Part shown: in pieces, positions 1-64,000 of the stretch
Numbering within the stretch: position 1 is the first letter of the stretch
Layout: each line of letters opens with the position of its first letter
NCBI GenBank assembly: GCA_050008535.1
Contig: JBEKML010000001.1
Span: forward strand, 66,246-130,245
Direction of reading: 5' to 3'
Source of the DNA: Minisyncoccia bacterium
Lineage (GTDB): Bacteria > Patescibacteriota > Minisyncoccia > UBA6257 > 2-01-FULL-56-20
DNA length: 64,000 nt
The notes under the pieces: generated by a model
The model's input: the letters and a program-made list of their open reading frames with translations, nothing else
What the model was told of the DNA's origin: nothing
Database searches by the model: none
Translations under genes and position numbers: made by a program

Positions 1-59
1 TCGCCTTTTCGGTTTGGGAAAAGAATTTTCTCTTTGGCCTTTTTGTCGTCGTCGCCGAG

Positions 60-368
60 ATGCTTTTCATCGTGTGGGGGAACCGGGAGCCGCGCACGCT
101 TCGTTTCGCTTTGACGGAAAACGATATCGAAGTGGAAAAAGGGAAAGCGTACCCCCTCAAAGATTTTGAAAACGTGGGAATTGACCCTTTGGGCAACGGC
201 TGGGCCGAACTCGTTTTTACCTTTCGCGCGAAGCTCAAAATCCCTTTCAAAATACTGTTTCCGGAAGATCGCCTTACTGAATTGCGTAATCATCTGAAAA
301 CCGTACTAAAAGAAGTTCCCTACGAACCCACGCTCATTGATTCTATTGAAAAGCTGCTTCGGTTCTAG
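60..368 (+). CDS. hypothetical protein (102 aa)
   Basis: Intact ORF just upstream of the tRNA-Arg gene. No recognisable motif. Confidence 0.35.
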   Translation: MLFIVWGNREPRTLRFALTENDIEVEKGKAYPLKDFENVGIDPLGNGWAELVFTFRAKLKIPFKILFPEDRLTELRNHLKTVLKEVPYEPTLIDSIEKLLRF

Positions 369-1933
369 TATCGTAAAAGCGTTGGCCCTCGTCGTTCAAC
401 GGACAGGACGCAAGATTGCGGATCTTGTAATCGAGGTTCGATTCCTCGCGGGGGCACCATAGTAGAATTTTCAGGTGAGATTAGCTGTTTAAGCTCGTAA
501 ATATCGGCAGTTTTGGTGGTTCCAAATGTCGAATAGTCGTAAGAAACGCCGTTCGGGAAAATCATCTCTTGAAACTTAATCTTATCCGACAGTTTTACCT
601 CGTACCAAAGCTTGTAAGCGTTGGCCATAAAATACAGGCAGTAGTTCACGCTGGTCTCTACGTCAAATTCCTCGATCTGTAATTCATTCCTGCTTAGTTT
701 GAGCAGGGTCACTTTTTCTTTGATCCGATTCAACTCCTCTTTGGCGGTATCGGCATCGAAGACCCCTTGTTTGGTCAGGTCGACCACTTTCACTTTTTCC
801 TCTTCGACTTTCTGGATATTCCGATCAATCGTGGCGATGTCGGTATTGAGCTCCTCGTGCTTATTTTGCCAGTAATCGATAACTGTCGCTCGGAACATGG
901 CCATTTCTTCTTTCTTGGGAGCCAGTCTTTGCAGGAACTGCATGAACTCTCCCTCGAAGATTTCCTTCTTGACGCTTCTCTTGTGGCACTTGGCGCAGTG
1001 GTAATAGGCGTAGCGTCCGCCGTGGCCCCGAGACCAGCTTCCGGTAAACTTGCCACCGCAGACACACCGGGCAGTCACTCTTAACGGAAAATCTGGATTG
1101 AGCATTCTTTTCGGATGGTTAGTAAGCCGGCCGGTTTTATTGCGAATATAAAACTGGACCCGTTCAAAGAGTTCGGTGGTGATGATTGGCTCAAATGCAC
1201 CCTGCATCTCTTGACCTTTCAGCATAAAAACTCCGGTGTAAATCCGGCTCCGGAGCATTTTGTGGATGACCTGTTGTCTGATTTTGTTTCCTTTGGACGT
1301 AGTAAATCCGATACTGTTAGCCATTCGAGTTATCTCGGATTCTTTATAAATCCCCTTGGCATATTCCTCAAAAAGTTTTTTGACGACAGGTGCTCGCTCC
1401 GGATCGGGTACAATCGTTTTATGTCCTCCTGGCTTCATAACGTTGCTGTAGCCAATTGGAGCGACCCACGAAATCTCCCCCTTGCTCACACGCTTTCGTA
1501 TTCCGTCTTTGGTGCGTTCTGCTTTGGCATCGTTATCAAATTGGGCGAATGAGGCCATGACGTTTTCCAGAAGCTTGCTCGTGGAGTTATCGCCTCCGAT
1601 CGGTTCGGTCACGGAATAAATACGGACGCCGTATTGACTGAGTAGTGATCGGATCGCCACATGGTCGGCCATGTTTCTGGCAATGCGGTCGATCTTATAA
1701 ATCAGGACCGCATCTACTTTTTCCTTATGTGTCCGGCAGTATTCCAAGAGCCGAGCTAGGGCTTTGCGGTTCATGGTCTTGGCCGACTCACCGGCATCGA
1801 CGAATGGTTCGCAGGCCAGCTCAAACTTGTGATCGACGATCCATTTTCGGGCGAGTTCGACTTGCGACTCCAAGCTAAAGTTGTGCTTGGCCTGCTCCTC
1901 GGTCGAGACACGAGCATAAATTACTGCTCGCAT
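365..1933 (-). CDS. large serine recombinase (resolvase/invertase N-domain, recombinase domain, zinc ribbon, coiled coil)
   Basis: The N-terminus MRAVIYARVSTEEQ carries the catalytic Ser motif typical of serine recombinases. The zinc ribbon reads CVCGG...YYHCAKCHKR. The likely start is the internal Met at 1933; the 28 codons upstream of it are probably not translated. The ORF stays open through the antisense of the tRNA-Arg gene and stops at 365. Confidence 0.85.
   Translation of the reverse strand: MRAVIYARVSTEEQAKHNFSLESQVELARKWIVDHKFELACEPFVDAGESAKTMNRKALARLLEYCRTHKEKVDAVLIYKIDRIARNMADHVAIRSLLSQYGVRIYSVTEPIGGDNSTSKLLENVMASFAQFDNDAKAERTKDGIRKRVSKGEISWVAPIGYSNVMKPGGHKTIVPDPERAPVVKKLFEEYAKGIYKESEITRMANSIGFTTSKGNKIRQQVIHKMLRSRIYTGVFMLKGQEMQGAFEPIITTELFERVQFYIRNKTGRLTNHPKRMLNPDFPLRVTARCVCGGKFTGSWSRGHGGRYAYYHCAKCHKRSVKKEIFEGEFMQFLQRLAPKKEEMAMFRATVIDYWQNKHEELNTDIATIDRNIQKVEEEKVKVVDLTKQGVFDADTAKEELNRIKEKVTLLKLSRNELQIEEFDVETSVNYCLYFMANAYKLWYEVKLSDKIKFQEMIFPNGVSYDYSTFGTTKTADIYELKQLISPENSTMVPPRGIEPRLQDPQSCVLSVERRGPTLLRY
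385..459 (+). tRNA. tRNA-Arg (anticodon read as GCG; encoded CCA)
   Basis: Hand-folded cloverleaf. Acceptor stem gccctcg/cgggggc with one G-U pair. Anticodon stem caaga/tcttg with 7-nt loop ttGCGga. T-arm cgagg-TTCGATT-cctcg. Discriminator a, then cca. Confidence 0.6.
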
Positions 1934-2212
1934 TTTTGTGTTTTGAATTTGGTCTGTCATAGTCATATTCGTATAGAAATAGCTTACAATGACAACATAC
2001 GCTAACCCTTGGCACAAGCCAAGCTGGGGCTAAGTGGATATGTTAAAATCGTTGCCCGATACGTAATCTGCATGGAAACCACGACTAAAACTGGCCTATG
2101 CTTGGCATCATGCCAAACATCGAACATGAAAGCGGCCATCTGGTAGTACTGATTTCGCATCAGCTCAATTTCTTTGTCGCTTTTACTCTCGTATGATTTT
2201 GGCAATAATTTT

Positions 2213-2800
2213 CTACACGCTTTGATCGTTAGCATAATCTTGTTTCTTAAATCCACCCTTGGGCGGTCTGCCGGTTGCCAGCCAATGATCGGCTTTCTCG
2301 GTAGATTCCGATTTGTATTGGTCACGGGACAACGCCAGCCGGATTTCATATGGCACCATAAGCCAGCGATCCTCGACTGACAGTTGCTCGAGCTCCTCGG
2401 GGTTAACATGGATGGTCTCTTTCGGCTTGCCCTCGACCCGATCCAGTATCTCCCGGATGGCGGACATTTTGACCGAGTCGTTCGCGCTTCCCATTAAGGC
2501 AACGAGCATCTCGTTGGCCAGCCGAAAATTCTGCTCTCTGATTCTCGCTCCAGCTCGCCGGACAATGTTCATGGTTTCGATATGGATTTGATCCATCTCG
2601 TCCTCGTATATGCGGTAAGTTTCGTACAAAGTACCGGCTTCTTTGAACCAATCTTTAACGCTCTGCTCGGTGAATTTGGCTTTTCTACTTTTTGGGGCTT
2701 TGCGGTTTAGATCATCGGCAATACTTTCGTACGAATGGCCTTTATATTTCAGCTCTAATGCCCGTTTGTGGTATTCGGATAGATGTTTGATTTTGGGCAT
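2213..2800 (-). CDS. terminase small subunit-like protein (N-terminal HTH, C-terminal LDRVEGKPK motif)
   Basis: The N-terminus has a sigma-r4/HTH-like segment. The C-terminal ILDRVEGKPKE resembles the conserved LDRG(W/Y)GKP signature of Terminase_2-type small terminase subunits. No large terminase gene is nearby. Confidence 0.4.
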   Translation of the reverse strand: MPKIKHLSEYHKRALELKYKGHSYESIADDLNRKAPKSRKAKFTEQSVKDWFKEAGTLYETYRIYEDEMDQIHIETMNIVRRAGARIREQNFRLANEMLVALMGSANDSVKMSAIREILDRVEGKPKETIHVNPEELEQLSVEDRWLMVPYEIRLALSRDQYKSESTEKADHWLATGRPPKGGFKKQDYANDQSV

Positions 2801-2811
2801 AAAAAGTAGAG

Positions 2812-3024
2812 TTAAGTAGAACTTTTCGGACCTCGTTTTTCTTCGACAATGATCTGTTTCGGCTTTCCATAAACTCGGTCAAGAATGTAGATAGCCGCTT
2901 CCAGCTTCACCATGTCGTCCTTGCTCTTGAGAAGCGAGACCAAAACCTCGGCCGCTTTCACGACATTTTTATGGAACATATTTATGGCGGTTTCCATTTC
3001 AGGCGTCAGATGTTGTTTGTTCAT
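2812..3024 (-). CDS. terminase small subunit-like paralog fragment (70 aa)
   Basis: It shares the ILDRVYGKPKQ motif and flanking helices with the adjacent 195-aa protein. It may be a duplication or a degenerate copy. Confidence 0.3.
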   Translation of the reverse strand: MNKQHLTPEMETAINMFHKNVVKAAEVLVSLLKSKDDMVKLEAAIYILDRVYGKPKQIIVEEKRGPKSST

Positions 3025-3036
3025 GTTTTTTATTGG

Positions 3037-3543
3037 TTAATCTTTATAAGGCGTCCTCACACTCATCCGATCCAGCAACTGCTCACGGGTATCCATCAGT
3101 GCATCGAATGATTCCTCGGATTTCTGCTCGGCATAGGCTCGTTTATCTTCGAGTTCGTCCAATGCTTTCTTTTTGCGCTGGAAGTCTTCGTAGGCTTTAA
3201 GGTCGGGACCGACAGCCCAACCACGATCCGGATGCTCTTTTTTTACATAGCGACGGGATGTTGCTTTTATCTCCAATAGATACTGCACAAGTCCGGCATC
3301 AGTGAGTCCTGTGATATCGTTGTAGACTCGTCTTGGATTTATGCTTTCGGGAAATTGGCGACTGCCCATCGTGAAAGCTCGCATGACTTCTTTCGGTTCG
3401 CCGTAAACCCAGAGAGGATACTTGAGCGGTGCGGTTTTTAACTGCTCGAGCATTACTTCAAAATCTTTAACGGTTTGCTTATCTTCCGGATTGCTTAGGT
3501 CGTATTCCGCTTTTATATTTTCTTTTGTCTCGGTGTATTTCAT
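3037..3543 (-). CDS. hypothetical protein (168 aa)
   Basis: Intact ORF. Its start overlaps the stop of the upstream gene by 4 nt (ATGA coupling). Confidence 0.5.
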   Translation of the reverse strand: MKYTETKENIKAEYDLSNPEDKQTVKDFEVMLEQLKTAPLKYPLWVYGEPKEVMRAFTMGSRQFPESINPRRVYNDITGLTDAGLVQYLLEIKATSRRYVKKEHPDRGWAVGPDLKAYEDFQRKKKALDELEDKRAYAEQKSEESFDALMDTREQLLDRMSVRTPYKD

Positions 3544-4331
3544 ACGATGAATTTAAATAACGTCTCCAGCGTGTATCGCTTGAGCCATCCTTGCTTTACG
3601 GCTTCTTGGATTTTCTTGAATCCTTGAATGATTTTTTCGTCACCAAATGGCTCTAAGTTTTTAGCTGTCCTCACGTTGCGTTTTATAAATGCCTCCCATT
3701 GGGCTTTGGTCTGGAGATCCGGCTCGATCGTATCCGCCCAGTTGCCGATGATCTGGATATGCCGGTGGTTGCTCTTTCCACACCAGTCCACGAATTCTTT
3801 GAGAGTCATGGGGACATCAGTTATCGGCGTTTCGGTTTCTTCTTTTTCTTTCTTCTTCAAGGGTTCTTCTTTGTGCCCAATGGTTGAACGCTTCGAGTTC
3901 ACCAGATGAACGCTTTCGTTCACTGGTTGAAGGCTTTGTGGCAAGCGTTCACCATTTGAACGCTTTGATTTTTCCTCGTAATGCCGGACATTGAGCGACC
4001 ACAAATCTACGATCCGGTATTCGACCGTCTGCTGGTTCGTGGCCCCGGTGGCTTTATAACCAACGACTTCTATCCAGCCACGCTCGACCAGCTTTTTCTG
4101 GTATTTAGCGACCGTATTCCTTGAGCAACCGAGTCGTCCGGCGATTTCCATTGCTGACATCCAGCAGGTGCCCTCCTCGCCAGCCACACGCTTCATGTAT
4201 AAATAAATGGCCTGCTCGTAAACCGTCGAATGGTTGACGATGTAGTTCGGGATGATCGTGAAGTATTTCCGGTCACCGCTCTTGTCTATGATTTTGAATG
4301 GGTCGTTACGCATAAAATTAGTCGTGTCCAT
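3540..4331 (-). CDS. winged-helix DNA-binding protein, possible replication initiator of the island
   Basis: The N-terminal ~90 aa (YEQAIYLYM...MSAMEIAGRLGCSRNTVAKYQKKLVERGWIEV) look like a wHTH of phage or plasmid replication-initiator type. The protein has a long basic/acidic linker. Confidence 0.4.
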   Translation of the reverse strand: MDTTNFMRNDPFKIIDKSGDRKYFTIIPNYIVNHSTVYEQAIYLYMKRVAGEEGTCWMSAMEIAGRLGCSRNTVAKYQKKLVERGWIEVVGYKATGATNQQTVEYRIVDLWSLNVRHYEEKSKRSNGERLPQSLQPVNESVHLVNSKRSTIGHKEEPLKKKEKEETETPITDVPMTLKEFVDWCGKSNHRHIQIIGNWADTIEPDLQTKAQWEAFIKRNVRTAKNLEPFGDEKIIQGFKKIQEAVKQGWLKRYTLETLFKFIV

Positions 4332-4632
4332 AAATTCTCACTTTGGCAAGTTTGAGTTGGTTGAAAAAATCTTGAGGTTCGACCACAAGTTCTCGCTTCC
4401 AGTATTTGCTTACCAAATCGTCTAATTGGTCGCTCCTCCGGAAAGCGAAGAAGACCTTGCGCGGATTTGCACGGTCGCAGACCTCGAGCGAGTCGGGCAT
4501 AAATAGCAAAAGAACCGCTACCAATGCTAAATCGGCGGTTGTATAAAATTCGGAATTGTCGCTTGTCATAGTCATACTGTTTCCTCGCATTTGTTCCGGG
4601 ACCTCGCCCAAAACAAAACATACTCCCAGCAT
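4318..4632 (-). CDS. hypothetical protein
   Basis: ORF with several candidate starts. It overlaps the downstream gene by 14 nt. Confidence 0.3.
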   Translation of the reverse strand: MLGVCFVLGEVPEQMRGNSMTMTSDNSEFYTTADLALVAVLLLFMPDSLEVCDRANPRKVFFAFRRSDQLDDLVSKYWKRELVVEPQDFFNQLKLAKVRIYGHD

Positions 4633-4675
4633 AGAGGAGTACGTTCATTCAATATTCAGTTCTGAATTTGGAAAG

Positions 4676-5212
4676 CTACGGCACAAATCGCCAACCCTCT
4701 TTTTTGTGATTAAGAATCACGTCTTTTCCGAAGCAGGGCTTGAGCAATCCGTGCAGTTCGCTCACGTATTTGGCGATGGTCGAGAATCTGGTTCTCTCAC
4801 GCCGTTCGGCCCGGATGATTTCCTCCCGTATTTCATCGCATAAGACCAGCTGGTTCGGCCGGGACATAAATATCCGGCATAGGTCGTTGAGCTGATCACG
4901 CATAGGGATCACTGATCCTCTGAAGCGGATCGTGCCGTCGGAATATGTCGCAAGGTCGCCGATTTCTATTTCAGGCTTTATTTTTTGAGTAGATAGACTG
5001 CATAGCACAGCCGTTGTTTTCTTTAATCTCAAATTACTAACCCGTCGATCACCATCTAGTTCGCTGACCTCCTGACGCAACATTTTTACCTCACAGATCA
5101 GCCGGTACAAAAGAACCCCGATTGGAATTTCGACAATCAAAAAGCGATAGGTTATTTCAATGCTTACTGCCGAATATTGCGCTGTCATTTTCATAGTCAT
5201 CTTTGCTAACAC
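4676..5212 (-). CDS. hypothetical protein (178 aa)
   Basis: Intact ORF in a lower-GC stretch. Confidence 0.4.
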   Translation of the reverse strand: MLAKMTMKMTAQYSAVSIEITYRFLIVEIPIGVLLYRLICEVKMLRQEVSELDGDRRVSNLRLKKTTAVLCSLSTQKIKPEIEIGDLATYSDGTIRFRGSVIPMRDQLNDLCRIFMSRPNQLVLCDEIREEIIRAERRERTRFSTIAKYVSELHGLLKPCFGKDVILNHKKEGWRFVP

Positions 5213-5377
5213 CTAAAACGAAACGAGCTCGTAACCCAACTATCAAATCGATAGTGGATTACGAGCTCGTGAGCAAGGAATGCCGTTCAGGTCGCCCCTT
5301 GAGGCGAAATTATTTAATTGTTGGATTTATTATAACACTTTTCAAAAATTCTCTTAAAAAATTCACTGTGTATAAAT

Positions 5378-6778
5378 TTACCGTCTTGGCTTTGAAAAAT
5401 TTCTGATTGCACCCTCCATAACACACTTCATGATCATTCCGTTGATGGGCTCGCTGTAACTCCGGCTACCTTCTGTAAGTTGCATATGGCCGATGTTCTC
5501 ATTCCAAACAAAATATTGTGTTTTCTCTCTGCCTTCTTTGTGCAAAGCAAGCCCGTCAGTAAAAGGGTCAACTTGCACAATTTTCCTAAGGTCGAGGTTG
5601 ATGGTTTTCATATTTCCCGAAAAGACAAAACGTTCATTGGTGATTGTAAGAATTCCTCGATCTATGTCCCGTATTTCTTGGTGGGACTCGCTTGTCGAAC
5701 CAAACCTACCCATTCTAAAATAGACACCTTTTGCGACGCGGAAGCTTGGACCGGCATATCCACCACTGCTTTTTCGAACAGCCCTGGGTTCTTTCAGCGT
5801 TACTCCGGGAAGAGCAAAAAGGAGTTCCTCGCCAGATTTCATAATAACGGGCGTATCGACTCCTTTGAAGCTAATCTTGATTGCACCGGCACTCAACTTT
5901 TCCAGCCACTGCTCTATATCAGCTTTTCTTTGTTTCTCGTCCGACATTCCGCCATTCCCGATATTGACCCATTCACGAGGAGATAGTGTTTGGCGAGAAT
6001 ACTCTTGCCAAACCTTATTGGATTGATCGTTAACTTTTACAAACTTATATCCGGTTTCGTTTTTCCTGAAAGTCGCACCGCATTTATCGCACATAATACC
6101 TTCACGAGAAAACAAGCCAAAGAATACCTTTTCTGTTTTTAATGACATTTCTCCAACGTGACATGCAACACATCTTTTTGCTTCTGATAAATCTTGGTCT
6201 TTAGATAAAGCTGGATTTATTTGTTTATTTTGAGCGATACTCGTTGGCTTGGCGGTAACTGTCACACCGGTCGGCTCAATGTCTGATTTTAATATATAGC
6301 TTAAATCGCTGTCAGAACGGATCACGCTTGCAAGCGCCTCTGCAAAATAAACCGGCGGTGTTGTGTATCCGTGAATCCAGAGTCCCTCGGGTTCATATTT
6401 TTCTTTTGCCAGCTTTAACTCCTCGAGCATTTCTTTATACTCCTGCTCTCCGAGTACGGCCTTCATTTTCTTGCCAAAAGAATTTCCCAAAACCTTGAAG
6501 TCAGCGTCTTTAACCTCTTTTGCTAATTCATCCGAGCATTCTTTCGTCCAGTACTTGGCGACTATTTTCGCTTCAGGCCAGTCAAAATAGTTTTCGGGCA
6601 TTCCCGAAAACGGATTTGGCATAGATATGTTTAAACTTACTTTTTCGTCACCATCCCCAAACTCGGTGGTTTCGTTAAAACCATCATCGAGAATTTGTGG
6701 GTGGAATTTTAGATTTTTTATGGATAAAGCCATACTCTTGTTACTGAATAGATGCCGTCCAATTACCATCGGCGTCAA
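5378..6778 (-). CDS. hypothetical Cys4 zinc-ribbon protein (466 aa)
   Basis: Long intact ORF with a CVACH...CDKC zinc-ribbon pair in the middle. It overlaps the upstream gene by 38 nt, which suggests co-transcription. Confidence 0.55.
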   Translation of the reverse strand: MTPMVIGRHLFSNKSMALSIKNLKFHPQILDDGFNETTEFGDGDEKVSLNISMPNPFSGMPENYFDWPEAKIVAKYWTKECSDELAKEVKDADFKVLGNSFGKKMKAVLGEQEYKEMLEELKLAKEKYEPEGLWIHGYTTPPVYFAEALASVIRSDSDLSYILKSDIEPTGVTVTAKPTSIAQNKQINPALSKDQDLSEAKRCVACHVGEMSLKTEKVFFGLFSREGIMCDKCGATFRKNETGYKFVKVNDQSNKVWQEYSRQTLSPREWVNIGNGGMSDEKQRKADIEQWLEKLSAGAIKISFKGVDTPVIMKSGEELLFALPGVTLKEPRAVRKSSGGYAGPSFRVAKGVYFRMGRFGSTSESHQEIRDIDRGILTITNERFVFSGNMKTINLDLRKIVQVDPFTDGLALHKEGREKTQYFVWNENIGHMQLTEGSRSYSEPINGMIMKCVMEGAIRNFSKPRR

Positions 6779-8135
6779 TATTCAGAAGATAGATTCCGCT
6801 GTCATCTATGCGTACAGCTTTTGAACCGTTGTACGATCCGATGACGTTAACGAGTCCCTCAACCGTATTGCCGTTCACATCAAGCAAGTGAACAATAAAA
6901 TTGCTACTGCCGTCATGCGTAAATGCAAATGTGTGAAGACCTTGGGGGAGGCTGAAGAACGAAGTTGCTTGAGGCCCCCTACCATTAAGGCTAGAAGGAG
7001 ACTGGGCGCTGGTCGGTCGGGGTTGGGTTATGGTTATCGTCCACGGACCGTCCGAATCAACGTCAAACAGATAACTGCCTGCGTTTGAAATGTGTTCGGC
7101 TTTCGAGCCGCTAAAGTTTCCTATTTCGTTAGCGAGGCCATCAACAGTGTTTCCGTTACTATCCAAGAGGTGCACAATAAAATTGCTTTGGCCGGTATTT
7201 TGCATCGTAAAAATCGATAATCCTTGATCCAAATTGAATCTCTGGCTTGCTTGCTGGCCGTTACCGGAAATTGTTATCGGTGCAGGTGCTGGCTTAATTA
7301 CTGACACTGAGTTACTGCATGATTGGTTAACTGATTGGCTACCCGACACAACGTTCACTTGAGCGTTTTTGGTGCCGGCGCTCGAGTAAGATTTTGTGAC
7401 AGATTGAGTATTGCCTGACAAGCTCTCCGATCCAGACCACGAGAAACTATAAGATCCTGTACCACCGGACACTTGTGCAGTCCAAACAGCTGTCTGTCCG
7501 GCAGTGAGAGACGTTTGCGAAACTGAGCAAGAAACCGACAGAGCCGGTGCTGAAGGTGTAGAAGGTTGTGTTGCTTGCTGAGACTGCGATTGATTTGCAC
7601 TCGTTGGTTTCGGTGTTGTTGCTTTTGGCGCAGGATTATTTTGCGTTACAGTGTCGCCTGTACCTTTTTCAATAACGCAAGCAGTCATGCTTGGAATCGT
7701 GATCTGGAAATGCGCTTGCGATTCGTATGTTTTCGAGCCGGTCAATTGGCCATAAGCCGTAACCACGTCATCATCGACAGCATCTGTATGTCCCTGATAT
7801 TCGACGTAAACGACGTCGCTCGAACTCCATCCATACGATTCTTTTGTCACGGCAAGGCGAGCAATGCCGTAGCCATTCGATTCCTGAATTTGCAGAACTT
7901 GGCCTGTGAATTTGGCTATCTTGCCATTAAATGACCCAGGGTCTTTATTGAGTTCCTTAAAATCAACTGCCATTGCCTGATTTTTAAGAGAGGCTATATC
8001 GCTACAAAGTGATGGCTGGTTATCAGATGCGAGCTGGGCAGGACTATTATTGCTTGAGTCACTGCTACTGATAATGACGATTAATATTATAAAAACAACG
8101 ATACCGCCCACGATCCATACTGTTTTATTTTTCAT
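6741..8135 (-). CDS. membrane-anchored exported protein with a DUF4352-like domain, a PKD-like Ser/Thr-rich segment and two internal ~55-aa repeats
   Basis: N-terminal TM anchor (IVGGIVVFIILIVII). The segment GGTGSYSFSWSGSESLSG is PKD-like. The tandem repeats begin FIVHLLDSNGNTVDGLANEIGNFSGSK and FIVHLLDVNGNTVEGLVNVIGSYNGSK. Confidence 0.6.
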   Translation of the reverse strand: MKNKTVWIVGGIVVFIILIVIISSSDSSNNSPAQLASDNQPSLCSDIASLKNQAMAVDFKELNKDPGSFNGKIAKFTGQVLQIQESNGYGIARLAVTKESYGWSSSDVVYVEYQGHTDAVDDDVVTAYGQLTGSKTYESQAHFQITIPSMTACVIEKGTGDTVTQNNPAPKATTPKPTSANQSQSQQATQPSTPSAPALSVSCSVSQTSLTAGQTAVWTAQVSGGTGSYSFSWSGSESLSGNTQSVTKSYSSAGTKNAQVNVVSGSQSVNQSCSNSVSVIKPAPAPITISGNGQQASQRFNLDQGLSIFTMQNTGQSNFIVHLLDSNGNTVDGLANEIGNFSGSKAEHISNAGSYLFDVDSDGPWTITITQPRPTSAQSPSSLNGRGPQATSFFSLPQGLHTFAFTHDGSSNFIVHLLDVNGNTVEGLVNVIGSYNGSKAVRIDDSGIYLLNIDADGNWTASIQ

Positions 8136-8138
8136 GGC

Positions 8139-8360
8139 CTACTTAATAAAATATTTGATATCTTTATTGTAAATTTTTGCAAAGGCTTGAAGCTCGACGA
8201 CATCGACCCTTTGCTGTCCCGACTCAACATTGGAAATGTGAGACTGCGGACGCTTTATTTTTTTCGCCACTTCCGCTTGCGTTAAACCTGCTTCCTCGCG
8301 AGCCTTTCGCAATTTCTCCACGAAATAGGCGTATTCCTTTGTTCTGATAGACCTAGTCAT
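8139..8360 (-). CDS. XRE-family (Cro/CI-type) HTH transcriptional regulator
   Basis: AGLTQAEVAKKIKRPQSHISNVESGQQRVDVVEL is a classic HTH_3 sequence. Its stop lies 3 nt upstream of the start of the downstream gene. Confidence 0.8.
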   Translation of the reverse strand: MTRSIRTKEYAYFVEKLRKAREEAGLTQAEVAKKIKRPQSHISNVESGQQRVDVVELQAFAKIYNKDIKYFIK

Positions 8361-8421
8361 ATAGTACTATGGTCTATCCAAACATTCAATATCCAAAGTT
8401 TGGATATTACAAAACGGCCAT

Positions 8422-8733
8422 TTACGGCACCAGTTTAAACTTTCGCATTTCCTCTGTTGCCATTTCCATGTCATCCAGCACTTTCTGGTAGATCGCCTTG
8501 GTTCTTGCTGATTTTGGATTATTCTCGGCAAATTTTATGTCGTCATCATCCACAAAGCCGGCCAGTGAGATATAAGCACCGGCCAAAAGTCTGATTCGTT
8601 CTTTGATCGCTTGTTTGATTTTAGCTTTAGGTTCCGGAAGCGAGGATAGCGGATTGAATGATCCGCGTTGGTGTGGCAATCGTACATTTTTTGCGTCCCG
8701 GAGGACGGCTTCGATGTCCTCGTTCATAGGCAA
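8422..8733 (-). CDS. hypothetical protein (103 aa), first gene of the XRE operon
   Basis: Intact ORF upstream of the XRE gene. A toxin-like role is possible but no motif supports it. Confidence 0.4.
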   Translation of the reverse strand: MPMNEDIEAVLRDAKNVRLPHQRGSFNPLSSLPEPKAKIKQAIKERIRLLAGAYISLAGFVDDDDIKFAENNPKSARTKAIYQKVLDDMEMATEEMRKFKLVP

Positions 8734-8888
8734 GCAACAACATATGCTTGCCCTCGGAACAAGTCCAGCGGTTTATAATCACTTCCTTAAGTTGGCCCCT
8801 TGACCTTGTTTTATTGTGGGTATAGTATGTATTTGTAAAGGGCGTATCACCCTTGTAAGGGAACATTAAATGTGCTAATAATAAACTT

Positions 8889-9119
8889 ATGGATAAAATC
8901 AATAAAAAAGAAACTCCTCGGGATAGATTTAAAAGACTGGCTACTCTCAGGACAAACGCTGTCTTAAAAAGGCTTAAGGTGCTGGGAAACTGCTCGAACC
9001 GACAGGCATACGAATATAGCGAAGATGAAGTGGATAAAATATTTTCGGAAGTCGAACGGAAATTGAAAGAGGTTAAGGCCAAATTCCACTTCCCTAAAAA
9101 TCGAGAGTTCCACTTATAA
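8889..9119 (+). CDS. small basic hypothetical protein (76 aa)
   Basis: It ends 14 nt before the start of the GHKL ATPase gene and is likely co-transcribed with it. Confidence 0.4.
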   Translation: MDKINKKETPRDRFKRLATLRTNAVLKRLKVLGNCSNRQAYEYSEDEVDKIFSEVERKLKEVKAKFHFPKNREFHL

Positions 9120-9133
9120 GCCCCTGAATAACA

Positions 9134-11665
9134 ATGAAAATGACTATGATAAATGACAAAAAATTGAATAAAGAGATCCTGCTCGCACTGCTCTCAGCGA
9201 CGTCGTCCGAAGAGATTTCTAATTTTATAAAGACAAATAAATTTTTTAATGCTGAGAATTGTTCGTGGAAGCCATACGGCGGACAAGAGACAAATGCCAA
9301 AAACGTAGAGGGGCAGATGAGAAGCTCGAGCAATGCGCTCGTAGAAAAAATAACGAATTCCACCGATGCGCTTTTAATGCGGAAGTGCTACGAAGTCGAG
9401 GGGCTGAAGCCGGAGAGCGGTAACTCCAAACTGCCTAAGACCTTATCAGAGGCGATCGCGAAATACTTCGGGACCGAGGAGGAGATAAACAAGAAACGTA
9501 GCGAATGGGCGAAGAAAAATCTGGTTTTACTGGCCGAGGGTGACAGGAAGAAACCGACGATTACGATCATTGATCGTGGAGAGGGGCAGTTCCCCAATAG
9601 AATTCAGGCGACGATTGTCGGACTGAGCGAGAGCATAAAAGAAAAAATAAATTTCGTTTTCGGTAAATACCATCAAGGCGGATCGGCCGCGATCCGTTTT
9701 TGCGGTAGCAAGGCGAACTGCTATCAGCTGGTCTTGTCGAGGAGGGCTGAAAGCATTGCCCAGAGGGAGGGTGAAACTAATGACTGGGGCTGGACGCTGG
9801 TGAGGCGCAATTTCAAGAACAGGATCACTTACTATGAATTTTGCACGGACATTAACGGCAACACTTTCTGCTTTGATTATGACAAGCCGTTAAAAATTCA
9901 AAACCTAGACATTGATTTCATCGATGGATGCCTTATCCGGTTATACGATTATTTCTTGGAAAATCCATCAAACATAACGTTCGGCTTTAATTCGCTGGCG
10001 TTCGATATCGACCAAAAACTCCAACGGTCACCGTTGCCTCTTTATCTCCAAGATAATCGAGGGTGGAAGGGTGATACCAAATATACGATCGCAGGCTTTT
10101 TACGAAGGGTGGAGGACAACAAAAATGTCATCAACGACGATATCACCCTGCAAGCAGGACTGGGAGAAATCGGAACGAGGAGTATTCGGTGTATCCGCCT
10201 CAAGCATATAAGCGATGTGGACGGCGTTAAGTCTTATAAGCAACAGAGGGACAAAATATTCTACGTCGAGAATGGATTAGCTCTCGGTTTTGAAACGGAA
10301 TCTTTTCTGAGGACAGACTGTCAGCTTCCGGCCCTTGCGCCATATCTGATCTGTTATGTTGATATGTCCGACATTCCAGTGGAGCTGGCGAATATATTCC
10401 ATGCCGGCCGGGAGGAATTCGCTCGGACGGATGACTATCATCTTTTGAAGGAACGCTTGCGAAAGTTTTTTGAAAATGAGATTTTTGAAAAGTGGGATAA
10501 GGAGTATCAGGAAAAGAGCTTGGCCAGTGCGAATGAGGACAATAAAGAGCTTGATAAGCTGATTGAGCGAGCCATTGTCGATGATCCGGAATTGAAGGAC
10601 TTGCTCGGCATTGGTGAAGAGATAAAGATACCGAAAGGCAAAGAAGAGGATAAAGAGCCTTACGTCGGAGAGGAAAATCCGAAAAAGTTTGAATACGTTG
10701 GGGAACAGCCCAAAGAAGTCGATAAGGGTTCCTATGCTCTTGTTTCCTTCCGGACCGAGGCGGAAGATAAGCTTTTGACCAGAAAGAAGAATCGCTACTA
10801 TATCGAATGGTCTAAAGGCTCGAAGGTCTTTGACGTGGTAATACGAGGGATGAATAAGGGCGTCATATCGCTTCGGGTTGATTGCCGGGAAAATGCGACA
10901 GTCGGAGACGAGGACAAGATAACTTTTACCTTGCTGGACTCCGAGAAAAATAAAAAGTTCGAAGAGAATATAACTTTCAAAGTAACCGAGACACCGCCTT
11001 ATATTGGCTCATATTTCCCGACCTATTTTGAACCGCAAAAGGACGTTCTGAAAATTTCTCCCAAGGCGACTAAAAAATTCACCTTTGCCACCGATGTCGC
11101 AAACGACTATTTCACGAGAGAGAAAGACGCCGGAGTCATTGAGTTCGGGGAACGGGATGATCTGCAATTAAAAAAGTTCAGATTGAATGATGGAATGTTG
11201 GAGGTGAGCTTCCACGCCACGACCGAAAAGCTGGGTAAGAAACCCGATATTAAAATTGCCATTAATGGGAGTATAGATCACCGTTTCGAGTTTGTTATTC
11301 CTTTGGAAATCGTACCGCCAGAGGAAAGCTCTAAACTGAATGAGCCCAAAAGGAACCCTGTCTACGAGAGGGACTGGCCGACTTATGGCTGGAGCGAGCA
11401 CGATGTGGCAAGCGTGGACTCTTCAAGGACGCAGGGACTGATAGTAAACCTCAACGTTGATTCCAAGCCGTTGAAAGAACTGAATAAGATGGTCGGCATC
11501 GACAAGATCGAAAGTGCAAAAAATAAATATCTCGCTGATACTTACATCTACTCTCTTTATCTGTATTTTGAATTGAAAAACGACCCCGATAAGGATCGTA
11601 TGCTAAGCTCTGCAATGCGCGCGATCGGAAAAGCACTGCCCGGTATGATCCGGAAGATTGTTTAG
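9134..11665 (+). CDS. GHKL/Bergerat-fold ATPase (MORC-like), 843 aa, with a large uncharacterised C-terminal region
   Basis: N-box ALVEKITNSTDALLMRK. G1 box TITIIDRGEGQ. G2 box FGKYHQGGSAAIRF. The remaining ~650 aa have no recognisable motifs. The stop TAG at 11663-11665 overlaps the stop of the convergent methyltransferase gene. Confidence 0.6.
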   Translation: MKMTMINDKKLNKEILLALLSATSSEEISNFIKTNKFFNAENCSWKPYGGQETNAKNVEGQMRSSSNALVEKITNSTDALLMRKCYEVEGLKPESGNSKLPKTLSEAIAKYFGTEEEINKKRSEWAKKNLVLLAEGDRKKPTITIIDRGEGQFPNRIQATIVGLSESIKEKINFVFGKYHQGGSAAIRFCGSKANCYQLVLSRRAESIAQREGETNDWGWTLVRRNFKNRITYYEFCTDINGNTFCFDYDKPLKIQNLDIDFIDGCLIRLYDYFLENPSNITFGFNSLAFDIDQKLQRSPLPLYLQDNRGWKGDTKYTIAGFLRRVEDNKNVINDDITLQAGLGEIGTRSIRCIRLKHISDVDGVKSYKQQRDKIFYVENGLALGFETESFLRTDCQLPALAPYLICYVDMSDIPVELANIFHAGREEFARTDDYHLLKERLRKFFENEIFEKWDKEYQEKSLASANEDNKELDKLIERAIVDDPELKDLLGIGEEIKIPKGKEEDKEPYVGEENPKKFEYVGEQPKEVDKGSYALVSFRTEAEDKLLTRKKNRYYIEWSKGSKVFDVVIRGMNKGVISLRVDCRENATVGDEDKITFTLLDSEKNKKFEENITFKVTETPPYIGSYFPTYFEPQKDVLKISPKATKKFTFATDVANDYFTREKDAGVIEFGERDDLQLKKFRLNDGMLEVSFHATTEKLGKKPDIKIAINGSIDHRFEFVIPLEIVPPEESSKLNEPKRNPVYERDWPTYGWSEHDVASVDSSRTQGLIVNLNVDSKPLKELNKMVGIDKIESAKNKYLADTYIYSLYLYFELKNDPDKDRMLSSAMRAIGKALPGMIRKIV

Positions 11666-12978
11666 ACTTTCTCCATTACCAGAACGTACTCGTACTCATA
11701 GGCCCTCGTTCTTGAAGGGTTAGCCATGCCTGTAAACTTACCGCTCTCGATATCGCGCCATGGGGTTATCATCTTATTCGGGATTTCTCGCTTGATGAAT
11801 TTCACTTCCTTAAATCCGGCTACCTGCATCTGTTCGGCCGCTACTTGAGCGTTTAGGATTTCTACTCCCCTGAGATTGGTGTTGCCGATAATCATGCAGG
11901 CCTTACCTCCAGTTTTAAGTATCCGGTGCATTTCGGCGAACACTTTTTTCATGTCTAAAAAGTAATTAGCGACATCTACAGCCAAAGGTCTTTCAATTTG
12001 GATCAGGGCGTTTACTATCTGTTCGGCACTCTCACTGTCAAAGTCGCCTGTTTTTTCGGCTTTCGAGCTCGTGCCGATAAAGTTGCGACGAAAATCTATA
12101 AAGCCCTTGCTGAAGTGATGCCATTTCTTGAAGTGCTTCGGATCATCGCCAAACCACAGTAGCGACAACTGGTGCAGATCGGCGTATTCATAAGATGTCA
12201 CATACGGAGGTGATGTTACGATAAGGTCAACGTCACCGTCCTTAATCGGCCATGCCTTTGTCGAGTCTCGGCGGTACATCGTGGCTGGCACTTTCAAGTA
12301 TCCGGATTGTTTTAATTCGTTATAAAATCGCTCATTCTTTTTTATCATCGAGTCGAGGTGTCGAAGGAATGACTCTTTGACCGGCGGAATTACCTTGTCT
12401 TTGTCTATCGTTGGTTTAATGCTTTTCATCAGCCACCGTGAGCAGTTTTTCAGGTTATGGGAAAATGCACACAGGAAAAATCGGCGGACGTTATGGTTCT
12501 CTATTTTTTTAATAGCAAAATAAATCCTGTCCAACTCCAAAACTGTCGACTCATCAAACCAGTAAGCAATACGAGGGTGATGTTCTCGTTGGACCGGCGA
12601 TGTGTTTTCGTAATGTTGTAAAAATTTCTCCCGGTAATTGACGAGGGATTTCGGCCTGATAGCCGTCGTCTTGGTTTGGGTGATCAGCTTTGCTACCGGA
12701 TTGATGTCAAAGCCGATGCTCTTGTGGCCTAAAAGCTTTGCCTCAACCAATGTCGTTCCACATCCTCCGAATGGATCACAAACTGTTTGGGTATTGTTGG
12801 GTGCGTAATCCTCGATCAGCTTTTTAACGATCTGCGGAATAAATTTTGCAGGGTAACGATGGTAGTCGTGGGTGAAAGCGGTCGTTTGCGATCTACCGGC
12901 ATCACGAAAAGACCAATCTTCACTGGGTTGGATGGTTCTAAACTGTTTTTGTATTGTAGTTGCGATAGCTTCCGGCAT
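11662..12978 (-). CDS. DNA methyltransferase, amino-MTase (N6-adenine or N4-cytosine)
   Basis: AdoMet motif I VCDPFGGCGTTLVEA near the N-terminus. Catalytic motif IV IVTSPPYVTSYEY after a ~150-aa putative target-recognition region. Total length 438 aa. Confidence 0.85.
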   Translation of the reverse strand: MPEAIATTIQKQFRTIQPSEDWSFRDAGRSQTTAFTHDYHRYPAKFIPQIVKKLIEDYAPNNTQTVCDPFGGCGTTLVEAKLLGHKSIGFDINPVAKLITQTKTTAIRPKSLVNYREKFLQHYENTSPVQREHHPRIAYWFDESTVLELDRIYFAIKKIENHNVRRFFLCAFSHNLKNCSRWLMKSIKPTIDKDKVIPPVKESFLRHLDSMIKKNERFYNELKQSGYLKVPATMYRRDSTKAWPIKDGDVDLIVTSPPYVTSYEYADLHQLSLLWFGDDPKHFKKWHHFSKGFIDFRRNFIGTSSKAEKTGDFDSESAEQIVNALIQIERPLAVDVANYFLDMKKVFAEMHRILKTGGKACMIIGNTNLRGVEILNAQVAAEQMQVAGFKEVKFIKREIPNKMITPWRDIESGKFTGMANPSRTRAYEYEYVLVMEKV

Positions 12979-13399
12979 ATGTTGTCACTGGTATTATACC
13001 GCTTTATAAGATTTCTATCAAAAAAATTTTGCACTTTTTGATATTCCGGGCAGTCATATTTGCTTAAGTTAAGCAAATCGTTTTAGGCTTTCAATTTTGG
13101 TCAAACCGGCTGGTCATGCTCGCGAATGGTGTCAATGGTGTACTCTGGCCACAAAGCTCGCTACAGGGGCAAACACGTGGCAGAAATCGGGGCGTTTAAT
13201 CGTGAGCTGATTCGGTCTGGAATAATCTCGATTTTTCTGATAAAATTCCAGTTGTAAAAGGTGGGTTCCATGTCTTTAGGCCAAAACGGTTGAAAAGTCT
13301 GGAATTATGCCCGCCTCCGGGAGGACGAGCTGTAAAAGGTCTTTAATCTCTCGGATATTACGGAGAATTGAGTTCCAATTCAATTCCCTCAAGGGCACA

Positions 13400-13465
13400 G
13401 GCAAAGAAAAAGGGTTTCAGATCGAGTACTAAGAAGGGCTCTCTCTGAAACCCTTTTTCTTTGCC
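13400..13465. repeat. hairpin repeat copy A (core in reverse orientation at 13424-13441)
   Basis: The 22-bp perfect inverted arms ggcaaagaaaaagggtttcaga/tctgaaaccctttttctttgcc flank tc-GAGTACTAAGAAGGGCTC-tc. Confidence 0.8.
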
Positions 13466-13669
13466 TTTTGGCACTCACGGGGAATTGAACGAGGGGGGAG
13501 GGGGCAGTCTGACCCCTCCGTGTAGGAGGGTCGCGCGCTTCGCGCGACAGTGCGCGCACCCTAGGTGTCGCAAGCGCAGGCCGGTCTTACCCGGCCGAGC
13601 AGTGAGATCCCTCGCAAAGCCAATAAGCTTAATGAGCGGGAAATAGGCGTGATTTGTTATAATAAAAAA

Positions 13670-13933
13670 ATGAAATCAAGAATCGGGTTGATCCTTGTCG
13701 TTTTATATATTTTGTTCGTAGGCTATCTTTGGTTTGCTGAATTGTCTTGCACTGGTTGGGGGTGTGGCTACTCGCTGATACTGGCGATAATGCCCTGGCC
13801 GCTTGTTCTGGAAGGCACAGCTCAGTTTTCAATCCCGTTATTTATTATTTTGTTTTTATTGAATGCCACTATTTTATATTTCATCGGACTGGGACTTTCT
13901 AAAATCTTCCGTCAAGACCGCGGAGTTTTGTAA
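13670..13933 (+). CDS. small membrane hypothetical protein
   Basis: The hydrophobic ORF is called from the internal ATG at 13670. The ORF track begins at a GTG at 13565. This call is weak. Confidence 0.25.
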   Translation: MKSRIGLILVVLYILFVGYLWFAELSCTGWGCGYSLILAIMPWPLVLEGTAQFSIPLFIILFLLNATILYFIGLGLSKIFRQDRGVL

Positions 13934-14031
13934 AGAATCTCAAAACGCTTCCGAAGAATGTTTGTGGGGTCTCACTCATAAAGGTCTGAGGCCTTGGAAG
14001 GGCGCAGCTTCATTGGTGGTATAATTAAACT

Positions 14032-14580
14032 ATGAAAAAAATAATGGTTAGCTTGCTGTTTTTGCTGCCAGCGGTCGTTTTTCTGCAGGGAGCTCGGGCG
14101 GCCAAAACAATGCCGTCGTCAACCTCCGGTGTTGTTTCTGATCAGAAGGCCGCGGCGACGGGAAGCGTGATCGTGGTTTCTCCTCGAATCACGTCATTTC
14201 TTGAAAATCTTGCAAAAACCAATCCGTCCCAATCGGTTCAAGTTATTATTGAAGTATCCAACGCGCAACGTCAGGACGTCCTCCAGCTTGCGGAGTCTCT
14301 TGGGGGTAAACTTACCACCGATAACCCCCTGTATAATAATCCTCGTTTGCCATTATTTATTACCATTCCGGCAGGCAAGCTTCTTGATCTTGTGGCCTCG
14401 AAATATGACTTCGCCATTTCCGAGAATGGAATTGGTTCCGTCGCACAGGCAACGTCTGCGGAAAATCAATACCAGACAACGCCAGAAAAGGGCTGGAGCG
14501 GAACCGCAGGAATCGCCTCCGCCGTTGGAGCGATTGTTTTGATTTATCTGATATATAGGGTTGCAAACAAAAAACGTTAA
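14032..14580 (+). CDS. exported protein with C-terminal TM anchor and basic tail
   Basis: Signal peptide MKKIMVSLLFLLPAVVFLQGARA. C-terminal GAIVLIYLIYRVANKKR. Confidence 0.55.
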   Translation: MKKIMVSLLFLLPAVVFLQGARAAKTMPSSTSGVVSDQKAAATGSVIVVSPRITSFLENLAKTNPSQSVQVIIEVSNAQRQDVLQLAESLGGKLTTDNPLYNNPRLPLFITIPAGKLLDLVASKYDFAISENGIGSVAQATSAENQYQTTPEKGWSGTAGIASAVGAIVLIYLIYRVANKKR

Positions 14581-14589
14581 GCGGCGCCG

Positions 14590-15348
14590 CTACTTTGCGC
14601 TCAATAAACCGTCGATCACCGACTGGAAATTTGCATACGGTTGGGCGCCCATAATTTGCCTCCCGTTGATGAAGAATACCGGGGTGGAATTTACTCCCGC
14701 AGCGGACGCGCTTGCCTTTTCCTGGGCGACCTGGCTCGCATATTTATTGGCATCAATACAAGTCGTGAATGCCGGAATGTCCAGGCCGAGCTGCTGGGCA
14801 AGTTTAAGGAAAAGCGTCCGATTCAAACTGCCGTCGTTTTCGCTGCCGCCCTTCTGTTCATCCTGAACTTTCGCCTGATATAAAGCACCGTGATAAGCCC
14901 ATGCTTGATTCTGATCCGCGGCGCACTCCGCTGCCTCTGTCGCAGCCGTTGATTCGGGGCCTAAGAACGGAAAGCTTCTGAAGACCATTTTCATCTTCCC
15001 AGAATCCACGTATTTCTTGATAAGAAGCGGCTGGGTTTGTGAAAAATACTGCACACAAAACGGACATTGGTAATCGCCGTACTCAATAAAGGTAATTGGA
15101 GCGTTGGCGTTCCCAAGAACGGCATCGCGCGGGCTTAAAGCCATGATGTTTACCGTACTTGTCGGAGCTGCAGCCTGCGGCTGCTGCGCGGCGGGCGAAG
15201 GCGTTACTGTTCCTCCTTTATAAAATACCGTGAAGAGGATCGACCCTGAGATAAGGACTGCGGCAACAAGGATGCTGATCGGCAAAAACCGAGATTCGAT
15301 TGGTTGGTGATTTTGTTCCATGCGTTCCATGATATCATGCCGACACAT
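14590..15348 (-). CDS. DsbA-like thiol:disulfide oxidoreductase (thioredoxin fold, membrane-anchored)
   Basis: N-terminal TM segment. CPFC active site within YGDYQCPFCVQY. The exact start codon is uncertain. Confidence 0.75.
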   Translation of the reverse strand: MCRHDIMERMEQNHQPIESRFLPISILVAAVLISGSILFTVFYKGGTVTPSPAAQQPQAAAPTSTVNIMALSPRDAVLGNANAPITFIEYGDYQCPFCVQYFSQTQPLLIKKYVDSGKMKMVFRSFPFLGPESTAATEAAECAADQNQAWAYHGALYQAKVQDEQKGGSENDGSLNRTLFLKLAQQLGLDIPAFTTCIDANKYASQVAQEKASASAAGVNSTPVFFINGRQIMGAQPYANFQSVIDGLLSAK

Positions 15349-15413
15349 TGCGTCAAACGATTTACGAGGATATTGAAAATGGGAAGAAGTGGCGTATAAT
15401 AGGAAGCGTTATC

Positions 15414-15485
15414 GCGGGTATCGTATAGCGGCTATTATGCGACCTTGCCAAGGTCGAGATACGGGTTCGACTCCCGTTACCCGCT
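15414..15485 (+). tRNA. tRNA-Gly (GCC)
   Basis: Acceptor stem gcgggta/tacccgc. Anticodon stem cgacc/ggtcg with loop ttGCCaa. T-arm acggg-TTCGACT-cccgt. Confidence 0.7.
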
Positions 15486-16075
15486 CAAAGATCAAACGAG
15501 CGTCCAATAGTTTTTCTCTTAAATGTTGCCCCTGGCTTTATTTTCAGAAACCCCAGATTTGCTTTTCTAGCACCTTTGTAATCGTTTCCGCCATCAGCAA
15601 TCACAATACAGTCTCCAAATTTCTTCTTTATTTTCCGAAACGGGATCCCCGTTCTTTTTGAAAACCGGCACTGATTTTTTGTTATCGAATTTTCTATATC
15701 AAAATACTTTCGTATGCCAAGTCTATCAAGTACATACTGGGTTTCTTTTTCTTGCCCACCAGTAGCATAAATAAATCGGCAGTTATTTTTATTCGCCTTA
15801 ATCCAATCAACAATGGGATATCGTTGTGGTTGTGGCAGTTTTTTCTCAAGCACGCTTTTCTCAAACGCCCGGTTATACCATCGCCAATATACCGCCTTGG
15901 TTAATTTCTGCCCGGTCGCTTTTGTAAAAATCATATAAGTATCCGAGATCCCAGACATCTTCAATCCTTCGAATCTTTTTTCATATCTCCTGTTTGTCAT
16001 GCGCAAAAGCACCGATTTTTCAATCGGCCACATGTTGGTGAGCGTTCCATCGATGTCGAATATAATTGATTTCAT
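15485..16075 (-). CDS. HAD-superfamily hydrolase
   Basis: Motif I FDIDGTLT at the N-terminus. The gene is AT-rich and abuts the 3' end of tRNA-Gly. Confidence 0.65.
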   Translation of the reverse strand: MKSIIFDIDGTLTNMWPIEKSVLLRMTNRRYEKRFEGLKMSGISDTYMIFTKATGQKLTKAVYWRWYNRAFEKSVLEKKLPQPQRYPIVDWIKANKNNCRFIYATGGQEKETQYVLDRLGIRKYFDIENSITKNQCRFSKRTGIPFRKIKKKFGDCIVIADGGNDYKGARKANLGFLKIKPGATFKRKTIGRSFDL

Positions 16076-16129
16076 TTTTATTGAATTGAGAGGCCCGCAC
16101 CGTAATAAGATACGGGCCTCGATTTGTAG

Positions 16130-17134
16130 TCACCAGCTTGGCATGAGCGGCCCATGTAGCGCACTGTCGTTTATGACCTCGGCGTCTTCCCGTTCCCATA
16201 GGACGTATCCAGTGACGGGGGTTGCCCCACACGAAAGGATGACCACTTGGCACGCTTTTTTGTCCAGCGTTGCCGGGTGAATCATTTGCTGTGCAATGAG
16301 GGAGTTTCGGTTGTAGCACTGGCGGGCGAATCGACCGCCCCGGACATCCCGTTGGTACAAAACACTTTTGCCGGCACGGAGATGATCAGCGCTGTACTTT
16401 TCCGCGAATTTCAGGACGGTGCCGCTGAAGTCGGACTTCATCCAATTCGCCACGTGTTCCCATGGTACTTCGGGTGCATACCAACAGAGCGGGGTGTTGA
16501 CGCACCGAGTACGGCCTCCTTTGATGTCCCACTCGGTGCTGCGGGAAAACTGCGCAAGCCGCATCTTGTTCTCGATTTCGTACCCATAGGCAGGAACGAT
16601 GTTGGGGAGTTCTTCTGGTCGATCCCATCCGTAGTAATACATCGGGTCTCGATCGTCTCGAGGCTCGCCCGGCAAAAAAGATTCGACTTTCTTGCCAAGA
16701 TTCCTCAACTCCTGAAGCGTTAAGAGGAACTCATCATAGTACGCGTTGTTTGAGCTTGGCAGGTGCCAGGCTTGCGGTAGTTTTTCCCCGATAAGTTCCC
16801 CGCCTACAGGAAACCCGCACGCGCGGCAAAGATTGAGCGCCGTGCCCCAGCCGTCCACAAAGCGGGCGTTTACCTCGAGGACGATAAGTCTGTCCATCGC
16901 CTCCGAGATGAAGGCATCGGTCCGAAGATATATCCCCGGTTCGCAGAATCCGTCTTTCCTGAAGCCGCAAAAGCTCAGAAACTCGCCGAGGAAAAATTCG
17001 AGGCCTCGCATAATTTCGCCGCTCATGATCACGCCCAGGCCGCCTACCTTGTATGGTCTCCCGCGGTAGAGCGATCGGGGCAATAGGTCACGGTTTAGGT
17101 TGAACTCACGCCAATACATCTGCTGATTCGGCAT
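16130..17134 (-). CDS. hypothetical enzyme, possibly ATP-grasp-like
   Basis: Called from the internal Met MPNQQMYW at 17134, which avoids overlap with the TrpR-like gene. The segment RLIVLEVNARF faintly resembles an ATP-grasp motif. Confidence 0.4.
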   Translation of the reverse strand: MPNQQMYWREFNLNRDLLPRSLYRGRPYKVGGLGVIMSGEIMRGLEFFLGEFLSFCGFRKDGFCEPGIYLRTDAFISEAMDRLIVLEVNARFVDGWGTALNLCRACGFPVGGELIGEKLPQAWHLPSSNNAYYDEFLLTLQELRNLGKKVESFLPGEPRDDRDPMYYYGWDRPEELPNIVPAYGYEIENKMRLAQFSRSTEWDIKGGRTRCVNTPLCWYAPEVPWEHVANWMKSDFSGTVLKFAEKYSADHLRAGKSVLYQRDVRGGRFARQCYNRNSLIAQQMIHPATLDKKACQVVILSCGATPVTGYVLWEREDAEVINDSALHGPLMPSW

Positions 17135-17231
17135 GGTTTTCAAAGAACTCCTACTCTCCCGCCCGGAAATTGAAACGGCCCTTCCGGGAAGGGCTTGATC
17201 GGCAAGTGCGCGCGGCACAACCAAACCCTTC

Positions 17232-17528
17232 CTACAAGGGGATGGCGTGATGATGAAGCTTGCTGATGATGGCTCTGTATCCTCCTTCGTCGCCGTTAAG
17301 CCATTTTGAAACCCGAGCAACCGTTGTGGAGCTGAAACCGGTTTTTTTCTCGATTTCAGAATACGGCACTTTTTGCGATAGTAATTCGGCGGCCTCAAAC
17401 CGCTTTGCGAAATCCTCGATTTCTCTTTTAGTCATAAGATCCCGCAAAAACCTCCTGGCTTCGTTTGCCGTTTCGAGCGCCAAGATGGCTTGGATCAGGC
17501 GGCTCTTTTCCTTATTATTCCAGTCCAT
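17232..17528 (-). CDS. TrpR-like DNA-binding protein (YerC/YecD family)
   Basis: About 98 aa. KKTGFSSTTVARVSKWLNG is an HTH typical of the YerC/YecD family. Confidence 0.65.
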   Translation of the reverse strand: MDWNNKEKSRLIQAILALETANEARRFLRDLMTKREIEDFAKRFEAAELLSQKVPYSEIEKKTGFSSTTVARVSKWLNGDEGGYRAIISKLHHHAIPL

Positions 17529-17668
17529 ACGGGCACTTTAGCAAAGTAAAGTGGCAAAGTCAAGCCCGGGGCCGCAGCGATCTGTTTCGTCCTTTTGGAC
17601 TCGTCGGGCGAGATACGCATCTCACGACAGAGAGGGTTTTAGAGGTCCCTCAAACTCGCCGGGGTGGT

Positions 17669-17935
17669 TCATCCGTAGATCAGCTTGTACGCCAACACCG
17701 ACGACGAAAAAACGAAGGTGATGACGTTGGCGATGACTATCGGACGAGAACGGAGAATGCCCCCGTAGATGGCCCAGAGAAAGGTCCCCAGAGAAAGGAT
17801 GATGAACGTCCATAGGGAAACGTCTGTGGCCGGCTTCGGGGCATGGCTCCACGTCACGTAAATCTGCGGGACAAATGCTGCAGTGGTAAGGCAGCCGGCG
17901 ATCGTCCCTATCGCCTCTGTCACTCTCTTGTTCAT
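17669..17935 (-). CDS. SemiSWEET / PQ-loop sugar transporter (88 aa)
   Basis: Three TM helices with the PQ motif in AAFVPQIYVTW. The 45-aa N-terminal extension in the ORF track is a translation of hairpin copy B and was excluded. Confidence 0.6.
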   Translation of the reverse strand: MNKRVTEAIGTIAGCLTTAAFVPQIYVTWSHAPKPATDVSLWTFIILSLGTFLWAIYGGILRSRPIVIANVITFVFSSSVLAYKLIYG

Positions 17936-18019
17936 CGCAATTCTCCTCTCTTCTCGCTGGCTGTGTTTTATCACATATGAGCTCATGTTGTCAATTGTTT
18001 TAAAATTAATCGCCCATAG

Positions 18020-18089
18020 GCCAGCAAGAAGACCCTGTTTGAAAAGAGCCCTTCTTAGTACTCTTTTCAAACAGGGTCTTCTTGCTGGC
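18020..18089. repeat. hairpin repeat copy B (core forward at 18046-18063)
   Basis: The 26-bp perfect arms gccagcaagaagaccctgtttgaaaa/ttttcaaacagggtcttcttgctggc directly flank GAGCCCTTCTTAGTACTC. Confidence 0.85.
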
Positions 18090-18207
18090 TCATTCGATTA
18101 GAGGTATACTGTAACTAATAGCAAAATGCCCTTATCGAGAGGGCATTTTGCTTGAAGAGGGAGTATTGGAACCCCCTTGTAACCAGAGTCATTCTATTAC
18201 GTTCTCT

Positions 18208-18753
18208 ATGTTAGACGGTGAGCAAAAACTCATAAAAGACGCCGTCCAGGGTAAATCCTCGGCGTTCGGCCCCCTTTACGACCACTACCAACCGATGATC
18301 TATCGGTTCGTGTTCGTGAAAGTGGGCAGACGTGAGGATGCCGAGGATATTACCCACCAGGTCTTCCTTGCGGCGTGGCAGAACATCGGGAGCTACAAGC
18401 ACCGCGGGCATCCGTTCTCAAGCTGGCTCTACCAGATCGCGCGCAACCAGGTGGTTGACCACTATCGCGCGAAGAAGAGCGAGGTCAGTTTGGAAAAAAT
18501 GGATCCGGAATATTTCGTCGCTCCTGCAACCGCCCATTTTGATCTTTCAACAAAGCTTGAAATGGAAAAGGTGCGCGTTGCGATCGCCGGGCTGAAACCC
18601 GACTATCAGGACGTAATCGTTCTGCGATTCATTGAAGACCTGCCACTGAAGGAAGCCGCTCACGTATTAGAAAAGTCCGAGGGTGCCGTGAAGCTCATGC
18701 AGCATCGGGCGATCAAAGAACTGCAGCGGATGTTAGAGCAACAAAAGAATTAA
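18208..18753 (+). CDS. ECF-type sigma-70 family sigma factor
   Basis: Region 2 reads ITHQVFLAAWQNIGSY. Region 4 reads LKEAAHVLEKSEGAVKLMQHRAIKEL. Start taken at the internal Met MLDGEQ at 18208. Confidence 0.8.
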   Translation: MLDGEQKLIKDAVQGKSSAFGPLYDHYQPMIYRFVFVKVGRREDAEDITHQVFLAAWQNIGSYKHRGHPFSSWLYQIARNQVVDHYRAKKSEVSLEKMDPEYFVAPATAHFDLSTKLEMEKVRVAIAGLKPDYQDVIVLRFIEDLPLKEAAHVLEKSEGAVKLMQHRAIKELQRMLEQQKN

Positions 18754-18756
18754 TCC

Positions 18757-19233
18757 ATGAATCTTTTTCAAATCCTCAAACAATTTAAAAACATAGAGCC
18801 GGATCCCGCGTTCAAGGAAACTTCCCGTCGGGCGATTTTAGCGTACAGGCCCGTGGCGCCCACGACGCATCTTTGGAGCGCACAGCGGACGCTTTGGAGG
18901 ATCATTGAAACGGGCGCTGCGGTGGCGCTCACCGGGTTTTTTGTACTCCTTATCACCGGAGCGTTCTCCGGTTCAAGGTTCGTCCCCGTTCAATATTCAG
19001 CCGTTGACCCCCAAAGTTTGCATGCGGAAGCCCAAGCAATCGACATTCAGATCCAGCTCGCGAATGTAACCTATGCGGAATCGGCGGTAGAATCCACTGT
19101 GCAGACCGCAGGGGGAAAGCTGCTGGGCAACCCAAAAAAGGCATCTTCTACCGCTCTCTCGGCAGCCAGGGGAACCACAGAAGCAACCTCAACGATAACC
19201 ATCGACCAAGCGCTTCAGGGACTCTCCCAGTAA
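18757..19233 (+). CDS. putative anti-sigma factor / single-TM protein
   Basis: It begins 3 nt after the sigma gene. Central TM segment AAVALTGFFVLLITGAF. Confidence 0.45.
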   Translation: MNLFQILKQFKNIEPDPAFKETSRRAILAYRPVAPTTHLWSAQRTLWRIIETGAAVALTGFFVLLITGAFSGSRFVPVQYSAVDPQSLHAEAQAIDIQIQLANVTYAESAVESTVQTAGGKLLGNPKKASSTALSAARGTTEATSTITIDQALQGLSQ

Positions 19234-19240
19234 CCCTATT

Positions 19241-19999
19241 GTGAAAAACCCACGAACCGTTTTTATCGTGTTCTTTCTCTTGCTCCCGCCGCTCGCGGGA
19301 ATTTTCCTTGGTTCCGTAAACACGGCGCGGGCCGCCGACAACTGCATCATCACCTCGTCCGATCTTGATGCCGTAACGGCAGCGGCGGCACAGGGACTTA
19401 TGGCGGAACTCGCCGCGCGGAGAGCACTCCTTACAAGAACGATTGCGTGCGCCAAAGCCGAAGCCCAATCGCTCCAAAACAATCTGAACGGCCTTTCGGT
19501 GAGCGACGACGAAAAAACGATCCGCGCGCAACTTTCAGATAGGTTGAATGACGCGATGAACTATTACGATCTTGAACTTGAGAAGGTCGGCGGCGCGGGC
19601 ATCACGGGGACCCAAATCATCGCAAAAGAGGTGTTTGCGTGGCGCGGAAACAATTACAACTTCCTTGCGGCGCAGGTGGCGAACTTCACCCTCTGGGTAA
19701 AAAGCCAAAATCTTTTTGAAACTGCTCTGGCTCGTCTCCGTTCCGTAGAAAGCATTGTCTCATTCCTTGAACAGGCCGGGGCCCAGAACGAACTGCGAAG
19801 CAATCTTGCAAGCGCCCAGGTCCTGGTTCAGGCCGCACGCAATAAAAACGATTCGGCGAGGAATGCCTTTCTCCAATCGCTCCCGCCGGACCAGACGCTC
19901 GCCCTCATCCAGCAATCGCTCCAATCCCTCTCGGATGCCTATCAAAAATTCTTTGACATAAGCACCGTCGTCCAGACGCTCCTGCCCATAAAGCCGTAA
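19241..19999 (+). CDS. secreted hypothetical protein
   Basis: Signal peptide, then a coiled-coil-like region rich in Ala, Gln and Leu. Confidence 0.55.
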   Translation: MKNPRTVFIVFFLLLPPLAGIFLGSVNTARAADNCIITSSDLDAVTAAAAQGLMAELAARRALLTRTIACAKAEAQSLQNNLNGLSVSDDEKTIRAQLSDRLNDAMNYYDLELEKVGGAGITGTQIIAKEVFAWRGNNYNFLAAQVANFTLWVKSQNLFETALARLRSVESIVSFLEQAGAQNELRSNLASAQVLVQAARNKNDSARNAFLQSLPPDQTLALIQQSLQSLSDAYQKFFDISTVVQTLLPIKP

Positions 20000-20003
20000 C
20001 AAG

Positions 20004-20036
20004 AAAGACCCCGCAACCGGCGGGGTCTTTCTTTGC
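20004..20036. terminator. Rho-independent terminator, usable in both directions
   Basis: 11-bp GC-rich stem aaagaccccgc/gcggggtcttt with a T-run after it. It lies between convergent genes (19241-19999 on + and hup on -). Confidence 0.7.
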
Positions 20037-20069
20037 AAACTTTTAGAGTAAAGGATCCTTTGCTTGCTC

Positions 20070-20345
20070 CTACAATACCGCTTCTTTGAGCAGCTTCCCT
20101 GCGCGGAACTTCGGCTTCACGGATGCCTTGATCTGTATCTTCTCGCCCGTTTTGGGGTTCCGGCCTTCGCGCGCAGCGCGCTTTGCCACACGGAACGTAC
20201 CGAAGCCCGTGATCGCCACCTCTTCGCCGTGGCTCATCGTCTTCACGATCGTGTCAAAAACGGCTTCTACTACCCGCTCCGCCGCTACCTTTGTCTCAAT
20301 CTCCGCGGCCTTCATCACAGCCTCAACCAATCCTTTTTTATTCAT
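20070..20345 (-). CDS. hup: DNA-binding protein HU
   Basis: 90 aa with GFGTFRV and RNPKTGE motifs. Confidence 0.9.
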   Translation of the reverse strand: MNKKGLVEAVMKAAEIETKVAAERVVEAVFDTIVKTMSHGEEVAITGFGTFRVAKRAAREGRNPKTGEKIQIKASVKPKFRAGKLLKEAVL

Positions 20346-20425
20346 TGATGATGGTTACGTTTTCCCGACCTTTGATATCAGTTCCCCATTAGTATAGCAA
20401 ATACAGGGGGAAAGAAGCAAAACGC

Positions 20426-20451
20426 AAAAGGCCCCCTCGCGGGGGCCTTTT
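20426..20451 (-). terminator. Rho-independent terminator after the large surface-protein gene
   Basis: Stem aaaaggccccc/gggggcctttt with a 4-nt loop. It has a T-run on the minus strand and an A-run on the plus strand. Confidence 0.7.
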
Positions 20452-20497
20452 GGTTTCCGCTCCGTCACAAGCGGAGGGAAAGTTCGTTCCCTATTCG

Positions 20498-23400
20498 TTA
20501 GTTGCCCAACGGGTAGGTCACGGAGTTCACGATGAGCGGGACGATCGCCGTCGGCAAGATAGTTGCCGGCGTCGATGAGGCGTCCAGCGCGTCGGTGTAC
20601 GAGACATCGCCAGCGTTCTGGATGTTCGCCGAGAGCGATTCTGCGGTGTTCGGAACCACAGAAGCGAGTTGGCTGTTTATCCGAAGCTGGAACGCGTACG
20701 GACTGCCGGCGGAAATCTGGAAACCGGTGTTGAACAACCAGGTCATCCATCCGCCCGTGGTCGTTGTCGCGTTCGTGGACGTCGCTTCACCAGCCGTTAC
20801 AACGTTGTTGCCGTTCGCGTCATAGAGCTGCGCGGACGCAAGAAGGGTTGTAGTGGCGCTCGAGGTGAATGCGCTGCCACCAAAGGTGATCGTGAGCTTG
20901 TTCAACGACACCGAACCGGCGCTGTTCGCCGTAAGAGTGACGCTGCCCAAGATATCAGGATTTGACTTCGAGTGGCTTGAGCCGCCGAGCGGAGTTACGC
21001 TCGCCGTAAGCACACTGCGCAATACCGTCACCGCGTTGCCCGTAGCGCCGGATACCGACGAAACGGTTGCAGTCCGGTTCGAGGTTGCCCCCAAAGCCGT
21101 CACTGCGGTCGTCGTTGCAACACTGAACGTGTGGCCCGACGCATCTGTCGCACCAGCAGAGTAATAGGTCGCCGCATCACCTTTCAGAGTGAGCGAGACC
21201 GAATTTGCCTGCGGAACGATGACTGGATTCGCGAAGTGGAACCCGTAGTTGTAGGTCGAACTGCCGCCGCCGTTCGCGAAAACTCCCGAGGCGGCCGTAA
21301 CGCCGGTGACACCCGGAATTACTAAGTAGCTAAAGCCATTACCGACTACACCTGGGGTGACCGCGGTAAGTACCACCGCGTTGCCAGTGGTAGAAGCAGC
21401 CGTTATGCCGAGACCAGTCGCACCATTGACAGCTGCAGCGATGGCTGCTGCCACCGTTGAGCTCGTTGATCCCGTACCGAGCGATGCTGTGTATACCGTG
21501 GTAGAACCATTACCAAAGCCAATGGTAAGACCAATGGTTCCGGTAGCGGTCGTCGAAGCAACAGCAGTCTGAATGCCTAAGGCCGTGGCAGTAATGGTTG
21601 AGCTTGCCGCCACATTGGTCGCGGTCCCTGTTGAAGATGCGGTACCGGCTGTGCCGAGGTTTGTGGAACCGCTCCACAAGCTAAGGTTGCTGAACGCCGC
21701 TTTCGCGTTCGGAGCAGCCGTGTCGGTCACCGTAAAGTCAGTCACCTTCACATTTTCAACGTTGGACGTTTCCGTGAGGCGGAAGATGCCAAGGGTGTTA
21801 CCCGTGGAACCCATCACAACCAAACCCGCCGGAGGCTCCGTAGAATCAGCGCTAACTGCGATCGTCGCTGCGCCCGCGAAGGTCAGATTCTGGCCGTTCA
21901 CGGAGTTCGCCAAGCTGACCGCAGCATTGGAGACAAGACCCGTACCGGAGAGAGCCGTAAGGATGGTCGCCGGAGCAATAAGGGTACCCGTCGCCGCTGA
22001 AGAAAGGGTGTCTGCGTAGACATCCACGCTCACTGTGGTGCCAGCAGGAACCGTGAAGGGTGATCCCGAGAACGCGTAGGCCGTTCCTCCCGTTACCACA
22101 CCCACCGTTGTGCCGAACTGCACACCACCGACTTTAACTCTCAAGTTCTGGAAGTATGAGCTGCTCGCCTGAATGCTCAGGTTAGAGATGCTCACGCCTT
22201 CAGCCGAGGACGCCGTAAGAGCGTACGAACCGATTTTCTGGTTTGTCACGCCCGCCGAAACGCTCTGGTTGCCCATTGCATTGTTCTGTCCAACGGTAAG
22301 GTTGGAAGAAGCAAGCGAAAGGGCGCTGCCCTGCGCGCCAGCAGAAGAGACCGTCTGACTCGAGATCAAGCCCTGCAAGTTGCCGGAGTTGCCCGTCAGG
22401 CTCGCAGTGAGAGTCGAGAAGTCCGCCGTGGTCTGTATATCGGCCTTAAGCGAAAGGACGCGAGTCGTGTTCGCCGGGACAATATAATTGATCGGTGATG
22501 CCGATGTGCCGAAGCAATCGTACACAACAGATCCAGTAGCGGCGCCGTTCCACGGGAGAGCGCTTGTGCCAGCCGACACGGGTGTGCCGTTGTTGTCGCA
22601 AGCGTTGCCTGATGGAGGCGTGTTAACGGTGCTGCCCACCTGACCACCCGCGTCGTCCGCCAAAGAGATATTTCTTACCTCATTGGAGAGCGTCGTGGTA
22701 GCGGCGCCGAAGGTGAGCGCGAAGGTCAGGAATTTGATCTTGACCGGCTCGCCTGCAGCGTAGACGTCAAACTTCGCAAGGGTGATTTGTGATTGTCCCT
22801 TTGCGATGTTGCCCGTCGGGGTCGCAGAGTCCTGCGTAACGGTGATCTGACCCTTTTGGATCGTCACCAGTTCCGAGGAAGCTGTGCCGCCGTTGTTTGC
22901 CACTGTAATCGGGACGTTGTACTGGCTGTCAACCGCGAGGACGTCGTAGGCGTTCAGGATCTCAAACTGGAAGTTATAGGAAGGAGATCCCGCAACGTCT
23001 GCAAAGACCTGGATGTTGTTGGAGCCGGTGTTCAACTGGCCCGGGGCGGCGGAGGCATCAAAGTAGGCCGTGCCGTCCTGGTTAACCGTAGCCAGGGTAG
23101 CGCCCACCTGCGTGCCATTCACCATGAGCTTCACGTTCCGGATGTCGCCTTTGTTGGCGGAACCGATAACGCGGAAGTTCAATCCTTTGAGCCAAACCTT
23201 GCTGTTTCCGCCCGCGAAGCTCCAGGCGCCAACAAGGTTATTCTGCGTACCTGCCGTCACCGATGTGCCGATCGCGGAAGACGCAATCGTCAATGTGGCG
23301 AGACAGGGGTTTGAAACGGTCGTCACCGTAAAGGTGCTGCCACTCGTCGGGAACACGCCTGCTGGGGTTACCGCATTGCCCGAAGCGTCCGTCGCCGTAA

Positions 23401-24286
23401 CGTCGGATGCAGCGTTCAATGAGAAGCCCGTGGTGTTGCCGGCAGAAAGTCCGCCCGCAACGTCAATCGCAAGCGTAAGATTCACCGTTTGACCAGCAGG
23501 AATGGAAAGGTTCATGCCGTTAAAGCTTACAACTCCATTAGAGATCGAGTTGTATTGCGCGAGTACTTTCCCATTCTGCGTCAAATACGCACCCGAAACA
23601 GAGCTGTCCGCCAAGACGCCCGTCTTGTGGAAGTTCACCGACGAGAGCGTTACCGCTCCGGAGTTCCCCGCGGTGAAGCTCACCGCGAAGACCGGGACCC
23701 GGGCCGCGCCCGTGGAACCCGTGCCACAAGAAGCGCTGTTGCTCGTAATGAGCGAACCAGCCGCCGGGTTGTTGGCCGCCATGCTGACCGCGAGGCCAGT
23801 CGCAGGAGCAACTACCGGCGGAATTCCGGGAGTACCAGGAGTGCCGGGAGTACCAGGGTTGCCAACCGCCATAGAATTCACGAATGCCCTGGTTTTAGGA
23901 CCAAAGTATCCGGCTGTAGGAGAGATACCGCTTGCCGCCTGGAATTTTCCGAGCGCCGCCTGGGTCAAAGACCCAAAGTAGCCCGTCGGAGCCGAAACGG
24001 CAGTGAGGTATCCCCTATTGATCAGGAGCTGTTGGAGCGCGGTTACATCATCGCCCCTTGAACCCACGGTGAGGTCGCGGGTGAAAGAGTACGAGGACGT
24101 GAAGCCCGTGCCCTGCGTGCTTCCCAATTGTGCCTGCAGCTGTTGGATCTGCGCGAGCAAAGCCGTGATCTGAGCCTGAAGGCCAGATGCGGTCTGTGCG
24201 TTCGCGAGAGGCAACGCAGCGAGTCCTACGCCCCACAGAATGGTGGTAGCAGTAAGGACTGCAGAAACTAATTTCTTACTATTCAT
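20498..24286 (-). CDS. giant exported surface protein (1262 aa) with N-terminal peptidoglycan-binding domain and Ser/Thr/Ala/Gly-rich beta-repeat body
   Basis: Signal peptide. A coiled Q-rich segment. A PG_binding_1-like motif reads DDVTALQQLLINRGYL...GYFGSLTQAALGKFQ. A G(T)PGTPGTPGIP linker follows, then about 1000 aa of low-complexity repeats. Confidence 0.8.
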   Translation of the reverse strand: MNSKKLVSAVLTATTILWGVGLAALPLANAQTASGLQAQITALLAQIQQLQAQLGSTQGTGFTSSYSFTRDLTVGSRGDDVTALQQLLINRGYLTAVSAPTGYFGSLTQAALGKFQAASGISPTAGYFGPKTRAFVNSMAVGNPGTPGTPGTPGIPPVVAPATGLAVSMAANNPAAGSLITSNSASCGTGSTGAARVPVFAVSFTAGNSGAVTLSSVNFHKTGVLADSSVSGAYLTQNGKVLAQYNSISNGVVSFNGMNLSIPAGQTVNLTLAIDVAGGLSAGNTTGFSLNAASDVTATDASGNAVTPAGVFPTSGSTFTVTTVSNPCLATLTIASSAIGTSVTAGTQNNLVGAWSFAGGNSKVWLKGLNFRVIGSANKGDIRNVKLMVNGTQVGATLATVNQDGTAYFDASAAPGQLNTGSNNIQVFADVAGSPSYNFQFEILNAYDVLAVDSQYNVPITVANNGGTASSELVTIQKGQITVTQDSATPTGNIAKGQSQITLAKFDVYAAGEPVKIKFLTFALTFGAATTTLSNEVRNISLADDAGGQVGSTVNTPPSGNACDNNGTPVSAGTSALPWNGAATGSVVYDCFGTSASPINYIVPANTTRVLSLKADIQTTADFSTLTASLTGNSGNLQGLISSQTVSSAGAQGSALSLASSNLTVGQNNAMGNQSVSAGVTNQKIGSYALTASSAEGVSISNLSIQASSSYFQNLRVKVGGVQFGTTVGVVTGGTAYAFSGSPFTVPAGTTVSVDVYADTLSSAATGTLIAPATILTALSGTGLVSNAAVSLANSVNGQNLTFAGAATIAVSADSTEPPAGLVVMGSTGNTLGIFRLTETSNVENVKVTDFTVTDTAAPNAKAAFSNLSLWSGSTNLGTAGTASSTGTATNVAASSTITATALGIQTAVASTTATGTIGLTIGFGNGSTTVYTASLGTGSTSSTVAAAIAAAVNGATGLGITAASTTGNAVVLTAVTPGVVGNGFSYLVIPGVTGVTAASGVFANGGGSSTYNYGFHFANPVIVPQANSVSLTLKGDAATYYSAGATDASGHTFSVATTTAVTALGATSNRTATVSSVSGATGNAVTVLRSVLTASVTPLGGSSHSKSNPDILGSVTLTANSAGSVSLNKLTITFGGSAFTSSATTTLLASAQLYDANGNNVVTAGEATSTNATTTTGGWMTWLFNTGFQISAGSPYAFQLRINSQLASVVPNTAESLSANIQNAGDVSYTDALDASSTPATILPTAIVPLIVNSVTYPLGN

Positions 24287-24597
24287 TATTATTTTGATTT
24301 TTCGACAGTTTTGTTTTGATCTCGACCTTTGGAATCCATTATGGATTCAAAGACCGTCGACCTTTGGTTTTTGTGCTTGTTCTGGAACCGCTTTCCCCAT
24401 CCTTATCCGCGATCGCCGTGAGGTTGCGACGGCGGGAAGAATGAAGAAGGCGGGATTGATATCTTGTGGATAAAAAAGAAAAAACCCGCTTTTTGGGCGA
24501 GGCTGGGGCTACCACAAAGAAACACAAGGGAAAACCAATTGGCCCAGCCTCACACTGAACCTTTACAGTTAATTATAACGCAAAAGCCCTGGAAAGG

Positions 24598-25254
24598 TTA
24601 CCCCGCCGGAGCTCTGGGGATATCTTGTTTTACCCTGTAAAACACAGAAGGGCCACCGCCTCCTATTCTTTCTACGAGGCTTTGTTCGAGAAGGGCCTGG
24701 AGATCATATCTGATCGTCCTTTCACTGCAATCCGGAAAAAGTTCCTGTATATCTTTAATCCGGCAATTGCCGGATTGCCGGATTTTCTCTAAAATTGCCG
24801 CTTGCCGAGCTGTAGCTCTTTCGCCGCCATTCCCTTCGTTGCTATCAACCTCAGCGGTAGTCTCAATTTCTTTTGCCGGTTGTCTTTGCCGCTTTGCCGT
24901 ATGGTTTGCCGGAAACAATTCCCCGTGTCCAGAAAAAATATCGTCTAAAAAGACTTCCTCTGTGTTTACAGCTTTCTCTGGTCCGGCAATTGCCGCATTC
25001 ATCGATGCAAGCTGTGAAATGATAATTTCTTTATTCGCTTCATGGATCAACCCAACGTCCCCGCCAAATCTCACCAAGTACTCAATCGCCCTGGAAACCG
25101 TGCTCACCCATGCATAATTCTCTACCGTTGCCGCATCTAAAAGCGACAAGGCCTGGCGCTCAAGGTGCTCTTTTAGAGGGCTGCTTGCCGTCCGGGACCC
25201 GATCCGGAAAACCGCATAGCTGATTTCGTAGGCCTTCTTCAGAACAAACTGCAT
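24598..25254 (-). CDS. DeoR-type HTH transcriptional regulator with four-helix-bundle-like N-domain
   Basis: C-terminal DeoR HTH ERTIRYDLQALLEQSLVERIGGG. Start taken at MQFVL (25254). The track extends it to 25302 over motif repeats. Confidence 0.55.
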   Translation of the reverse strand: MQFVLKKAYEISYAVFRIGSRTASSPLKEHLERQALSLLDAATVENYAWVSTVSRAIEYLVRFGGDVGLIHEANKEIIISQLASMNAAIAGPEKAVNTEEVFLDDIFSGHGELFPANHTAKRQRQPAKEIETTAEVDSNEGNGGERATARQAAILEKIRQSGNCRIKDIQELFPDCSERTIRYDLQALLEQSLVERIGGGGPSVFYRVKQDIPRAPAG

Positions 25255-25316
25255 TTTGCCGGATTCCTTCATACGGCAAAGCATAATCCGGCAATGCGGC
25301 ATTCGTCAAGGTGCTA

Positions 25317-25386
25317 GGAGCAGGGAGAAGATGCTTTGAAATGAGCCCTTCTTAGTACTCATTTCAAAGCATCTTCTCCCTGCTCC
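25317..25386. repeat. hairpin repeat copy C (core forward at 25343-25360)
   Basis: The 26-bp perfect arms ggagcagggagaagatgctttgaaat/atttcaaagcatcttctccctgctcc directly flank GAGCCCTTCTTAGTACTC. Confidence 0.85.
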
Positions 25387-25403
25387 ATTGCCGCTTTGCC
25401 GGA

Positions 25404-26201
25404 TTACTTCTTTTGGAGAATTTTTTCCGCCTCTTGCAGTTTCTCTAACGTTCCGCAGTCTAGGCGGCGGCCGGGGAATTCCCATCCGTAAAGCTTCTTT
25501 TTGAGAACCAGGTCGATCTGCAGGGCAACCGCGAGGGGTAGGGCATCGTCCGCGACGACCGGGAGGGTATCCGCAACTATCTTTAGATTCCTCAGAATGT
25601 CGGGCGTGAGCACATATCCCCCGACGATTATAAGGTTAGAGGGCGCATCTTTCTTCTTTGGCTTCTCGATAATTTTTTTTATCTGGTATATCTTCCCGCC
25701 CCAAAAAGAACGGTACTTCCTCGTTTTTTTGAACCCGATCACTCCGAACCGTGAAACTTTGTTCTTTGGTACGCGCTCAAGGAGCACAATGGACGCCCGG
25801 TAACGGTCAAAAAGATCGAGCAAGCCGCGAAGAGCGGGGGGGTCCCCTAAAAGAATATCGTCGCAGAAACGTACCGCAAAAGGCTCATTTTCCACGATAT
25901 CATAGGCCTTTGTAAGAGCGTGACCGTTCCCGCCCGGCGTTTCCTGTACCCTTATAGAGAAAGTAAGGGTGGGAAATTTTTTCTGGTTCTTTTTTATATA
26001 TGCCCCAAAATCCTCACGATGTTTCGGGCTCACAATAAGCACTACCTCCTTTATCCCACAAGAAACCGCTTCTTCTAGTACGTATTCCAAGAGCGGTCTT
26101 CCATTCACCGGAATAAGGTTTTTAGGCATACGCTTGGTGAGGGGAAGTAGCCGCTTTCCCAGCCCAGCGATTGGCAGTATCAACTTAGTTACTCTAGGCA
26201 C
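25404..26201 (-). CDS. sugar-phosphate nucleotidyltransferase (GalU/RmlA-like)
   Basis: N-terminal LILPIAGLGKRLLPLTKRMPKNLIPV matches the NTP_transferase G-x-G-x-R-L motif. Confidence 0.75.
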   Translation of the reverse strand: MPRVTKLILPIAGLGKRLLPLTKRMPKNLIPVNGRPLLEYVLEEAVSCGIKEVVLIVSPKHREDFGAYIKKNQKKFPTLTFSIRVQETPGGNGHALTKAYDIVENEPFAVRFCDDILLGDPPALRGLLDLFDRYRASIVLLERVPKNKVSRFGVIGFKKTRKYRSFWGGKIYQIKKIIEKPKKKDAPSNLIIVGGYVLTPDILRNLKIVADTLPVVADDALPLAVALQIDLVLKKKLYGWEFPGRRLDCGTLEKLQEAEKILQKK

Positions 26202-26240
26202 GTAGAATATTGTAGTGCATCACCGTAAAAATAACAAAAG

Positions 26241-26966
26241 CTACAGCCCCCAGCGCGCCGAACCTAAAACGACAACAAAGAGGGTAAACACGGTCATGGC
26301 AGTGGTAAGGATCTTTGTGCGCGAGAGGCCCGTGGAGAAATGTTCCTGGAGAAGCTCGACAAGGAGAACGACCACAAGAAAGACCAGTGCGGACTGGTAA
26401 ATAAAATCGAGCGGGAGGAAAAGCCCTGCGATAAGCGTTTGGGCAAGAAGAAGGAACGAAAACCATCCAGCCATATGTTCCTCGCGGCGGCGAAAATGCG
26501 CCTCGACAGGCCCCTCGCCGCTCAACGCATCAAGAAAGCTCCGCACCAGGAGCGCGAGCGCGGCGGCGGCAAGGAATGCATACCAAAGCGCCCAACCCTC
26601 TATCCCCTCGTCAAATTTCATGTAAAAACCGCGCAGGAGCAGAAATGAGAGCGCAAGAACCAGAAGCTCGTACGCGGACCGCCGGTCGATCACAAGCAGG
26701 TCCTTGATAAGAAAGATTGCGTAGAAGATCGCGCCGAAAACCAGCACAAAAAGCGCGCTGGGGGGCTGTGTATAAGAGAGGACGAGAAGAACAAAAAAAG
26801 GAACGGCGAGCTTTCGGGATTGGAAGAGCGGGACAAAATAAAGGTAGAGCGCGACAAAAAAGAACAGCCAGAACGGGAGCCAAAACCACGCAAGCGCAAA
26901 AACGGCAGCCTTAAGAAGTAAAGACCAGTGAATCTGCCTTGAAATTGACTTTAACCTTGCCGCCAT
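26241..26966 (-). CDS. polytopic membrane hypothetical protein
   Basis: Very hydrophobic. The start is uncertain and the gene overlaps the 3' end of clpB in another frame. Confidence 0.45.
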   Translation of the reverse strand: MAARLKSISRQIHWSLLLKAAVFALAWFWLPFWLFFFVALYLYFVPLFQSRKLAVPFFVLLVLSYTQPPSALFVLVFGAIFYAIFLIKDLLVIDRRSAYELLVLALSFLLLRGFYMKFDEGIEGWALWYAFLAAAALALLVRSFLDALSGEGPVEAHFRRREEHMAGWFSFLLLAQTLIAGLFLPLDFIYQSALVFLVVVLLVELLQEHFSTGLSRTKILTTAMTVFTLFVVVLGSARWGL

Positions 26967-29565
26967 CTTTGAATTCGCCGCGGATGATCTTGTCCGCCAA
27001 CTTATCAAGGATAACTTTCTGCATCAGCCGTTTCAAGGGCCGCGCGCCGAATTCCGCGCTGAACCCTTCCTTCGCCAGGTACTCGCGGGCCGCGGCATCG
27101 ATCTCCAGCTTTATCGCACGCTCCGCAAGGCGCTTTTCGATAAGTCCTATCTGGATATCCACGATCTTTTGAATATCCTTTTTGTGAAGCGGGCTGAAGA
27201 TAATGATGTCATCAATGCGATTCAGAAATTCGGGCCGGAAATTGCTCTTTAAGGCATCCATCACCTTGTCTTTGTAATCTCTTTCTTCAACGGACGCTTC
27301 CTCCACGCTCGGCGCGCTGAATCCGATGCGGGACATCGCCTTCAGGTATTGGCTGCCGACATTGGACGTCATAATGATGATGGTGTTCTTGAAATTCACC
27401 GTCTTCCCTTTGCTGTCCGTGAGCCGGCCGTTGTCCAGCACTTGGAGAAGTAAATTGAAAACCTCCGGATGCGCTTTTTCTATCTCGTCAAAAAGGATCA
27501 GGCTGTACGGCCGGTGGCGCAGCATCTCCGTGAGCTGGCCGCCCTCCTCGTGGCCGACATAGCCCGGGGGAGAACCGATGAGGCGGGAAGTGGCGTGGCG
27601 TTCCATATATTCCGACATGTCTATGCGCACAAGCGCTTTTTCGTCGTTGAACATGAATTCCGCAAGCGCTTTCGCAAGCTCGGTCTTCCCGACGCCCGTA
27701 GGACCGAGGAACATGAACGAACCTATGGGGCGATTTTCATCCGAAAGTCCGGCCCGCGACCGGCGCAAAGCCGACGCCACGGCGCCGATGGCCTCTTCCT
27801 GCCCCACCACACGCTCGTGCAGTACTTCTTCGATCTTCACGAGCTTCTCCGTATCTGTTTCGAGCATCCGCTTCAGGGGGATGCCGGTCCAGACCGAAAC
27901 CACCGCTGCGACGTCCTCTTTATCTACGGCCTCTTTAAGGAAGTGGTCTTCGTCCGCGCGGGCGCCCGTTTTCCCTTTCTTACTGCTCTTCGCCCCGCCG
28001 AAGTTCTTTTTCTCGAAACTCGCAAAGTCCTTTTCCGCCTGCGGGAGCTCCCCGTACATGATCTGCGCCACGCGCTCCAAATTTCCCTCCCGCTCGGTAA
28101 CCTCCGCTTCGCGCTTCAGATTGTCCACCCTCTGCCGTAGTTGATGCAGTGTTTCAAACTTTATTTTCTCCGAATGCCACTTACTTGAAAGCTCGTCGTT
28201 CTGTTCTTTAAGCTTCGCGAGGAGCTGGTCGATCTCCTTCACGCGCGCAGCCTCCTTCTTTTCTTTGGTGAGCGCCTGCTTCTCCACTTCAAGCCGCGTA
28301 AGCTCGCGGCGAAGTTTATCGATCTCCTTCGGCAGACTTTCCGACTCCAGCCGCCGCGCGGCGGCTGCTTCATCTATCAAATCCACTGCTTTGTCCGGGA
28401 GAAAACGGTCGGTGATATAGCGCGCGGACAAATTGACCGCTTCTATGATCGCTTCGTCGCTGATCCGCATCCCGTGATGGATCTCGTATTTTTCCTTCAG
28501 GCCGCGCAGGATCGCGATAGAATCCTCGATGGACGGCTCTTCCACCATGATCGGCTGGAAGCGCCGTTCAAGCGCCGCATCTTTCTCTATGTATTTCTGA
28601 TATTCGCGGATGGTCGTCGCGCCTATCGCATGAAGCTCGCCGCGCGCGAGTGCGGGCTTCAAGAGATTTGACGCATCGATCGCGCCCTCGGCCGCACCCG
28701 CGCCCACGATCGTATGGATCTCGTCTATAAAAAGAATGATCTGCCCTGCGGCATTCTTGACCTCTTTTATGAACGCCCGCAAGCGGTCCTCAAACTCGCC
28801 CCGGAACTTCGTCCCGGCGATGAGCGACCCCAGGTCAAGCATCAAAACCTGCCTGCCCTTCAGAGGCTCCGGAACGTCCCCCGCTGCTATGCGCTGGGCA
28901 AGACCCTCTACGATCGCGGTTTTGCCTACGCCCGGCTCGCCGATAAGGCACGGATTGTTCTTGGTACGGCGCGACAGGACCTGCATCACGCGGCGCAATT
29001 CCTCCTCGCGCCCGATCACGGGATCCAACTTCCCTTCTTTCGCCCGATCGCTCAAATTGATGGCGTACTTTTCCAAAACCTGGAATTTGCTCTCGGGCGT
29101 TTCGTCCGTCACGCGCATGGAGCCCCGCAACTGCGCCAAGGTCCGGAACGCGGTCTCGCGCCGCACGCCGAATTTTTCCAAAACGCTCTTCGCGCTCCCC
29201 GGGATATCAAGAAGCGCCAAAAGTAAATGCTCGCACGAGACAAATTCGTCCTTTTGCTGCGCCGCGACCTTCGCTGCCTGGTCGAGCACCCGCATGAGTT
29301 CCTGCGAAAGATAAAGCTGCCCGACCGCGGAATTCGTAAGGATGGGCGGAATGCGGCCGAGCTCAAGCTCAATGTGTTCGTCCAATTTTTCAATATTCAC
29401 CCCTGAGCGCTCAAGCACGGGGATCACAAGCGACTGCTCGTCCTCCAAAAGCGCCGCGAGCAAGTGGATCCCCTTCAATTCGCCATGATTCTTCTTCGCG
29501 GCGATCTCCTGGGCGTTCTGTAACGCTTCCTGGGCCTTTATGGTAAATCGGTGAAAGCTTGGCAT
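26911..29565 (-). CDS. clpB: ATP-dependent chaperone ClpB
   Basis: N-terminal Clp repeats. Two AAA+ modules: GEPGVGKT with coiled-coil M-domain, and GPTGVGKT. Confidence 0.95.
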
Positions 29566-29662
29566 ATGGTTTTGTTTCCCTTAATTATACCGTTATAGGG
29601 CTATTTTAGTTTCAAAAGGCGCGATTGTCAATCTCCCAAGGAGATTGCCAATGGAGCGTACC

Positions 29663-30952
29663 TTATTGGCCCGCCGGACGCTTTGCAAGTATTGCTTTGA
29701 GTGTGATCTGTTTTCCTCCGCGGTTCACGACAAGCGTTACGGTATCGCCAATGTTGTATCCGGAAATTATGGTAGCGAGATCGTGATTGCTATCAAGCGC
29801 TTGCCCGTTTACCGAGATAATAATATCTTCCGTCTGAAGGCCGGCGGCGGCGGCAGGCGAATTTGGCGAGATGGCTGGTCCTTGATCGTTGCCGCGCACC
29901 AGCACTCCGGAACTCACCGGCAAGTTCTGCTGCTTTGCAATATCCGGAGTAATGGTGAGATAGCGGACGCCGAGGTAGGGCGTTTGGATCTCGCCCGTTG
30001 ATCTCACCGAAGCGATATCGTGTTTCGCGCGATTGATGGGAAGCGCGAAGCCGATATTCTGGGCGTCGGACGCGACCGCAGTGTTGATCCCCACCACCTC
30101 GCCGCGCAAATTGAGGAGCGGACCGCCGGAATTGCCCGGATTGATCGCGGCGTCGGTCTGGATAACTCCCTGAATGGTTTCCTGCCCGCCACTTATAGGC
30201 CCGCTCGCCGTGACCGTTCGTGCAAGGCCGGAGATCACACCCACGGAAACGGTGTTGCTGAACTCGCCGAGCGCGTTCCCGATCGTGATCGCCGTCTGGC
30301 CAAGCGCCAGGCTGTCGGAATCGCCGAGAGCGACCATGGACAACCCTGTCGCGTTGATCTTCACGACCGCAAGGTCCTGATTTGGATCGCGCGCGAGCAC
30401 TGTTGCGTCATATTTTTTCCCGTCGTTCGTGATCACCGTGTAGGAAGCGCCCGTATCGGAGACCACGTGCTTATTGGTGAGAATCAAACCATCGGAAGAA
30501 ATGATGAATCCGCTCCCGCCGCCCACTTCCTGAAGTTTGGTCTTCCCGGTATCGCACGGCTGGGTGAATCCCTGAGCATCGTTCCCGAAAAATTGCTGGA
30601 ACTCCGGCGGAACGTTGCTGAAAGGATTATAAGGACACTGCTCAACGATCGGAACGTTTTTTGAAATAAGGATGGAAACGACCGCCGGCGCTGCTTTCTT
30701 CACGGCACTCACGACCGCCTGTTCGTAATCAATGACCGGCTGGTAAAGCGGGACGGTGGTCGAAGATGGGCGGGCGGTGAATGTACTGGACGGCTGGGGC
30801 TGCACGAAGAGCGGCGAGAAGAGCTTGCCAAAAAAGTCCGTGACCGCGTTCGCCTGCGCCTGCGGTACGCTTGCCGCGACGCCCAAAAACACGCCCGCGA
30901 CGAGCGCCACAGCAATGATGGCAATTATCTTCCTGTTATTGCCGTTATCCAT
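29663..30952 (-). CDS. htrA: HtrA/DegP-family serine protease with PDZ domain
   Basis: Catalytic triad context NKHVV, NPDQDLAV and GNSGGPLLN. C-terminal PDZ domain. Confidence 0.9.
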   Translation of the reverse strand: MDNGNNRKIIAIIAVALVAGVFLGVAASVPQAQANAVTDFFGKLFSPLFVQPQPSSTFTARPSSTTVPLYQPVIDYEQAVVSAVKKAAPAVVSILISKNVPIVEQCPYNPFSNVPPEFQQFFGNDAQGFTQPCDTGKTKLQEVGGGSGFIISSDGLILTNKHVVSDTGASYTVITNDGKKYDATVLARDPNQDLAVVKINATGLSMVALGDSDSLALGQTAITIGNALGEFSNTVSVGVISGLARTVTASGPISGGQETIQGVIQTDAAINPGNSGGPLLNLRGEVVGINTAVASDAQNIGFALPINRAKHDIASVRSTGEIQTPYLGVRYLTITPDIAKQQNLPVSSGVLVRGNDQGPAISPNSPAAAAGLQTEDIIISVNGQALDSNHDLATIISGYNIGDTVTLVVNRGGKQITLKAILAKRPAGQ

Positions 30953-30980
30953 AATGTGTACATCTAATAATACGAAATTT

Positions 30981-32183
30981 TTAGAAAAAAGTTTCGCGGC
31001 CCCCTTTCTTAAGGGCGGTTTTTATTGCCTTCAGCGCTTCCTCTATTTCTTCTCCCTTCGTCGGGCGGCCCAAGCTCACGCGGATGCTCGCCTTCGCCCG
31101 TTCCCTTGAATGGCCAAGTGCTTCTATAACGTAAGAAGGTTCAAGCGCCCGCGAACGGCAGGCAGAGCCGGCGGAGACCGCCAGGCCTGCAAGGTCGAAT
31201 TTTACAAGCAAATCCTCCGTGGCACGGTGCGGGAAATACACATTGAGGATGTTCGGTAATTTCCGAGAGGCGTCCCCGGGTCCGTTGATCTCGGCGTCCG
31301 GAGCGATCTTTTTAATTCCAGAAAGGAGCCTGTCGCGCAACGCAGTGATGCGCTTTGATTCTTTTTCCCGCGCAGCAACGCAAAGTTCAACTGCTTTTGC
31401 AAAACCGACGATCGCGGGGACGTTTTCCGTCCCCGAACGCAGGCCGAACTCCTGCCCGCCGCCGGAAATGAGAGCAGCAAGACACCCAGGATCCCGCACG
31501 TATAACGCACCCGTCCCTTTGGGGCCGTATATCTTATGCGAAGAAATAGTCATCAAATCCACGCCGAGCTCGTCCACGTTGCAATCTAGAAACTGGAACG
31601 CCTGGGCAGCATCGGTGTGGGATACTGGAAACTGGCGTTTCCCCCTGAAATCTCTGATTATTTTCGCGATCTCCGAGATCGGCTGAATGGTTCCGATCTC
31701 GTTATTCGCGTATATGATGGAAACGATCGCCGTTCCCGGCGTCAAGCTTTCTTTAATCTTTTTTAAATCTACCACCCCCTCCGCGTTGACGGGAATGCGG
31801 ATCACTCGGGTGCCCTCGCGCTCTAAATCTTTTACCGTCTCAAGGACCGATTCGTGCTCAATCGCAGAAACAATAACCCGCGGCGATGTGCGCCTGTCTT
31901 CTTTGTTTCCTTTGCGTGCCTCACGAAACTTCCGCACCGCGCCGCGCAGTGCAAGATTGTTCACTTCCGTCGCAGAGCCCATAAAAATAATTTGCCGGAA
32001 GTCCGCGCCGAGCGCTTTTGCGATCGTCTCGCGCGAATGGTCCACCGCCGCGATCGCTTCCTGGCCAAAAGTATGCAGCGATCCGGGATTCCCGAACCGC
32101 TCCGAAAAATAAGGGGCCATTGCGCGCAAAACCGCGGGGTCGACCGGCGCCGCAGCGGCATAATCAAAATAAATCTTTTTCAT
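30981..32183 (-). CDS. cysteine desulfurase (NifS/IscS-like, class V aminotransferase)
   Basis: PLP-lysine region SSHKIYGPKGTGALY. Active-site cysteine loop SAGSACRS. Confidence 0.9.
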   Translation of the reverse strand: MKKIYFDYAAAAPVDPAVLRAMAPYFSERFGNPGSLHTFGQEAIAAVDHSRETIAKALGADFRQIIFMGSATEVNNLALRGAVRKFREARKGNKEDRRTSPRVIVSAIEHESVLETVKDLEREGTRVIRIPVNAEGVVDLKKIKESLTPGTAIVSIIYANNEIGTIQPISEIAKIIRDFRGKRQFPVSHTDAAQAFQFLDCNVDELGVDLMTISSHKIYGPKGTGALYVRDPGCLAALISGGGQEFGLRSGTENVPAIVGFAKAVELCVAAREKESKRITALRDRLLSGIKKIAPDAEINGPGDASRKLPNILNVYFPHRATEDLLVKFDLAGLAVSAGSACRSRALEPSYVIEALGHSRERAKASIRVSLGRPTKGEEIEEALKAIKTALKKGGRETFF

Positions 32184-32186
32184 GTT

Positions 32187-32561
32187 TTATTGTTCAACAA
32201 GAAAGAGAACGCCTATCACGAAAAAAGGCAAAGAGATCGCCGCGAACGAGGCGATGGCGCCCGCCGTGTGGTAAAAGAACGTGGCGGCGATGCCGAGCGC
32301 AATAAAAATCACCCCTCCCGTTTTTTTATGACGCCACGCGACGGCTGTTGCCCCGATGATCAATAACGACGGAATATTATGGATGATGAACGCCGCCACG
32401 GTCCCCCAGAAACCATATCCCTCGCCAAAAACATCCAAAGAGAAGATCGCCAAAAATAGTGCAAAGAGGATGGCGAGCGTGCGAGGAAGCAAAGAGCGCA
32501 CCTTCATGTTGTCATCATAGCAAAACCGTGCTGCGCGATCAGAAGAGCCCTGCGGCCGCAA
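32187..32561 (-). CDS. small membrane hypothetical protein
   Basis: Four predicted TM helices. 3-nt gap to the upstream gene. Confidence 0.45.
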   Translation of the reverse strand: MRPQGSSDRAARFCYDDNMKVRSLLPRTLAILFALFLAIFSLDVFGEGYGFWGTVAAFIIHNIPSLLIIGATAVAWRHKKTGGVIFIALGIAATFFYHTAGAIASFAAISLPFFVIGVLFLVEQ

Positions 32562-33126
32562 ACTGCTTTGCCAATGCCACTTTTACGATCTCGCCGGTCT
32601 TCTTGTCGGGTATTAAAAAATAATTTTGCTTTTGATAGAGATCGTAGAGCTCTTTGGTAAGCTTCACGTCGTTCAGACAATAGGCCTTGAGCTCTTCGAT
32701 CTTCCCGTCGCGGTAAAGACCGATCGCCTCCGAACCATGATGGTCTTTTTTCACGCCGAGGTTCGCTTCCGCAAGGCGGCTTAAGCTCACGCGCTGCTTT
32801 GCCGCCATTTCTATTTCCTCAAGCAGGTCCACCCGTTCTTTTTCCCAAAGGTTCGGCACGGCGCCGCCGTGCTTTTGGAAATAATTGTTGAGCACTGGCA
32901 CGTCGTAGCGGTTCATGCTGAAGCCGATGATGCGCCGCGCGCCCGAAAAAAGCTCAATAAGCTTACCCATCTCATGTTCTTCGAAAATAAAATATTTGCT
33001 GTACAGGTAGGAATAGACGCCGACGACGGAGATCTTGAGCGCCGCGAAGTTATCCCACCCGACATCCGGATCGGTGAAAAAGTTCTGTGTTTCGATGTCA
33101 AAAACAAGGGTATCCATGTTTATCAA
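32539..33126 (-). CDS. DEDD-family 3'-5' exonuclease-like protein
   Basis: The Exo I motif LVFDIETQ is at the N-terminus. Confidence 0.5.
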   Translation of the reverse strand: MINMDTLVFDIETQNFFTDPDVGWDNFAALKISVVGVYSYLYSKYFIFEEHEMGKLIELFSGARRIIGFSMNRYDVPVLNNYFQKHGGAVPNLWEKERVDLLEEIEMAAKQRVSLSRLAEANLGVKKDHHGSEAIGLYRDGKIEELKAYCLNDVKLTKELYDLYQKQNYFLIPDKKTGEIVKVALAKQFAAAGLF

Positions 33127-33149
33127 GAATTACGCTCTGCGATGCCGCC

Positions 33150-33629
33150 CTATACGTGCCGGTCGGCGACGTTCGAGGCCGCATAGCTTTCCGGCTTCGT
33201 TTTCGCTTGAAAGTTGCTCGCGCGGATCATCGCGACCACCTCTTGGATCATCGCCTTTGTCGGCCCATTTTCGCCGATGTCCGCATGGATCTCAAAATCA
33301 AATTCAGGGAGGGGGAACTTCTTGAGCTCGCCGAGCACCTTCTCGGCAATTTCAAGCGAGATCAGCACCTCTTTGATTATCCTGTCCCGCAGATTGTGGA
33401 ACTTCCCGAGCTCGAAACGCCGCCAGAAGTACCGCCCGCCGTTCCCCACGCGGTGCACCACGATCGCCGTCACGAAATCCGCTTTCTTGCCCGCCAGAAG
33501 TTCGGAATCGGTACCGATCGTCACCTTATAGTGGCGGGTCGGCATGATCTTCATAAAGTCCACAATTGCGCGGACCACTTCATCCACGGTCATCCGGATA
33601 CCAAGCGAGCTGTTCAGGAAGTCTGGCAT
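33150..33629 (-). CDS. RNase H-like fold protein (DUF458/YkuK-like)
   Basis: Motifs TIGTDSE ... VHRVGNGG ... HADIGENG. Confidence 0.45.
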   Translation of the reverse strand: MPDFLNSSLGIRMTVDEVVRAIVDFMKIMPTRHYKVTIGTDSELLAGKKADFVTAIVVHRVGNGGRYFWRRFELGKFHNLRDRIIKEVLISLEIAEKVLGELKKFPLPEFDFEIHADIGENGPTKAMIQEVVAMIRASNFQAKTKPESYAASNVADRHV

Positions 33630-33660
33630 GTAGCCGCATCATACCTCCGGGCCGGCTGGA

Positions 33661-35157
33661 TTGTCAATGAAACAGGCGAAGCGATTTTCTGATATAATTT
33701 CTTACATGAAGATAAACCCGTACATATTCAGAGATTACGACATCAGGGGAGTCGTGGATGTCGACCTTGATGCCGAAAAGGTGGAAGCGATCGGAAAATC
33801 GTACGGCACATTCCTCCAGAGGAGGAAGATCAGGCAGGCGGTTGTGGGATGTGATTGCCGTTTGAGTAGTGAAGAATATAGACAGGCATTTGTGAGAGGT
33901 CTTGCTTTAACGGGGGTGGACGTCATTGATCTTGGTCTGGTCATGACGCAAATGGTGTACTTCGCACAATACCGCTTCCAAACGAACGGCGGCGCGATGA
34001 TCACCGCTTCCCATAACCCCTGGAACTATAACGGCTTCAAGCTGGCAACCGGTTATTCGCGGAGCACGGAAGCGGACGAAATCCGGGAAGTCAGAGAGGT
34101 GGTTGAAAAAGAAACGTTTTTCGTGCCGGACGCGGCGGGGACGGTGACCATCCTGCAAGGCGCAGCGCGGGATCAGTTCATTGAAGATTATACGCACGAT
34201 GTCCTAAAACGCGTGACATTAAAGAAAAAATTCAAGGTGGTGGTTGATACAAGCATGGGGACCACCGGGTTGTTCAACCCTAAGATATTCGAGAGGGCGG
34301 GGTGCGAGGTGATCGCCCAAAATACAGAGGTGGACGGGCACTTCCCCCTTGGGACGCCCGACCCGACCGCAACGGCGGTCATGGAACGCGTCCGGGAACG
34401 GGTCATCAAGGAAAAGGCGGATTTCGGCGTCTCGTTCGACGGCGATGGCGACCGTATGGGGATTGTTGATGAAAAAGGCAATCTTTTATGGAACGACGTG
34501 GTGGTCGCCATCTTCGCAAAAGAAATTCTGGAGCGCTTTCCGGGGGGAACGATCGTTTACAACGGGCTTTGTTCGCAGCTCACCACCAAGGTCATCGAGC
34601 AAAACGGGGGCATCCCGGTCATGTGGCGCACGGGGCACGGTTTCATTAAAGCGAAAATCGCCGAACTGCACGCGGTGTTTGGAGGAGAATTATCCGGGCA
34701 TTTCTTTTTCAATGACAATGCGTACGGACACGACGATGGCACGTACGCCGTCCTGCGGGTCTTGGATTATCTCTCAAGCAAGAACGTCTCTTTGAGCCGG
34801 CTCTACGAGGGGTTCCCTAAATACATTTCTTCCCCGGAAATAAAAATCGGATGCCCCGACGATAAAAAAATAAAGGTGGTCAAGGACCTCTCAATAAAGT
34901 TCAAAAGTGATTTTCCGGAAGCGAAGATCACTGATGCGACCGTGATCCCTGGCGACGACGGCACCCGCGCGGATTTCCCGGACGGCATGATGATCTTTCG
35001 TTCTTCCCAAAACGGTCCCTATGTCACCGTAAAATTCGAAGCGCAGGACCAGAAAACCTATGACCAGAGGAAACAATACGTCAAGGCAACGCTTAAAAGT
35101 TACCCGGACATGATTTGGGAAGGCGACCTCCTCGTAAATCTTTCATCACTCGACTAA
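33661..35157 (+). CDS. phosphoglucomutase/phosphomannomutase family protein
   Basis: Active-site phosphoserine loop ITASHNPWNYNGFK. Metal-binding site DGDGDR. Confidence 0.85.
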   Translation: MSMKQAKRFSDIISYMKINPYIFRDYDIRGVVDVDLDAEKVEAIGKSYGTFLQRRKIRQAVVGCDCRLSSEEYRQAFVRGLALTGVDVIDLGLVMTQMVYFAQYRFQTNGGAMITASHNPWNYNGFKLATGYSRSTEADEIREVREVVEKETFFVPDAAGTVTILQGAARDQFIEDYTHDVLKRVTLKKKFKVVVDTSMGTTGLFNPKIFERAGCEVIAQNTEVDGHFPLGTPDPTATAVMERVRERVIKEKADFGVSFDGDGDRMGIVDEKGNLLWNDVVVAIFAKEILERFPGGTIVYNGLCSQLTTKVIEQNGGIPVMWRTGHGFIKAKIAELHAVFGGELSGHFFFNDNAYGHDDGTYAVLRVLDYLSSKNVSLSRLYEGFPKYISSPEIKIGCPDDKKIKVVKDLSIKFKSDFPEAKITDATVIPGDDGTRADFPDGMMIFRSSQNGPYVTVKFEAQDQKTYDQRKQYVKATLKSYPDMIWEGDLLVNLSSLD

Positions 35158-35189
35158 CCCGCCCGGCGCGCAGTAAAATACAGTTACCA

Positions 35190-37256
35190 ATGGCCAAAAA
35201 GAACGGGGTGGGCAGCAACGTAGATCTTAGCGAACACCGCCTACACCCGGATACCAAAAAAGGCATCTGGGGCATCGGCTTTATTTGTGTTGCCGTCATT
35301 TTGACGCTCGCAGGATTCGGACAGGCCGGGCCGGCAGGCAATGCGATTTACTGGGGTCTTGATGCCCTCTTTGGCTTGGGCTACTTCATTCTGCCAACCA
35401 CGCTTATCTTTGCCGCGATCGTGCTGCTTGCTTCGGGACGGAAAAGGATCGTGGGCGCCACGCTCATAGGTGCGGCACTTCTTATTTTTTCTTTCCTTGG
35501 GCTCATCGATATTTTCTCGCCCACGCAGGGAGGATGGCTTGGTCTTATTCTCGGCTCGCTCCGCTATCCCTTCGGCAAAATCGCGGCGGCGATCATCGAT
35601 GGGTTTATCTTGATCATTGCGATCCTTGTGACGGCGAATGTCCCGATCAGGATCAAGTGGCCGGAGAAAGCGGCAGGAACAAAGGGGGAAGAAAAACCGC
35701 TTGTGGTAACGGGGACAAAAGAGAAGGGCGGGGCACCCAAAGAGGAGAATGATGAGGGCGAGGAAGGGGCGAGGTCGGTCGTCGTGGAACCAAGGACCGC
35801 TGCAAAAATCGATAAAAAGATCAAAGCGCCGGTCTTTGCGAACTATGTCCCGCCGCCGCTTTCGCTTTTGAAATCAGAAATGGGGAAACCGACGACGGGC
35901 GACCTTCTTGCGAACGCGAACGTCATCAAGCGCACGCTTGAGAGCTTCGGCATTTCGGTGGAGATGGGAGAAATCAACGTGGGCCCCGCGGTCACGCGCT
36001 ATACCCTGAAACCGGCGGAGGGCATGAAGCTTTCGCGGATCACGGCGCTCAATTCCGACCTGGCGCTCTCGCTCGCCGCGCATCCGATCCGCATCGAGGC
36101 GCCGATCCCCGGCAAATCGCTTGTTGGCATCGAAGTGCCGAACAAAGCAGCGGCTCTGGTGCGCCTCGGAAGCCTGATGAACTATCCGGAGTTCCAGCAA
36201 ACGGGGCCGCTCGGCTTCGTCCTTGGGCGCGATGTCTCGGGCGAACCGGTCTTCACGAGCATTGAAAAAATGCCTCACATGCTCGTCGCCGGCGCAACGG
36301 GATCCGGGAAATCCATCCTCGTCCATTCACTTCTTGTTTCCCTCCTCTATAAAAATTCTCCACAGACCCTGAAGCTTATTCTTATCGACCCGAAGCGGGT
36401 GGAACTCTCCGTTTACGAAGGCATCCCGCACCTCGTGAGCCCCGTCATCACCGACAATAAAAAAGCGGTTGGTGTTTTCCGTTGGGCCATTGCGGAAATG
36501 GAACGGCGTTACGAACTTTTGCAAAAAGCCGGCAGCCGCGACATAAAAGGCTACAATGCGGGCCATCGCGACGAAATACTCCCCTACATTTTGATCGTGA
36601 TAGATGAGATGGCGGACCTGATGACTTCCTATGGACGCGACGTGGAGGGCTCCGTCGTGCGCCTCGCGCAAATGGCGCGCGCAACGGGCATCCATCTCCT
36701 TCTCGCAACACAGCGGCCGTCGGTCGAGATCATTACGGGCCTCATCAAAGCGAACATCACGGCCCGCATCGCGCTCCAGGTCGCCTCGCAAATCGACTCG
36801 CGCACGATCCTTGATACGGCGGGCGCGGAGAAATTGCTCGGCAACGGCGACCTTCTTTTTGTCTCTGCGGAACTCTCCAAACCGCGGCGCATCCAAGGAT
36901 CGTTCATCACGGAGGATGAGATCAAAAAAGTCGCGAATTTTATCCGCGACCATAACAAGGGAGAGGTGGCCGAAACCGAAGCGATGGACTTCGCAGGCGG
37001 CATTTCCATCCCGCAAAATCTTGATTCGTTCGGCGAGGACGACGGGGAGGACGACGAGCTCTTTGACGAAGCGCTTGCCACGGTGAAAGAGGCCCAAAAG
37101 GCGTCCGCATCGCTCCTCCAGCGGCGACTGAAGGTCGGCTATGCGCGCGCCGCGCGGCTCCTTGACCTTATGGAAGCCGGCGGGTTCATCGGCCCCGGCG
37201 ACGGCGCGAAGCCGCGCGACGTGAACTTGGAAAAGATAGAAGAGCGACTATCATAA
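35190..37256 (+). CDS. ftsK: DNA translocase FtsK/SpoIIIE
   Basis: N-terminal TM segments. Motor domain with Walker A GATGSGKS. C-terminal gamma wHTH domain LLQRRLKVGYARAARLLDLME. Confidence 0.9.
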   Translation: MAKKNGVGSNVDLSEHRLHPDTKKGIWGIGFICVAVILTLAGFGQAGPAGNAIYWGLDALFGLGYFILPTTLIFAAIVLLASGRKRIVGATLIGAALLIFSFLGLIDIFSPTQGGWLGLILGSLRYPFGKIAAAIIDGFILIIAILVTANVPIRIKWPEKAAGTKGEEKPLVVTGTKEKGGAPKEENDEGEEGARSVVVEPRTAAKIDKKIKAPVFANYVPPPLSLLKSEMGKPTTGDLLANANVIKRTLESFGISVEMGEINVGPAVTRYTLKPAEGMKLSRITALNSDLALSLAAHPIRIEAPIPGKSLVGIEVPNKAAALVRLGSLMNYPEFQQTGPLGFVLGRDVSGEPVFTSIEKMPHMLVAGATGSGKSILVHSLLVSLLYKNSPQTLKLILIDPKRVELSVYEGIPHLVSPVITDNKKAVGVFRWAIAEMERRYELLQKAGSRDIKGYNAGHRDEILPYILIVIDEMADLMTSYGRDVEGSVVRLAQMARATGIHLLLATQRPSVEIITGLIKANITARIALQVASQIDSRTILDTAGAEKLLGNGDLLFVSAELSKPRRIQGSFITEDEIKKVANFIRDHNKGEVAETEAMDFAGGISIPQNLDSFGEDDGEDDELFDEALATVKEAQKASASLLQRRLKVGYARAARLLDLMEAGGFIGPGDGAKPRDVNLEKIEERLS

Positions 37257-37262
37257 ACGACT

Positions 37263-38027
37263 ATGGATAATATAGATAACGGCGAAATGATCTTTGAAGA
37301 ATTTCTCGCGGCGCGGCTGCGGGACAGGGGGATCTCGCTCAAACGATTGTCGGAAACGACCGGCATCGCGCCGGTCCACCTGGAGAACCTGCTCCATGGG
37401 AACTTTGAGAACATGCCTTCCACCCCGTATTTCCACGGCTATCTTGTTCGCATCGGCAAAGTGCTCGATTTCGACGGCGAAGAGTGGTGGGAAAAGATCA
37501 AAAAAGAAAGTTCTGTGAAAAATTCCGGATCGGCGGACAAGCTCCCGCGCAATCGCTTCGTCAAAAAGGAATGGCCGAAATCCGCCTGGGCCATCGGAAT
37601 TATTTCTCTTCTTATTATCATCTACCTTGTGGTCGCTTTCCCGCGCATCTTCGGCAAGCCAAAACTCACCGTCACCTACCCGCCCCAGAACCCCTTTGCA
37701 ACCGCTTCGACCACCCTCACGATCATGGGCACGGTCAATAATGCCGACGCGCTCTACCTTTCAAGCGGCAACGGATCGTCGAGTGAAGAGATCGTGATCG
37801 CGCCCGACGGTTCATGGCAAAAAATAGTGTTCATTTCAGGGACCGAACCGAACACCCTAAATACCTTCGAGCTCACCGCGAAAAAATTCCTCGGCGGCGA
37901 AACCACTATCATAGAACAAATTATCTATGCGCCTCTGCGGGTAAGCTCATCCGCGACCTCCGGCGCCGCATTCCCCACCATTCACATCGCGACGGGAACT
38001 CCGGCCACCGGGACGTATTTTGATTAA
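37263..38027 (+). CDS. RodZ-like protein (N-terminal XRE HTH, single TM, extracytoplasmic C-domain)
   Basis: HTH RGISLKRLSETTGIAPVHLENLLHG. TM segment AIGIISLLIIIYLVV. Confidence 0.55.
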   Translation: MDNIDNGEMIFEEFLAARLRDRGISLKRLSETTGIAPVHLENLLHGNFENMPSTPYFHGYLVRIGKVLDFDGEEWWEKIKKESSVKNSGSADKLPRNRFVKKEWPKSAWAIGIISLLIIIYLVVAFPRIFGKPKLTVTYPPQNPFATASTTLTIMGTVNNADALYLSSGNGSSSEEIVIAPDGSWQKIVFISGTEPNTLNTFELTAKKFLGGETTIIEQIIYAPLRVSSSATSGAAFPTIHIATGTPATGTYFD

Positions 38028-38062
38028 CAACTTTTTAATGCCTTCTTTGGTATAATGAGGGC

Positions 38063-39112
38063 ATGACACAAACTAAAAAGGAGGGCGAAAAGGAGGCAAA
38101 ACTGGCGAAAAAAGAGGAAAAAAGCAAGGACTTGGACGAGTTGCTTGCGTCACTCCAGGAGAAATTCGGCGAAGGGGCGATCATGAAGCTCGGCGAAGTG
38201 CACCGTGTGGACGTGGCGGTCGTGCCTACGGGCTCTTTCTCGCTCGACCTCGCACTCGGCGTCGGCGGCCTGCCGCGCGGCCGCGTTGTTGAGATCTATG
38301 GCCCGGAAGCAAGCGGAAAAACGACGTTGGCGCTGAATGTTGTGGCACAAGCCCAAAAACAAGGCGGCCGGTGCGCCTTTATTGATGCGGAACACGCAAT
38401 GGACCCCGAATACGCGGCGCGCCTCGGTGTCCGCGTGAACGATCTTTTGATCTCGCAGCCGGACAACGGCGAGGAGGCGCTCAATATTTTAGACAGCCTG
38501 GTGCGCTCAAAGATGATCTCCGTCGTTGTCGTGGATTCCGTGGCAGCCCTCACCCCGCGCGCGGAACTGGAAGGCGAAATGGGCGAGCAGCACATAGGAC
38601 GCCAAGCACGGATGATGGCGCAAGCCCTGCGGAAGCTCACGGCGATCGCGAGCCACAGCCAAACGCTCATTATTTTCATCAACCAGATCCGCATGAGAAT
38701 CGGCGTGATGTTCGGGAACCCGGAGACGACGCCGGGCGGGATGGCGCTCAAATTCGCCGCCTCGGTACGCATAGACATCCGCCGCATCGCCCAGGTGAAA
38801 AAGGGAGAAGCGGTCGTCGGCAACCGCGTAAAGGCGAAAGTGGTGAAAAACAAGGTGGCGGCGCCGTTCCGCACCGCGGAATTCGACATCATGTTCGGCG
38901 AAGGAATTTCTTATGAAAGCGACGTTTTGAACGCCGCCGTGAACCGCGGCGTCATCAAAAAGTCCGGCTCAAGCTTCACCTTCGAGGGCGAACGGCTCGG
39001 TACGGGCTTTGATAACGCGCGATTGAAATTGAAAGAAGATAAAAAACTGCTTGAGGCGATCAAAAAAGGAATTATGGAGGAGATAAAAAAGGAAGAATCG
39101 AAACTGCTGTAG
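38063..39112 (+). CDS. recA: recombinase RecA
   Basis: Walker [13 protein letters not shown]. Motifs [11 protein letters not shown] and SVRIDIRR. Confidence 0.97.
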
Positions 39113-39118
39113 CCGCGC

Positions 39119-40120
39119 TTACGGCTGCAGCCGGTTCATCGCTGCCGCGAAGCCGGCCTGCGAGGTGCTCAAAATAAGATCGGTTTGGTACCAGCCATAG
39201 AGAAACGAGCCGGCCGTCCTCACTGCCGTGCCGCCGACCAAACCGTCCACAAAGCCGTTCGCGGGAAGCGCGCCGACATTCGTCAGGAAAAAATTAGGAA
39301 TGCTGGGCGATGACTCAAGTTTTGCGACGTCGCTCTTTAAAAAGAGCCAATTCTCGCCGGACTTGAGCGAAAGTATGTATGCCGGCGAGAAGCCGTTCTT
39401 GTCCTGATAAACGAAGAATGTCGCGTCGGGATTGAAATGCGCGGCAAGGAACTGCGGGTCAAGCACGGCTGCGCTCTCCTGCGCAAAAATATCCCCAACG
39501 GGGACGCCTTTGTGGTCGGCGGTCTGTACGACAATCTCGATGACCGCTGCATCCTTCTTCGCTTGCGCAAGAAGCGCCGAAATTTTTTGATCGAAGGTTT
39601 GAAGGTCGGCTGCATTGGACGCCATGCCGCCCGTCGAAGAGGTGGAGAGCGTAAGAACGAGCGTCTGATCGGCGGGTTTTTTGAAAAGTGAAATATGAAC
39701 GAATGGCGACGCCTGGGCGGGAAGAACCGTGGTCGACGGCTGGTTCCCTGCCGGCGCGGCAACCGGGACCTGCGCTCCGCCCTGCGCCGGCGCGGTGCCC
39801 GATTGCACCGGCTGCGCCGCGGGCGCGAAAAATATCCTGTACGCGAAATAACCAAGCAAACCAAGCATCGCCACTGCGGCGATAACGACAAGGGCCATCA
39901 CCATGCCGCTTTTCCTTTTATCCTGCACGGCGACCGGCTCCGGCGGATATTTCCCACGCGACAAGTTCGCTATTTTTACACTTTCAAACTGCGGCAGCCC
40001 GCCGCCGCTTTTTGCCATCGATTCCAGATCCGAGCGCATCGTCCGGACCTTCACTTCGGACGGCGGCGGGGGCGGCGAAGGCGCATCCCCGGGAAAACGA
40101 GTGTCCCTTACTTCATCCAT
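39119..40120 (-). CDS. Pro/Ala-rich single-TM hypothetical protein
   Basis: N-terminal PSPPPPPSEVKV. TM segment MVMALVVIAAVAMLGLLGYFAY. Confidence 0.5.
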   Translation of the reverse strand: MDEVRDTRFPGDAPSPPPPPSEVKVRTMRSDLESMAKSGGGLPQFESVKIANLSRGKYPPEPVAVQDKRKSGMVMALVVIAAVAMLGLLGYFAYRIFFAPAAQPVQSGTAPAQGGAQVPVAAPAGNQPSTTVLPAQASPFVHISLFKKPADQTLVLTLSTSSTGGMASNAADLQTFDQKISALLAQAKKDAAVIEIVVQTADHKGVPVGDIFAQESAAVLDPQFLAAHFNPDATFFVYQDKNGFSPAYILSLKSGENWLFLKSDVAKLESSPSIPNFFLTNVGALPANGFVDGLVGGTAVRTAGSFLYGWYQTDLILSTSQAGFAAAMNRLQP

Positions 40121-40174
40121 TTGTTTTCATTTTACCACGAAATCAAAAAGTCTCCTTCGGCGCTCGCGGTTTTT

Positions 40175-42304
40175 TTACGATTGCAATTGCTTGATGGACA
40201 TCCGAATACGGCCGTCGTCGTCAACGCTTATGATCTTCGCGCGCACGAAATCGCCCACCTTCACCACGTCTTCTACGTTCTTCACGAAACCGCCGCTCTT
40301 CAATTCCGAAACGTGGACCATGCCGTCCTTGCCGCCGCCCAAGTCCACAATCGCCCCGAATTCCAATATCTTTACAACGTTTCCCTCAACGATCTCGCCC
40401 ACTTTGAATTCCCGTGCGATGCCCTTGATCTCCGCGACCGCCGCCTCTACCTTTGCGAGGTCAGTGCCCGAAACGAACACGCCGCCGTCGTCGTCAATAT
40501 CAATTCCCGCAAGCCCGTATTTCTCAATAAGGCCATTAATGACCTTGCCGCCCGGCCCGATCACCGCGCCGATCTTTTCCTTCGCGATCTTCAATTGCCG
40601 GATGGTAGGCACGAAGGGCGACAGTTTCTCGCGCGGCGCCGCGATCACGCCGTTCATAACGTTCAAGATCTCAAGCCGCGCCTTCCTGGCCTGCGCCATC
40701 GTCTTTTCGATAATTTCCACCGTGAGGCCATCCACTTTGATATCCATCTGTATGCCCGTCACGCCATCCGCCGTGCCGCCCACTTTGCAGTCCATATCGC
40801 CGTGATGATCCTCCGGTCCCTGGATGTCCGTAAGCACTTTATAATTGTTCACATCCTTCATCATCAGGCCCATCGCAATGCCCGCCGCCGGTTTTTTCAA
40901 AGGCACGCCCGCGTCCATCAGGGAAAGTGACGATGCGCATACTGTCGCCATAGAAGACGAACCGTTGGAGGACATGATCTCGGAAACCACGCGGATCGTG
41001 TAGGGAAATTCCTCTTTTGTCGGGATGAGCCGTTCCAGAGATTTCCGCGCAAGATTGCCGTGGCCGATCTCGCGCCTGCCCGGCCCGCGGAACGTGCCCA
41101 CCTCGCCAACCGAGAACGGCGGAAAGTTATAGTGCAGCATGAAGCGGCGCTTGGTCGTTGTCTCCATGGTTTCGATCATCTGCTCCGCACCGGGCGCCGC
41201 GAGCGTGGTCACCGCGAGCGCCTGGGTGTTCCCGCGCACAAAAAGCGCCGAGCCGTGCGTCCGCGAGAAGAGCGCCACCTCGCCATCCAGCGCGCGCAAT
41301 TCATCGAGCTTCCGCCCATCCGGCCTCCGCTCATTTGAAAGCGCCTCGCGGTGCACAATGTCGTTCACTGCTTCCTCAAAGAGGAATTCCGCCGCTTTCC
41401 AGTCCACCTCTTTTTTCTCCTTCCCCTCCGCAGCGCCCGCCTCGGATGACGTCTTCAAATGCATGAAAAACTCTGTTTTTAGCTCGCCGATCGCGTTCTG
41501 CTGCTCCATCTTGTTCGGACGGAAGACCGCCGTCTCCAATTTGTCTGCGAGGTACGCTCCGACCGCCGCTTTCAATTCTTCGTCCGGCTCCGAAATCTTT
41601 ATCTCCACTTTTTCTTTTCCGATCTCTTTTTTAATCTTTTCCTGAAACTCCACCAGGCGGTTGATCTCTTTCTGCGCCATCGTGAACCCCTGCACAATAT
41701 CTTTCTCCTGCGCATCCAGGCCGCCCAGCTCCAGCATGTTGATCCGGTCCTTCGTGCCGGAAACGAACGCATCGAACGCCGGCGGGTTCGCAACGATAAA
41801 AGAATTGTCCGGGTTGATCTTAAATTCATTTCCTACCTGCGCCACACGCACGCCGGCAACGGGCCCGTTCCATGGGATGTCGGAGATAAGGAGCGCCGTT
41901 GAAGCGCCCAAAAGCCCCACAAATTCCGGGTCGTTTTCTTCGTCAATCTGCAAAACCGTCACGACCACCTGGATCTCGCGCCGGATGCGGTCATTAAAGA
42001 GCGGCCGGATCGTGCGATCCACAAGCCGCCCCGCAAGGATCGCCTCTTCGGAGGAACGTCCCTCGCGGCGGATAAAACGGCTCCCGATGATCTTCCCTGC
42101 GGCATAAAATTTTTCCTCGTAATCAACTTTGAGCGGAAGATAATCGGTGGCGCTCTCCTTCCGTGCCATTACCGCCGTTGCCAATACGACGGTCTCGCCG
42201 TACTTCGCGATCACCGCGGCGTTCGCCTGTTCGGCGAGCGAGGAAACCTCAATGCTCAGCGTTTTCCCGGCAACGTCAACTGAAAATTGTTTTTTCTTTA
42301 ACAT
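40175..42304 (-). CDS. pnp: polynucleotide phosphorylase
   Basis: Two RNase PH domains. KH domain GPGGKVINGLIEKYG. C-terminal S1 domain. Confidence 0.95.
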   Translation of the reverse strand: MLKKKQFSVDVAGKTLSIEVSSLAEQANAAVIAKYGETVVLATAVMARKESATDYLPLKVDYEEKFYAAGKIIGSRFIRREGRSSEEAILAGRLVDRTIRPLFNDRIRREIQVVVTVLQIDEENDPEFVGLLGASTALLISDIPWNGPVAGVRVAQVGNEFKINPDNSFIVANPPAFDAFVSGTKDRINMLELGGLDAQEKDIVQGFTMAQKEINRLVEFQEKIKKEIGKEKVEIKISEPDEELKAAVGAYLADKLETAVFRPNKMEQQNAIGELKTEFFMHLKTSSEAGAAEGKEKKEVDWKAAEFLFEEAVNDIVHREALSNERRPDGRKLDELRALDGEVALFSRTHGSALFVRGNTQALAVTTLAAPGAEQMIETMETTTKRRFMLHYNFPPFSVGEVGTFRGPGRREIGHGNLARKSLERLIPTKEEFPYTIRVVSEIMSSNGSSSMATVCASSLSLMDAGVPLKKPAAGIAMGLMMKDVNNYKVLTDIQGPEDHHGDMDCKVGGTADGVTGIQMDIKVDGLTVEIIEKTMAQARKARLEILNVMNGVIAAPREKLSPFVPTIRQLKIAKEKIGAVIGPGGKVINGLIEKYGLAGIDIDDDGGVFVSGTDLAKVEAAVAEIKGIAREFKVGEIVEGNVVKILEFGAIVDLGGGKDGMVHVSELKSGGFVKNVEDVVKVGDFVRAKIISVDDDGRIRMSIKQLQS

Positions 42305-42344
42305 GTTTTTAACGATGGGGAGGGGTGTCCTTCCCCCGCCGCCC

Positions 42345-42953
42345 TTACGCGCGCAATTTCATGATCGCGCGCGGAACATCTTCAATGTTGATGAACCGGT
42401 CGGCGGCCTCTTGTATTTTTGATGATGCGCTGCGGCGGAAGGCGGCCACTTCTACGAGGCGGCCGGCTCCCCACTTGAGATAATCCACGAGGGGCAGGAA
42501 GTCGCCATCGCCCGTAACCAGTATGATCACGTCCAAAAACGAGGACATCCTGATGGCGTCCACGGCCATTCCGACGTCCCAATCCGCCTTTTTCATGCCC
42601 CCCGCGTAGATCTGGAGGTCCTTCATGCGAAGTTCAAGCCCCGCTTTTTCCAGCGCCTCAAAAAATGCCGCCTCAGAAGATAACGACTCCCCGTTTTCCT
42701 CAGCGTGAGGCCGCGCGAGCGTCCGCTTGGCCTCCGTTCCGCCGGAACGGCCCCCAAAGTGCTGGGGCTCCACGCCTTCGCTCTTCACCACGTACGCAAG
42801 GGCGCGGATGAGCTGCCGGTCGCCCACAAGATGTTTTATAAGTTCCGCGTAGTTCACGCGGCCGTGATAAAGGTTCTTTGCAGAATGGTAGAGGTTCTGC
42901 ACGTCAACAAAAATCCCAACTCGCTGGTTGGAATAGGTAGGGGCGCCTTTCAT
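42345..42953 (-). CDS. NYN-domain (LabA-like) protein
   Basis: Motifs VGIFVDVQNLY and VIILVTGDGDFLPLV. It is inserted between rpsO and pnp. Confidence 0.65.
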   Translation of the reverse strand: MKGAPTYSNQRVGIFVDVQNLYHSAKNLYHGRVNYAELIKHLVGDRQLIRALAYVVKSEGVEPQHFGGRSGGTEAKRTLARPHAEENGESLSSEAAFFEALEKAGLELRMKDLQIYAGGMKKADWDVGMAVDAIRMSSFLDVIILVTGDGDFLPLVDYLKWGAGRLVEVAAFRRSASSKIQEAADRFINIEDVPRAIMKLRA

Positions 42954-43219
42954 TATCTTTTAAGGTCTAATTTTTTCACCAGCTTCCCGTATGCCGACGG
43001 TTCGTTTTTATGGAGGTATGTCAAAAGCTTCCGCCGCTTGGACACCATCTTCAAAAGCCCGCGCCGCGAGTGGTTGTCTTTCGGATTTTTTTTCAGGTGC
43101 GCCGCGAGTTCGTCAATCTGCCGCGAAACTATGGCGATCTGCACGTCAGCCGAGCCCGTATCCTTTTCGTGCTTCTTATTTTCCCCGATAATGCGGGATT
43201 TAACGCGTTTAGTTAACAT
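42953..43219 (-). CDS. rpsO: 30S ribosomal protein S15
   Basis: 88 aa. Motifs GSADVQIAIVSRQIDELAAHLKKNPKDNHSRRGLLKMVSKRRKLLTYL. Confidence 0.95.
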   Translation of the reverse strand: MLTKRVKSRIIGENKKHEKDTGSADVQIAIVSRQIDELAAHLKKNPKDNHSRRGLLKMVSKRRKLLTYLHKNEPSAYGKLVKKLDLKR

Positions 43220-43563
43220 TATTTTAACTATATCTCAATTTGAGAATTCTTGCAAGAACAGAAGGAATTATAAAATGGATCACGGCGACCTCTATAAGAG
43301 AATCGCCGTGGATATTTCGAGGGGTTGGTGGCGCGAAGATGGGGGTCCAACAAGGAACCGACCTCGGCCCCGATTGCGCTTACTGCAGGGCAGGACGCAC
43401 GGGACACCTACGGTCCCCGCACCGCGCCATCTCGTATCGCGATCCGCCCGACGGCCACACTGGGCCTAGGAGCGAAAGCGCGCAAACCACCAACTCCCTC
43501 TTGTTGCGTTGTAGCATGCCTACAAAATCCTGCCAAGTGGTATTTTGCGACAGGTCAATTACA

Positions 43564-44475
43564 ATGAAAAACATGGCCGAGATCCAAACCCTGCTCCGTG
43601 ACTATCTGAACTATCTGGAGATAGAGAAAAATCGCTCGCCGAAGACACGGGAGAATTATGAGCACTATTTGAATGAATTTTTGAAATTTTCCAAGGCGAA
43701 ATCGCCGAGGGACATCACCGACGGCGTCGTACGGGAGTTCCGCCTTGCCCTCGCCCGCTCCGCCCCAAGCGGCAAGGGATCGCTCAAAAAGATCACGCAG
43801 AGTTATTACGTGATCGCAATCCGGAACTTCCTCAAATATTTGGCGAAACGCGACATAAAAACGCTTGCGGCGGAAAAAATAGAACTGCCCAAAACGCCGT
43901 CGCGGCAAATTGAAGTGCTTGAATACGGCGACCTGGAACGGCTCCTTGCTGCGCCGAAGAAACAGACGCTCCGCGACCTCCGCGACAAGGCGATCCTGGA
44001 AACATTTTTTTCTACCGGCCTCCGCCTTTCGGAACTGTGCGCCCTGAATCGCTACCTTGATCTCAAGCGCGGCGAGGTTTCCGTCCGCGGGAAGGGCGAT
44101 AAACTGCGCGTTGTCTTCATCGCCGATTCCGCGCGGGCGGCCATCCAAAAGTATCTCGCGAAGCGCAGCGATGCCGAGGAAGCGCTTTTTGTCAGTTTGG
44201 ATAAATCGGGAAAAGTAATCGGCCGCGTGACGCCGCGGGCGGTCCAACGCCTCGTGGCCTCCCGCGCACGCGAGGCCGGCATCGCAAAGCACGTGCACGC
44301 GCACCAACTCCGCCACAGCTTCGCAACCGACCTTTTGATGAACGGCGCCGATCTCCGCTCCGTCCAGGAACTCCTCGGCCATTCCAATATTGCGACAACG
44401 CAGGTCTATACCCACCTCACGAACAAAGCCCTCCGCGAAGTGCACCAGGCATTCCACGGGAGGAGAAGGAAATAG
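43564..44475 (+). CDS. tyrosine site-specific recombinase XerC/XerD family
   Basis: C-terminal catalytic box HAHQLRHSFATDLLMNGADLRSVQELLGHSNIATTQVYTHL. Start taken at the internal ATG at 43564. Everything upstream in the ORF is untranslated leader. Confidence 0.9.
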   Translation: MKNMAEIQTLLRDYLNYLEIEKNRSPKTRENYEHYLNEFLKFSKAKSPRDITDGVVREFRLALARSAPSGKGSLKKITQSYYVIAIRNFLKYLAKRDIKTLAAEKIELPKTPSRQIEVLEYGDLERLLAAPKKQTLRDLRDKAILETFFSTGLRLSELCALNRYLDLKRGEVSVRGKGDKLRVVFIADSARAAIQKYLAKRSDAEEALFVSLDKSGKVIGRVTPRAVQRLVASRAREAGIAKHVHAHQLRHSFATDLLMNGADLRSVQELLGHSNIATTQVYTHLTNKALREVHQAFHGRRRK

Positions 44476-44556
44476 TGCTGGGGGCGGGACTTGAACCCGC
44501 AAGCCTTGCGGCGCCGGCTCCTAAAGCCGGTGCGTTTGCCATTTCGCCACCCCAGC
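44476..44556 (-). tRNA. tRNA-Leu (TAG), class II with long variable arm
   Basis: On the minus strand. Acceptor stem gctgggg/ccccagc. Anticodon stem ccggc/gccgg with loop ttTAGga. Variable arm ccgcaag/cttgcgg. T-arm gcggg-TTCAAGT-cccgc. It abuts the xerC/D stop codon. Confidence 0.7.
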
Positions 44557-44696
44557 CGAAATAGATCCCTACCTACAGTACCGATTATATAGTATCAAGA
44601 ACTTCTTGAACTTGACAATATCATCTATATATGGTAAACTCTATCCACGCAGTCTTGACATCAATAAATAAGGGATAGGAAATAAGGAGACCGACA

Positions 44697-45683
44697 ATGA
44701 CATGGAACAGGTTTTTGCGGCTGACTGCCCGATGGGCAATCATCGCCATGATCGTCGTGATCGCCGCAACAATCGTCGCCTCGTTTGCCGTGATCGTCGC
44801 AAGATTGGCATGGCAAGCAAAGGAGGCGTTTCTGTTCGGGTTCATAGGGCTCACGATCGCCTACGTGGTGATCTTTGTCCTCTTCGCCGCGCTCGTGCGA
44901 TGGCTGTGGCCGATAGCAACACAACAGGAGAGGAGGCCCTCTTTCTGGACAGCGCTTCGGAATGAACTCCTGGCGCTTGGTCCGAACACCGAACACGCAG
45001 CGACCAACCCTCACAACAACCGCCGGTGGAGTTACTTGGCGATAATGATGGTAGTTACCCTCTTCATCGCCATTGCGAACCCTGGAGCCCCGCTCCTCAC
45101 GAGCGGACTCCGCCACTTGCCCGCGGACGTCATGGACGACACCGCGCGGCAGAAGGTGAACACCGGATGGGAATGGTTCCTTCATGGGAATACACCTGAC
45201 GCCACCAAGCTAAGTAGTTTGCCGTCATGGATCACAAACGACCCGCGATGGCGCGGCGCTCACAAAGAAGATAGCGAAGCGCTGCCACCGCGCGAGCCAA
45301 GTTGGTTCTGGTGGCATGCGTTCATGCTCTACGTGCTCGCGACGCTCATCTACTTCCCCATCGCTTTCTGGGACGAGTTCCGGGCAGGCGTAAACGGGGC
45401 GATCGCGGTATTCCACGAGCACCGCGAACGGCACGAAGGGCGACAACGAGAAGCCCACGCAGCGGCTGTCCGGGCTCAAGCCGCCGCCGCACAGGCACAA
45501 CCACGGGGTCGGCGAGGACAACAACCTCCGCCACCACCGCCAGCGCCCGCTCCAGCCCAAAGCTGGTGGCGAGAAGCCGGCCAGATTGCCCTTGTGGACA
45601 TGGGCATGGAGATGTTCTACAGGTTCGCGCATGAGTTCATTAACGCCTTGCGGACGAGGCAGGCGGGAGGAGCGGTGATATGA
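44697..45683 (+). CDS. polytopic membrane hypothetical protein with Pro/Gln/Ala-rich C-terminal region
   Basis: GC-rich ORF. Its stop overlaps the next start (ATGA). Confidence 0.55.
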   Translation: MTWNRFLRLTARWAIIAMIVVIAATIVASFAVIVARLAWQAKEAFLFGFIGLTIAYVVIFVLFAALVRWLWPIATQQERRPSFWTALRNELLALGPNTEHAATNPHNNRRWSYLAIMMVVTLFIAIANPGAPLLTSGLRHLPADVMDDTARQKVNTGWEWFLHGNTPDATKLSSLPSWITNDPRWRGAHKEDSEALPPREPSWFWWHAFMLYVLATLIYFPIAFWDEFRAGVNGAIAVFHEHRERHEGRQREAHAAAVRAQAAAAQAQPRGRRGQQPPPPPPAPAPAQSWWREAGQIALVDMGMEMFYRFAHEFINALRTRQAGGAVI

Positions 45684-46609
45684 ACAACAGACTTCGACTT
45701 CGCAGCGCTCTATTGATCGCGCTGGTCACGGCAGTGCTCCTGAGGATCCTCACGCCACTGCCCGTCACAACAACCTTCGCTGCGCTTCTCTTTTTCTTCG
45801 TCCTTCAATTCATCGAAGAACGGTTTGGAACGGGAGTGCGCATCGCGACATCCTGGGGGAAGATCGCCGTCAGAACCACTGTGGCATTCGCGGCATTTGT
45901 CGCGCTGCGGTTTCTCCTGGGCCAGGTCCTCGGCGTTTACCCCGTAGATGCCCACACCGACTGGGGCGACTACGGCGGGTTCAACGGTATCTTCTGGGGC
46001 CACAAGGCTCCCGGGAGCATCGTCAACGAACTGGTGATCCTCGGCATCCTCGGTTGGATCATGTGGGGATACCTGCACAAGAAGAGGATGGCAAAGCTCG
46101 CCACCTACGCCCTTGTAGGGATAATCCTTCTTGGTGTTCTCTTCCCGCCATGGGCCTTAACCTGGTCCAAGACGCGCGATGAGATCGGCAAGTCCCTCGC
46201 CGAGAAGGGGGTGGCCGCCACCCTGGGCGCCGGTCTGACGCCGTCGTCGCAGGATCCGAAGAACTACCCCGGCTACGAGAGAAAGATCGTCGGGGCAGCG
46301 GACCTTGGACGTTCCGTCAATGGTCCCAGCGACATCACCACGGTGAAGCTGGAAACCGGCGGCTTCCACGGTCCGGTCCGCGTGGACCCTCGGATCAACA
46401 ACTTTGAGGTCGCCCACAGCCGTAATCCGGGGGATTGGATTTCCGTTTGGTGCGGCAACAGGACCGCGCCGAACAGGATCCACTCCACAAACGAGGAGTT
46501 CGGCACGAATGAATTCCGCTACTGCTATGACAGGGCGGGACTCACCACCGAGTTCTACGTTCAGGGTCACGGCGAAGTGACCGTCCGCACCTTGAGTTAC
46601 AATCGGTAA
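45680..46609 (+). CDS. polytopic membrane hypothetical protein
   Basis: It is coupled to the upstream gene and ends at a strong terminator. Confidence 0.55.
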   Translation: MNNRLRLRSALLIALVTAVLLRILTPLPVTTTFAALLFFFVLQFIEERFGTGVRIATSWGKIAVRTTVAFAAFVALRFLLGQVLGVYPVDAHTDWGDYGGFNGIFWGHKAPGSIVNELVILGILGWIMWGYLHKKRMAKLATYALVGIILLGVLFPPWALTWSKTRDEIGKSLAEKGVAATLGAGLTPSSQDPKNYPGYERKIVGAADLGRSVNGPSDITTVKLETGGFHGPVRVDPRINNFEVAHSRNPGDWISVWCGNRTAPNRIHSTNEEFGTNEFRYCYDRAGLTTEFYVQGHGEVTVRTLSYNR

Positions 46610-46631
46610 CGCGATGCGTTACCACTAGACC

Positions 46632-46666
46632 CCACCAGGCTCCGCGCAGCCTGGTGGTTTTTTTTT
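46632..46666 (+). terminator. Rho-independent terminator
   Basis: Stem ccaccaggc/gcctggtgg, followed by a run of nine T. Confidence 0.8.
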
Positions 46667-46760
46667 AAAAATGAGCGTGGGGAAATCCGACGCCCTCAAC
46701 CCAAAACGGCCCTCGCGGGCCGTTTTGGAAAACTACAGATTAAACCTGACAAACCAACCA

Positions 46761-47147
46761 CTAGCACGCACTGACGCCTCCGCCACCGATGAAGCTCGCT
46801 GCAATGAAGGGAATGCCCTTCGCGACGAGCGCGATGATCACGGCAATCGCGGCGTAGAGCAATGTGGCTCCTGCCGCTTTCACTTTCTCTGGATCGCCCG
46901 CCGCGGTCAGATACTTGAAGGCCGAAACGAGGACGAAAACGATCGCAGCGATGATAAGAAGGTAAAACAGCCAGTTGATGATCGTACAGAACAATCCGCC
47001 CGATCCCGTAAGCTGGGACACGCTCGTTACGGGCGATGCCGGCGCGGTTATGCCCGGTCCCTGGAATTGCGCCGACGCCATGAGCGGCAACGCAAGCGCC
47101 AAGACCGGAACACCAAATTCCTTCACGATTTCTTTAATCTTTCTCAT
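46761..47147 (-). CDS. TrbC/VirB2-like pilin paralog 1
   Basis: Signal peptide, then two TM helices around AAGDPEKVKAAGATLLYAAIAVIIALV. Gly-rich tail. Confidence 0.6.
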   Translation of the reverse strand: MRKIKEIVKEFGVPVLALALPLMASAQFQGPGITAPASPVTSVSQLTGSGGLFCTIINWLFYLLIIAAIVFVLVSAFKYLTAAGDPEKVKAAGATLLYAAIAVIIALVAKGIPFIAASFIGGGGVSAC

Positions 47148-47222
47148 AAATGTATGGGTTTTTCGACCTTTCGATGATTGCCTACCTAGTATACTGCTTC
47201 CTAAAAAACAGCGCAAAACGGC

Positions 47223-47651
47223 CTAGACGCTAACGCTGCCACTGCCCCCACCGCCCCCACCGCCACCGGGGCAAATGGTGCCGCCGAACCCGCTGCCAAG
47301 AAAACTCGAAATAAGGAACGGAATTCCTTCCGCCACAAGAGCAACCACGACCGCAATCGTAGCATAGAGAAGGATCTTGTTCGCGGTACGGACATGCTCC
47401 GGATCACCAGCAGAGGTAGCATAGCGATACCCTCCGATCAAGAACATTATAATCGCGAAGACGATAAGCCCCCAAAAGATCCAATCAAGCGCGACGCAAA
47501 CAATGCTGCTGATGGTTTGCGTACTATCAAGCACGCCCGTAGGGATCTTGCCCGTAGGAGGTTCCTGCAGTGCTAACGCCACCGGCGCGAGCAAGGTCAT
47601 TCCCAGAGCCACCATACTTACTACTGCCCGAGAAGTAAAAAGTTTATTCAT
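47223..47651 (-). CDS. TrbC/VirB2-like pilin paralog 2
   Basis: CVALDWIFWGL...SAGDPEHVRTANKILLYATIAVVVAL. C-terminal poly-Gly tail. Confidence 0.6.
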   Translation of the reverse strand: MNKLFTSRAVVSMVALGMTLLAPVALALQEPPTGKIPTGVLDSTQTISSIVCVALDWIFWGLIVFAIIMFLIGGYRYATSAGDPEHVRTANKILLYATIAVVVALVAEGIPFLISSFLGSGFGGTICPGGGGGGGGSGSVSV

Positions 47652-47668
47652 GATTCCGCAATATTATG

Positions 47669-48058
47669 CTAACTACAGGCACTCAACTGGCCAGAGGAAA
47701 CCCCAAGAAAACTCCCGATCAGGATGGGGACCCCGCGCGCCGCAAGCGCGACGACCACCGCGATCGCGGCATAAGTGAGTGTCTTTGTCGCTTGACCGAC
47801 CTTTTCTGAACTACCACCCGATGTTGCATAAATATAACCGCCGACAAGGAACATTACAACCGCAAGCACCATAAGCCCCCAGAACATCCAATCAAGCGCC
47901 ACACAAAAAATCGCCACGACCTGGTCGCTGTTCGTGAGAATGTTCGTCGGCATGGTCGCGGCGCTCACGCTCCCTGCCGCAAAGAAAACGGTCAGAATCC
48001 CCGCGATGCCCGCGCCCGGGAAAGAACGTCCGTAAAGCAATTTTTTTATCGTTTTCAT
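47669..48058 (-). CDS. TrbC/VirB2-like pilin paralog 3
   Basis: CVALDWMFWGL...SGGSSEKVGQATKTLTYAAIAVVVAL. Confidence 0.6.
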   Translation of the reverse strand: MKTIKKLLYGRSFPGAGIAGILTVFFAAGSVSAATMPTNILTNSDQVVAIFCVALDWMFWGLMVLAVVMFLVGGYIYATSGGSSEKVGQATKTLTYAAIAVVVALAARGVPILIGSFLGVSSGQLSACS

Positions 48059-48086
48059 GTTAATGCAATAATATCACGGAACGCCG

Positions 48087-48416
48087 TTAACTTGAACTGC
48101 CAAACAAGTTCTGGATGAGCGCCGCGACGCTTCCGGCAATAAGGACCACCGCGAATCCAATCACCGCGTAAAGGATCGTCTTTTTCCCTTTTGTAAATTT
48201 TTCCGGGTTCCCTGCCGCCATCATCATTTGGAAACCGCCAACAAGGACCAAGATACCGCACAGCGGAATTGCGATCGTGAAAAGAAAGTTCATGACGGCC
48301 GTCATGGGGCAGGTCAGATCATTGCAGCTGCCGAGAGGGTTCTGAAGTGTTGTGGGGTTTGACCCGGTTACCTGAGCGAAAACAGTTTTTATGCCGAGAA
48401 GAAGTGATTGAATCAT
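48087..48416 (-). CDS. TrbC/VirB2-like pilin paralog 4
   Basis: AAGNPEKFTKGKKTILYAVIGFAVVLIA. The same two-TM architecture. Confidence 0.55.
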   Translation of the reverse strand: MIQSLLLGIKTVFAQVTGSNPTTLQNPLGSCNDLTCPMTAVMNFLFTIAIPLCGILVLVGGFQMMMAAGNPEKFTKGKKTILYAVIGFAVVLIAGSVAALIQNLFGSSS

Positions 48417-48429
48417 TTCTTTTATTCTA

Positions 48430-48966
48430 TCATAAACTTGCTGTGGTGGGGCAAAAACTAAGGGGAAAAGAGCGGCCGCTCAGGGCATTGCTTGCATCAT
48501 AGGGAATCCCTTCCGAAACGGAGAGTTTGCAGGCATCTTTCTGGGTTATGCCGAGGAGACCAAGAAAACCGGCCTCTGCGGTGACTTGCCACGCACTGAA
48601 CGGCTGGCTCGTTATGGCGATCCAAAAACTACCATTCCCGGTGTCGTACGAAATGAAATAATTGGGTGTTACCGCGAGGAGCGCATTGCCGTCGGAATCT
48701 ATTTTGGGATCCAAAAGATAAAAATTTTTCACGACGACGCTCCCCCTCGGCGTCCCAAGTGTCAAGGTGGGACCTTTCGGCGCATCCGGCATCGCTTGCG
48801 ATGCCGGAACCCCGCCGAAATTCGCAGAAACGCCGCTTGTAGGAACGCCCCCGTTTCCCGATGAAGCGGGCGTGGGCGATGGTGAACCCCTAAAAAGAAC
48901 GAAGGCAGCGACTGCCGCCGCGATTATGACAAGAATGGCAACTATTATAAGAATGATGTTTTTCAT
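48430..48966 (-). CDS. N-terminally anchored exported hypothetical protein
   Basis: TM anchor, then a Pro/Ser/Gly-rich linker and a beta-rich domain. Confidence 0.5.
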   Translation of the reverse strand: MKNIILIIVAILVIIAAAVAAFVLFRGSPSPTPASSGNGGVPTSGVSANFGGVPASQAMPDAPKGPTLTLGTPRGSVVVKNFYLLDPKIDSDGNALLAVTPNYFISYDTGNGSFWIAITSQPFSAWQVTAEAGFLGLLGITQKDACKLSVSEGIPYDASNALSGRSFPLSFCPTTASL

Positions 48967-48978
48967 GCGTGATGGTCT

Positions 48979-49770
48979 TTAACATCCGCCTCCGGGAGCG
49001 GAACGTATATGAACATTATCCCCCGTGGTGGTGTCATATCTGGTGCCGCCGCATCCTGTATATTCATTAAGAACCGATGTGTTGCAATTCTGCGCGGCGC
49101 GCTTAATGGCCTGCACATCGCTACAGTTTCCGCTATTCACTTGGATATCCACGCAACAGCCATTGTTGTGGCACAACGAAGTATGGCGAACGGTCGGCGG
49201 CATCGCTTCGGTAATAGTAATCCCCGGCGCACCATTTTGTTGCAAACACTTGAGAGTATCCACCATCCCTTGTGCCGCCGAGCAGCTGTTCACGCCGCCG
49301 GGCTGTTGGCTCGCCGGCTTACAGGCAAATCCACCACCGGAAAGTGATTGACACGATCCACTGGCACATCCGGTCGCGCCGGTGCCGGGACCGGTGCCAG
49401 CACCGGCTCCCGGCCCCGCCGACGTCCCGCTAAGCGCCGTAACCCCCATGATCTGCAAGGAAACAAGTTGGGGGTTGATGGTATAGAGGATGATATAGGC
49501 ACCCACCAGGAGTAGGAGCCCAAGGAGGGCGTTCGTGATCCAGCTCTTGCCTTCGGTCTCCGATGAGGGATTCCCCTTCCCTGTGGCATACCTGATCCCG
49601 CCCCAGACGATGGCCCCGAAGGCGAGGATGCCCGCAAAGGCAAGAGCGAGCTGGTAGAGCCCCGTGATATACGTCGCAGGGTTCGTGGCGACGCCTGCCG
49701 GCATGCCGGGGAGATTTGGGTTTATGGTGACCGTCGCGTCGGCAAGCGCTTTCAAAATAAAAAGGTGCAT
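48979..49770 (-). CDS. TrbC/VirB2-like pilin core fused to a C-terminal Cys-rich domain (paralog 5)
   Basis: Pilin-like core ATGKGNPSSETEGKSWITNALLGLLLLVGAYIIL. A (PG)(TG) linker. A C-terminal domain of about 120 aa with at least 12 Cys. Confidence 0.55.
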   Translation of the reverse strand: MHLFILKALADATVTINPNLPGMPAGVATNPATYITGLYQLALAFAGILAFGAIVWGGIRYATGKGNPSSETEGKSWITNALLGLLLLVGAYIILYTINPQLVSLQIMGVTALSGTSAGPGAGAGTGPGTGATGCASGSCQSLSGGGFACKPASQQPGGVNSCSAAQGMVDTLKCLQQNGAPGITITEAMPPTVRHTSLCHNNGCCVDIQVNSGNCSDVQAIKRAAQNCNTSVLNEYTGCGGTRYDTTTGDNVHIRSAPGGGC

Positions 49771-49786
49771 TTAGTTAAGTTGCTCT

Positions 49787-50380
49787 TTATTCACAATTCC
49801 ACACACCATTATCAGCATGAAGGTGGCACGATAGTGGCGATTTGCAGTTTGTTTCGCAAGCCCTAAGGAGGTCGGTCGACCCTGCCCCCGTGGTCGAATT
49901 GTCCCCTTGAGAAGACTGAGGACGTTCCACGCTGCATGCCGGGCCACCGAATCCCCCGATGTCTGTCACCTTTAAAACGTTCACGAAAACAGAGATGATA
50001 AGATACGCGCAGAGTACGATAAGCAGCCCGATCACGACCCTCGTCGCCCTGTCCCTTGCAGCGCTTATTCCTTGGGGATTCCCCTGTGAAAGAATAAGCG
50101 ATATCCCGCTCCACGCGATCATGATCGGTGCGATGATCCAGATCACGACGCCGATGCCGAAATAGATGACGTTCGCCGCGGTGCTCACGAGGTCGCAGAG
50201 GTCCTCACAATTTTTGGTGTCCGTGCCACCCCCGGTGCCGGCCCCGGTGCATGAAATGAGCGGCCCTCCTAGGATGCTTGGGCTCCACACATTGCTGTGG
50301 ATCGCCGCAGACGCAACGTACGGCAACGCGGTAGCCATAAGGATCACAACAAGCGGGAGAAGATACGCAATTTTCTTCAT
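49787..50380 (-). CDS. TrbC/VirB2-like pilin core with Cys-rich N- and C-terminal extensions (paralog 6)
   Basis: Core LSQGNPQGISAARDRATRVVIGLLIVLCAYLII. Flanking Cys clusters CTGAG...NCEDLCD and ACSVE...CETNCKSPLSCH. Confidence 0.55.
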   Translation of the reverse strand: MKKIAYLLPLVVILMATALPYVASAAIHSNVWSPSILGGPLISCTGAGTGGGTDTKNCEDLCDLVSTAANVIYFGIGVVIWIIAPIMIAWSGISLILSQGNPQGISAARDRATRVVIGLLIVLCAYLIISVFVNVLKVTDIGGFGGPACSVERPQSSQGDNSTTGAGSTDLLRACETNCKSPLSCHLHADNGVWNCE

Positions 50381-50387
50381 ATCTGTA

Positions 50388-51671
50388 TTATCGCATAAGT
50401 TGCGTTACGGCGGCTTCCGCCTCTTTGAGCGCCCTTACGGAGTCCTCCGCGCCGGTCAAAACATTCTTGATCGCGGTATCGAAGATGGCATCTATCCTTG
50501 CAGCGTCGGCTTCGTGCCATGACCGTGCCGTAAGCGCCTGCAGAGCGAAAACGGAAAGGTTGGGATCATTCGCATCGCCCTGGATCACGGTGCGGAGAGC
50601 GGGCGGTTTCCCCGTGGCATTCTGGTATGCCGTCGCATTTGCAGGGACGGTCGTCAAATAAAGGATGAGGTTCCATGCCACGGCCGCCTGCCCCGTCCGC
50701 GCCGCCACGAAACCGTCGTAGTTTGGATAATTCACCGCAACGCTCGCGCCTTTGGCCTGCGGCACCGGCGCAATGCCAATGTTAAGGAACGGCGCCTTTG
50801 CCCTTATCTTTGCAAAATCCGACTGATAGGCGAAAATGATCGCCGTCTTCCCGGCAACGAAACTATCAACGGCGTTCCCCATCGCGTCGTTCCAGGCGTA
50901 GTACGGCGAGGCGGCATTCGCGAACTGGAGGTAAAAATTGAACGCGCCAATGCCCGTCGCGCCGCTATCCTGCCCTGCAAAGGTTGCCGCGGTATTGCCG
51001 TCGTTCGTCATCTGCGTCCCATTCTGAAGCATAAGGAGAGAAAGAATGTCCGGCGCGTGGGGGACGCCCGCAAGCGACCCGCCGATCGCCGCTGCGGCCT
51101 GTGTCAATTTACCTTGCGCATCCACTGCGCGGAGCCGCACGACATCCGCATCAAAGTCGTCCCATGTTTTTGGGAGGATCGCGATGCCGGCAGAGTTCAG
51201 GAGGTCCTTGTTGTACACCATGACAAGCGTGTCAATGGAAAGCGGGAGTCCGTAGATCTGCCCGTTTGAAGTGAAATCCCGCGCCACAACATCCGGGAAT
51301 TCGCTCTGAAGCGCAAGGAAGTTGAATTGCGTTGACGAGGTGGGGAACGGCGCAACGGCCGACTTCCACTTCGGCAGATCGCGGTTGTTTATTTCAAACA
51401 CGTCGGGGCCCGTGCCTGCCGCGAGCGCGGAAAGGAGCCGGCTCGCGTAATTCGCGGCGTCAACCTCCACGTAATTTATTTTGCCGTACGGATAGGACGC
51501 AAGAATGCTTCCGAGCACTGTGCTGTTTTCCGTGCCCCAAACCGTAAGCGTGACCGCGGGGCCCGTATTTGTTTTTGGTCGCAGCCCCCAAAAGATAAGG
51601 AAGAAAATGACGATCACAAGAACCGCCCCGCCGATGATGATAGTGACCTGTTTTTGGGAAAATTTTGGCAT
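50388..51671 (-). CDS. extracellular solute-binding protein (ABC transporter SBP family 1-like), N-terminally anchored
   Basis: TM anchor, then TLTVWGTE...GPDVFEIN, which is typical of sugar-type SBPs. Confidence 0.7.
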   Translation of the reverse strand: MPKFSQKQVTIIIGGAVLVIVIFFLIFWGLRPKTNTGPAVTLTVWGTENSTVLGSILASYPYGKINYVEVDAANYASRLLSALAAGTGPDVFEINNRDLPKWKSAVAPFPTSSTQFNFLALQSEFPDVVARDFTSNGQIYGLPLSIDTLVMVYNKDLLNSAGIAILPKTWDDFDADVVRLRAVDAQGKLTQAAAAIGGSLAGVPHAPDILSLLMLQNGTQMTNDGNTAATFAGQDSGATGIGAFNFYLQFANAASPYYAWNDAMGNAVDSFVAGKTAIIFAYQSDFAKIRAKAPFLNIGIAPVPQAKGASVAVNYPNYDGFVAARTGQAAVAWNLILYLTTVPANATAYQNATGKPPALRTVIQGDANDPNLSVFALQALTARSWHEADAARIDAIFDTAIKNVLTGAEDSVRALKEAEAAVTQLMR

Positions 51672-51675
51672 CGTG

Positions 51676-54105
51676 CTAAATGACGACAGTCCCCGCCAGG
51701 CGGTCGCCGCCCTTAAGGTTCATGATGTGGACGCCTTGCGCCGCGCGGCCGGTCGTACGCACTGTTTCGAGCTTCGTACGAATCATCTGGCCTTTTGCAG
51801 AAAGCGCGAAAAGCTCTTTCTCTTCGGTCACGACATGCGCCGAAAGCAGCATCCCCGTCTTCTGGGTTACCTCCGCCGTCTTGATCCCGGAGCCGCCGCG
51901 GCTTTGCGTCTTGTATTCTTTAAGCGCCGTCTGCTTCGCAAAACCGTTCTCCATGACGACGAGAAGCTTTGCTTCTCCTCCTTTGATTATATCAAAGCCC
52001 GCAACCTCGTCGTTCTGTTTTTTAAGCTTGATCGCGCGGACGCCTGCGGCCGTGCGGCCCATCGGACGCACCTGTTTTTCTTCAAAACGGATGGATTGCC
52101 CCTGCCGCGTGGCCAAGATCACCTGGTCTCCGCCGCCCGTGAGCTTCGCCCACTTCAAGTGGTCCCCTTTCTTTAGGGAAATTGCGATGATGCCCGTCCG
52201 GCGGATGGCGAGAAACTCCTCAAGCGGCGTCTTTTTGACCACGCCGTGCCTTGTCACCATCATAAGATATTTTTTCTTCTCGCCCTTCGCGGAATAGTTC
52301 ACGATCGCGCTCACGGTTTCGTCCGCCGGGAGTTCCAGGAAGTTCTGAATCGCCTTGCCCTTCGCGGTGCGCGTCGCCTGCGGGATCTCGTACACCTTTG
52401 TCTGGAACACGCGCCCGCGATTTGTGAAGAACAAAACATTGTCGTGCGTCCGCGCGCTGAAGAAATGCGAGAGGAAATCCTCTTCCGCCACTTCCGAACC
52501 GATCAATCCCTTCCCGCCGCGCTTTTGCACTTTGAAGGTGCTCGGCGGCAGGCGTTTGATGTAACCGCCGCCCGAGACCGTCACGATCGCATCCTCGTCC
52601 ACAATAAGATCTTCGTCGCTCACCGCGGCGATCCCGTGCGCCACCACCTGCGTCCGCCGTTCGTCACCGTATTTTTCCTTCAATGCATGGACTTCATCCT
52701 TGATGATCTTTAGGATCTTTGCAGGGCTCTTTAAAATGAGCGTGAGTTCTTCAATAAGCGCCTTTTTTTCTTTCAATTCCGCTTCTATCTTTTGGTGCTC
52801 AAGCGCCGCGAGCGTTTGCAGGCGCATTTCCAAAATCGCCGTCGCCTGCACGTCGCTCAATTTAAATTGTTTTACAAGGTTCACGTGCGCCTCTTCTTTG
52901 TCCTTCGATTTCTTGATCGTCGCGATCACGCGATCAATGGCGTTCAGAGCTTTCGCAAGCCCTTCCAGGATGTGTGCACGCTCCTCGGCTTTCTTAAGAT
53001 CGAACTGCGTGCGGCGTTTCACCACCTCTTTCCGATACGCCAAATACTCAACAAGGATATCCCGCAGGGAAAGGAGCCGCGGCTCAAGACCGTGCTCGCT
53101 CGCAACAAGCGCGGTCATGTTCATATTGAAATTCTTCTCAAGATCGGTGTGCTTGTAGAGCCAGTTCAGCACCTTTTGTGGCGATACGTCGTTCTTGAGC
53201 TCTATCACAATACGCATCCCTTCGCGGTCCGATTCGTCGCGCAGGTCGCGGATGCCCTCAATTTTCTTTTCCTGCGCTAATTCGGCGATCATCCGCACGA
53301 GCTCCGCCTTATTCACCTGGTACGGGATCTCGGTCACCACAATGTCGAACTGCTTGCCGGCCTTATTTTCCACGATCTCCGCCCTCGCGCGCGTGAGGAT
53401 CGCTCCGCGCCCCGAAACGTAGGCCTCTTTGATCGCTTTTGTGTCATAAATGATGCCGCCCTTCGGAAAATCCGGGCCCTTCACGAATTGCAAAAGGTCC
53501 TCGCTGGTCGCATCCGAATTATCCGAAAGATGCAGGATCGCGTCCGCGATCTCGCCCAGATTGTGGGTGGGGATGCTCGTCGCCATGCCGACCGCGATGC
53601 CCAAAGCGCCGTTCAAAAGAAGATTGGGCAGCTTTGCGGGAAATACCATCGGCTCTTCCCGCGTCGCGTCGTAATTCGGCATCCAATCAACCGTTTCTTT
53701 TTCAATATCAAAAAGCAGTTCCTCCGCGATCGCCGACATTTTCGCCTCCGTGTACCGCATCGCGGCCGGCGAATCCCCGTCCATGGAACCGAAGTTTCCC
53801 TGTCCGTGCACGAGCGGATAACGCAAAGAAAAATCCTGGGCCATGCGCACCAGCGTGTCATAGATCGCCGAGTCGCCGTGAGGGTGGTATTTCGCCATCG
53901 TCTCGCCCACGACGTTCGCCGACTTCCTGAACTTCGCGAGATGCGTAAGGCCCGCATCCCACATCGCCCACAGGACCCGCCGGTGCACCGGCTTCATCCC
54001 GTCGCGCACATCGGGCAGCGCGCGCGCGATGATAACCGACATCGCATAATCAAGGTAGGATTCGCTAAGCTCTTTGGTAATTTCCCTCTTTTCCAAATTG
54101 GGCAT
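51676..54105 (-). CDS. gyrA: DNA gyrase subunit A
   Basis: Active-site AAMRYTEAKM with catalytic Tyr. The QRDR region VGETMAKYHPHGDSAIYDTLVRMAQDF. C-terminal beta-pinwheel repeats. Confidence 0.93.
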   Translation of the reverse strand: MPNLEKREITKELSESYLDYAMSVIIARALPDVRDGMKPVHRRVLWAMWDAGLTHLAKFRKSANVVGETMAKYHPHGDSAIYDTLVRMAQDFSLRYPLVHGQGNFGSMDGDSPAAMRYTEAKMSAIAEELLFDIEKETVDWMPNYDATREEPMVFPAKLPNLLLNGALGIAVGMATSIPTHNLGEIADAILHLSDNSDATSEDLLQFVKGPDFPKGGIIYDTKAIKEAYVSGRGAILTRARAEIVENKAGKQFDIVVTEIPYQVNKAELVRMIAELAQEKKIEGIRDLRDESDREGMRIVIELKNDVSPQKVLNWLYKHTDLEKNFNMNMTALVASEHGLEPRLLSLRDILVEYLAYRKEVVKRRTQFDLKKAEERAHILEGLAKALNAIDRVIATIKKSKDKEEAHVNLVKQFKLSDVQATAILEMRLQTLAALEHQKIEAELKEKKALIEELTLILKSPAKILKIIKDEVHALKEKYGDERRTQVVAHGIAAVSDEDLIVDEDAIVTVSGGGYIKRLPPSTFKVQKRGGKGLIGSEVAEEDFLSHFFSARTHDNVLFFTNRGRVFQTKVYEIPQATRTAKGKAIQNFLELPADETVSAIVNYSAKGEKKKYLMMVTRHGVVKKTPLEEFLAIRRTGIIAISLKKGDHLKWAKLTGGGDQVILATRQGQSIRFEEKQVRPMGRTAAGVRAIKLKKQNDEVAGFDIIKGGEAKLLVVMENGFAKQTALKEYKTQSRGGSGIKTAEVTQKTGMLLSAHVVTEEKELFALSAKGQMIRTKLETVRTTGRAAQGVHIMNLKGGDRLAGTVVI

Positions 54106-54106
54106 G

Positions 54107-54412
54107 TTAGTGCGGCGGTTTTATTAAATATTCGCGCGGCGCCTGCAGGATGTTCCCCAAGCCATGAAGGGTGCCTATGATCCCCTGGTACATGTTCTGC
54201 CAGATGCTCACGCCGTAAGAGGGCTGGGGCGTGGACGATGAAACTTCCACCGGCTGCGAAACTCCCGCAACGAGGTTATTGAAATACGCAAGCCAAATAT
54301 AGATCACGACAACCATGGCGATCGCGGTCGTGATGATAAGCACTCTCTTTTTGGTCGGCTCGTCGAGCGATTGAAGCTCTTCGAGGAAACCCCTTCTTTG
54401 TTCCCGTGGCAT
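54107..54412 (-). CDS. small single-TM hypothetical protein
   Basis: It begins 2 nt after gyrA ends and has one TM helix. Confidence 0.45.
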   Translation of the reverse strand: MPREQRRGFLEELQSLDEPTKKRVLIITTAIAMVVVIYIWLAYFNNLVAGVSQPVEVSSSTPQPSYGVSIWQNMYQGIIGTLHGLGNILQAPREYLIKPPH

Positions 54413-54421
54413 TGGTGCGGA

Positions 54422-54997
54422 TTAGCTCTCGCTTAGAACGACCGGCCGCCCTTTGTCGCCCATAATATCCTTCTGCTTGAAGACGAATTTCTCCGCTTTC
54501 TCGGCCTTCTTGCCAAGCGCCTTCAAGAACTCATCCGGGCTCTTCGCAAAGCTCGGTACGATAATTCTCGCCTCAAGTTGTTTTGCGATCTTTGCCGCGA
54601 CTTCCGGCTCCAGAAAATGCCCGCCGCCTACGGGGAGAACAAGGAGGTCCGGCTCCAAAAGTTCCTCCATAAGCGCAGCATCGATCGGCTTCGAAAGATG
54701 CCCCAAGAAGACAAATTTCATTTCCTCCCAATAGACCACGTAGACCGTTTTCAAGAATTTTTCCGTAGATTCGCCCGCGATCGGAAATCCAAGGATTTCT
54801 ATCCCTTTTATTTCATATTCTCCGGGAAAAGCGATCTCAAGGGAATCGTCCGCTTCGCGCGCGAGCGGATTTTCCACCGCGACGAGGGTTTTTAACACAA
54901 CATCCGCCTTGAGGCGGTTGTTCTCCGGGTTCACGAGGATCGAGGTCTCCCCGCTTTGCAGCCGAAAGGCCCCGTTTCCAAAATAGGTGAGGACCAT
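54422..54997 (-). CDS. MBL-fold metal-dependent hydrolase-like protein (UPF0173-like, short)
   Basis: The N-terminus MVLTYFGNGAFRLQSGETSILVNP resembles the start of UPF0173 hydrolases. Confidence 0.4.
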   Translation of the reverse strand: MVLTYFGNGAFRLQSGETSILVNPENNRLKADVVLKTLVAVENPLAREADDSLEIAFPGEYEIKGIEILGFPIAGESTEKFLKTVYVVYWEEMKFVFLGHLSKPIDAALMEELLEPDLLVLPVGGGHFLEPEVAAKIAKQLEARIIVPSFAKSPDEFLKALGKKAEKAEKFVFKQKDIMGDKGRPVVLSES

Positions 54998-55085
54998 ATA
55001 CGCTCATTTTACCAAAAAAACGGCGCGAAAACAAGCGCGCGGCGCCCCTTGCCATACGTTTATTTTTCCTCTATAGTCACCCCTA

Positions 55086-56168
55086 ATGCCTCAAACAGAC
55101 ACGAATATCGCACAGGTTCTGAAGATCGAGCTTTCGTCCGCGGACTGGCCGAAGGAAGGGAGTGTTGTTGAAGTGACACTCATGAAAAAGGTGCCGCGGA
55201 AGGCCTACTTCGACATGGGCCGCTTCGGCACGGGCATCGTCTACGGCGCGGAAACAACGAACGCCAAGGAGATCCTCCGCAACCTGAATCCCGGCGACAA
55301 ATTACACGCGAAGATCATCGCTCTGGACGGCGAAGAGGGAAATATAGAGCTTTCATTGTCGGAGGCGGGCAAACAAAAACTCTGGCAGCAGGCAAAAGAG
55401 CTCGCGGAAACAGGAGAGGTCGTGAAAGCAAAGATTGTCGGCGCAAATGCAGGCGGACTTATGACTGCCGTTTCCGAAGAGCTCAAGGCGTTCCTCCCGG
55501 TTTCGCAACTTTCTCTTGAACACTATCCAAAAGTGCCCGACGGCGATCGCACGAAGATCGCCGAGGAACTTAAAAAATTCATCGGCGAAGAGCTCTCGGT
55601 GAAGATTATTGACGTAAATCCCCGCACCAACAAGATCATCGTCTCGGAGCGCGAAGTGCTCTCGGCGAACGTAAAAGAGCTGCTCGCCGCCTATGCCGTG
55701 GGGCAGGTGGTGGATTGCATCGTCTCGGGCGCAGCCGATTTCGGCATTTTCGTCCGGTTCACCGATAATCCGCAGATCGAAGGCATGATCCACATCTCGG
55801 AACTGGACTATAAACTGATCGATAATCCCAAAGAGCTCGTGAAGGTGAATGATCAGCTGAAAGCGAAGATCGTGGACATCAAAGAAGGCCGCGTTTTTCT
55901 CTCCTTGAAAGCGCTTAAGGAAGATCCATGGACAAAGCTCGGCGATAAATGGAAGCCCGGCGATGTCGTGCAGGGCCGCGTGTACAAGTTCAATCCGTTC
56001 GGCGCGGTGGTGGCGCTCGAGGATGATCTCCAGGGCGTGGTGCACATCTCCGAATTCGGTGGCGCCGACGAAATGAAGAAGGCGCTCGCCGTAGGCGAGA
56101 CCTATCCCTTTGTCATTGATGCCGTGAAAACAGAGGAGAAGAGGATCATGCTGAAGGTAAAGAAATAG
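55086..56168 (+). CDS. ribosomal protein S1-like protein with four S1 domains
   Basis: Repeated S1 OB-fold units, for example GDVVQGRVYKFNPFGAVVAL. Confidence 0.85.
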   Translation: MPQTDTNIAQVLKIELSSADWPKEGSVVEVTLMKKVPRKAYFDMGRFGTGIVYGAETTNAKEILRNLNPGDKLHAKIIALDGEEGNIELSLSEAGKQKLWQQAKELAETGEVVKAKIVGANAGGLMTAVSEELKAFLPVSQLSLEHYPKVPDGDRTKIAEELKKFIGEELSVKIIDVNPRTNKIIVSEREVLSANVKELLAAYAVGQVVDCIVSGAADFGIFVRFTDNPQIEGMIHISELDYKLIDNPKELVKVNDQLKAKIVDIKEGRVFLSLKALKEDPWTKLGDKWKPGDVVQGRVYKFNPFGAVVALEDDLQGVVHISEFGGADEMKKALAVGETYPFVIDAVKTEEKRIMLKVKK

Positions 56169-56238
56169 ACACGAAGCATATACCTTTTGAAACGAGTACT
56201 CAGAAGGGCTCGTTTCAAAAGGTATATGCTTCGTGTCT
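56167..56238. repeat. hairpin repeat copy D (core in reverse orientation at 56194-56211, G-variant)
   Basis: The 27-bp perfect arms agacacgaagcatataccttttgaaac/gtttcaaaaggtatatgcttcgtgtct flank GAGTACTCAGAAGGGCTC. The element starts within the stop codon of the S1 gene. Confidence 0.85.
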
Positions 56239-56300
56239 GCAACTTGTTTCCGATTGAGAAACGCGATAAGATAAAACCGCTTCTTTAACAAGGAGTGGAT

Positions 56301-56372
56301 GCCGCGGTAGCTCAGTGGCAGAGCGCAGCCCTGAAGAGGCTGGCGTCGGGTGTTCGATTCACCCCCGCGGCA
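56301..56372 (+). tRNA. tRNA-Phe (GAA)
   Basis: Acceptor stem gccgcgg/ccgcggc. Anticodon stem cagcc/ggctg with loop ctGAAga. T-arm gggtg-TTCGATT-caccc. Confidence 0.8.
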
Positions 56373-56384
56373 CACAACAAGCAA

Positions 56385-56452
56385 GGACAAAACAAAGATG
56401 GCTTGGGGAGAGCCCTTCTGAGTACTCTCTCCAAGCCATCTTTGTTTTGTCC
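56385..56452. repeat. hairpin repeat copy E (core forward at 56410-56427, G-variant)
   Basis: The 25-bp arms ggacaaaacaaagatggcttgggga/tctccaagccatctttgttttgtcc carry one G/A mismatch, which would be a G-U pair in RNA. They flank GAGCCCTTCTGAGTACTC. Confidence 0.8.
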
Positions 56453-56456
56453 CAAG

Positions 56457-56537
56457 TCGGGCCGCTGGGAATTGAACCCAGTCTGCCTGTACCCAAAACA
56501 GGTGTACTACCGGTATACGACGGCCCGTAATGCCTCT
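56457..56537 (-). tRNA. tRNA-Pro (TGG)
   Basis: On the minus strand. Acceptor stem cgggccg/cggcccg. Anticodon stem cctgt/acagg with loop ttTGGgt. T-arm ctggg-TTCAATT-cccag. Confidence 0.7.
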
Positions 56538-56588
56538 TTAAACTATCTTATTTTCATTGTAGAATCAATGCGTTAAAAGCCCCCGTAG

Positions 56589-56660
56589 CTCAATGGATAG
56601 AGCAGAGCTCTTCTAAGGCTTTGATGTGGGTCCGATTCCTACCGGGGGCGCACTAGGCCT
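56589..56660 (+). tRNA. tRNA-Arg (TCT) (tentative isotype)
   Basis: Acceptor stem gcccccg/cgggggc. Anticodon loop ctTCTaa closed by a wobble-containing stem. T-loop TCCGATT. Confidence 0.55.
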
Positions 56661-56959
56661 TTTCTATGCACAGCAGGCAATATAAAAATTTCTTATAATT
56701 AAGACAGGAGCCGCTCCGGAAAGGAGGGTCACCGTGCGGCTTTGGATGCATCGTCTCATTGTCCGCAAGATGAGGCGGACACCAAGAAGCGGAAAGTGAA
56801 AGCGAGGTGATCCAAACTATCTTCCATGAAGGGCAATCGACGCGCTGGTGACGCGCATGCCCCGAGGGCCACTGACCCGCCGGCCAGGATGAAAAAGGCG
56901 GGTCTTCCATTTAAATACAATCTTGAATATTTTGTCCAGCAGTATTAAGGTGGTGGAAC

Positions 56960-57031
56960 GCGCGCTTAGCTCAGTGGCAGAGCAACTCCTTTACACGGAG
57001 TGGGTCCGGGGTTCGATCCCTCGAGCGCGCA
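56960..57031 (+). tRNA. tRNA-Val (TAC)
   Basis: Acceptor stem gcgcgct/agcgcgc. Anticodon stem actcc/ggagt with loop ttTACac. T-arm cgggg-TTCGATC-cctcg. Confidence 0.75.
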
Positions 57032-57037
57032 CAACAG

Positions 57038-57856
57038 CTACGCTTGCTTGTTGAGGACGTAGAAATTCTCGAACAGCTTTGCGACGAGCACCGGTCCGGT
57101 GCCGCCCGGCGTCTTCGTGTAATGGACGTTTTTCGCATCGGCGCCGGCGGGGTCAAAGTCGCCCGCGAGCTTGCCCAGGGCATTGCGGCTGAAACCGAAA
57201 TCGATCACCACCGCGCCCTCCTTCAGGTGCTCCGCACTGAAGAGCCCCGGTTGCCCCGCACCACTTATCACCATATCGGCTCCGCGGAGCCGCGCGTGAA
57301 GGTCCTTCACCTTGCTGTCCAGGACGACGAGCTCTGCCACGCGGTTCTGCAACCAGAAGCCGACCGGCTTTCCGATCAAAAATCCCGCACCCACCATGAC
57401 GACGGTAAGGTCGCGAAGATCGCGCCGTTCAAGTTTCAAAATTTCCTCCACCACCGCCGCGGATGGGGGCATGGCCACGCTTCTCTCCGTATAGAACGCG
57501 CCGAGCGCCGCTTCGCTCAAAAAATCGACGTCTTTCTCTTTTGGGATCGCGTTTAAAACATAATGCCGGTTGATCTTCTCGGGAAGCGGGAGCTGCACGA
57601 TAAATCCTCCACAAGTTATGGGCCGCGCGAGGCGCCCGATCTCCTCGCGAAGTTCATCAGTGGTACTTTCAACCGGCAGTTTATATAAACGGAACTCGAT
57701 GCCGAGCTCTTGCGCCACTTTTTCCTTTTGTTTCAAAAAATTGAGGGAGGCCGGGTCGTCGCCCACGAGCACCGCGCCGAAAAATTTCGCGGGTTTCGGC
57801 AGCCGCTTAAGGCGCTCTATAATTCCGCCCGCGATCGTCTTACCGTCAATTACCAT
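57038..57856 (-). CDS. folD: bifunctional methylenetetrahydrofolate dehydrogenase/cyclohydrolase
   Basis: Motifs MVIDGKTIAGGI, VVMVGAGFLIGKPV and GGTGPVLVAKLFEN. Confidence 0.9.
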   Translation of the reverse strand: MVIDGKTIAGGIIERLKRLPKPAKFFGAVLVGDDPASLNFLKQKEKVAQELGIEFRLYKLPVESTTDELREEIGRLARPITCGGFIVQLPLPEKINRHYVLNAIPKEKDVDFLSEAALGAFYTERSVAMPPSAAVVEEILKLERRDLRDLTVVMVGAGFLIGKPVGFWLQNRVAELVVLDSKVKDLHARLRGADMVISGAGQPGLFSAEHLKEGAVVIDFGFSRNALGKLAGDFDPAGADAKNVHYTKTPGGTGPVLVAKLFENFYVLNKQA

Positions 57857-57880
57857 GCCTACAGCGTATCACCGCTTCGG

Positions 57881-59128
57881 CTAATTTTCCACAGGAAATC
57901 TTTTACAAAGCTTCGCCACTTCTCTTTTCGCGTTCTTATTTTCCACAAGCACCGCGCAGATAAGCCGCGCCACTTCTTTCATCTCCTTCTCCTTCATCCC
58001 GCGCGTCGTCAAGGCCGGAGTACCCAAGCGAATACCCGACGGGTCCATCGGCGGACGCGGGTCGTAGGGAATCGTGTTCTTATTGGTGACTATGCCGTTT
58101 TCTTCCAATCGCAGCGCCGCTTCTTTCCCGGACAGACCGCGCGCTGCGACGTCCATTAAGATCAGGTGGGTATCGCTGCCGCCCGAAACGATGCGCATAC
58201 CGAGGCGCTCAAGTTCCCGCGCAAGCAATCGCGCGTTTTTCACCACCTGCCGCGCGTATTTCTTGAATGCGGGCTGCTTCGCCTCGTAGAGCGCCACGGC
58301 GGTCGCCGCGATCTGGTTCACGTGCGGCCCGCCCTGCAAGCCCGGAAATACCGCCCGGTCTATCATCTTCGCAATGTCTATCTTATTTCGCGCCGCGATC
58401 TTTGATGCACGGTTCATAAAGATCATTGCGCCCCGCGGACCACGGAGGGTTTTATGCGTCGTTGTTGTCACCACGTCAGCGTACGGGAAAGGAGATGGGT
58501 ACGCCCCGCCCGCCACAAGCCCCGCAAAATGCGACATATCCACCATTAAATAAGCATGAACCGAATCCGCGATGCGGCGGAATTTTTTGAAATCGATCAC
58601 GCGCGGATACGCCGTGTAGCCCGCGACGATAAGCCGCGGCCTCTCGCGGCGCGCCATGCGCGCGATCGCGTTGTAATCCAAGAGCTCTGTTTTTTGGTCC
58701 ACACTGTACTGAACGGCATTCCAAAATTTCCCCGTAGCACTCACTTTGTGTCCGTGCGTAAGATGCCCTCCCATGGCAAGCTGCAATCCCATTATTTTTT
58801 CTCCCAACGGTACGAGCGCCAAATATACCGCAAGATTCGCGGGCGACCCCGAGTACGGCTGCACATTCACGTGCCATTTTGACTTCGGCAGCCGGAACAC
58901 CTCGAGCGCCCGCGTACGGCACAAGTTTTCCACTTCGTCCACGTACTCGTTGCCCTGATAGTACCGCGCGGCCGGATATCCTTCCGCATATTTATTCGTA
59001 AAGACCGATCCCAACGCGCGGAGCACTTCCTTTGAAACAATATTTTCCGAAGGGATAAGGTCAAGCGTTTCGCGCTCGCGCCGCGCCTCCTGCGCTATAA
59101 GACGATCCACCAACTTGTCTTTTGCCAT
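57881..59128 (-). CDS. glyA: serine hydroxymethyltransferase
   Basis: Motifs DLIPSENIVS and TTTTHKTLRGPRGAMIF (PLP-Lys). Start taken at the internal Met MAKDKL at 59128. Confidence 0.95.
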   Translation of the reverse strand: MAKDKLVDRLIAQEARRERETLDLIPSENIVSKEVLRALGSVFTNKYAEGYPAARYYQGNEYVDEVENLCRTRALEVFRLPKSKWHVNVQPYSGSPANLAVYLALVPLGEKIMGLQLAMGGHLTHGHKVSATGKFWNAVQYSVDQKTELLDYNAIARMARRERPRLIVAGYTAYPRVIDFKKFRRIADSVHAYLMVDMSHFAGLVAGGAYPSPFPYADVVTTTTHKTLRGPRGAMIFMNRASKIAARNKIDIAKMIDRAVFPGLQGGPHVNQIAATAVALYEAKQPAFKKYARQVVKNARLLARELERLGMRIVSGGSDTHLILMDVAARGLSGKEAALRLEENGIVTNKNTIPYDPRPPMDPSGIRLGTPALTTRGMKEKEMKEVARLICAVLVENKNAKREVAKLCKRFPVEN

Positions 59129-59223
59129 TAGGATAAGGTTACCCTCAAAATCCTTGTGCCGCAAACGGAAAAAATGGCCGCTTGACCCAAATGTGCCGCC
59201 CTTGATAGGATACGAGCATACCA

Positions 59224-59775
59224 ATGGCCATCCCCTCCGCGAAACGCCATCCCACACAAAAGATCGTCAAGGACTACGACACGCTTGCCAAAGCGATCGA
59301 TGGTCTGCGCGCGGTGGATTACAAAGTAGTGGTCACGATCGGCTCGTGGGATATGCTGCACATCGGCCACGTCCGTTATCTCCTGAAAGCGAAAGATTGC
59401 GGCGACGTACTTATTGTAGGGACCGACACCGATCGCGCGATCAAACTGTACAAAGGAGAACTCAGGCCGGTGATCCCCGAAGGAGAACGGACCGAAATGT
59501 TGAGCTACCAATCGTGCGTGGATTTCGTCACACTCGTTGACGATCTTGACGAGAAGGGCTCGTGGCAGTACGGATTGATAAAAAAACTGCAGCCGGACGT
59601 GTTTGTCGCCGTCGAAGACAGTTATCCGCAGGCACAACTGGACGAGATAAAGAAGTATTGCAAGGAGGTTGTTGTTTTCCCGCGGCAGGCGAAAGACACT
59701 TCTACCACGCGCATGATCCAGGACACCATCAAAAAGCAGCTTGATCAGATGTATAAACTGACCGAGAAGCGTTAG
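59224..59775 (+). CDS. cytidylyltransferase-like nucleotidyltransferase (HxGH family)
   Basis: TIGSWDMLHIGHVRYL carries the (H/T)xGH motif of the CTP_transf_like superfamily. Confidence 0.6.
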   Translation: MAIPSAKRHPTQKIVKDYDTLAKAIDGLRAVDYKVVVTIGSWDMLHIGHVRYLLKAKDCGDVLIVGTDTDRAIKLYKGELRPVIPEGERTEMLSYQSCVDFVTLVDDLDEKGSWQYGLIKKLQPDVFVAVEDSYPQAQLDEIKKYCKEVVVFPRQAKDTSTTRMIQDTIKKQLDQMYKLTEKR

Positions 59776-59788
59776 CGAAACTGCGATC

Positions 59789-60619
59789 ATGAAACGGGTG
59801 CTTGTGCTCTATGTGCCGGTCCTCCACGAAGGATATATAAAACTTTTTGAAAAATACCGCGGCAAGGCGGACGCCCTTTATCTTTTGGGTGAAGACATCG
59901 TCGCCGATTTTTTCCCGCTCCATAAGGAAATCCGCGCGCTTGGCTCCGGAACGGCGAAGAACCTGATCTCCGCTTTGAATATTTTCCCGACCGTTGCGGT
60001 GCTTGATAAAAAAGCGGCGGGCGGCCTCCTGGGTGACACCGAAATTATCACGGCGACCGACGAACTCTGCCGGAAAATCATTGAAAAATATTTCCCGAAA
60101 AATCGGGCGGTGTACGAATCGGTATTTCTCCGCTGGGACGAAAAGAACGTAAAAAGTTCCACCGACATAAAATATGACCGGACCTCCGAAGACGGTTTTG
60201 ACCGGGAGATGTGCGCGGCAGCGGCGAACGAGGCGGAACAAAGCTCCGATTGGTGGCGGCATGTGGGCGCCGTGGTCGTGAAAGGCGGGAAAATAATTTT
60301 CAAAGCGCACAATCATCACGTTCCAACGGAACATATGCCGTATATCCAGGGCGATCCCCGTGACGTTATTGAATCAGGAACGTTGAACTTGGTATACAGC
60401 TCGCTCCACGCCGAACAAACCATCGTCGCCGAGGCGGCTCAAAAAGGAATTCCACTCAAAGGAGCGAGTATGTATTTGAATATTTTTCCCTGCCCGCTCT
60501 GCGCAAAATTGATGGCCTATTCCGGCATCAAAAAATGTTTTTTCAAAACCGGTTCCGCCTGGCTGGATGCCGAATCAGTGCTCCGTGCGCAGGGCGTGGA
60601 GATCATTCTTGTACGATAA
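59789..60619 (+). CDS. dCMP/CMP deaminase domain protein with ~130-aa N-terminal extension
   Basis: C-terminal zinc motifs HAEQ...PCPLCAK. No recognisable motifs in the N-terminal half. Confidence 0.7.
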   Translation: MKRVLVLYVPVLHEGYIKLFEKYRGKADALYLLGEDIVADFFPLHKEIRALGSGTAKNLISALNIFPTVAVLDKKAAGGLLGDTEIITATDELCRKIIEKYFPKNRAVYESVFLRWDEKNVKSSTDIKYDRTSEDGFDREMCAAAANEAEQSSDWWRHVGAVVVKGGKIIFKAHNHHVPTEHMPYIQGDPRDVIESGTLNLVYSSLHAEQTIVAEAAQKGIPLKGASMYLNIFPCPLCAKLMAYSGIKKCFFKTGSAWLDAESVLRAQGVEIILVR

Positions 60620-60650
60620 GAACGTAGTGGCAAACAAGAAGCACGTCCCG

Positions 60651-61157
60651 TCAACCAACCGGGAACCAAACTATCTTCGCTCTCCCGTTTTTCATTTTGG
60701 ACACAAGAAGGTGTGCATGGATATGACAGACGGAAGAGCCCGTAAATGCGGTATCGCCGAACCGGAGCGCGAGCGCGCCGCCCTTGATGCGGAATTTTTT
60801 TACGGCCCATGCGGCCAAGCGCGCAATGCTTTGCCAATCGTGCGGCGAAAGTTCGTTAATATGCTCCTTGTGCTTTGTTTTGATGATGAGGAAATGATGC
60901 TTTGTGTTTTTATATGGGCTGAAGCTCTCCGTAATGAGCCACCCGCCTTCGCGCCTTAGGATCGGCTTCGTGTGCCATTTGAATGTCTTGGGGCAAAAGG
61001 GGCAGACGCCCTCGTTTTGAATATCGTGGAGGATCGCGCGATAACGAGCGCTTTTTGCCGAGCGCGGATCAACTACTTTAATTTTCTTTTTTCCTTTCAT
61101 AGGTTTTGAAAACGAATCGGTGCGCATGTTTTTCATCAGCTTCGTGCGGCACGGCAC
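60651..61157 (-). CDS. HIT-family hydrolase-like protein
   Basis: The histidine triad is CHIHAHLL. The N-terminus has CPFCP. The start codon is uncertain. Confidence 0.55.
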   Translation of the reverse strand: MPCRTKLMKNMRTDSFSKPMKGKKKIKVVDPRSAKSARYRAILHDIQNEGVCPFCPKTFKWHTKPILRREGGWLITESFSPYKNTKHHFLIIKTKHKEHINELSPHDWQSIARLAAWAVKKFRIKGGALALRFGDTAFTGSSVCHIHAHLLVSKMKNGRAKIVWFPVG

Positions 61158-61575
61158 CGGTAATGCGCCATTCGTTCTCGTTGAATTCCGGGAAATAAGT
61201 GTCGGCCGGGATCTCCGCGTCCACGAAGGTCAAATACATTTTATCCGCGTACGGCAGCGCGAGTCTATAGATCTCTCCGCCCCCGATCACGAACACGTCC
61301 TCACCGGCCGCAGCGCCCGTCTCCTTGAACGCCTCTTCTATAGAACCGACCACCACGGCCCCGGGCGCTTTGTAGTCTGCATTTCTCGTGATCACGATAT
61401 TTTTCCTTTCGGGCAGCGCCTTGCCGATGGATTCGTACGTCTTGCGGCCCATGATAATAGAGTGGCCGCGGGTGATCTCTTTGAATCTTTTGAGGTCGTC
61501 CGGCAAATGCCACGGGAGCTTGTTGCCGAAGCCAAGTTCCCGATTCCTTCCAATGGCCGCCATAAGTACGATCAT
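61078..61575 (-). CDS. folA: dihydrofolate reductase
   Basis: Motifs MIVLMAAIGRNRELGFGNKLPWHLPDDLKRFKEIT and VIGGGEIY. Confidence 0.9.
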   Translation of the reverse strand: MIVLMAAIGRNRELGFGNKLPWHLPDDLKRFKEITRGHSIIMGRKTYESIGKALPERKNIVITRNADYKAPGAVVVGSIEEAFKETGAAAGEDVFVIGGGEIYRLALPYADKMYLTFVDAEIPADTYFPEFNENEWRITGAVPHEADEKHAHRFVFKTYERKKEN

Positions 61576-62399
61576 AAGGAAACCGGAATTTTGACCGGCG
61601 GATGCGGATCGTAATTCTCTAGCGTGAAATCTTCAAACTTGAAGCTGAAAATATCTTTCACTTCCGGGTTGATCTTCACCTGCGGCAGCGGGCGCGGCTC
61701 GCGCGTCAAAAGTTCCTTCACCGGTTCGATCTGATTCAAATAAATATGCGTATCGGAAAGCGTATAAACGAATTCTTTCGGCTTCAAGCCCGTAACTTGC
61801 GCGACCATCATCAAGAGCAGTGCGTACTCGGCGATATCAAACGGCACGCCGATCGGTACGTCCGCGCTCCGCTGGAAAAGGTGGAGCGAAAGTTCGCCCT
61901 GCGCGTGGAAGAATTTGAAAAAACAATGGCACGGCGCAACGAATACCTTGTCCACTTCGGCCGGATTCCATGCGGTGACCACAAGCCGCCGCGAATCAGG
62001 ATTCGTTTTTAAGTCGCGGATAAGATTCGCGATCTGGTCCACCGGCTTCTCGCCGCCTCCATTGAACGCACGCCACTGTTTTCCATAGATAGGACCGAGG
62101 TCTCCGGGTTCAAGCCCTAATGGTCCGCAAATTTCGGGCGTCGCCCAGATATCCCAGATATGCACGTTGTTTTTTTGCAGATCCTCCACGCGCGTGCTTC
62201 CTGATAAGAACCAAAGCAGTTCGTATACCATCGCCTTGAACGATCCCTTCATGCTCCGCGTCGTGATGAGCGGGAAGCCGTCGTTCAGGTCAAACCGCAT
62301 CTGGTACCCGCACACCGCGATATTCCCCACTTTTTGCGGGTCCGTTTTTTGCTTTCCGTTCTTCAAAACATGCTCTACGAGATCGAGATATTGGCGCAT
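61572..62399 (-). CDS. thyA: thymidylate synthase
   Basis: Active-site PCH and DLGPIYG motifs. It overlaps the folA start by 4 nt. Confidence 0.95.
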   Translation of the reverse strand: MRQYLDLVEHVLKNGKQKTDPQKVGNIAVCGYQMRFDLNDGFPLITTRSMKGSFKAMVYELLWFLSGSTRVEDLQKNNVHIWDIWATPEICGPLGLEPGDLGPIYGKQWRAFNGGGEKPVDQIANLIRDLKTNPDSRRLVVTAWNPAEVDKVFVAPCHCFFKFFHAQGELSLHLFQRSADVPIGVPFDIAEYALLLMMVAQVTGLKPKEFVYTLSDTHIYLNQIEPVKELLTREPRPLPQVKINPEVKDIFSFKFEDFTLENYDPHPPVKIPVSL

Positions 62400-62420
62400 G
62401 CGTTCATTATAATCCGGTTG

Positions 62421-63005
62421 CTACTTGCCCGACCCCTCTTCTCCTGGCGCAAGGCCTCTGCGCATCAGACGATCCAGTAGATGCAGCCTCGCCCGGTGAA
62501 GTCTCGATTTTACGGTCTCCACCTTCATGCCTGACGCTCCTGCAATTTGTTCGTCTGTCCAATCGTCAAGATGTAACATGAGGACGGTTCTTTCTTCTTC
62601 CTTGAGATTCTCTATCGCTTCACGGAAGAGAGTCACCTGCTGCTCTTGGATCATAAGAGCTTCGGGGTCAGTGCCCGCGGCTGGATTATTCTGCCCCGCA
62701 AAAAACAGTTCTTCAAGATAAAGATCGGTGTCGGCGCCCCGCCTGTCAGCGTGGCGCTTCCGCAACCAACTATAGGCCTCATTGATGGCGATTCTGAACA
62801 CCCACGAAGTAAGCTTGCCCTCTCCTCTAAACGAAGAGAGTCCTATTGTCGCTTTAAGGGTAGCTTCCTGTGCAACATCCTCGTAGTCGTGATCCGTGGT
62901 CGCCCTTCCATTAAGAAATCCCCTTGTTGCTCGCAAAGCAACTTGCGAGCATCTCTCTGCAAATAGTTCTCTGTTTTCGGGCATTAAGTACTCAGCCGCG
63001 GTCAT
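62421..63005 (-). CDS. ECF-type sigma factor
   Basis: Region 2 reads SWVFRIAINEAYSWLRKRH. Region 4 reads TDEQIAGASGMKVETVKSRLHRARLHLL. Start taken at Met 41 of the track ORF. Confidence 0.75.
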   Translation of the reverse strand: MTAAEYLMPENRELFAERCSQVALRATRGFLNGRATTDHDYEDVAQEATLKATIGLSSFRGEGKLTSWVFRIAINEAYSWLRKRHADRRGADTDLYLEELFFAGQNNPAAGTDPEALMIQEQQVTLFREAIENLKEEERTVLMLHLDDWTDEQIAGASGMKVETVKSRLHRARLHLLDRLMRRGLAPGEEGSGK

Positions 63006-63216
63006 TTCATCAAGCGGGTGGATAGATTTCGCTTCTCTCCCGCCCCCTTCCCCGGCTGCCGATAGTCGCTCCGAAGATGCCTTTCTCATGAAGGTCATTA
63101 TATCGGACTTCCCGGCAAAAAACAAACTATTGAACCGAACGAAGCTTTACACAAAAACTGATTTGTGCTATTAAATAGCCAGCACCAGGAATTCAAAACT
63201 AACCAAGGAGAAGGGC

Positions 63217-64000
63217 ATGTCAACCATCGCGTATATTTTGCTCGGTTTCACCGTGCTCATGGCTGGCCTCTGGCTGGCCGTGCGTCTCGGAGGGGCGCGT
63301 GAGCGAAGACGGGCGAGGGAAGAAGCCGCCAGAACCGCACTAGCGCAGGCCCCGGCACCGCCGCCGGCCCCAGTGATTCGTCCACCAAAGGACAACTCCC
63401 GGGATCGTCTTCGGGATCGGTTACGCGAACGAAAAGCGGCCGACGCAGATCTGGCCAGCTCGCTTGCCTCGTGCATGACGGAGTTCGGGAACCGCATATC
63501 CGTGGACGAGGTCCTCCGAGCGGCGCTGCAAATCGGTTACTCACCGACCGAAGCCGCCATTGTCATGGCGGAGCGGCAATATCAACCAAAAGAAATCGCC
63601 AGCTTGCTCGTCGAAGAAGGTAAGTTCAGCATCACCGAACTTGGCGACGTCATCATGCCGCTCGTGGAGGGCGAGACCTTAGCGGCAAGGGCGGAAGTAA
63701 CATTCGAAGTCGTCCTGGACGTCCTGGACATCGATGACGAAGACGAAGAGCTCCTGCGATTACCCGTCCACCTCGGATGCTCCGCCGAAGAAGCGGCGGC
63801 GATCGGCTACAACGGGACCGATCTGGATCTCGCATCGGTTCTCAAGAAACTCGGTCTGTGCGCATCGCCGGACGTCGTCGCGGGAATCGCCAAGGCTCTC
63901 GATGTCGATCTGTCTGAAGACGAAGAATACGCGGCTATGCGCAAAGACGGCGATGTTGAATTCGATGCCGCGGCGGCGATTCTGAAAGCCTGCGGCGAGG
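63217..64000 (+). CDS. partial CDS (runs off the window): single-TM protein with acidic C-terminal region
   Basis: The ATG at 63217 is preceded by AGGAG. There is no stop before the window ends. GC-rich. The gene is divergent from the ECF sigma gene and may encode its partner or anti-sigma factor. Confidence 0.4.
   Translation, partial: MSTIAYILLGFTVLMAGLWLAVRLGGARERRRAREEAARTALAQAPAPPPAPVIRPPKDNSRDRLRDRLRERKAADADLASSLASCMTEFGNRISVDEVLRAALQIGYSPTEAAIVMAERQYQPKEIASLLVEEGKFSITELGDVIMPLVEGETLAARAEVTFEVVLDVLDIDDEDEELLRLPVHLGCSAEEAAAIGYNGTDLDLASVLKKLGLCASPDVVAGIAKALDVDLSEDEEYAAMRKDGDVEFDAAAAILKACGE

Follow-up and report, generated by a model that had tools for sequence, protein, structure and literature searches.

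A conserved pilin-array locus, probably of a chromosomal T4SS, with a predicted Hedgehog/DD-peptidase-like domain on one pilin-type hairpin in a Paceibacteria-type Patescibacterium

The region analysed here is very probably a vertically inherited core locus that holds the pilin array of the chromosomal T4SS of a Paceibacteria-type Patescibacterium, with functions that we infer. It lies in a 64-kb stretch of DNA, the whole of which is called the window below. Arrays of this known kind have been published earlier (Wang 2023; Quinonero-Coronel 2025). What looks less ordinary is the fusion of a LAS-fold domain to the hairpin of the fifth paralog (P5), the different domains that other species carry at the P5 position, and the concerted evolution and recombination of P5 with P5', a paralog encoded in the machinery locus. 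The features are listed in Table 1. The genes gyrA, SBP, P6, P5, np178, P4, P3, P2 and P1 share one strand and are tightly spaced. A sequence-only reading of this DNA had seen six consecutive pilin-like genes; there are indeed six, but np178 splits P4 from P5.

Table 1. Features of the pilin-array locus and its neighbourhood, in window coordinates
Feature	Position	Strand	Evidence or remark
Xer-type tyrosine recombinase, 300 aa	43573..44475	+	Pfam Phage_integrase 133.6 bits
tRNA-Leu(tag)	44475/44476-44556	-	ARAGORN; Rfam 61.8 bits
mem328, about 4 hydrophobic segments, Pro/Gln/Ala-rich tail	44697..45683	+	hydropathy; GC 0.605
mem309, membrane protein	45680..46609	+	overlaps mem328 by 4 nt
Intrinsic terminator closing the plus-strand mem328-mem309 pair	46632..46657	+	10-bp stem with 7 GC pairs, then T9
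Pilin array, six VirB2-like hairpin proteins	46.7-50.4 kb	-	interrupted by one conserved non-pilin gene
P1, short VirB2-like pilin	46761..47147	-	PF18895 38.7 bits; signal peptide, two TM helices
P2, short VirB2-like pilin, Gly-rich tail	47223..47651	-	PF18895 34.3 bits
P3, short VirB2-like pilin	47669..48058	-	PF18895 34.8 bits
P4, short VirB2-like pilin, nearest classical TrbC	48087..48416	-	PF18895 43.1 bits
np178, single-pass membrane protein, 178 aa	48430..48966	-	between P4 and P5; non-pilin
P5, VirB2-like hairpin, Gly-rich linker, 12-Cys domain	48979..49770	-	PF18895 34.1 bits
Hairpin-coding stretch common to P5 and P5'	49414..49635	-	blastn, ~90% DNA identity
P6, pilin-like hairpin, Cys-containing N-region, small 4-Cys C-terminal knob	49787..50380	-	PF18895 22.9 bits
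SBP, membrane-anchored solute-binding protein	50388..51671	-	SBP_bac_1 96 bits

The small proteins had been described as VirB2-type T4SS pilin homologs, and profile searches bear this out. Five of the six score above the cut-off of PF18895 (T4SS_pilin, 26.6 bits), and P6, just below it (E 9e-5), is tied to the family by blastp matches to P5 (3e-5) and P5' (1e-7). The profile originally named, PF04956 (TrbC, cut-off 27.9 bits), is not reached by any of the six, the best being P4 with 22.1 bits, and the signature motif quoted for all of them is present in P1-P4. P1 and P3 each carry two Cys (positions 54 and 128, and 52 and 128, respectively). P2, the most recent duplicate, pairs with P3; the two are 59% identical in amino acid sequence and, over 209 nt, 70% identical in DNA. 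Paralogs 5 and 6 had been credited with 12 or more Cys each. P5 does have 12, every one of them in its C-terminal domain, but the total for P6 is only 9, with 5 of them after the hairpin; its 4-Cys knob resembles that on P5'. The intervening np178 has positional homologs in 19 GTDB loci (23 sequences in the alignment), and its predicted extracytoplasmic beta/alpha domain contains a C146/C172 pair (AF2 mean pLDDT 79). A Foldseek search of the PDB with this model returned no match (best E 0.21).

The order GyrA-SBP-P6-P5-np178-pilins-tRNA-Leu-Xer-rpsO is found again in about 27 species-level Paceibacteria-type genomes (GTDB species representatives), and among the genomes that keep the whole gyrA-to-rpsO order GyrA is only 70-87% identical. 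P6 is kept upstream of P5 in 27 GTDB loci. SBP orthologs of 39-70% identity occupy the same place in related loci, between gyrA and P6; SBP is associated with the pilins by position alone. This conserved synteny bears directly on the proposal that the region is an island, which the neighbouring tyrosine recombinase would have inserted at tRNA-Leu together with the membrane proteins and a pilin array gained by horizontal transfer. We now consider that proposal hardly tenable, and the fallback of the same sequence-only reading, simply a core surface locus, is the right one. The geometry that suggested an island is real: the recombinase ORF ends at 44475 and the convergent tRNA-Leu starts at 44475/44476, so that the stop codon abuts the tRNA 3' end. 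The genes that separate the pilins from tRNA-Leu also vary between genera, as an island might predict. The recombinase, however, in the 300-aa form that agrees with the gene call in sister contigs, has NCBIfam scores of 249 bits for XerC, 232 bits for XerD and 228.7 bits for the XerA type (cut-off 220), and its orthologs, 70-86% identical, adjoin rpsO in the related loci that extend that far. It is thus most probably a housekeeping-type Xer, a conserved neighbour rather than an island integrase. The tRNA-Leu(tag) stands between the array side and Xer in all nine related genomes examined, directly beside Xer in four of them, and no second copy of its 3' end occurs within the 64-kb window. The pilins, moreover, are found 5' of the tRNA, whereas an element inserted at its 3' end would be expected on the other, integrase side, which is occupied by the core genes rpsO, PNPase and RecA.

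Base composition does not rescue the island either. Measured against 21 core genes that lie between 16 and 64 kb but not in the locus (0.551 +/- 0.027), the two membrane protein genes that had been called GC-rich are only mildly so (0.60 and 0.61, about 2 SD above the core), and P4 and np178 are somewhat AT-rich. These deviations favour an island as far as they go, but they scatter in both directions and no coherent shift is seen across the locus. The two membrane genes, which had been described as coupled, overlap and are followed by a terminator. Neither product matches a Pfam or NCBIfam family; mem309 has homologs of 33-36% identity at the same position in the related loci of other species L012 and L020, which argues against an island, and mem328 has weak positional homologs in both.

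The assembly machinery had been supposed to lie outside the window. Within it, tblastn detected no VirB4 homolog, and a Pfam scan of the large ORFs found no T4SS families. A second locus of the same species, about 8 kb from dnaA, encodes in order KsgA, a 595-aa protein, a polytopic 783-aa protein, a 338/347-aa protein, PrgI/VirB3, a TrsD-like VirB4 N-domain, VirB4, a 299-aa protein, a 240-aa protein, P5' and a 427-aa protein, which bears out the supposition. In locus L001 the VirB4 ATPase belongs to the CD1110 family (NF045971, 401.7 bits, cut-off 325), PrgI scores 37.6 bits (cut-off 27), and a 225-aa protein matches the TrsD/VirB4 N-domain. The same-species contigs L098-L101 encode a VirB4 identical to that of L001, and L100, with the machinery locus, comes from one and the same sample as L004, with the array locus. 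The VirB4-to-P5' locus is present in about 35 GTDB species representatives, with P5' as the last gene but one. In 5 related genomes that have both loci on one contig, these are arranged head to head (P5 against P5'), 48-55 kb apart. Since the array is not adjacent to VirB4 here, the case for their functional coupling is drawn from paralogy, conservation and a recombinant contig.

That contig concerns the hairpin-coding stretch common to P5 and P5'. A 62-nt identical tract inside it (49514-49575) was identified as the crossover site by analysis of alleles at the four junctions, all of which were observed, with the allele switch falling inside this same tract. P5 and P5' have thus exchanged parts by a reciprocal crossover in one population, inverting the intervening DNA. 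The two evolve in concert: in 10 of 13 genomes the hairpin of P5 resembles the P5' of its own genome more closely than any other. One may then ask whether the inverted repeat is a programmed, shufflon-like switch that flips a segment of about 50 kb and thereby couples or uncouples the array and the VirB4 operon. The junctions, the own-genome similarity, the head-to-head layout kept in five genomes and a tyrosine recombinase encoded 4.5 kb away would all suit such a switch, but we think it improbable. The recombinant form occurs on only 1 contig, compared with 8 carrying parental P5', the two forms were observed in separate samples rather than side by side, and the recombinant state is absent from the roughly 60 species representatives. 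The crossover also falls within ordinary homology, as RecA-type recombination or gene conversion would give, and the recombinase is Xer-like and universally conserved.

P5 consists of a hairpin (residues ~31-104) and an extracytoplasmic C-terminal domain (~133-263) modelled by AF2 with pLDDT above 90. In Foldseek this domain had 38 matches to Hedgehog N-domains, all with probability 1.0 apart from one at 0.99, followed by MepA; the targets include ShhN, IhhN and DhhN, at E values of only ~3e-3 and TM scores of ~0.54. A search against a viral library matched phage wall hydrolases and Peptidase_M15A. At the sequence level, no Pfam peptidase family or PDB chain was matched. The domain is without a Pfam family and is found in about 595 protein clusters, and 116 of 128 sampled representatives (91%) also carry PF18895. 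Across these 128, H201 is conserved in 126, D208 in all 128 and H254 in 110, while the first H of an H-x-H motif is present in 95 and the clade of the window reads N-x-H instead. The model thus indicates a Hedgehog/DD-peptidase (LAS) fold that keeps the zinc ligands H201-x6-D208...H254 and corresponds to the Shh active site by motif order. The "disulfide-stabilised tips" that had been proposed therefore fall short for P5, predicted to be more than a disulfide knob, and apply to P6 only as its small knob.

Does the domain cut or bind? It could conceivably be a non-catalytic module, built on a Hedgehog/LAS scaffold with six disulfides, that attaches as an adhesin or ligand to a polymer of the host surface, though we hold this to be the less probable answer. 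The Asn in place of the first His, the lack of a sequence match to active M15 families, the mainly ligand role of Hedgehog itself and a disulfide content typical of exposed binding domains would fit binding. Yet 80-100% of the 128 representatives keep the three metal ligands as well as H196, E188 and E236. Other species, furthermore, have proteins in the P5 position that replace the LAS-fold domain with a catalytic one of VanY-, CHAP- or lysozyme-like type; the scores of such domains on this hairpin are 33.5 bits for SLT_3 (above the cut-off, P0072), 22.5 for VanY (L015) and 18.9 for CHAP (L026). Peptidase and lysozyme homologs are also needed by the Saccharibacterial T4SS (PMC12102498).

Taken as the pilin array of a chromosomal T4SS, the locus may work as follows. 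The pilins would be inserted via the Sec pathway and extracted by the VirB4 machine to form a pilus or a short conduit across the envelope, in which the divergent paralogs could be major and minor subunits or host-range variants. P5 may act as a membrane- or filament-tethered peptidoglycan peptidase, opening the cell's own wall or that of the host in a VirB1-like manner. If Southlakia epibionticum is a guide, the system as a whole would support growth on a host cell, not conjugation. To our knowledge, pili have yet to be observed in any Patescibacterium and Gram-positive-type T4SSs are normally without pilins, both of which count against this explanation. It is also imaginable that the PF18895 hairpins are two-helix anchors or membrane proteins that display extracytoplasmic modules (the peptidase, Cys knobs, Gly tails) independently of any T4SS pilus. 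At least 5 different C-terminal modules sit on the same hairpin at the P5/P5' positions, a 130-aa globular domain would fit a VirB2-type helical filament poorly except at its end, the parental arrangement puts the array ~50 kb from VirB4, and no Patescibacterial T4SS pilus has been imaged so far (PMC12857230). We nevertheless judge such anchors unlikely: P5' is the penultimate gene of the VirB4 cluster in ~35 species, P1-P4 are bare hairpins with no cargo, and in Saccharibacteria both the array and the T4SS cluster that contains it are essential (PMC10633639).

The pilins resemble VirB2/TrbC/TraA in their leader peptide, two hydrophobic helices, short basic loop and small size, with P4 as a weak TrbC match. 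They differ in their monoderm host, in falling short of the PF04956 threshold, in a single Cys at each outer end of P1-P3, and in that no cyclase or TraX-type modifier was seen. We know of no classical VirB2-family pilin with a fused globular domain. Like VirB1, TraG(pIP501) and PrgK, P5 is proposed to open peptidoglycan locally for a T4SS, and lysozyme-like, CHAP and peptidase domains are swapped, but it has a LAS fold and no SLT or CHAP domain, and a pilin-type hairpin anchors it instead of a signal peptide or single TM helix. Bacterial Hedgehog-like and M15 DD-peptidases (Roelink 2018, PMC6027127) likewise show H-x6-D plus (H)-x-H, C-terminal behind an N-terminal membrane anchor. The P5 domain matches ShhN and MepA in predicted structure, but bacHh and M15 profiles detect no homology in its sequence; it departs from bacHh and MepA in its 12 Cys (at most six disulfides), an insertion that separates the last His from the conserved Glu, and the N-x-H of the window's clade. 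The Bartonella and Anaplasma VirB2 paralog arrays and the R64 shufflon also combine multiplied, diverged pilin genes with recombination that reshuffles gene parts, in diderm pathogens or plasmids, unlike here. The R64 shufflon swaps C-termini with the Rci recombinase at short sfx sites; here a single crossover in ordinary homology swaps the N-terminal leader and operon context.

A survey reported 441 VirB2 arrays of 2-11 genes across Patescibacteria, some with one non-pilin gene inside, of PF18895/TrbC type with ~25% mean identity, an MPF-FATA-related VirB4 and a T4SS near dnaA (PMC12102498). These are most abundant in Microgenomatia and Saccharimonadia, in contrast to the Paceibacteria-type genome studied here. 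The survey makes no mention of hairpin-hydrolase fusions, of a conserved array locus running from gyrA to rpsO or of a layout with P5 and P5' as inverted repeats, and its maximum identity of 54% is slightly exceeded by P2/P3 (PMC12102498). In S. epibionticum the T4SS and its six-pilin array are essential (PMC10633639), and Ca. Southlakia epibionticum ML1 likewise has six divergent tandem PF18895 paralogs (SEML1_0014-0019), a monoderm-type VirB4/PrgI near dnaA and a pilin gene beside rpsO. Its T4SS is also associated with lysozyme-like proteins and with SEML1_0007, an essential protein that adjoins VirB4 and has an ECOD Hedgehog/DD-peptidase domain (PMC10633639, Table S2). The array of S. epibionticum lies inside the T4SS cluster, whereas here it forms a separate locus, which, to judge from related genomes, would be inverted and some 50 kb distant. 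The DD-peptidase domain of S. epibionticum stands at the end of a 1113-aa protein; the one predicted here is attached to a pilin hairpin directly.

The array encoded on the minus strand of this locus (see the table) comprises six VirB2-like hairpin proteins, P1 to P6. It is a real T4SS pilin array, conserved among Patescibacteria and of a kind already known. Hydropathy profiles of all six show a leader followed by a hairpin of two transmembrane helices, which in the AlphaFold2 model of P5 span residues 31-63 and 68-98. Compared to the Pfam family PF18895 (T4SS_pilin, VirB2-like pilins of Patescibacteria; curated gathering cut-off 26.6 bits), P1, P2, P3, P4 and P5 score 38.7, 34.3, 34.8, 43.1 and 34.1 bits, respectively. 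P6 falls under the cut-off with 22.9 bits (E 9e-5), and is tied to the family only by blastp matches to P5, to P4 and to P5', a paralog of P5 encoded outside the window. The sequence-only reading, which had taken the small proteins for VirB2-type pilins, was therefore right in substance. The TrbC/VirB2 profile PF04956 that it had in mind (cut-off 27.9 bits) is not reached by any of the six, with P4 coming closest at 22.1 bits and the others giving no match, and for this reason we do not file them as TrbC proper. Searches of NCBIfam returned sub-threshold matches to a Mycoplasma ICE pilin-like family. The count of six paralogs stands, but the tandem is not uninterrupted, since the non-pilin protein np178 splits the series between P4 and P5. 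Similarly, Cys-rich fusions with at least 12 Cys had been proposed for both P5 and P6; P5 does have 12, but P6 only 9.

Features of the array locus and of the low-GC block, in window coordinates
Feature	Coordinates	Strand	Remark
Large serine recombinase	365-2017		phrog_95 integrase, 299 bits; 3' end overlaps tRNA-Arg 385-459
DnaD/O-like replication initiator	3540-4331		Within low-GC block
DNA methylase	11662-12978		Within low-GC block
Tyrosine recombinase	43573-44475 (300-aa form)	+	ORF end at 44475
tRNA-Leu(tag)	44475/44476-44556	-	Abuts recombinase ORF end
Overlapping membrane-protein gene pair	44697-45683 and 45680-46609	+
Strong terminator	46632-46657	+	Downstream of membrane-gene pair
P1	46761-47147	-	Last of closely packed minus-strand run
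P2	47223-47651	-
P3	47669-48058	-
P4	48087-48416	-
np178 (non-pilin, 178 aa)	48430-48966	-
P5	48979-49770	-
P6	49787-50380	-
Membrane-anchored solute-binding protein (SBP)	50388-51671	-
gyrA	51676-54105	-	First in transcription order of minus-strand run

Pairwise blastp identity among P1 to P4 is 30-59%, and P2 and P3 are the youngest pair (70% DNA identity over 209 nt). P1, P2 and P3 contain exactly two Cys each, the first placed at the outer edge of helix one and the second within the C-terminal tail, and the same number is found in 52 of 100 small pilin-like ORFs of related loci. TrbC/VirB2 pilins undergo head-to-tail cyclisation, and the Cys pair of P1-P3 may form a hairpin-closing disulfide as its functional analogue. 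Separately, a DsbA-like gene is present in the window at 14590-15348. Directly past the P1 stop lies a second GC-rich hairpin (46704-46727; AACGGCCC-tcgc-GGGCCGTT), accompanied by a T-rich stretch on the minus strand, which is probably the terminator of the pilin operon, convergent with the plus-strand terminator of the membrane-gene pair. At the other end of the array, the SBP is of the sugar type with an N-terminal membrane anchor. Every array locus has it between gyrA and P6; no gene for an ABC permease or ATPase adjoins it, and it may be an orphan receptor or a component of the surface system. Inside the array, np178 is a single-pass membrane protein kept in at least 19 species, with P63, N81, Y83, Y107, F114, A130, C146 and L148 invariant. 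Its AlphaFold2 model is a confidently predicted beta/alpha domain (pLDDT 79), for which Foldseek gave no match in the PDB, and no Pfam, NCBIfam or named homolog was found. Two homologs were detected by single-sequence search, and 14 by a profile built from locus-derived homologs. A VirB8/NTF2-like role for np178 was considered, and no evidence for such a role was found.

The proposal that the tRNA-Leu and the recombinase bound a genomic island is one we reject, on account of the lack of a tRNA repeat, the conserved synteny, the lack of a coherent compositional deviation and the wrong geometry. A 25-nt probe for the tRNA-Leu 3' end, allowing up to 3 mismatches, matches nothing in the window except the tRNA itself, and no repeats relevant to island boundaries were found within 43-52 kb. 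By profile, the recombinase scores as XerC/XerD/XerA-type. To assess synteny, GTDB was scanned with a P5-family query, one genome per species, and the resulting 71 loci were typed by tblastn with proteins of the window and of the T4SS. The order gyrA-SBP-P6-P5 is constant in 27 of these loci, with np178 next wherever the contig permits, and Xer-rpsO-PNPase also follows in the array loci whose contig extends far enough. In all nine loci checked, the pilins and Xer have the tRNA-Leu(tag) between them, and a relative with about 75% DNA identity has an identical gene order. Neither presence/absence polymorphism nor a break in synteny was seen among the relatives. The otherwise variable portion of the array locus among relatives is the stretch from the pilins to the tRNA-Leu, where diverged homologs of the plus-strand membrane proteins mem309 and mem328 occupy the matching position in a few species. 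Nor was a coherent compositional shift seen: gene GC across the array region is 0.50-0.61, scattering above and below that of the core, which is 0.551 +/- 0.027 (21 core genes at 16-64 kb, outside the locus; GC3 0.670 +/- 0.036). Finally, the geometry is wrong for integration at the 3' end of the tRNA, because the array is found to its 5' side and the recombinase side is occupied by core genes.

In composition, a single clear block stands out in the window, at 1-14.5 kb, where gene GC is 0.43-0.49 versus 0.55 in the core. This low-GC block (1-15486) is bounded by a tRNA-Gly at 15414-15486, and also contains several family-less ORFs, one of 843 aa. It probably represents a mobile element that has integrated, or what is left of a prophage, and thus the real island of the window. 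Among the other genes of the window, FtsK has chromosomal alpha/gamma domains, and a 1262-aa ORF at 20498-24286 has as its sole family match an N-terminal peptidoglycan-binding domain (PG_binding_1, 45.8 bits); its product is a large surface or wall-associated protein.

If the array is a fixed locus, where is the machinery that would serve it? About 35 further loci of the 71-locus scan belong to a second conserved type, in which the genes run in the order 595-aa, polytopic 783-aa, 338-aa, PrgI, 225-aa TrsD-like, VirB4, sometimes 299-aa, 240-aa, P5' and 427-aa, followed by Jag and YidC on the opposite strand. The machinery locus of the window's own species was recovered through the protein P0052, which is P5' (157 aa), on the contigs L098-L101, one of which shares its sample with L004, an array contig identical to the window. 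These contigs run from KsgA through the T4SS genes, P5', the gene for the 427-aa protein, Jag, two large proteins, YidC and RnpA to dnaA and dnaN, which puts the end of the cluster about 8 kb from dnaA. The VirB4-like ATPase is the 577-aa protein, which falls in the CD1110 family (NF045971, 401.7 bits versus a cut-off of 325). PrgI is represented by the 169-aa protein (37.6 bits versus 27), and the 225-aa protein has matches to TrsD and to the VirB4 N-domain; these scores were taken on the identical copies of the contig L001, the genes themselves being on sister contigs of the same species, outside the window. The suggestion that the assembly machinery is encoded elsewhere was thus borne out, with PrgI, the TrsD-like protein, VirB4 and P5' together on L098-L101 and VirB6 as a candidate only. 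By architecture only, the best VirB6-like candidate is the 783-aa protein (L098 1963-4314), with some 6-8 hydrophobic segments and a large soluble part, a better one than mem328 or mem309, which were ruled out as they have no family match and are kept in few relatives only. Among the genes scanned, namely eight upstream of P5' and one downstream, none matched a relaxase or VirD4. The 299-aa protein (L098 8360-9259) combines a membrane segment with a long acidic tail rich in Ala, Glu and Gly, and the 427-aa protein (L098 10443-11726), always directly after P5', is single-pass with a weak TolB-propeller match.

In the five genomes that carry both loci on one contig, the array and machinery loci are arranged head to head, 48-55 kb apart. 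P5' is therefore expected past the right-hand end of the window, the distance in the window's species presumably being similar to that in these five related genomes. A metagenome scan with the 240-aa T4SS protein returned only relatives with up to 54% identity, and not the same strain. The VirB4 machinery is present in the same species, and the two-locus layout is conserved, in agreement with the monoderm-type T4SS near dnaA described in Patescibacteria (PMC12102498).

P5 differs from the small pilins by its C-terminal domain. About 50 full-length homologs (38-90% identity), all from Patescibacterial metagenomes, were aligned, and AlphaFold2 run on this alignment predicts a helical hairpin, a disordered Gly-rich linker and a C-terminal domain with pLDDT >90. 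In a Foldseek search of the PDB this domain matched 38 chains of the Hedgehog N-terminal signalling domain with probability 1.0 (one 0.99; E from 2.6e-3, target TM about 0.5, about 127 columns), followed by the LAS peptidase MepA, and in a viral structure library it matched phage wall hydrolases and a Peptidase_M15A protein. The LAS signature consists of H-x6-D plus H-x-H (PMC6027127). In P5, H201-x6-D208 reads HNNGCCVD (compare HYEGRAVD in Shh), and H201-x6-D208, H254, H196 and E236 correspond in order to the zinc and catalytic residues of Shh. Among 128 representatives, D208 is kept in all, H201 in 126 and H254 in 110, while 95 have the leading His of H-x-H. The protein of the window and its clade have N252-V-H254 where the family consensus is H-x-H, indicating that the ligand His was kept and the auxiliary His lost. 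For this domain of P5, the model shows the fold and the sequence shows the H-x6-D...H ligand pattern. A profile restricted to the domain retrieved 595 clusters (50% identity, E <=1e-3), with the domain at the C-terminus in nearly all of the best 150 of the 595 matches, and PF18895 was also present in 116 of the 128 representatives. By sequence profile the domain is barely visible: the HH_signal, VanY and Peptidase_M15 profiles gave no match for the P5 of the window, a PDB sequence profile search gave nothing meaningful, and HH_signal was reached by a single homolog per scan when 42 and 128 sequences were scanned (E 0.008-0.009), in the latter weakly (E 0.009) and as the only Pfam match over the domain. 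The domain has no membership in an M15 profile, and we therefore describe it as LAS-like and do not file it in M15.

In other species, the proteins at the P5 position keep the hairpin and differ in the C-terminal module. The alternative modules show weak Pfam matches to VanY (22.5 bits), CHAP (18.9 bits) and SLT_3 (about 16 bits), and, apart from the proteins assigned to this position, the homolog P0072 matches SLT_3 above the cut-off (33.5 bits). P6 and P5' each end in a small 4-Cys knob, and the two are mutually related (blastp 1e-7). For the genes flanking P5 (np178 or the SBP) and P5' (the 427-aa protein), no paralogy was detected by blastp.

The two loci exchange sequence through P5 and P5'. 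Over 38979-49635, contig L001 matches the window at 99.98% identity, and then changes over to the T4SS cluster, so that the machinery cluster is fused directly to P5-np178-P4-P1. L003, from the same assembly, follows the window from 60380 down to 49414, beyond which come the 427-aa protein gene, Jag and the sequence up to dnaA. Nearly all of its 27 mismatches to the window fall in the final 222 nt of this match (49635-49414), and these are P5' alleles. With the parental P5' of L098 as a fourth sequence, the allele change in both recombinants falls between window positions 49576 and 49513, around a crossover tract of 62 nt (49514-49575) that is the same in P5 and P5' and lies within 222 nt (49414-49635) of about 90% identity. 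All four P5/P5' junctions were thus recovered, and L001 and L003 are the products of one reciprocal crossover, which inverts the segment between the two genes and sets the pilin array directly behind the VirB4 cluster. An assembly chimera is unlikely, since the tract is shorter than the assembler k-mer (k=141) and both reciprocal products are present in one assembly, with the parental junctions in another sample. The inversion was seen in one metagenome population, with the parental P5' on eight contigs and the recombinant on one, and the two orientations come from different samples. In 10 of 13 genomes the hairpin of P5 is closest to the P5' of its own genome (71-100% amino acid identity), a signature that indicates concerted evolution of the two hairpins. 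Could this be a regulated switch of the shufflon type? The crossover lies within 222 nt of ordinary homology and the only neighbouring recombinase is the conserved Xer, and we regard such a switch as improbable; occasional homologous recombination between P5 and P5' is a possible explanation of the exchange.

In the mechanism that we propose, the hairpins would be inserted in a Sec-dependent manner with both termini outside, a topology that fits the basic loop between the helices and the position of every one of the 12 Cys in P5 past the second helix. VirB4 would then extract the pilins and assemble a filament or conduit from them, P5 would act as a tethered peptidoglycan peptidase, and, as an analogy to Southlakia suggests, the system might serve host-dependent growth. 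In the main rival explanation, which may hold for P5 and P6, the hairpins are membrane anchors only and form no filament. The literature reviewed contains no demonstration of extracellular filament polymerisation for any Patescibacterium. A bolder reading would have the fused hairpins (P5, and the VanY-, CHAP- or lysozyme-like versions of sister species) inside or capping a T4SS filament, giving an enzymatically armed conjugative-type pilus that cuts the wall of the host or its own (a "missing VirB1"), with the conserved P5/P5' inverted repeat, flanking some 50 kb by the origin, re-wiring which module is expressed with the VirB4 operon. We consider this combination unlikely as a whole.

Patescibacteria account for a large share of bacterial diversity. 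The only genetic study of a Patescibacterium reportedly found the T4SS and the pilin array to be essential for epibiotic growth. The Paceibacteria branch has the array as a fixed core locus, with the machinery locus by the origin as its counterpart, and the two loci swap sequence and can invert the DNA between them. One conserved array member tethers a wall-peptidase-like domain to a pilin hairpin, which makes it a concrete and testable candidate for wall breaching.

An association of the T4SS with this fold has a precedent in S. epibionticum, where SEML1_0007, essential and encoded next to virB4, has a C-terminal ECOD Hedgehog/DD-peptidase domain, and SEML1_0006 is lysozyme-like (PMC10633639 Table S2). 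We found no mention of a direct fusion of a pilin hairpin with a Hedgehog/DD-peptidase domain in the literature searched. The pilin array itself is not new, while the fusion of its hairpin to a Hedgehog/DD-peptidase-like domain, the replacement of this domain by other wall-hydrolase-like modules in other species, and the concerted, invertible P5/P5' pair all appear to be undescribed, and represent testable features.

Follow-up and report, generated by a model that had tools for sequence, protein, structure and literature searches.

Bidirectional Rho-independent terminators directly follow genes and tRNAs or lie between convergent genes, and consist of an A tract, a stem, a loop, the returning stem and a T tract, the two tracts being complementary. 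The GC-rich stem of an intrinsic terminator usually measures about 5–14 bp and its loop 3–8 nt, with a U-rich tract on the 3' side of the hairpin. REP and REPIN sequences are dispersed, lineage-specific extragenic palindromes at gene 3' ends, with a conserved stem, a GTAG/CGTC tag, imperfections in a defined part of the hairpin, and a cognate RAYT gene that REPs flank. MITEs such as the Correia, RUP and ERIC elements are short, non-coding, multi-copy fold-back sequences of intergenic regions, which have terminal inverted repeats, are similar over their full length and are accompanied by target duplications. In Neisseria and Haemophilus, inverted pairs of uptake sequences place a conserved short sequence within terminator hairpins at gene ends, in lineage-specific dialects. 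Here we analysed a stretch of 64,000 nt (the window) from a Minisyncoccia bacterium, in which a tRNA-Phe gene stands between two hairpins, D and E. In the literature on Patescibacteria we found no description of such hairpin elements.

At this locus a gene of 360 aa with an S1 RNA-binding domain (55086–56168, plus strand; from the ORF list, Pfam S1 with E = 7e-37) ends with a TAG stop codon at 56166–56168, whose last two bases are also the first two of hairpin D. This hairpin spans 56167–56238. Its arms (56167–56196 and 56209–56238) are 100% complementary over 30 bp and enclose a 12-nt loop (56197–56208) that reads TACTCAGAAGGG on the plus strand; in the family orientation, CCCTTCTGAGTA, D lies on the minus strand. 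Its predicted folding energy is −52.3 kcal/mol for the plus strand and −50.0 kcal/mol for the minus strand. Between D and the tRNA, reading of the sequence suggests a weak candidate promoter for tRNA-Phe (56244–56272, plus strand; TTGTTT, 17 nt, TAAGAT), which scores under the threshold of the promoter scan; the equivalent spacer in the related locus L023 contains TTGATG-17-TACCAT. The tRNA-Phe (GAA) gene itself is located at 56301–56373 on the plus strand (ARAGORN; Rfam tRNA, 65.7 bits). Hairpin E (56385–56452, plus strand) begins 11 nt past it, and a gap of 3 nt separates its far end from the 3' end of the convergent tRNA-Pro (TGG; 56456–56527, minus strand; ARAGORN and Rfam tRNA). The arms of E, 56385–56412 and 56425–56452, form a stem of 28 bp including one G.T pair around a 12-nt loop (56413–56424, CCCTTCTGAGTA); both strands of the distal 3' arm, ATCTTTGTTTTGT, are rich in T. 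These positions agree with the initial annotation, both for the start of D within the S1 stop codon and for the placement of E between the two convergent tRNA genes. The distance between the inverted copies, given there as about 145 bp, measures 146 bp; the two loops are the same 12 nt in opposite orientation, and the 18-bp cores are exactly inverted.

When both regions under study were searched with Rfam 15, the tRNAs alone passed the gathering threshold. At E ≤ 10 the hairpins gave sub-threshold, generic miRNA-precursor matches and nothing else. The consensus terminator scan reported none at D or E, and no promoter that would drive a minus-strand transcript of D came out of the consensus promoter scan.

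D and E belong to a family of hairpins that is dispersed over the window. Its core, CCCTTCTKAGTACTC, occurs five times where 0.83 occurrences are expected, a number reached by none of 100 shuffles, and the copies are single and kilobases apart, at a density of about one per 13 kb. Copy A (13399–13466, minus strand) shows a tandem A.G/G.A at stem positions 4–5 and has a conserved structured RNA on one side and a decayed tRNA-like remnant on the other. Copy B (18020–18089, plus strand), flanked by divergent genes, occupies the site of the tRNA-Gly(GCC) of relatives; 33 nt further on come a conserved canonical terminator (18123–18153) and an ECF sigma-factor gene. Copy C (25317–25386, plus strand) separates two genes of the minus strand and is bordered by the 3' end of the one, which encodes an NTP-transferase, and by the start of the other, a DeoR-HTH gene. 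For the window copies, folding energies of −50 to −52 kcal/mol are predicted; the z-scores lie between −9.6 and −14.5, depending on copy and strand. A replication-linked orientation was rejected, as the five copies read −, +, +, −, + within 64 kb.

It had been noted that D and E carry a G at the variable position of the core and the other three copies a T (cores at 13424–13438, 18049–18063 and 25346–25360), and this is the case. The further proposal, that D and E are a distinct subfamily which arose by local duplication, did not stand up. Arm identity among the window copies ranges from 53 to 79%, with every change compensated, and D and E are the lowest pair at 53%; by their arms, D is closest to B, C and the copies L035 and L042 from other loci, and E to L012 and A. 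The G/T site is the last base of the predicted apical tetraloop, a variable position, and other genomes carry G and T variants side by side. The low similarity of the stems, together with a difference at such a position, argues against local duplication as well as against a D/E subfamily. Only the loop and the inner approximately 11 bp of the stem are common to the copies, the outer stems being different in each.

The structured RNA adjoining copy A is associated with tRNA ends and constitutes a more novel by-product of this analysis. A viral scan with a 15-mer of this RNA gave 48 matches; none of the 48 was confirmed by the covariance model, so these are chance matches. In the literature on small non-autonomous integrative elements at tRNA genes, we found nothing matching the structured-RNA unit.

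In contigs of Minisyncoccia/Paceibacterota, which belong to the candidate phyla radiation (CPR), 31 distinct copies of the hairpin were catalogued. True hairpins were formed by 14 of 17 matches in species-representative genomes and by 15 of 18 metagenome loci; the sole imperfect copy, L021, fell under the stem-quality cut-off and was left out of the catalogue. The conserved part is a 34-nt tip, TTTGRAARGAG-CCCTTCTKAGTA-CTCYTTYCAAA, in which the inner stem closes the 12-nt loop CCCTTCTKAGTA. The basal stems are copy-specific and perfectly paired, usually with an A-rich 5' arm and a T-rich 3' arm. Over the catalogue the stems range from 26 to 34 bp and, like the 12-nt loop, fall outside the usual range of intrinsic terminators. 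The stems covary: 98.3% of 750 pair cells are paired and 23 of 25 stem pairs vary on both sides, which was equalled in none of 500 shuffles. G.U pairs are rare (just three among the 750). All 18 non-Watson-Crick pairs cluster at stem positions 4–9 with one strand polarity. Read on the CCCUUCU strand, 17 of them are purine-purine or G.U; in the opposite strand they would be pyrimidine-pyrimidine or A.C. The stems have diverged at about three times the rate of their flanks but remain fully Watson-Crick with almost no G.U, and the loop is invariant. An origin of the stems as inverted duplications of random flanking DNA was rejected for the whole family, since unrelated copies show homology in their 5' arms (consensus ..GCAAAACAAAAAGGGTTTGRAARGAG). 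However, the stem of D takes in two stop-codon bases, and on the far side of several copies the tRNA 3' end recurs as a decayed inverted repeat, so that the palindromes might also have grown outward.

In 14 of the 31 copies, at most 7 nt separate the hairpin from a tRNA 3' end, with spacings as small as 0–3 nt, and no copy comes as close as 15 nt to a tRNA 5' end. Seven come after a structured RNA on the same strand, and D and C come after the stops of protein genes, to which they are antisense. Where the structured RNA faces a convergent tRNA, the space between the two can be filled by a hairpin of this family (family 1), by one of a second family (family 2), by a third, unique hairpin or by a T-rich spacer alone; the loop of family 2 (GACTTCGTCCTCGCAGGA) has a single match in the window, with three mismatches. 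A T tract, defined as at least 5 T per 8-nt window of the distal 3' arm, is present in 24 of the 31 copies compared to 30% of background windows. E reaches 7/8 on both strands and D a modest 5–6/8. This T-rich segment sits inside the paired stem.

In relatives, ordinary terminators are found at both sites. The D site after the S1 gene holds a canonical bidirectional intrinsic terminator (GC stem and T run) in L022, L024, L047, L048 and L049. At the E site, L048 has AAAACAAAATCTCCAC-TGACCC-GTGGGGATTTTGTTTT, 2 nt past tRNA-Phe, and L025 a terminator 3 nt from tRNA-Pro; the outer stem of E, ACAAAACAAAGAT/ATCTTTGTTTTGT, resembles the A/T tracts of these two terminators. L023 shows the same order S1-hairpin-tRNA-Phe-hairpin-tRNA-Pro, but with hairpins of another loop family. 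The outer stem AAAGATGGC is common to an L023 hairpin and E, and at the orthologous D and E sites L023 keeps the outer stem with a tip from the other family. Thus, the hairpins are placed where relatives have ordinary terminators, and are therefore probably transcript-end signals and not a device for moving the tRNA. On balance we favour the view that D and E are independent members of a dispersed, lineage-restricted stem-loop family which marks transcript 3' ends in a terminator-like or REP-like manner. The initial annotation had offered, as its second option, paired termination or processing structures for the tRNA transcript; such a role fits the terminators of the relatives and the position of the family at transcript 3' ends. 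On this view the D/E bracket itself is not a functional pair. It would exist because two adjacent transcript-end positions were both filled by the predominant hairpin family of this genome.

From the position and anatomy of the hairpins we infer a function in termination or stabilisation. Whichever strand is transcribed, the upper approximately 15 bp of the stem would fold behind RNA polymerase during synthesis of the T-rich distal arm, and the element would act in the manner of a bidirectional intrinsic terminator; copies with a poor T tract would instead present a 3'-exonuclease barrier or an RNase III site that sets the transcript end. E would then terminate both the tRNA-Phe and the convergent tRNA-Pro transcript, and D would end or stabilise the S1 mRNA and insulate the tRNA-Phe promoter. 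Copies off simple 3' ends, such as B and the L023 copy at 9883–9956 between divergent genes, count against the terminator reading. So does a GC-rich family-2 copy in L045: it stands 3 nt ahead of the 5' end of a tRNA, which efficient termination at this point would abolish. Moreover, a plain terminator gives no reason for the invariant 12-nt loop and the polarised non-Watson-Crick pairs at positions 4–9. These two features speak for a further, sequence-specific function or for selfish spread.

Selfish spread would mean REP-like or MITE-like palindromes whose tip is recognised by an enzyme, as a hairpin or as duplex DNA, and is spread by it, with any terminator effect incidental; the build-up at the 3' ends of genes and tRNAs or within the loops of terminators would follow because insertions are tolerated there. 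We regard this as rather unlikely. Distant genomes carry the identical tip on different stems, at least two tip families occur together in one genome (OY970175), and the swapped tips on conserved outer stems in L023 and the copies off terminator positions are in line with it. Whole hairpins were also gained or lost between close relatives: a hairpin insertion of 59 nt is present in L045 and missing from L044, and both are empty at the sites of B and C. REP and IS200-type recognition hairpins likewise confine their non-Watson-Crick pairs to the inner stem, with fixed polarity. However, there is no transposase or RAYT-like gene in the annotated neighbourhoods, no copy shows a target-site duplication, and no two copies have common stems, so that recent copy-and-paste is not visible. 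The copy number in the window is modest, the hairpins lack a GTAG or CGTC tag, and a scan of viral contigs with the core pattern gave no match. Quite improbable, in our view, are small hairpin-RNA genes or protein-binding RNA modules acting via the loop CCCUUCUKAGUA and freed by RNase P/RNase Z cleavage of the adjacent tRNA. The purine-purine and G.U bias on the CCCUUCU strand would suit them, as would the close spacing to tRNA ends, the hairpins that follow a structured RNA transcribed on the same strand (a strand assigned from G.U pairs), and copy B at a former tRNA-Gly site with its conserved terminator further on, as for an independent small RNA gene. By reading of the sequence, the pyrimidine-rich loop also weakly resembles an anti-Shine-Dalgarno sequence. 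But in 12 of the 14 tRNA-adjacent copies the tRNA transcript would bear the opposite loop, UACUMAGAAGGG, and D and C are antisense to the genes before them, with no convincing promoter in the scan. The scarcity of G.U pairs is unlike families under RNA-level selection, and Rfam holds no match.

The initial annotation had also proposed that D and E mobilise the segment between them. That they are inverted recombination sites or the ends of a composite element which inverts or mobilises tRNA-Phe appears extremely improbable, despite their exactly inverted cores, an 11+12+11-nt tip that reads like the layout of a recombinase core site, and the inverted pair kept in L023. In the comparison with relatives that the initial annotation had suggested, the tRNA-Phe gene does differ in presence and orientation: L047 has none, and L022, L024 and L049 carry it on the opposite strand. 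No hairpins accompany tRNA-Phe in these genomes, the three flipped genes adjoin a canonical terminator and other genes instead, and in L025 tRNA-Phe(+) is in place directly after S1 without hairpins. Exchange at the cores would yield non-complementary arms, whereas all 31 catalogued copies are complementary. The region shows no difference between three assemblies of the strain, and two random family members are inverted with a chance of 50%. D and E share only 18 nt. With no transposase, recombinase or invertase nearby, no target duplication around D-tRNA-E and no chimeric arms among the catalogued copies, neither a composite nor an invertible cassette is supported. A more elaborate scheme, which we consider rather doubtful, takes the 34-nt tip as the recognition or mobile unit of a previously undescribed, hairpin-specific CPR machinery that seeds terminator hairpins or turns them into long perfect palindromes, their arms co-evolving by templated correction at the DNA level. 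This machinery would be linked to a structured-RNA element of about 250 bp that targets tRNA ends and uses the hairpin as its 3' module, and D and E would be the outcome of a novel mode of genome shaping, not plain terminators.

If the hairpins terminate transcripts or stabilise their 3' ends, ordinary terminators have been swapped in some ultra-small CPR genomes for stereotyped, very long stem-loops with a conserved tip. This would imply a factor that reads the tip, and would provide a sequence handle for annotating transcript ends in unculturable organisms. The invariant loop on fast-diverging yet Watson-Crick stems is also a clean natural case of concerted evolution of palindrome arms. For the question asked at the outset the result is deflationary, as no mobile cassette holds tRNA-Phe.

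Against the described systems the family compares as follows. TIGR-Tas stem-loop arrays, defined as tandem arrays with box C/D-like motifs beside a Nop-domain Tas gene (PMC12045711), were rejected, as the copies are dispersed, not tandem, and no Nop-domain gene lies in their neighbourhoods. With MITEs the family shares small size, lack of coding capacity, multiple copies, fold-back structure and intergenic location, but just the central 34 nt are common to its members and no duplication accompanies them. Like the inverted uptake sequences, it combines a conserved short sequence with hairpins at gene ends in lineage-specific dialects. Uptake sequences, however, make up the stem and recur about every kb, while here a single asymmetric loop is conserved at one copy per 13 kb. 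CPR bacteria are thought to rely on DNA uptake. REP sequences resemble the family in being dispersed, lineage-specific extragenic palindromes at gene 3' ends with imperfections in a defined part of the hairpin, and they are credited with terminator and mRNA-stabiliser effects (PMC3733652). In contrast to REPs, conservation covers the loop and the inner stem, each copy has an outer stem of its own, the tag is missing and the copy number is lower; a RAYT (Y1 transposase) gene was not found among the genes annotated in the retrieved loci and across about 45 kb of the window. From intrinsic terminators the family differs by its longer stem and loop, by a 34-nt tip that is invariant in dozens of copies, by a few copies off 3' ends, and by a T tract that is embedded in the paired stem and missing in about a quarter of the copies. 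With bidirectional Rho-independent terminators it has in common the location right after genes and tRNAs and between convergent genes, and the order of A tract, stem, loop, stem and T tract with complementary tracts, and it is exchanged with such terminators at orthologous sites in relatives.

Sequence, tRNA and hairpin analysis bore out every detail of the two hairpins, their coordinates and their core variants as the initial annotation had described them around tRNA-Phe. In the region 56100–56530, the S1-domain gene ends with a TAG stop codon (56166–56168), within which hairpin D (56167–56238) begins; its 30-bp arms are perfect and its loop reads TACTCAGAAGGG on the plus strand. After a spacer of 62 nt follows tRNA-Phe(GAA) on the plus strand (56301–56373), then, 11 nt further on, hairpin E (56385–56452; 28-bp arms including one G.T, loop CCCTTCTGAGTA) and, after another 3 nt, tRNA-Pro(TGG) on the minus strand (56456–56527). 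The window contains the core CCCTTCTKAGTACTC five times, compared to 0.83 occurrences expected by chance, with G in D and E and with T in the copies A (13399–13466), B (18020–18089) and C (25317–25386). The window hairpins have predicted folding energies of about −50 kcal/mol (z-scores −9.6 to −14.5) and share the loop and inner stem only, the outer stems being different sequences.

The locus was compared with seven related genomes, in which the S1 protein is 82% to 92% identical to that of the window at the amino acid level (fetched loci are designated L and have coordinates of their own). The same bracket is found in L023 (S1 85%): one hairpin begins within the S1 stop codon and is followed by tRNA-Phe (+), a second hairpin and tRNA-Pro (−). 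The loops of these two, 18 nt long, are unlike those of D and E (GACTTCGTCCTCGCAGGA in one, its inverse in the other), and the outer stem AAAGATGGC/GCCATCTTT is common to E and its counterpart there. In L022 (92%) S1 is followed by a canonical bidirectional terminator and then by tRNA-Phe on the opposite strand (11117–11189), an arrangement also seen in L049 (82%; tRNA-Phe at 5150–5221) and L024 (86%; ~11135–11410). L047 (85%) has a canonical terminator and a locus without tRNA-Phe. L048 (85%) has one canonical terminator after S1 and a second, AAAACAAAATCTCCAC-TGACCC-GTGGGGATTTTGTTTT, from 2 nt past tRNA-Phe (+), and in L025 (84%) tRNA-Phe (+) lies 26 nt past S1 without a hairpin, with a canonical terminator 3 nt from tRNA-Pro. 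Therefore, the positions of D and E are those of terminators in the relatives. For tRNA-Phe the hairpins are dispensable. In L024 an insertion of ~230 nt, perhaps a group I intron, splits the anticodon loop of tRNA-Phe, and ARAGORN therefore missed the gene. In the closest relative, L022, the gyrase A gene (4677–8308) is split and contains an intein (Pfam Intein_splicing); the window gyrA (51676–54105) is uninterrupted.

It had been proposed that D and E resemble a composite arrangement mobilising tRNA-Phe, and that they are a distinct subfamily which probably arose by local duplication; an invertible cassette was considered as well. In the relatives, the orientation and presence of tRNA-Phe change without accompanying hairpins. 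No transposase or invertase is located near D and E, no target duplication was found, and the mismatched, chimeric arms expected from core-to-core recombination occur in none of the 31 catalogued copies. The arms of D and E are just 53% identical, the lowest value for any pair of window copies; the sequence TTTGAAACGAG is common to D, B, C, L035 and L042, which form one group, and E groups with L012 and A. Nor does the G variant mark a D/E subfamily, since other genomes contain both variants together. Both the mobilisation and the local-duplication interpretation are thus not supported.

The S1 protein and its neighbours come from a Minisyncoccia bacterium (Paceibacterota, candidate phyla radiation) of peat metagenomes, and the S1/tRNA-Phe region is identical in other assemblies of the same strain. 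A scan of species representatives (one genome per species) with the pattern GAGCCCTTCTKAGTACTC yielded 17 loci. True long hairpins are present at 14 of them, in every case in a Patescibacteria MAG, and seven share a single 588-kb contig. Metagenomes contributed a further 18 loci, with true hairpins in 15. Family 1, to which A–E belong, comprises 31 distinct copies in total; L021, the single imperfect copy, did not reach the cut-off for stem quality and is outside this catalogue. There are also variant loops such as CCCTTCCGAGTA. No Rfam family matches the hairpins. The consensus consists, in order, of an A-rich tract, GGG, TTTGRAARGAG, the loop CCCTTCTKAGTA, CTCYTTYCAAA, CCC and a T-rich tract. 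When 30 copies are aligned without gaps, pairing is intact in 98.3% of the 750 pair cells, both-sided changes are found at 23 of 25 pairs, and G.U occurs in 3 cells only. All 18 non-Watson-Crick pairs (read on the CCCTTCT strand, 13 purine-purine, four G.T and one C.A) are located at stem positions 4–9, with zero mismatches at positions 10–26. Within the loop, two further pairs (C3-G10, U4-A9) are predicted to close off a UCUK tetraloop, of which the G/T difference is therefore the last base.

A tRNA 3' end lies at most 7 nt away in 14 of the 31 copies, with tRNA and CCCTTCT loop on opposite strands in 12 of these 14; a tRNA 5' end within 15 nt was found for none of the 31. D and C are each downstream of the stop codon of a protein gene, seven copies are preceded on the same strand by a conserved structured RNA, and B sits in a divergent intergenic region. 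Exactly at the B position relatives have a tRNA-Gly(GCC), upstream of the same conserved canonical terminator (window 18123–18153) and ECF sigma-factor gene; the compared spans are window 18020–18160, L044 16140–16320 and L045 16540–16715. The tRNA-Gly(GCC) of the window (15414–15486) is 2.6 kb from B, behind a strong promoter-like site, TTGAAA-16-TATAAT. In L027 (14031–14194, same as L031) two oppositely oriented family-1 hairpins are ~20 nt apart with nothing between them; a third is elsewhere on the contig, and closing pairs CAG/CTG replace GAG/CTC in two of the three. The tRNA-distal side of the hairpin often has a decayed inverted copy of the T loop, T stem and acceptor 3' strand of that tRNA (~75–80% identity over ~22 nt; L015 ~296–335, L005 4718–4745, window 13467–13490), so that the palindrome continues, imperfectly, into sequence derived from the tRNA.

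Copy A is the 3' stem-loop of the structured RNA, which is ~150–160 nt long (window 13467–13623, minus strand) and has five helices and 13 pairs with compensatory changes (RNAalifold); its G.U pairs fit the minus strand. The covariance model matches ten fetched loci, nine of them distinct as L026 duplicates L017, with at least two copies on one contig. Copies are located at L006 1084–1245, L010 3260–3423, L012 3662–3822, L016 2727–2869 and L032 5491–5648, and further ones at L017 2443–2606, L044 19931–20074 and L047 7007–7138. In each copy the first 14–19 nt match, as an exact reverse complement, the stretch from T loop to discriminator +1 at the 3' end of the adjacent convergent tRNA, for which six partners were found (Glu, Gln, Arg-CCG, Arg-TCG, Arg-GCG and Pro); this segment recurs in the tRNA as an att-like direct repeat. 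At the 3' end of each copy the same T loop and T stem are present once more as a decayed copy in sense orientation, which pairs with the 5' segment, and thereafter comes a hairpin of family 1, of family 2 or of a unique kind, or none. Such a layout resembles that of a ~250-bp integrated unit, with the tRNA T loop as integration site and att-like direct repeats; a guide-like RNA directed at tRNA 3' ends would be the alternative. Rfam has no match for the structured RNA, and the viral contigs tested contain no copy. Next to hairpin A, window 13330–13398 (+) holds a decayed tRNA-like remnant, not called by ARAGORN, with a T-arm-like GGGAATTGAA and an acceptor-like end in its 3' half; relatives have an intact tRNA-Glu, Gln or Arg there.

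That D and E are paired termination or processing structures, as also suggested initially, fits all evidence from relatives and positions. In E, a 16-bp upper stem is followed by UUUGUUUUG on both strands, which would make a convincing bidirectional design; D would be a weaker one. Termination or processing is the best-supported reading and, as we infer, somewhat better than an even bet. Three features are not explained by a plain terminator. The first is the constancy of the tip, which does not vary even between genomes with S1 proteins only ~80–85% identical. Orthologous stems diverge faster than their flanks (L036 vs L040, arms ~60% and flanks ~88% identical; L012 vs L032, 81% and 90%), and a change in one arm is always accompanied by one in the other. 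This pattern points to concerted evolution of the arms at the level of DNA, for instance by template switching in quasi-palindromes, which would also require selection on the tip, or its spread.

The second feature is the existence of other tip families. Family 2, with the 18-nt loop GAMYTCGYCCTCGCRSGA and copy-specific perfect stems, is present in L023 (9883–9956, 11080–11141, 11302–11367), L024 (9890–9949), L044 (20076–20139) and L045 (19730–19797) and coexists with family 1 in OY970175; L017 (2373–2435) has a third, unique long hairpin. Both occupy the same genomic slots as family 1. The third feature is that the hairpins are gained and lost as units. L045 and its close relative L044 show an insertion polymorphism at tRNA-Arg(GCG): in L045 (19727–19800) a 59-nt GC-rich family-2 hairpin lies 3 nt upstream of the tRNA 5' end, and at this site L044 (20215–20232) has only the 16-nt palindrome GTGAGTATGCACTCAC, its hairpin being on the tRNA 3' side instead. 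The L045 copy, without a T tract, could not act as an efficient terminator. The tip/stem contrast, the other tip families and the gain or loss as units therefore keep two further readings alive, a selfish REP-like element, which we consider rather unlikely next to termination or processing, and a small RNA or protein-binding site, which is less probable still.

Family 1 is a new form of terminator-like or REP-like stem-loop repeat with an unusual anatomy, in which a conserved tip is combined with stems that pair perfectly and are hypervariable in sequence.
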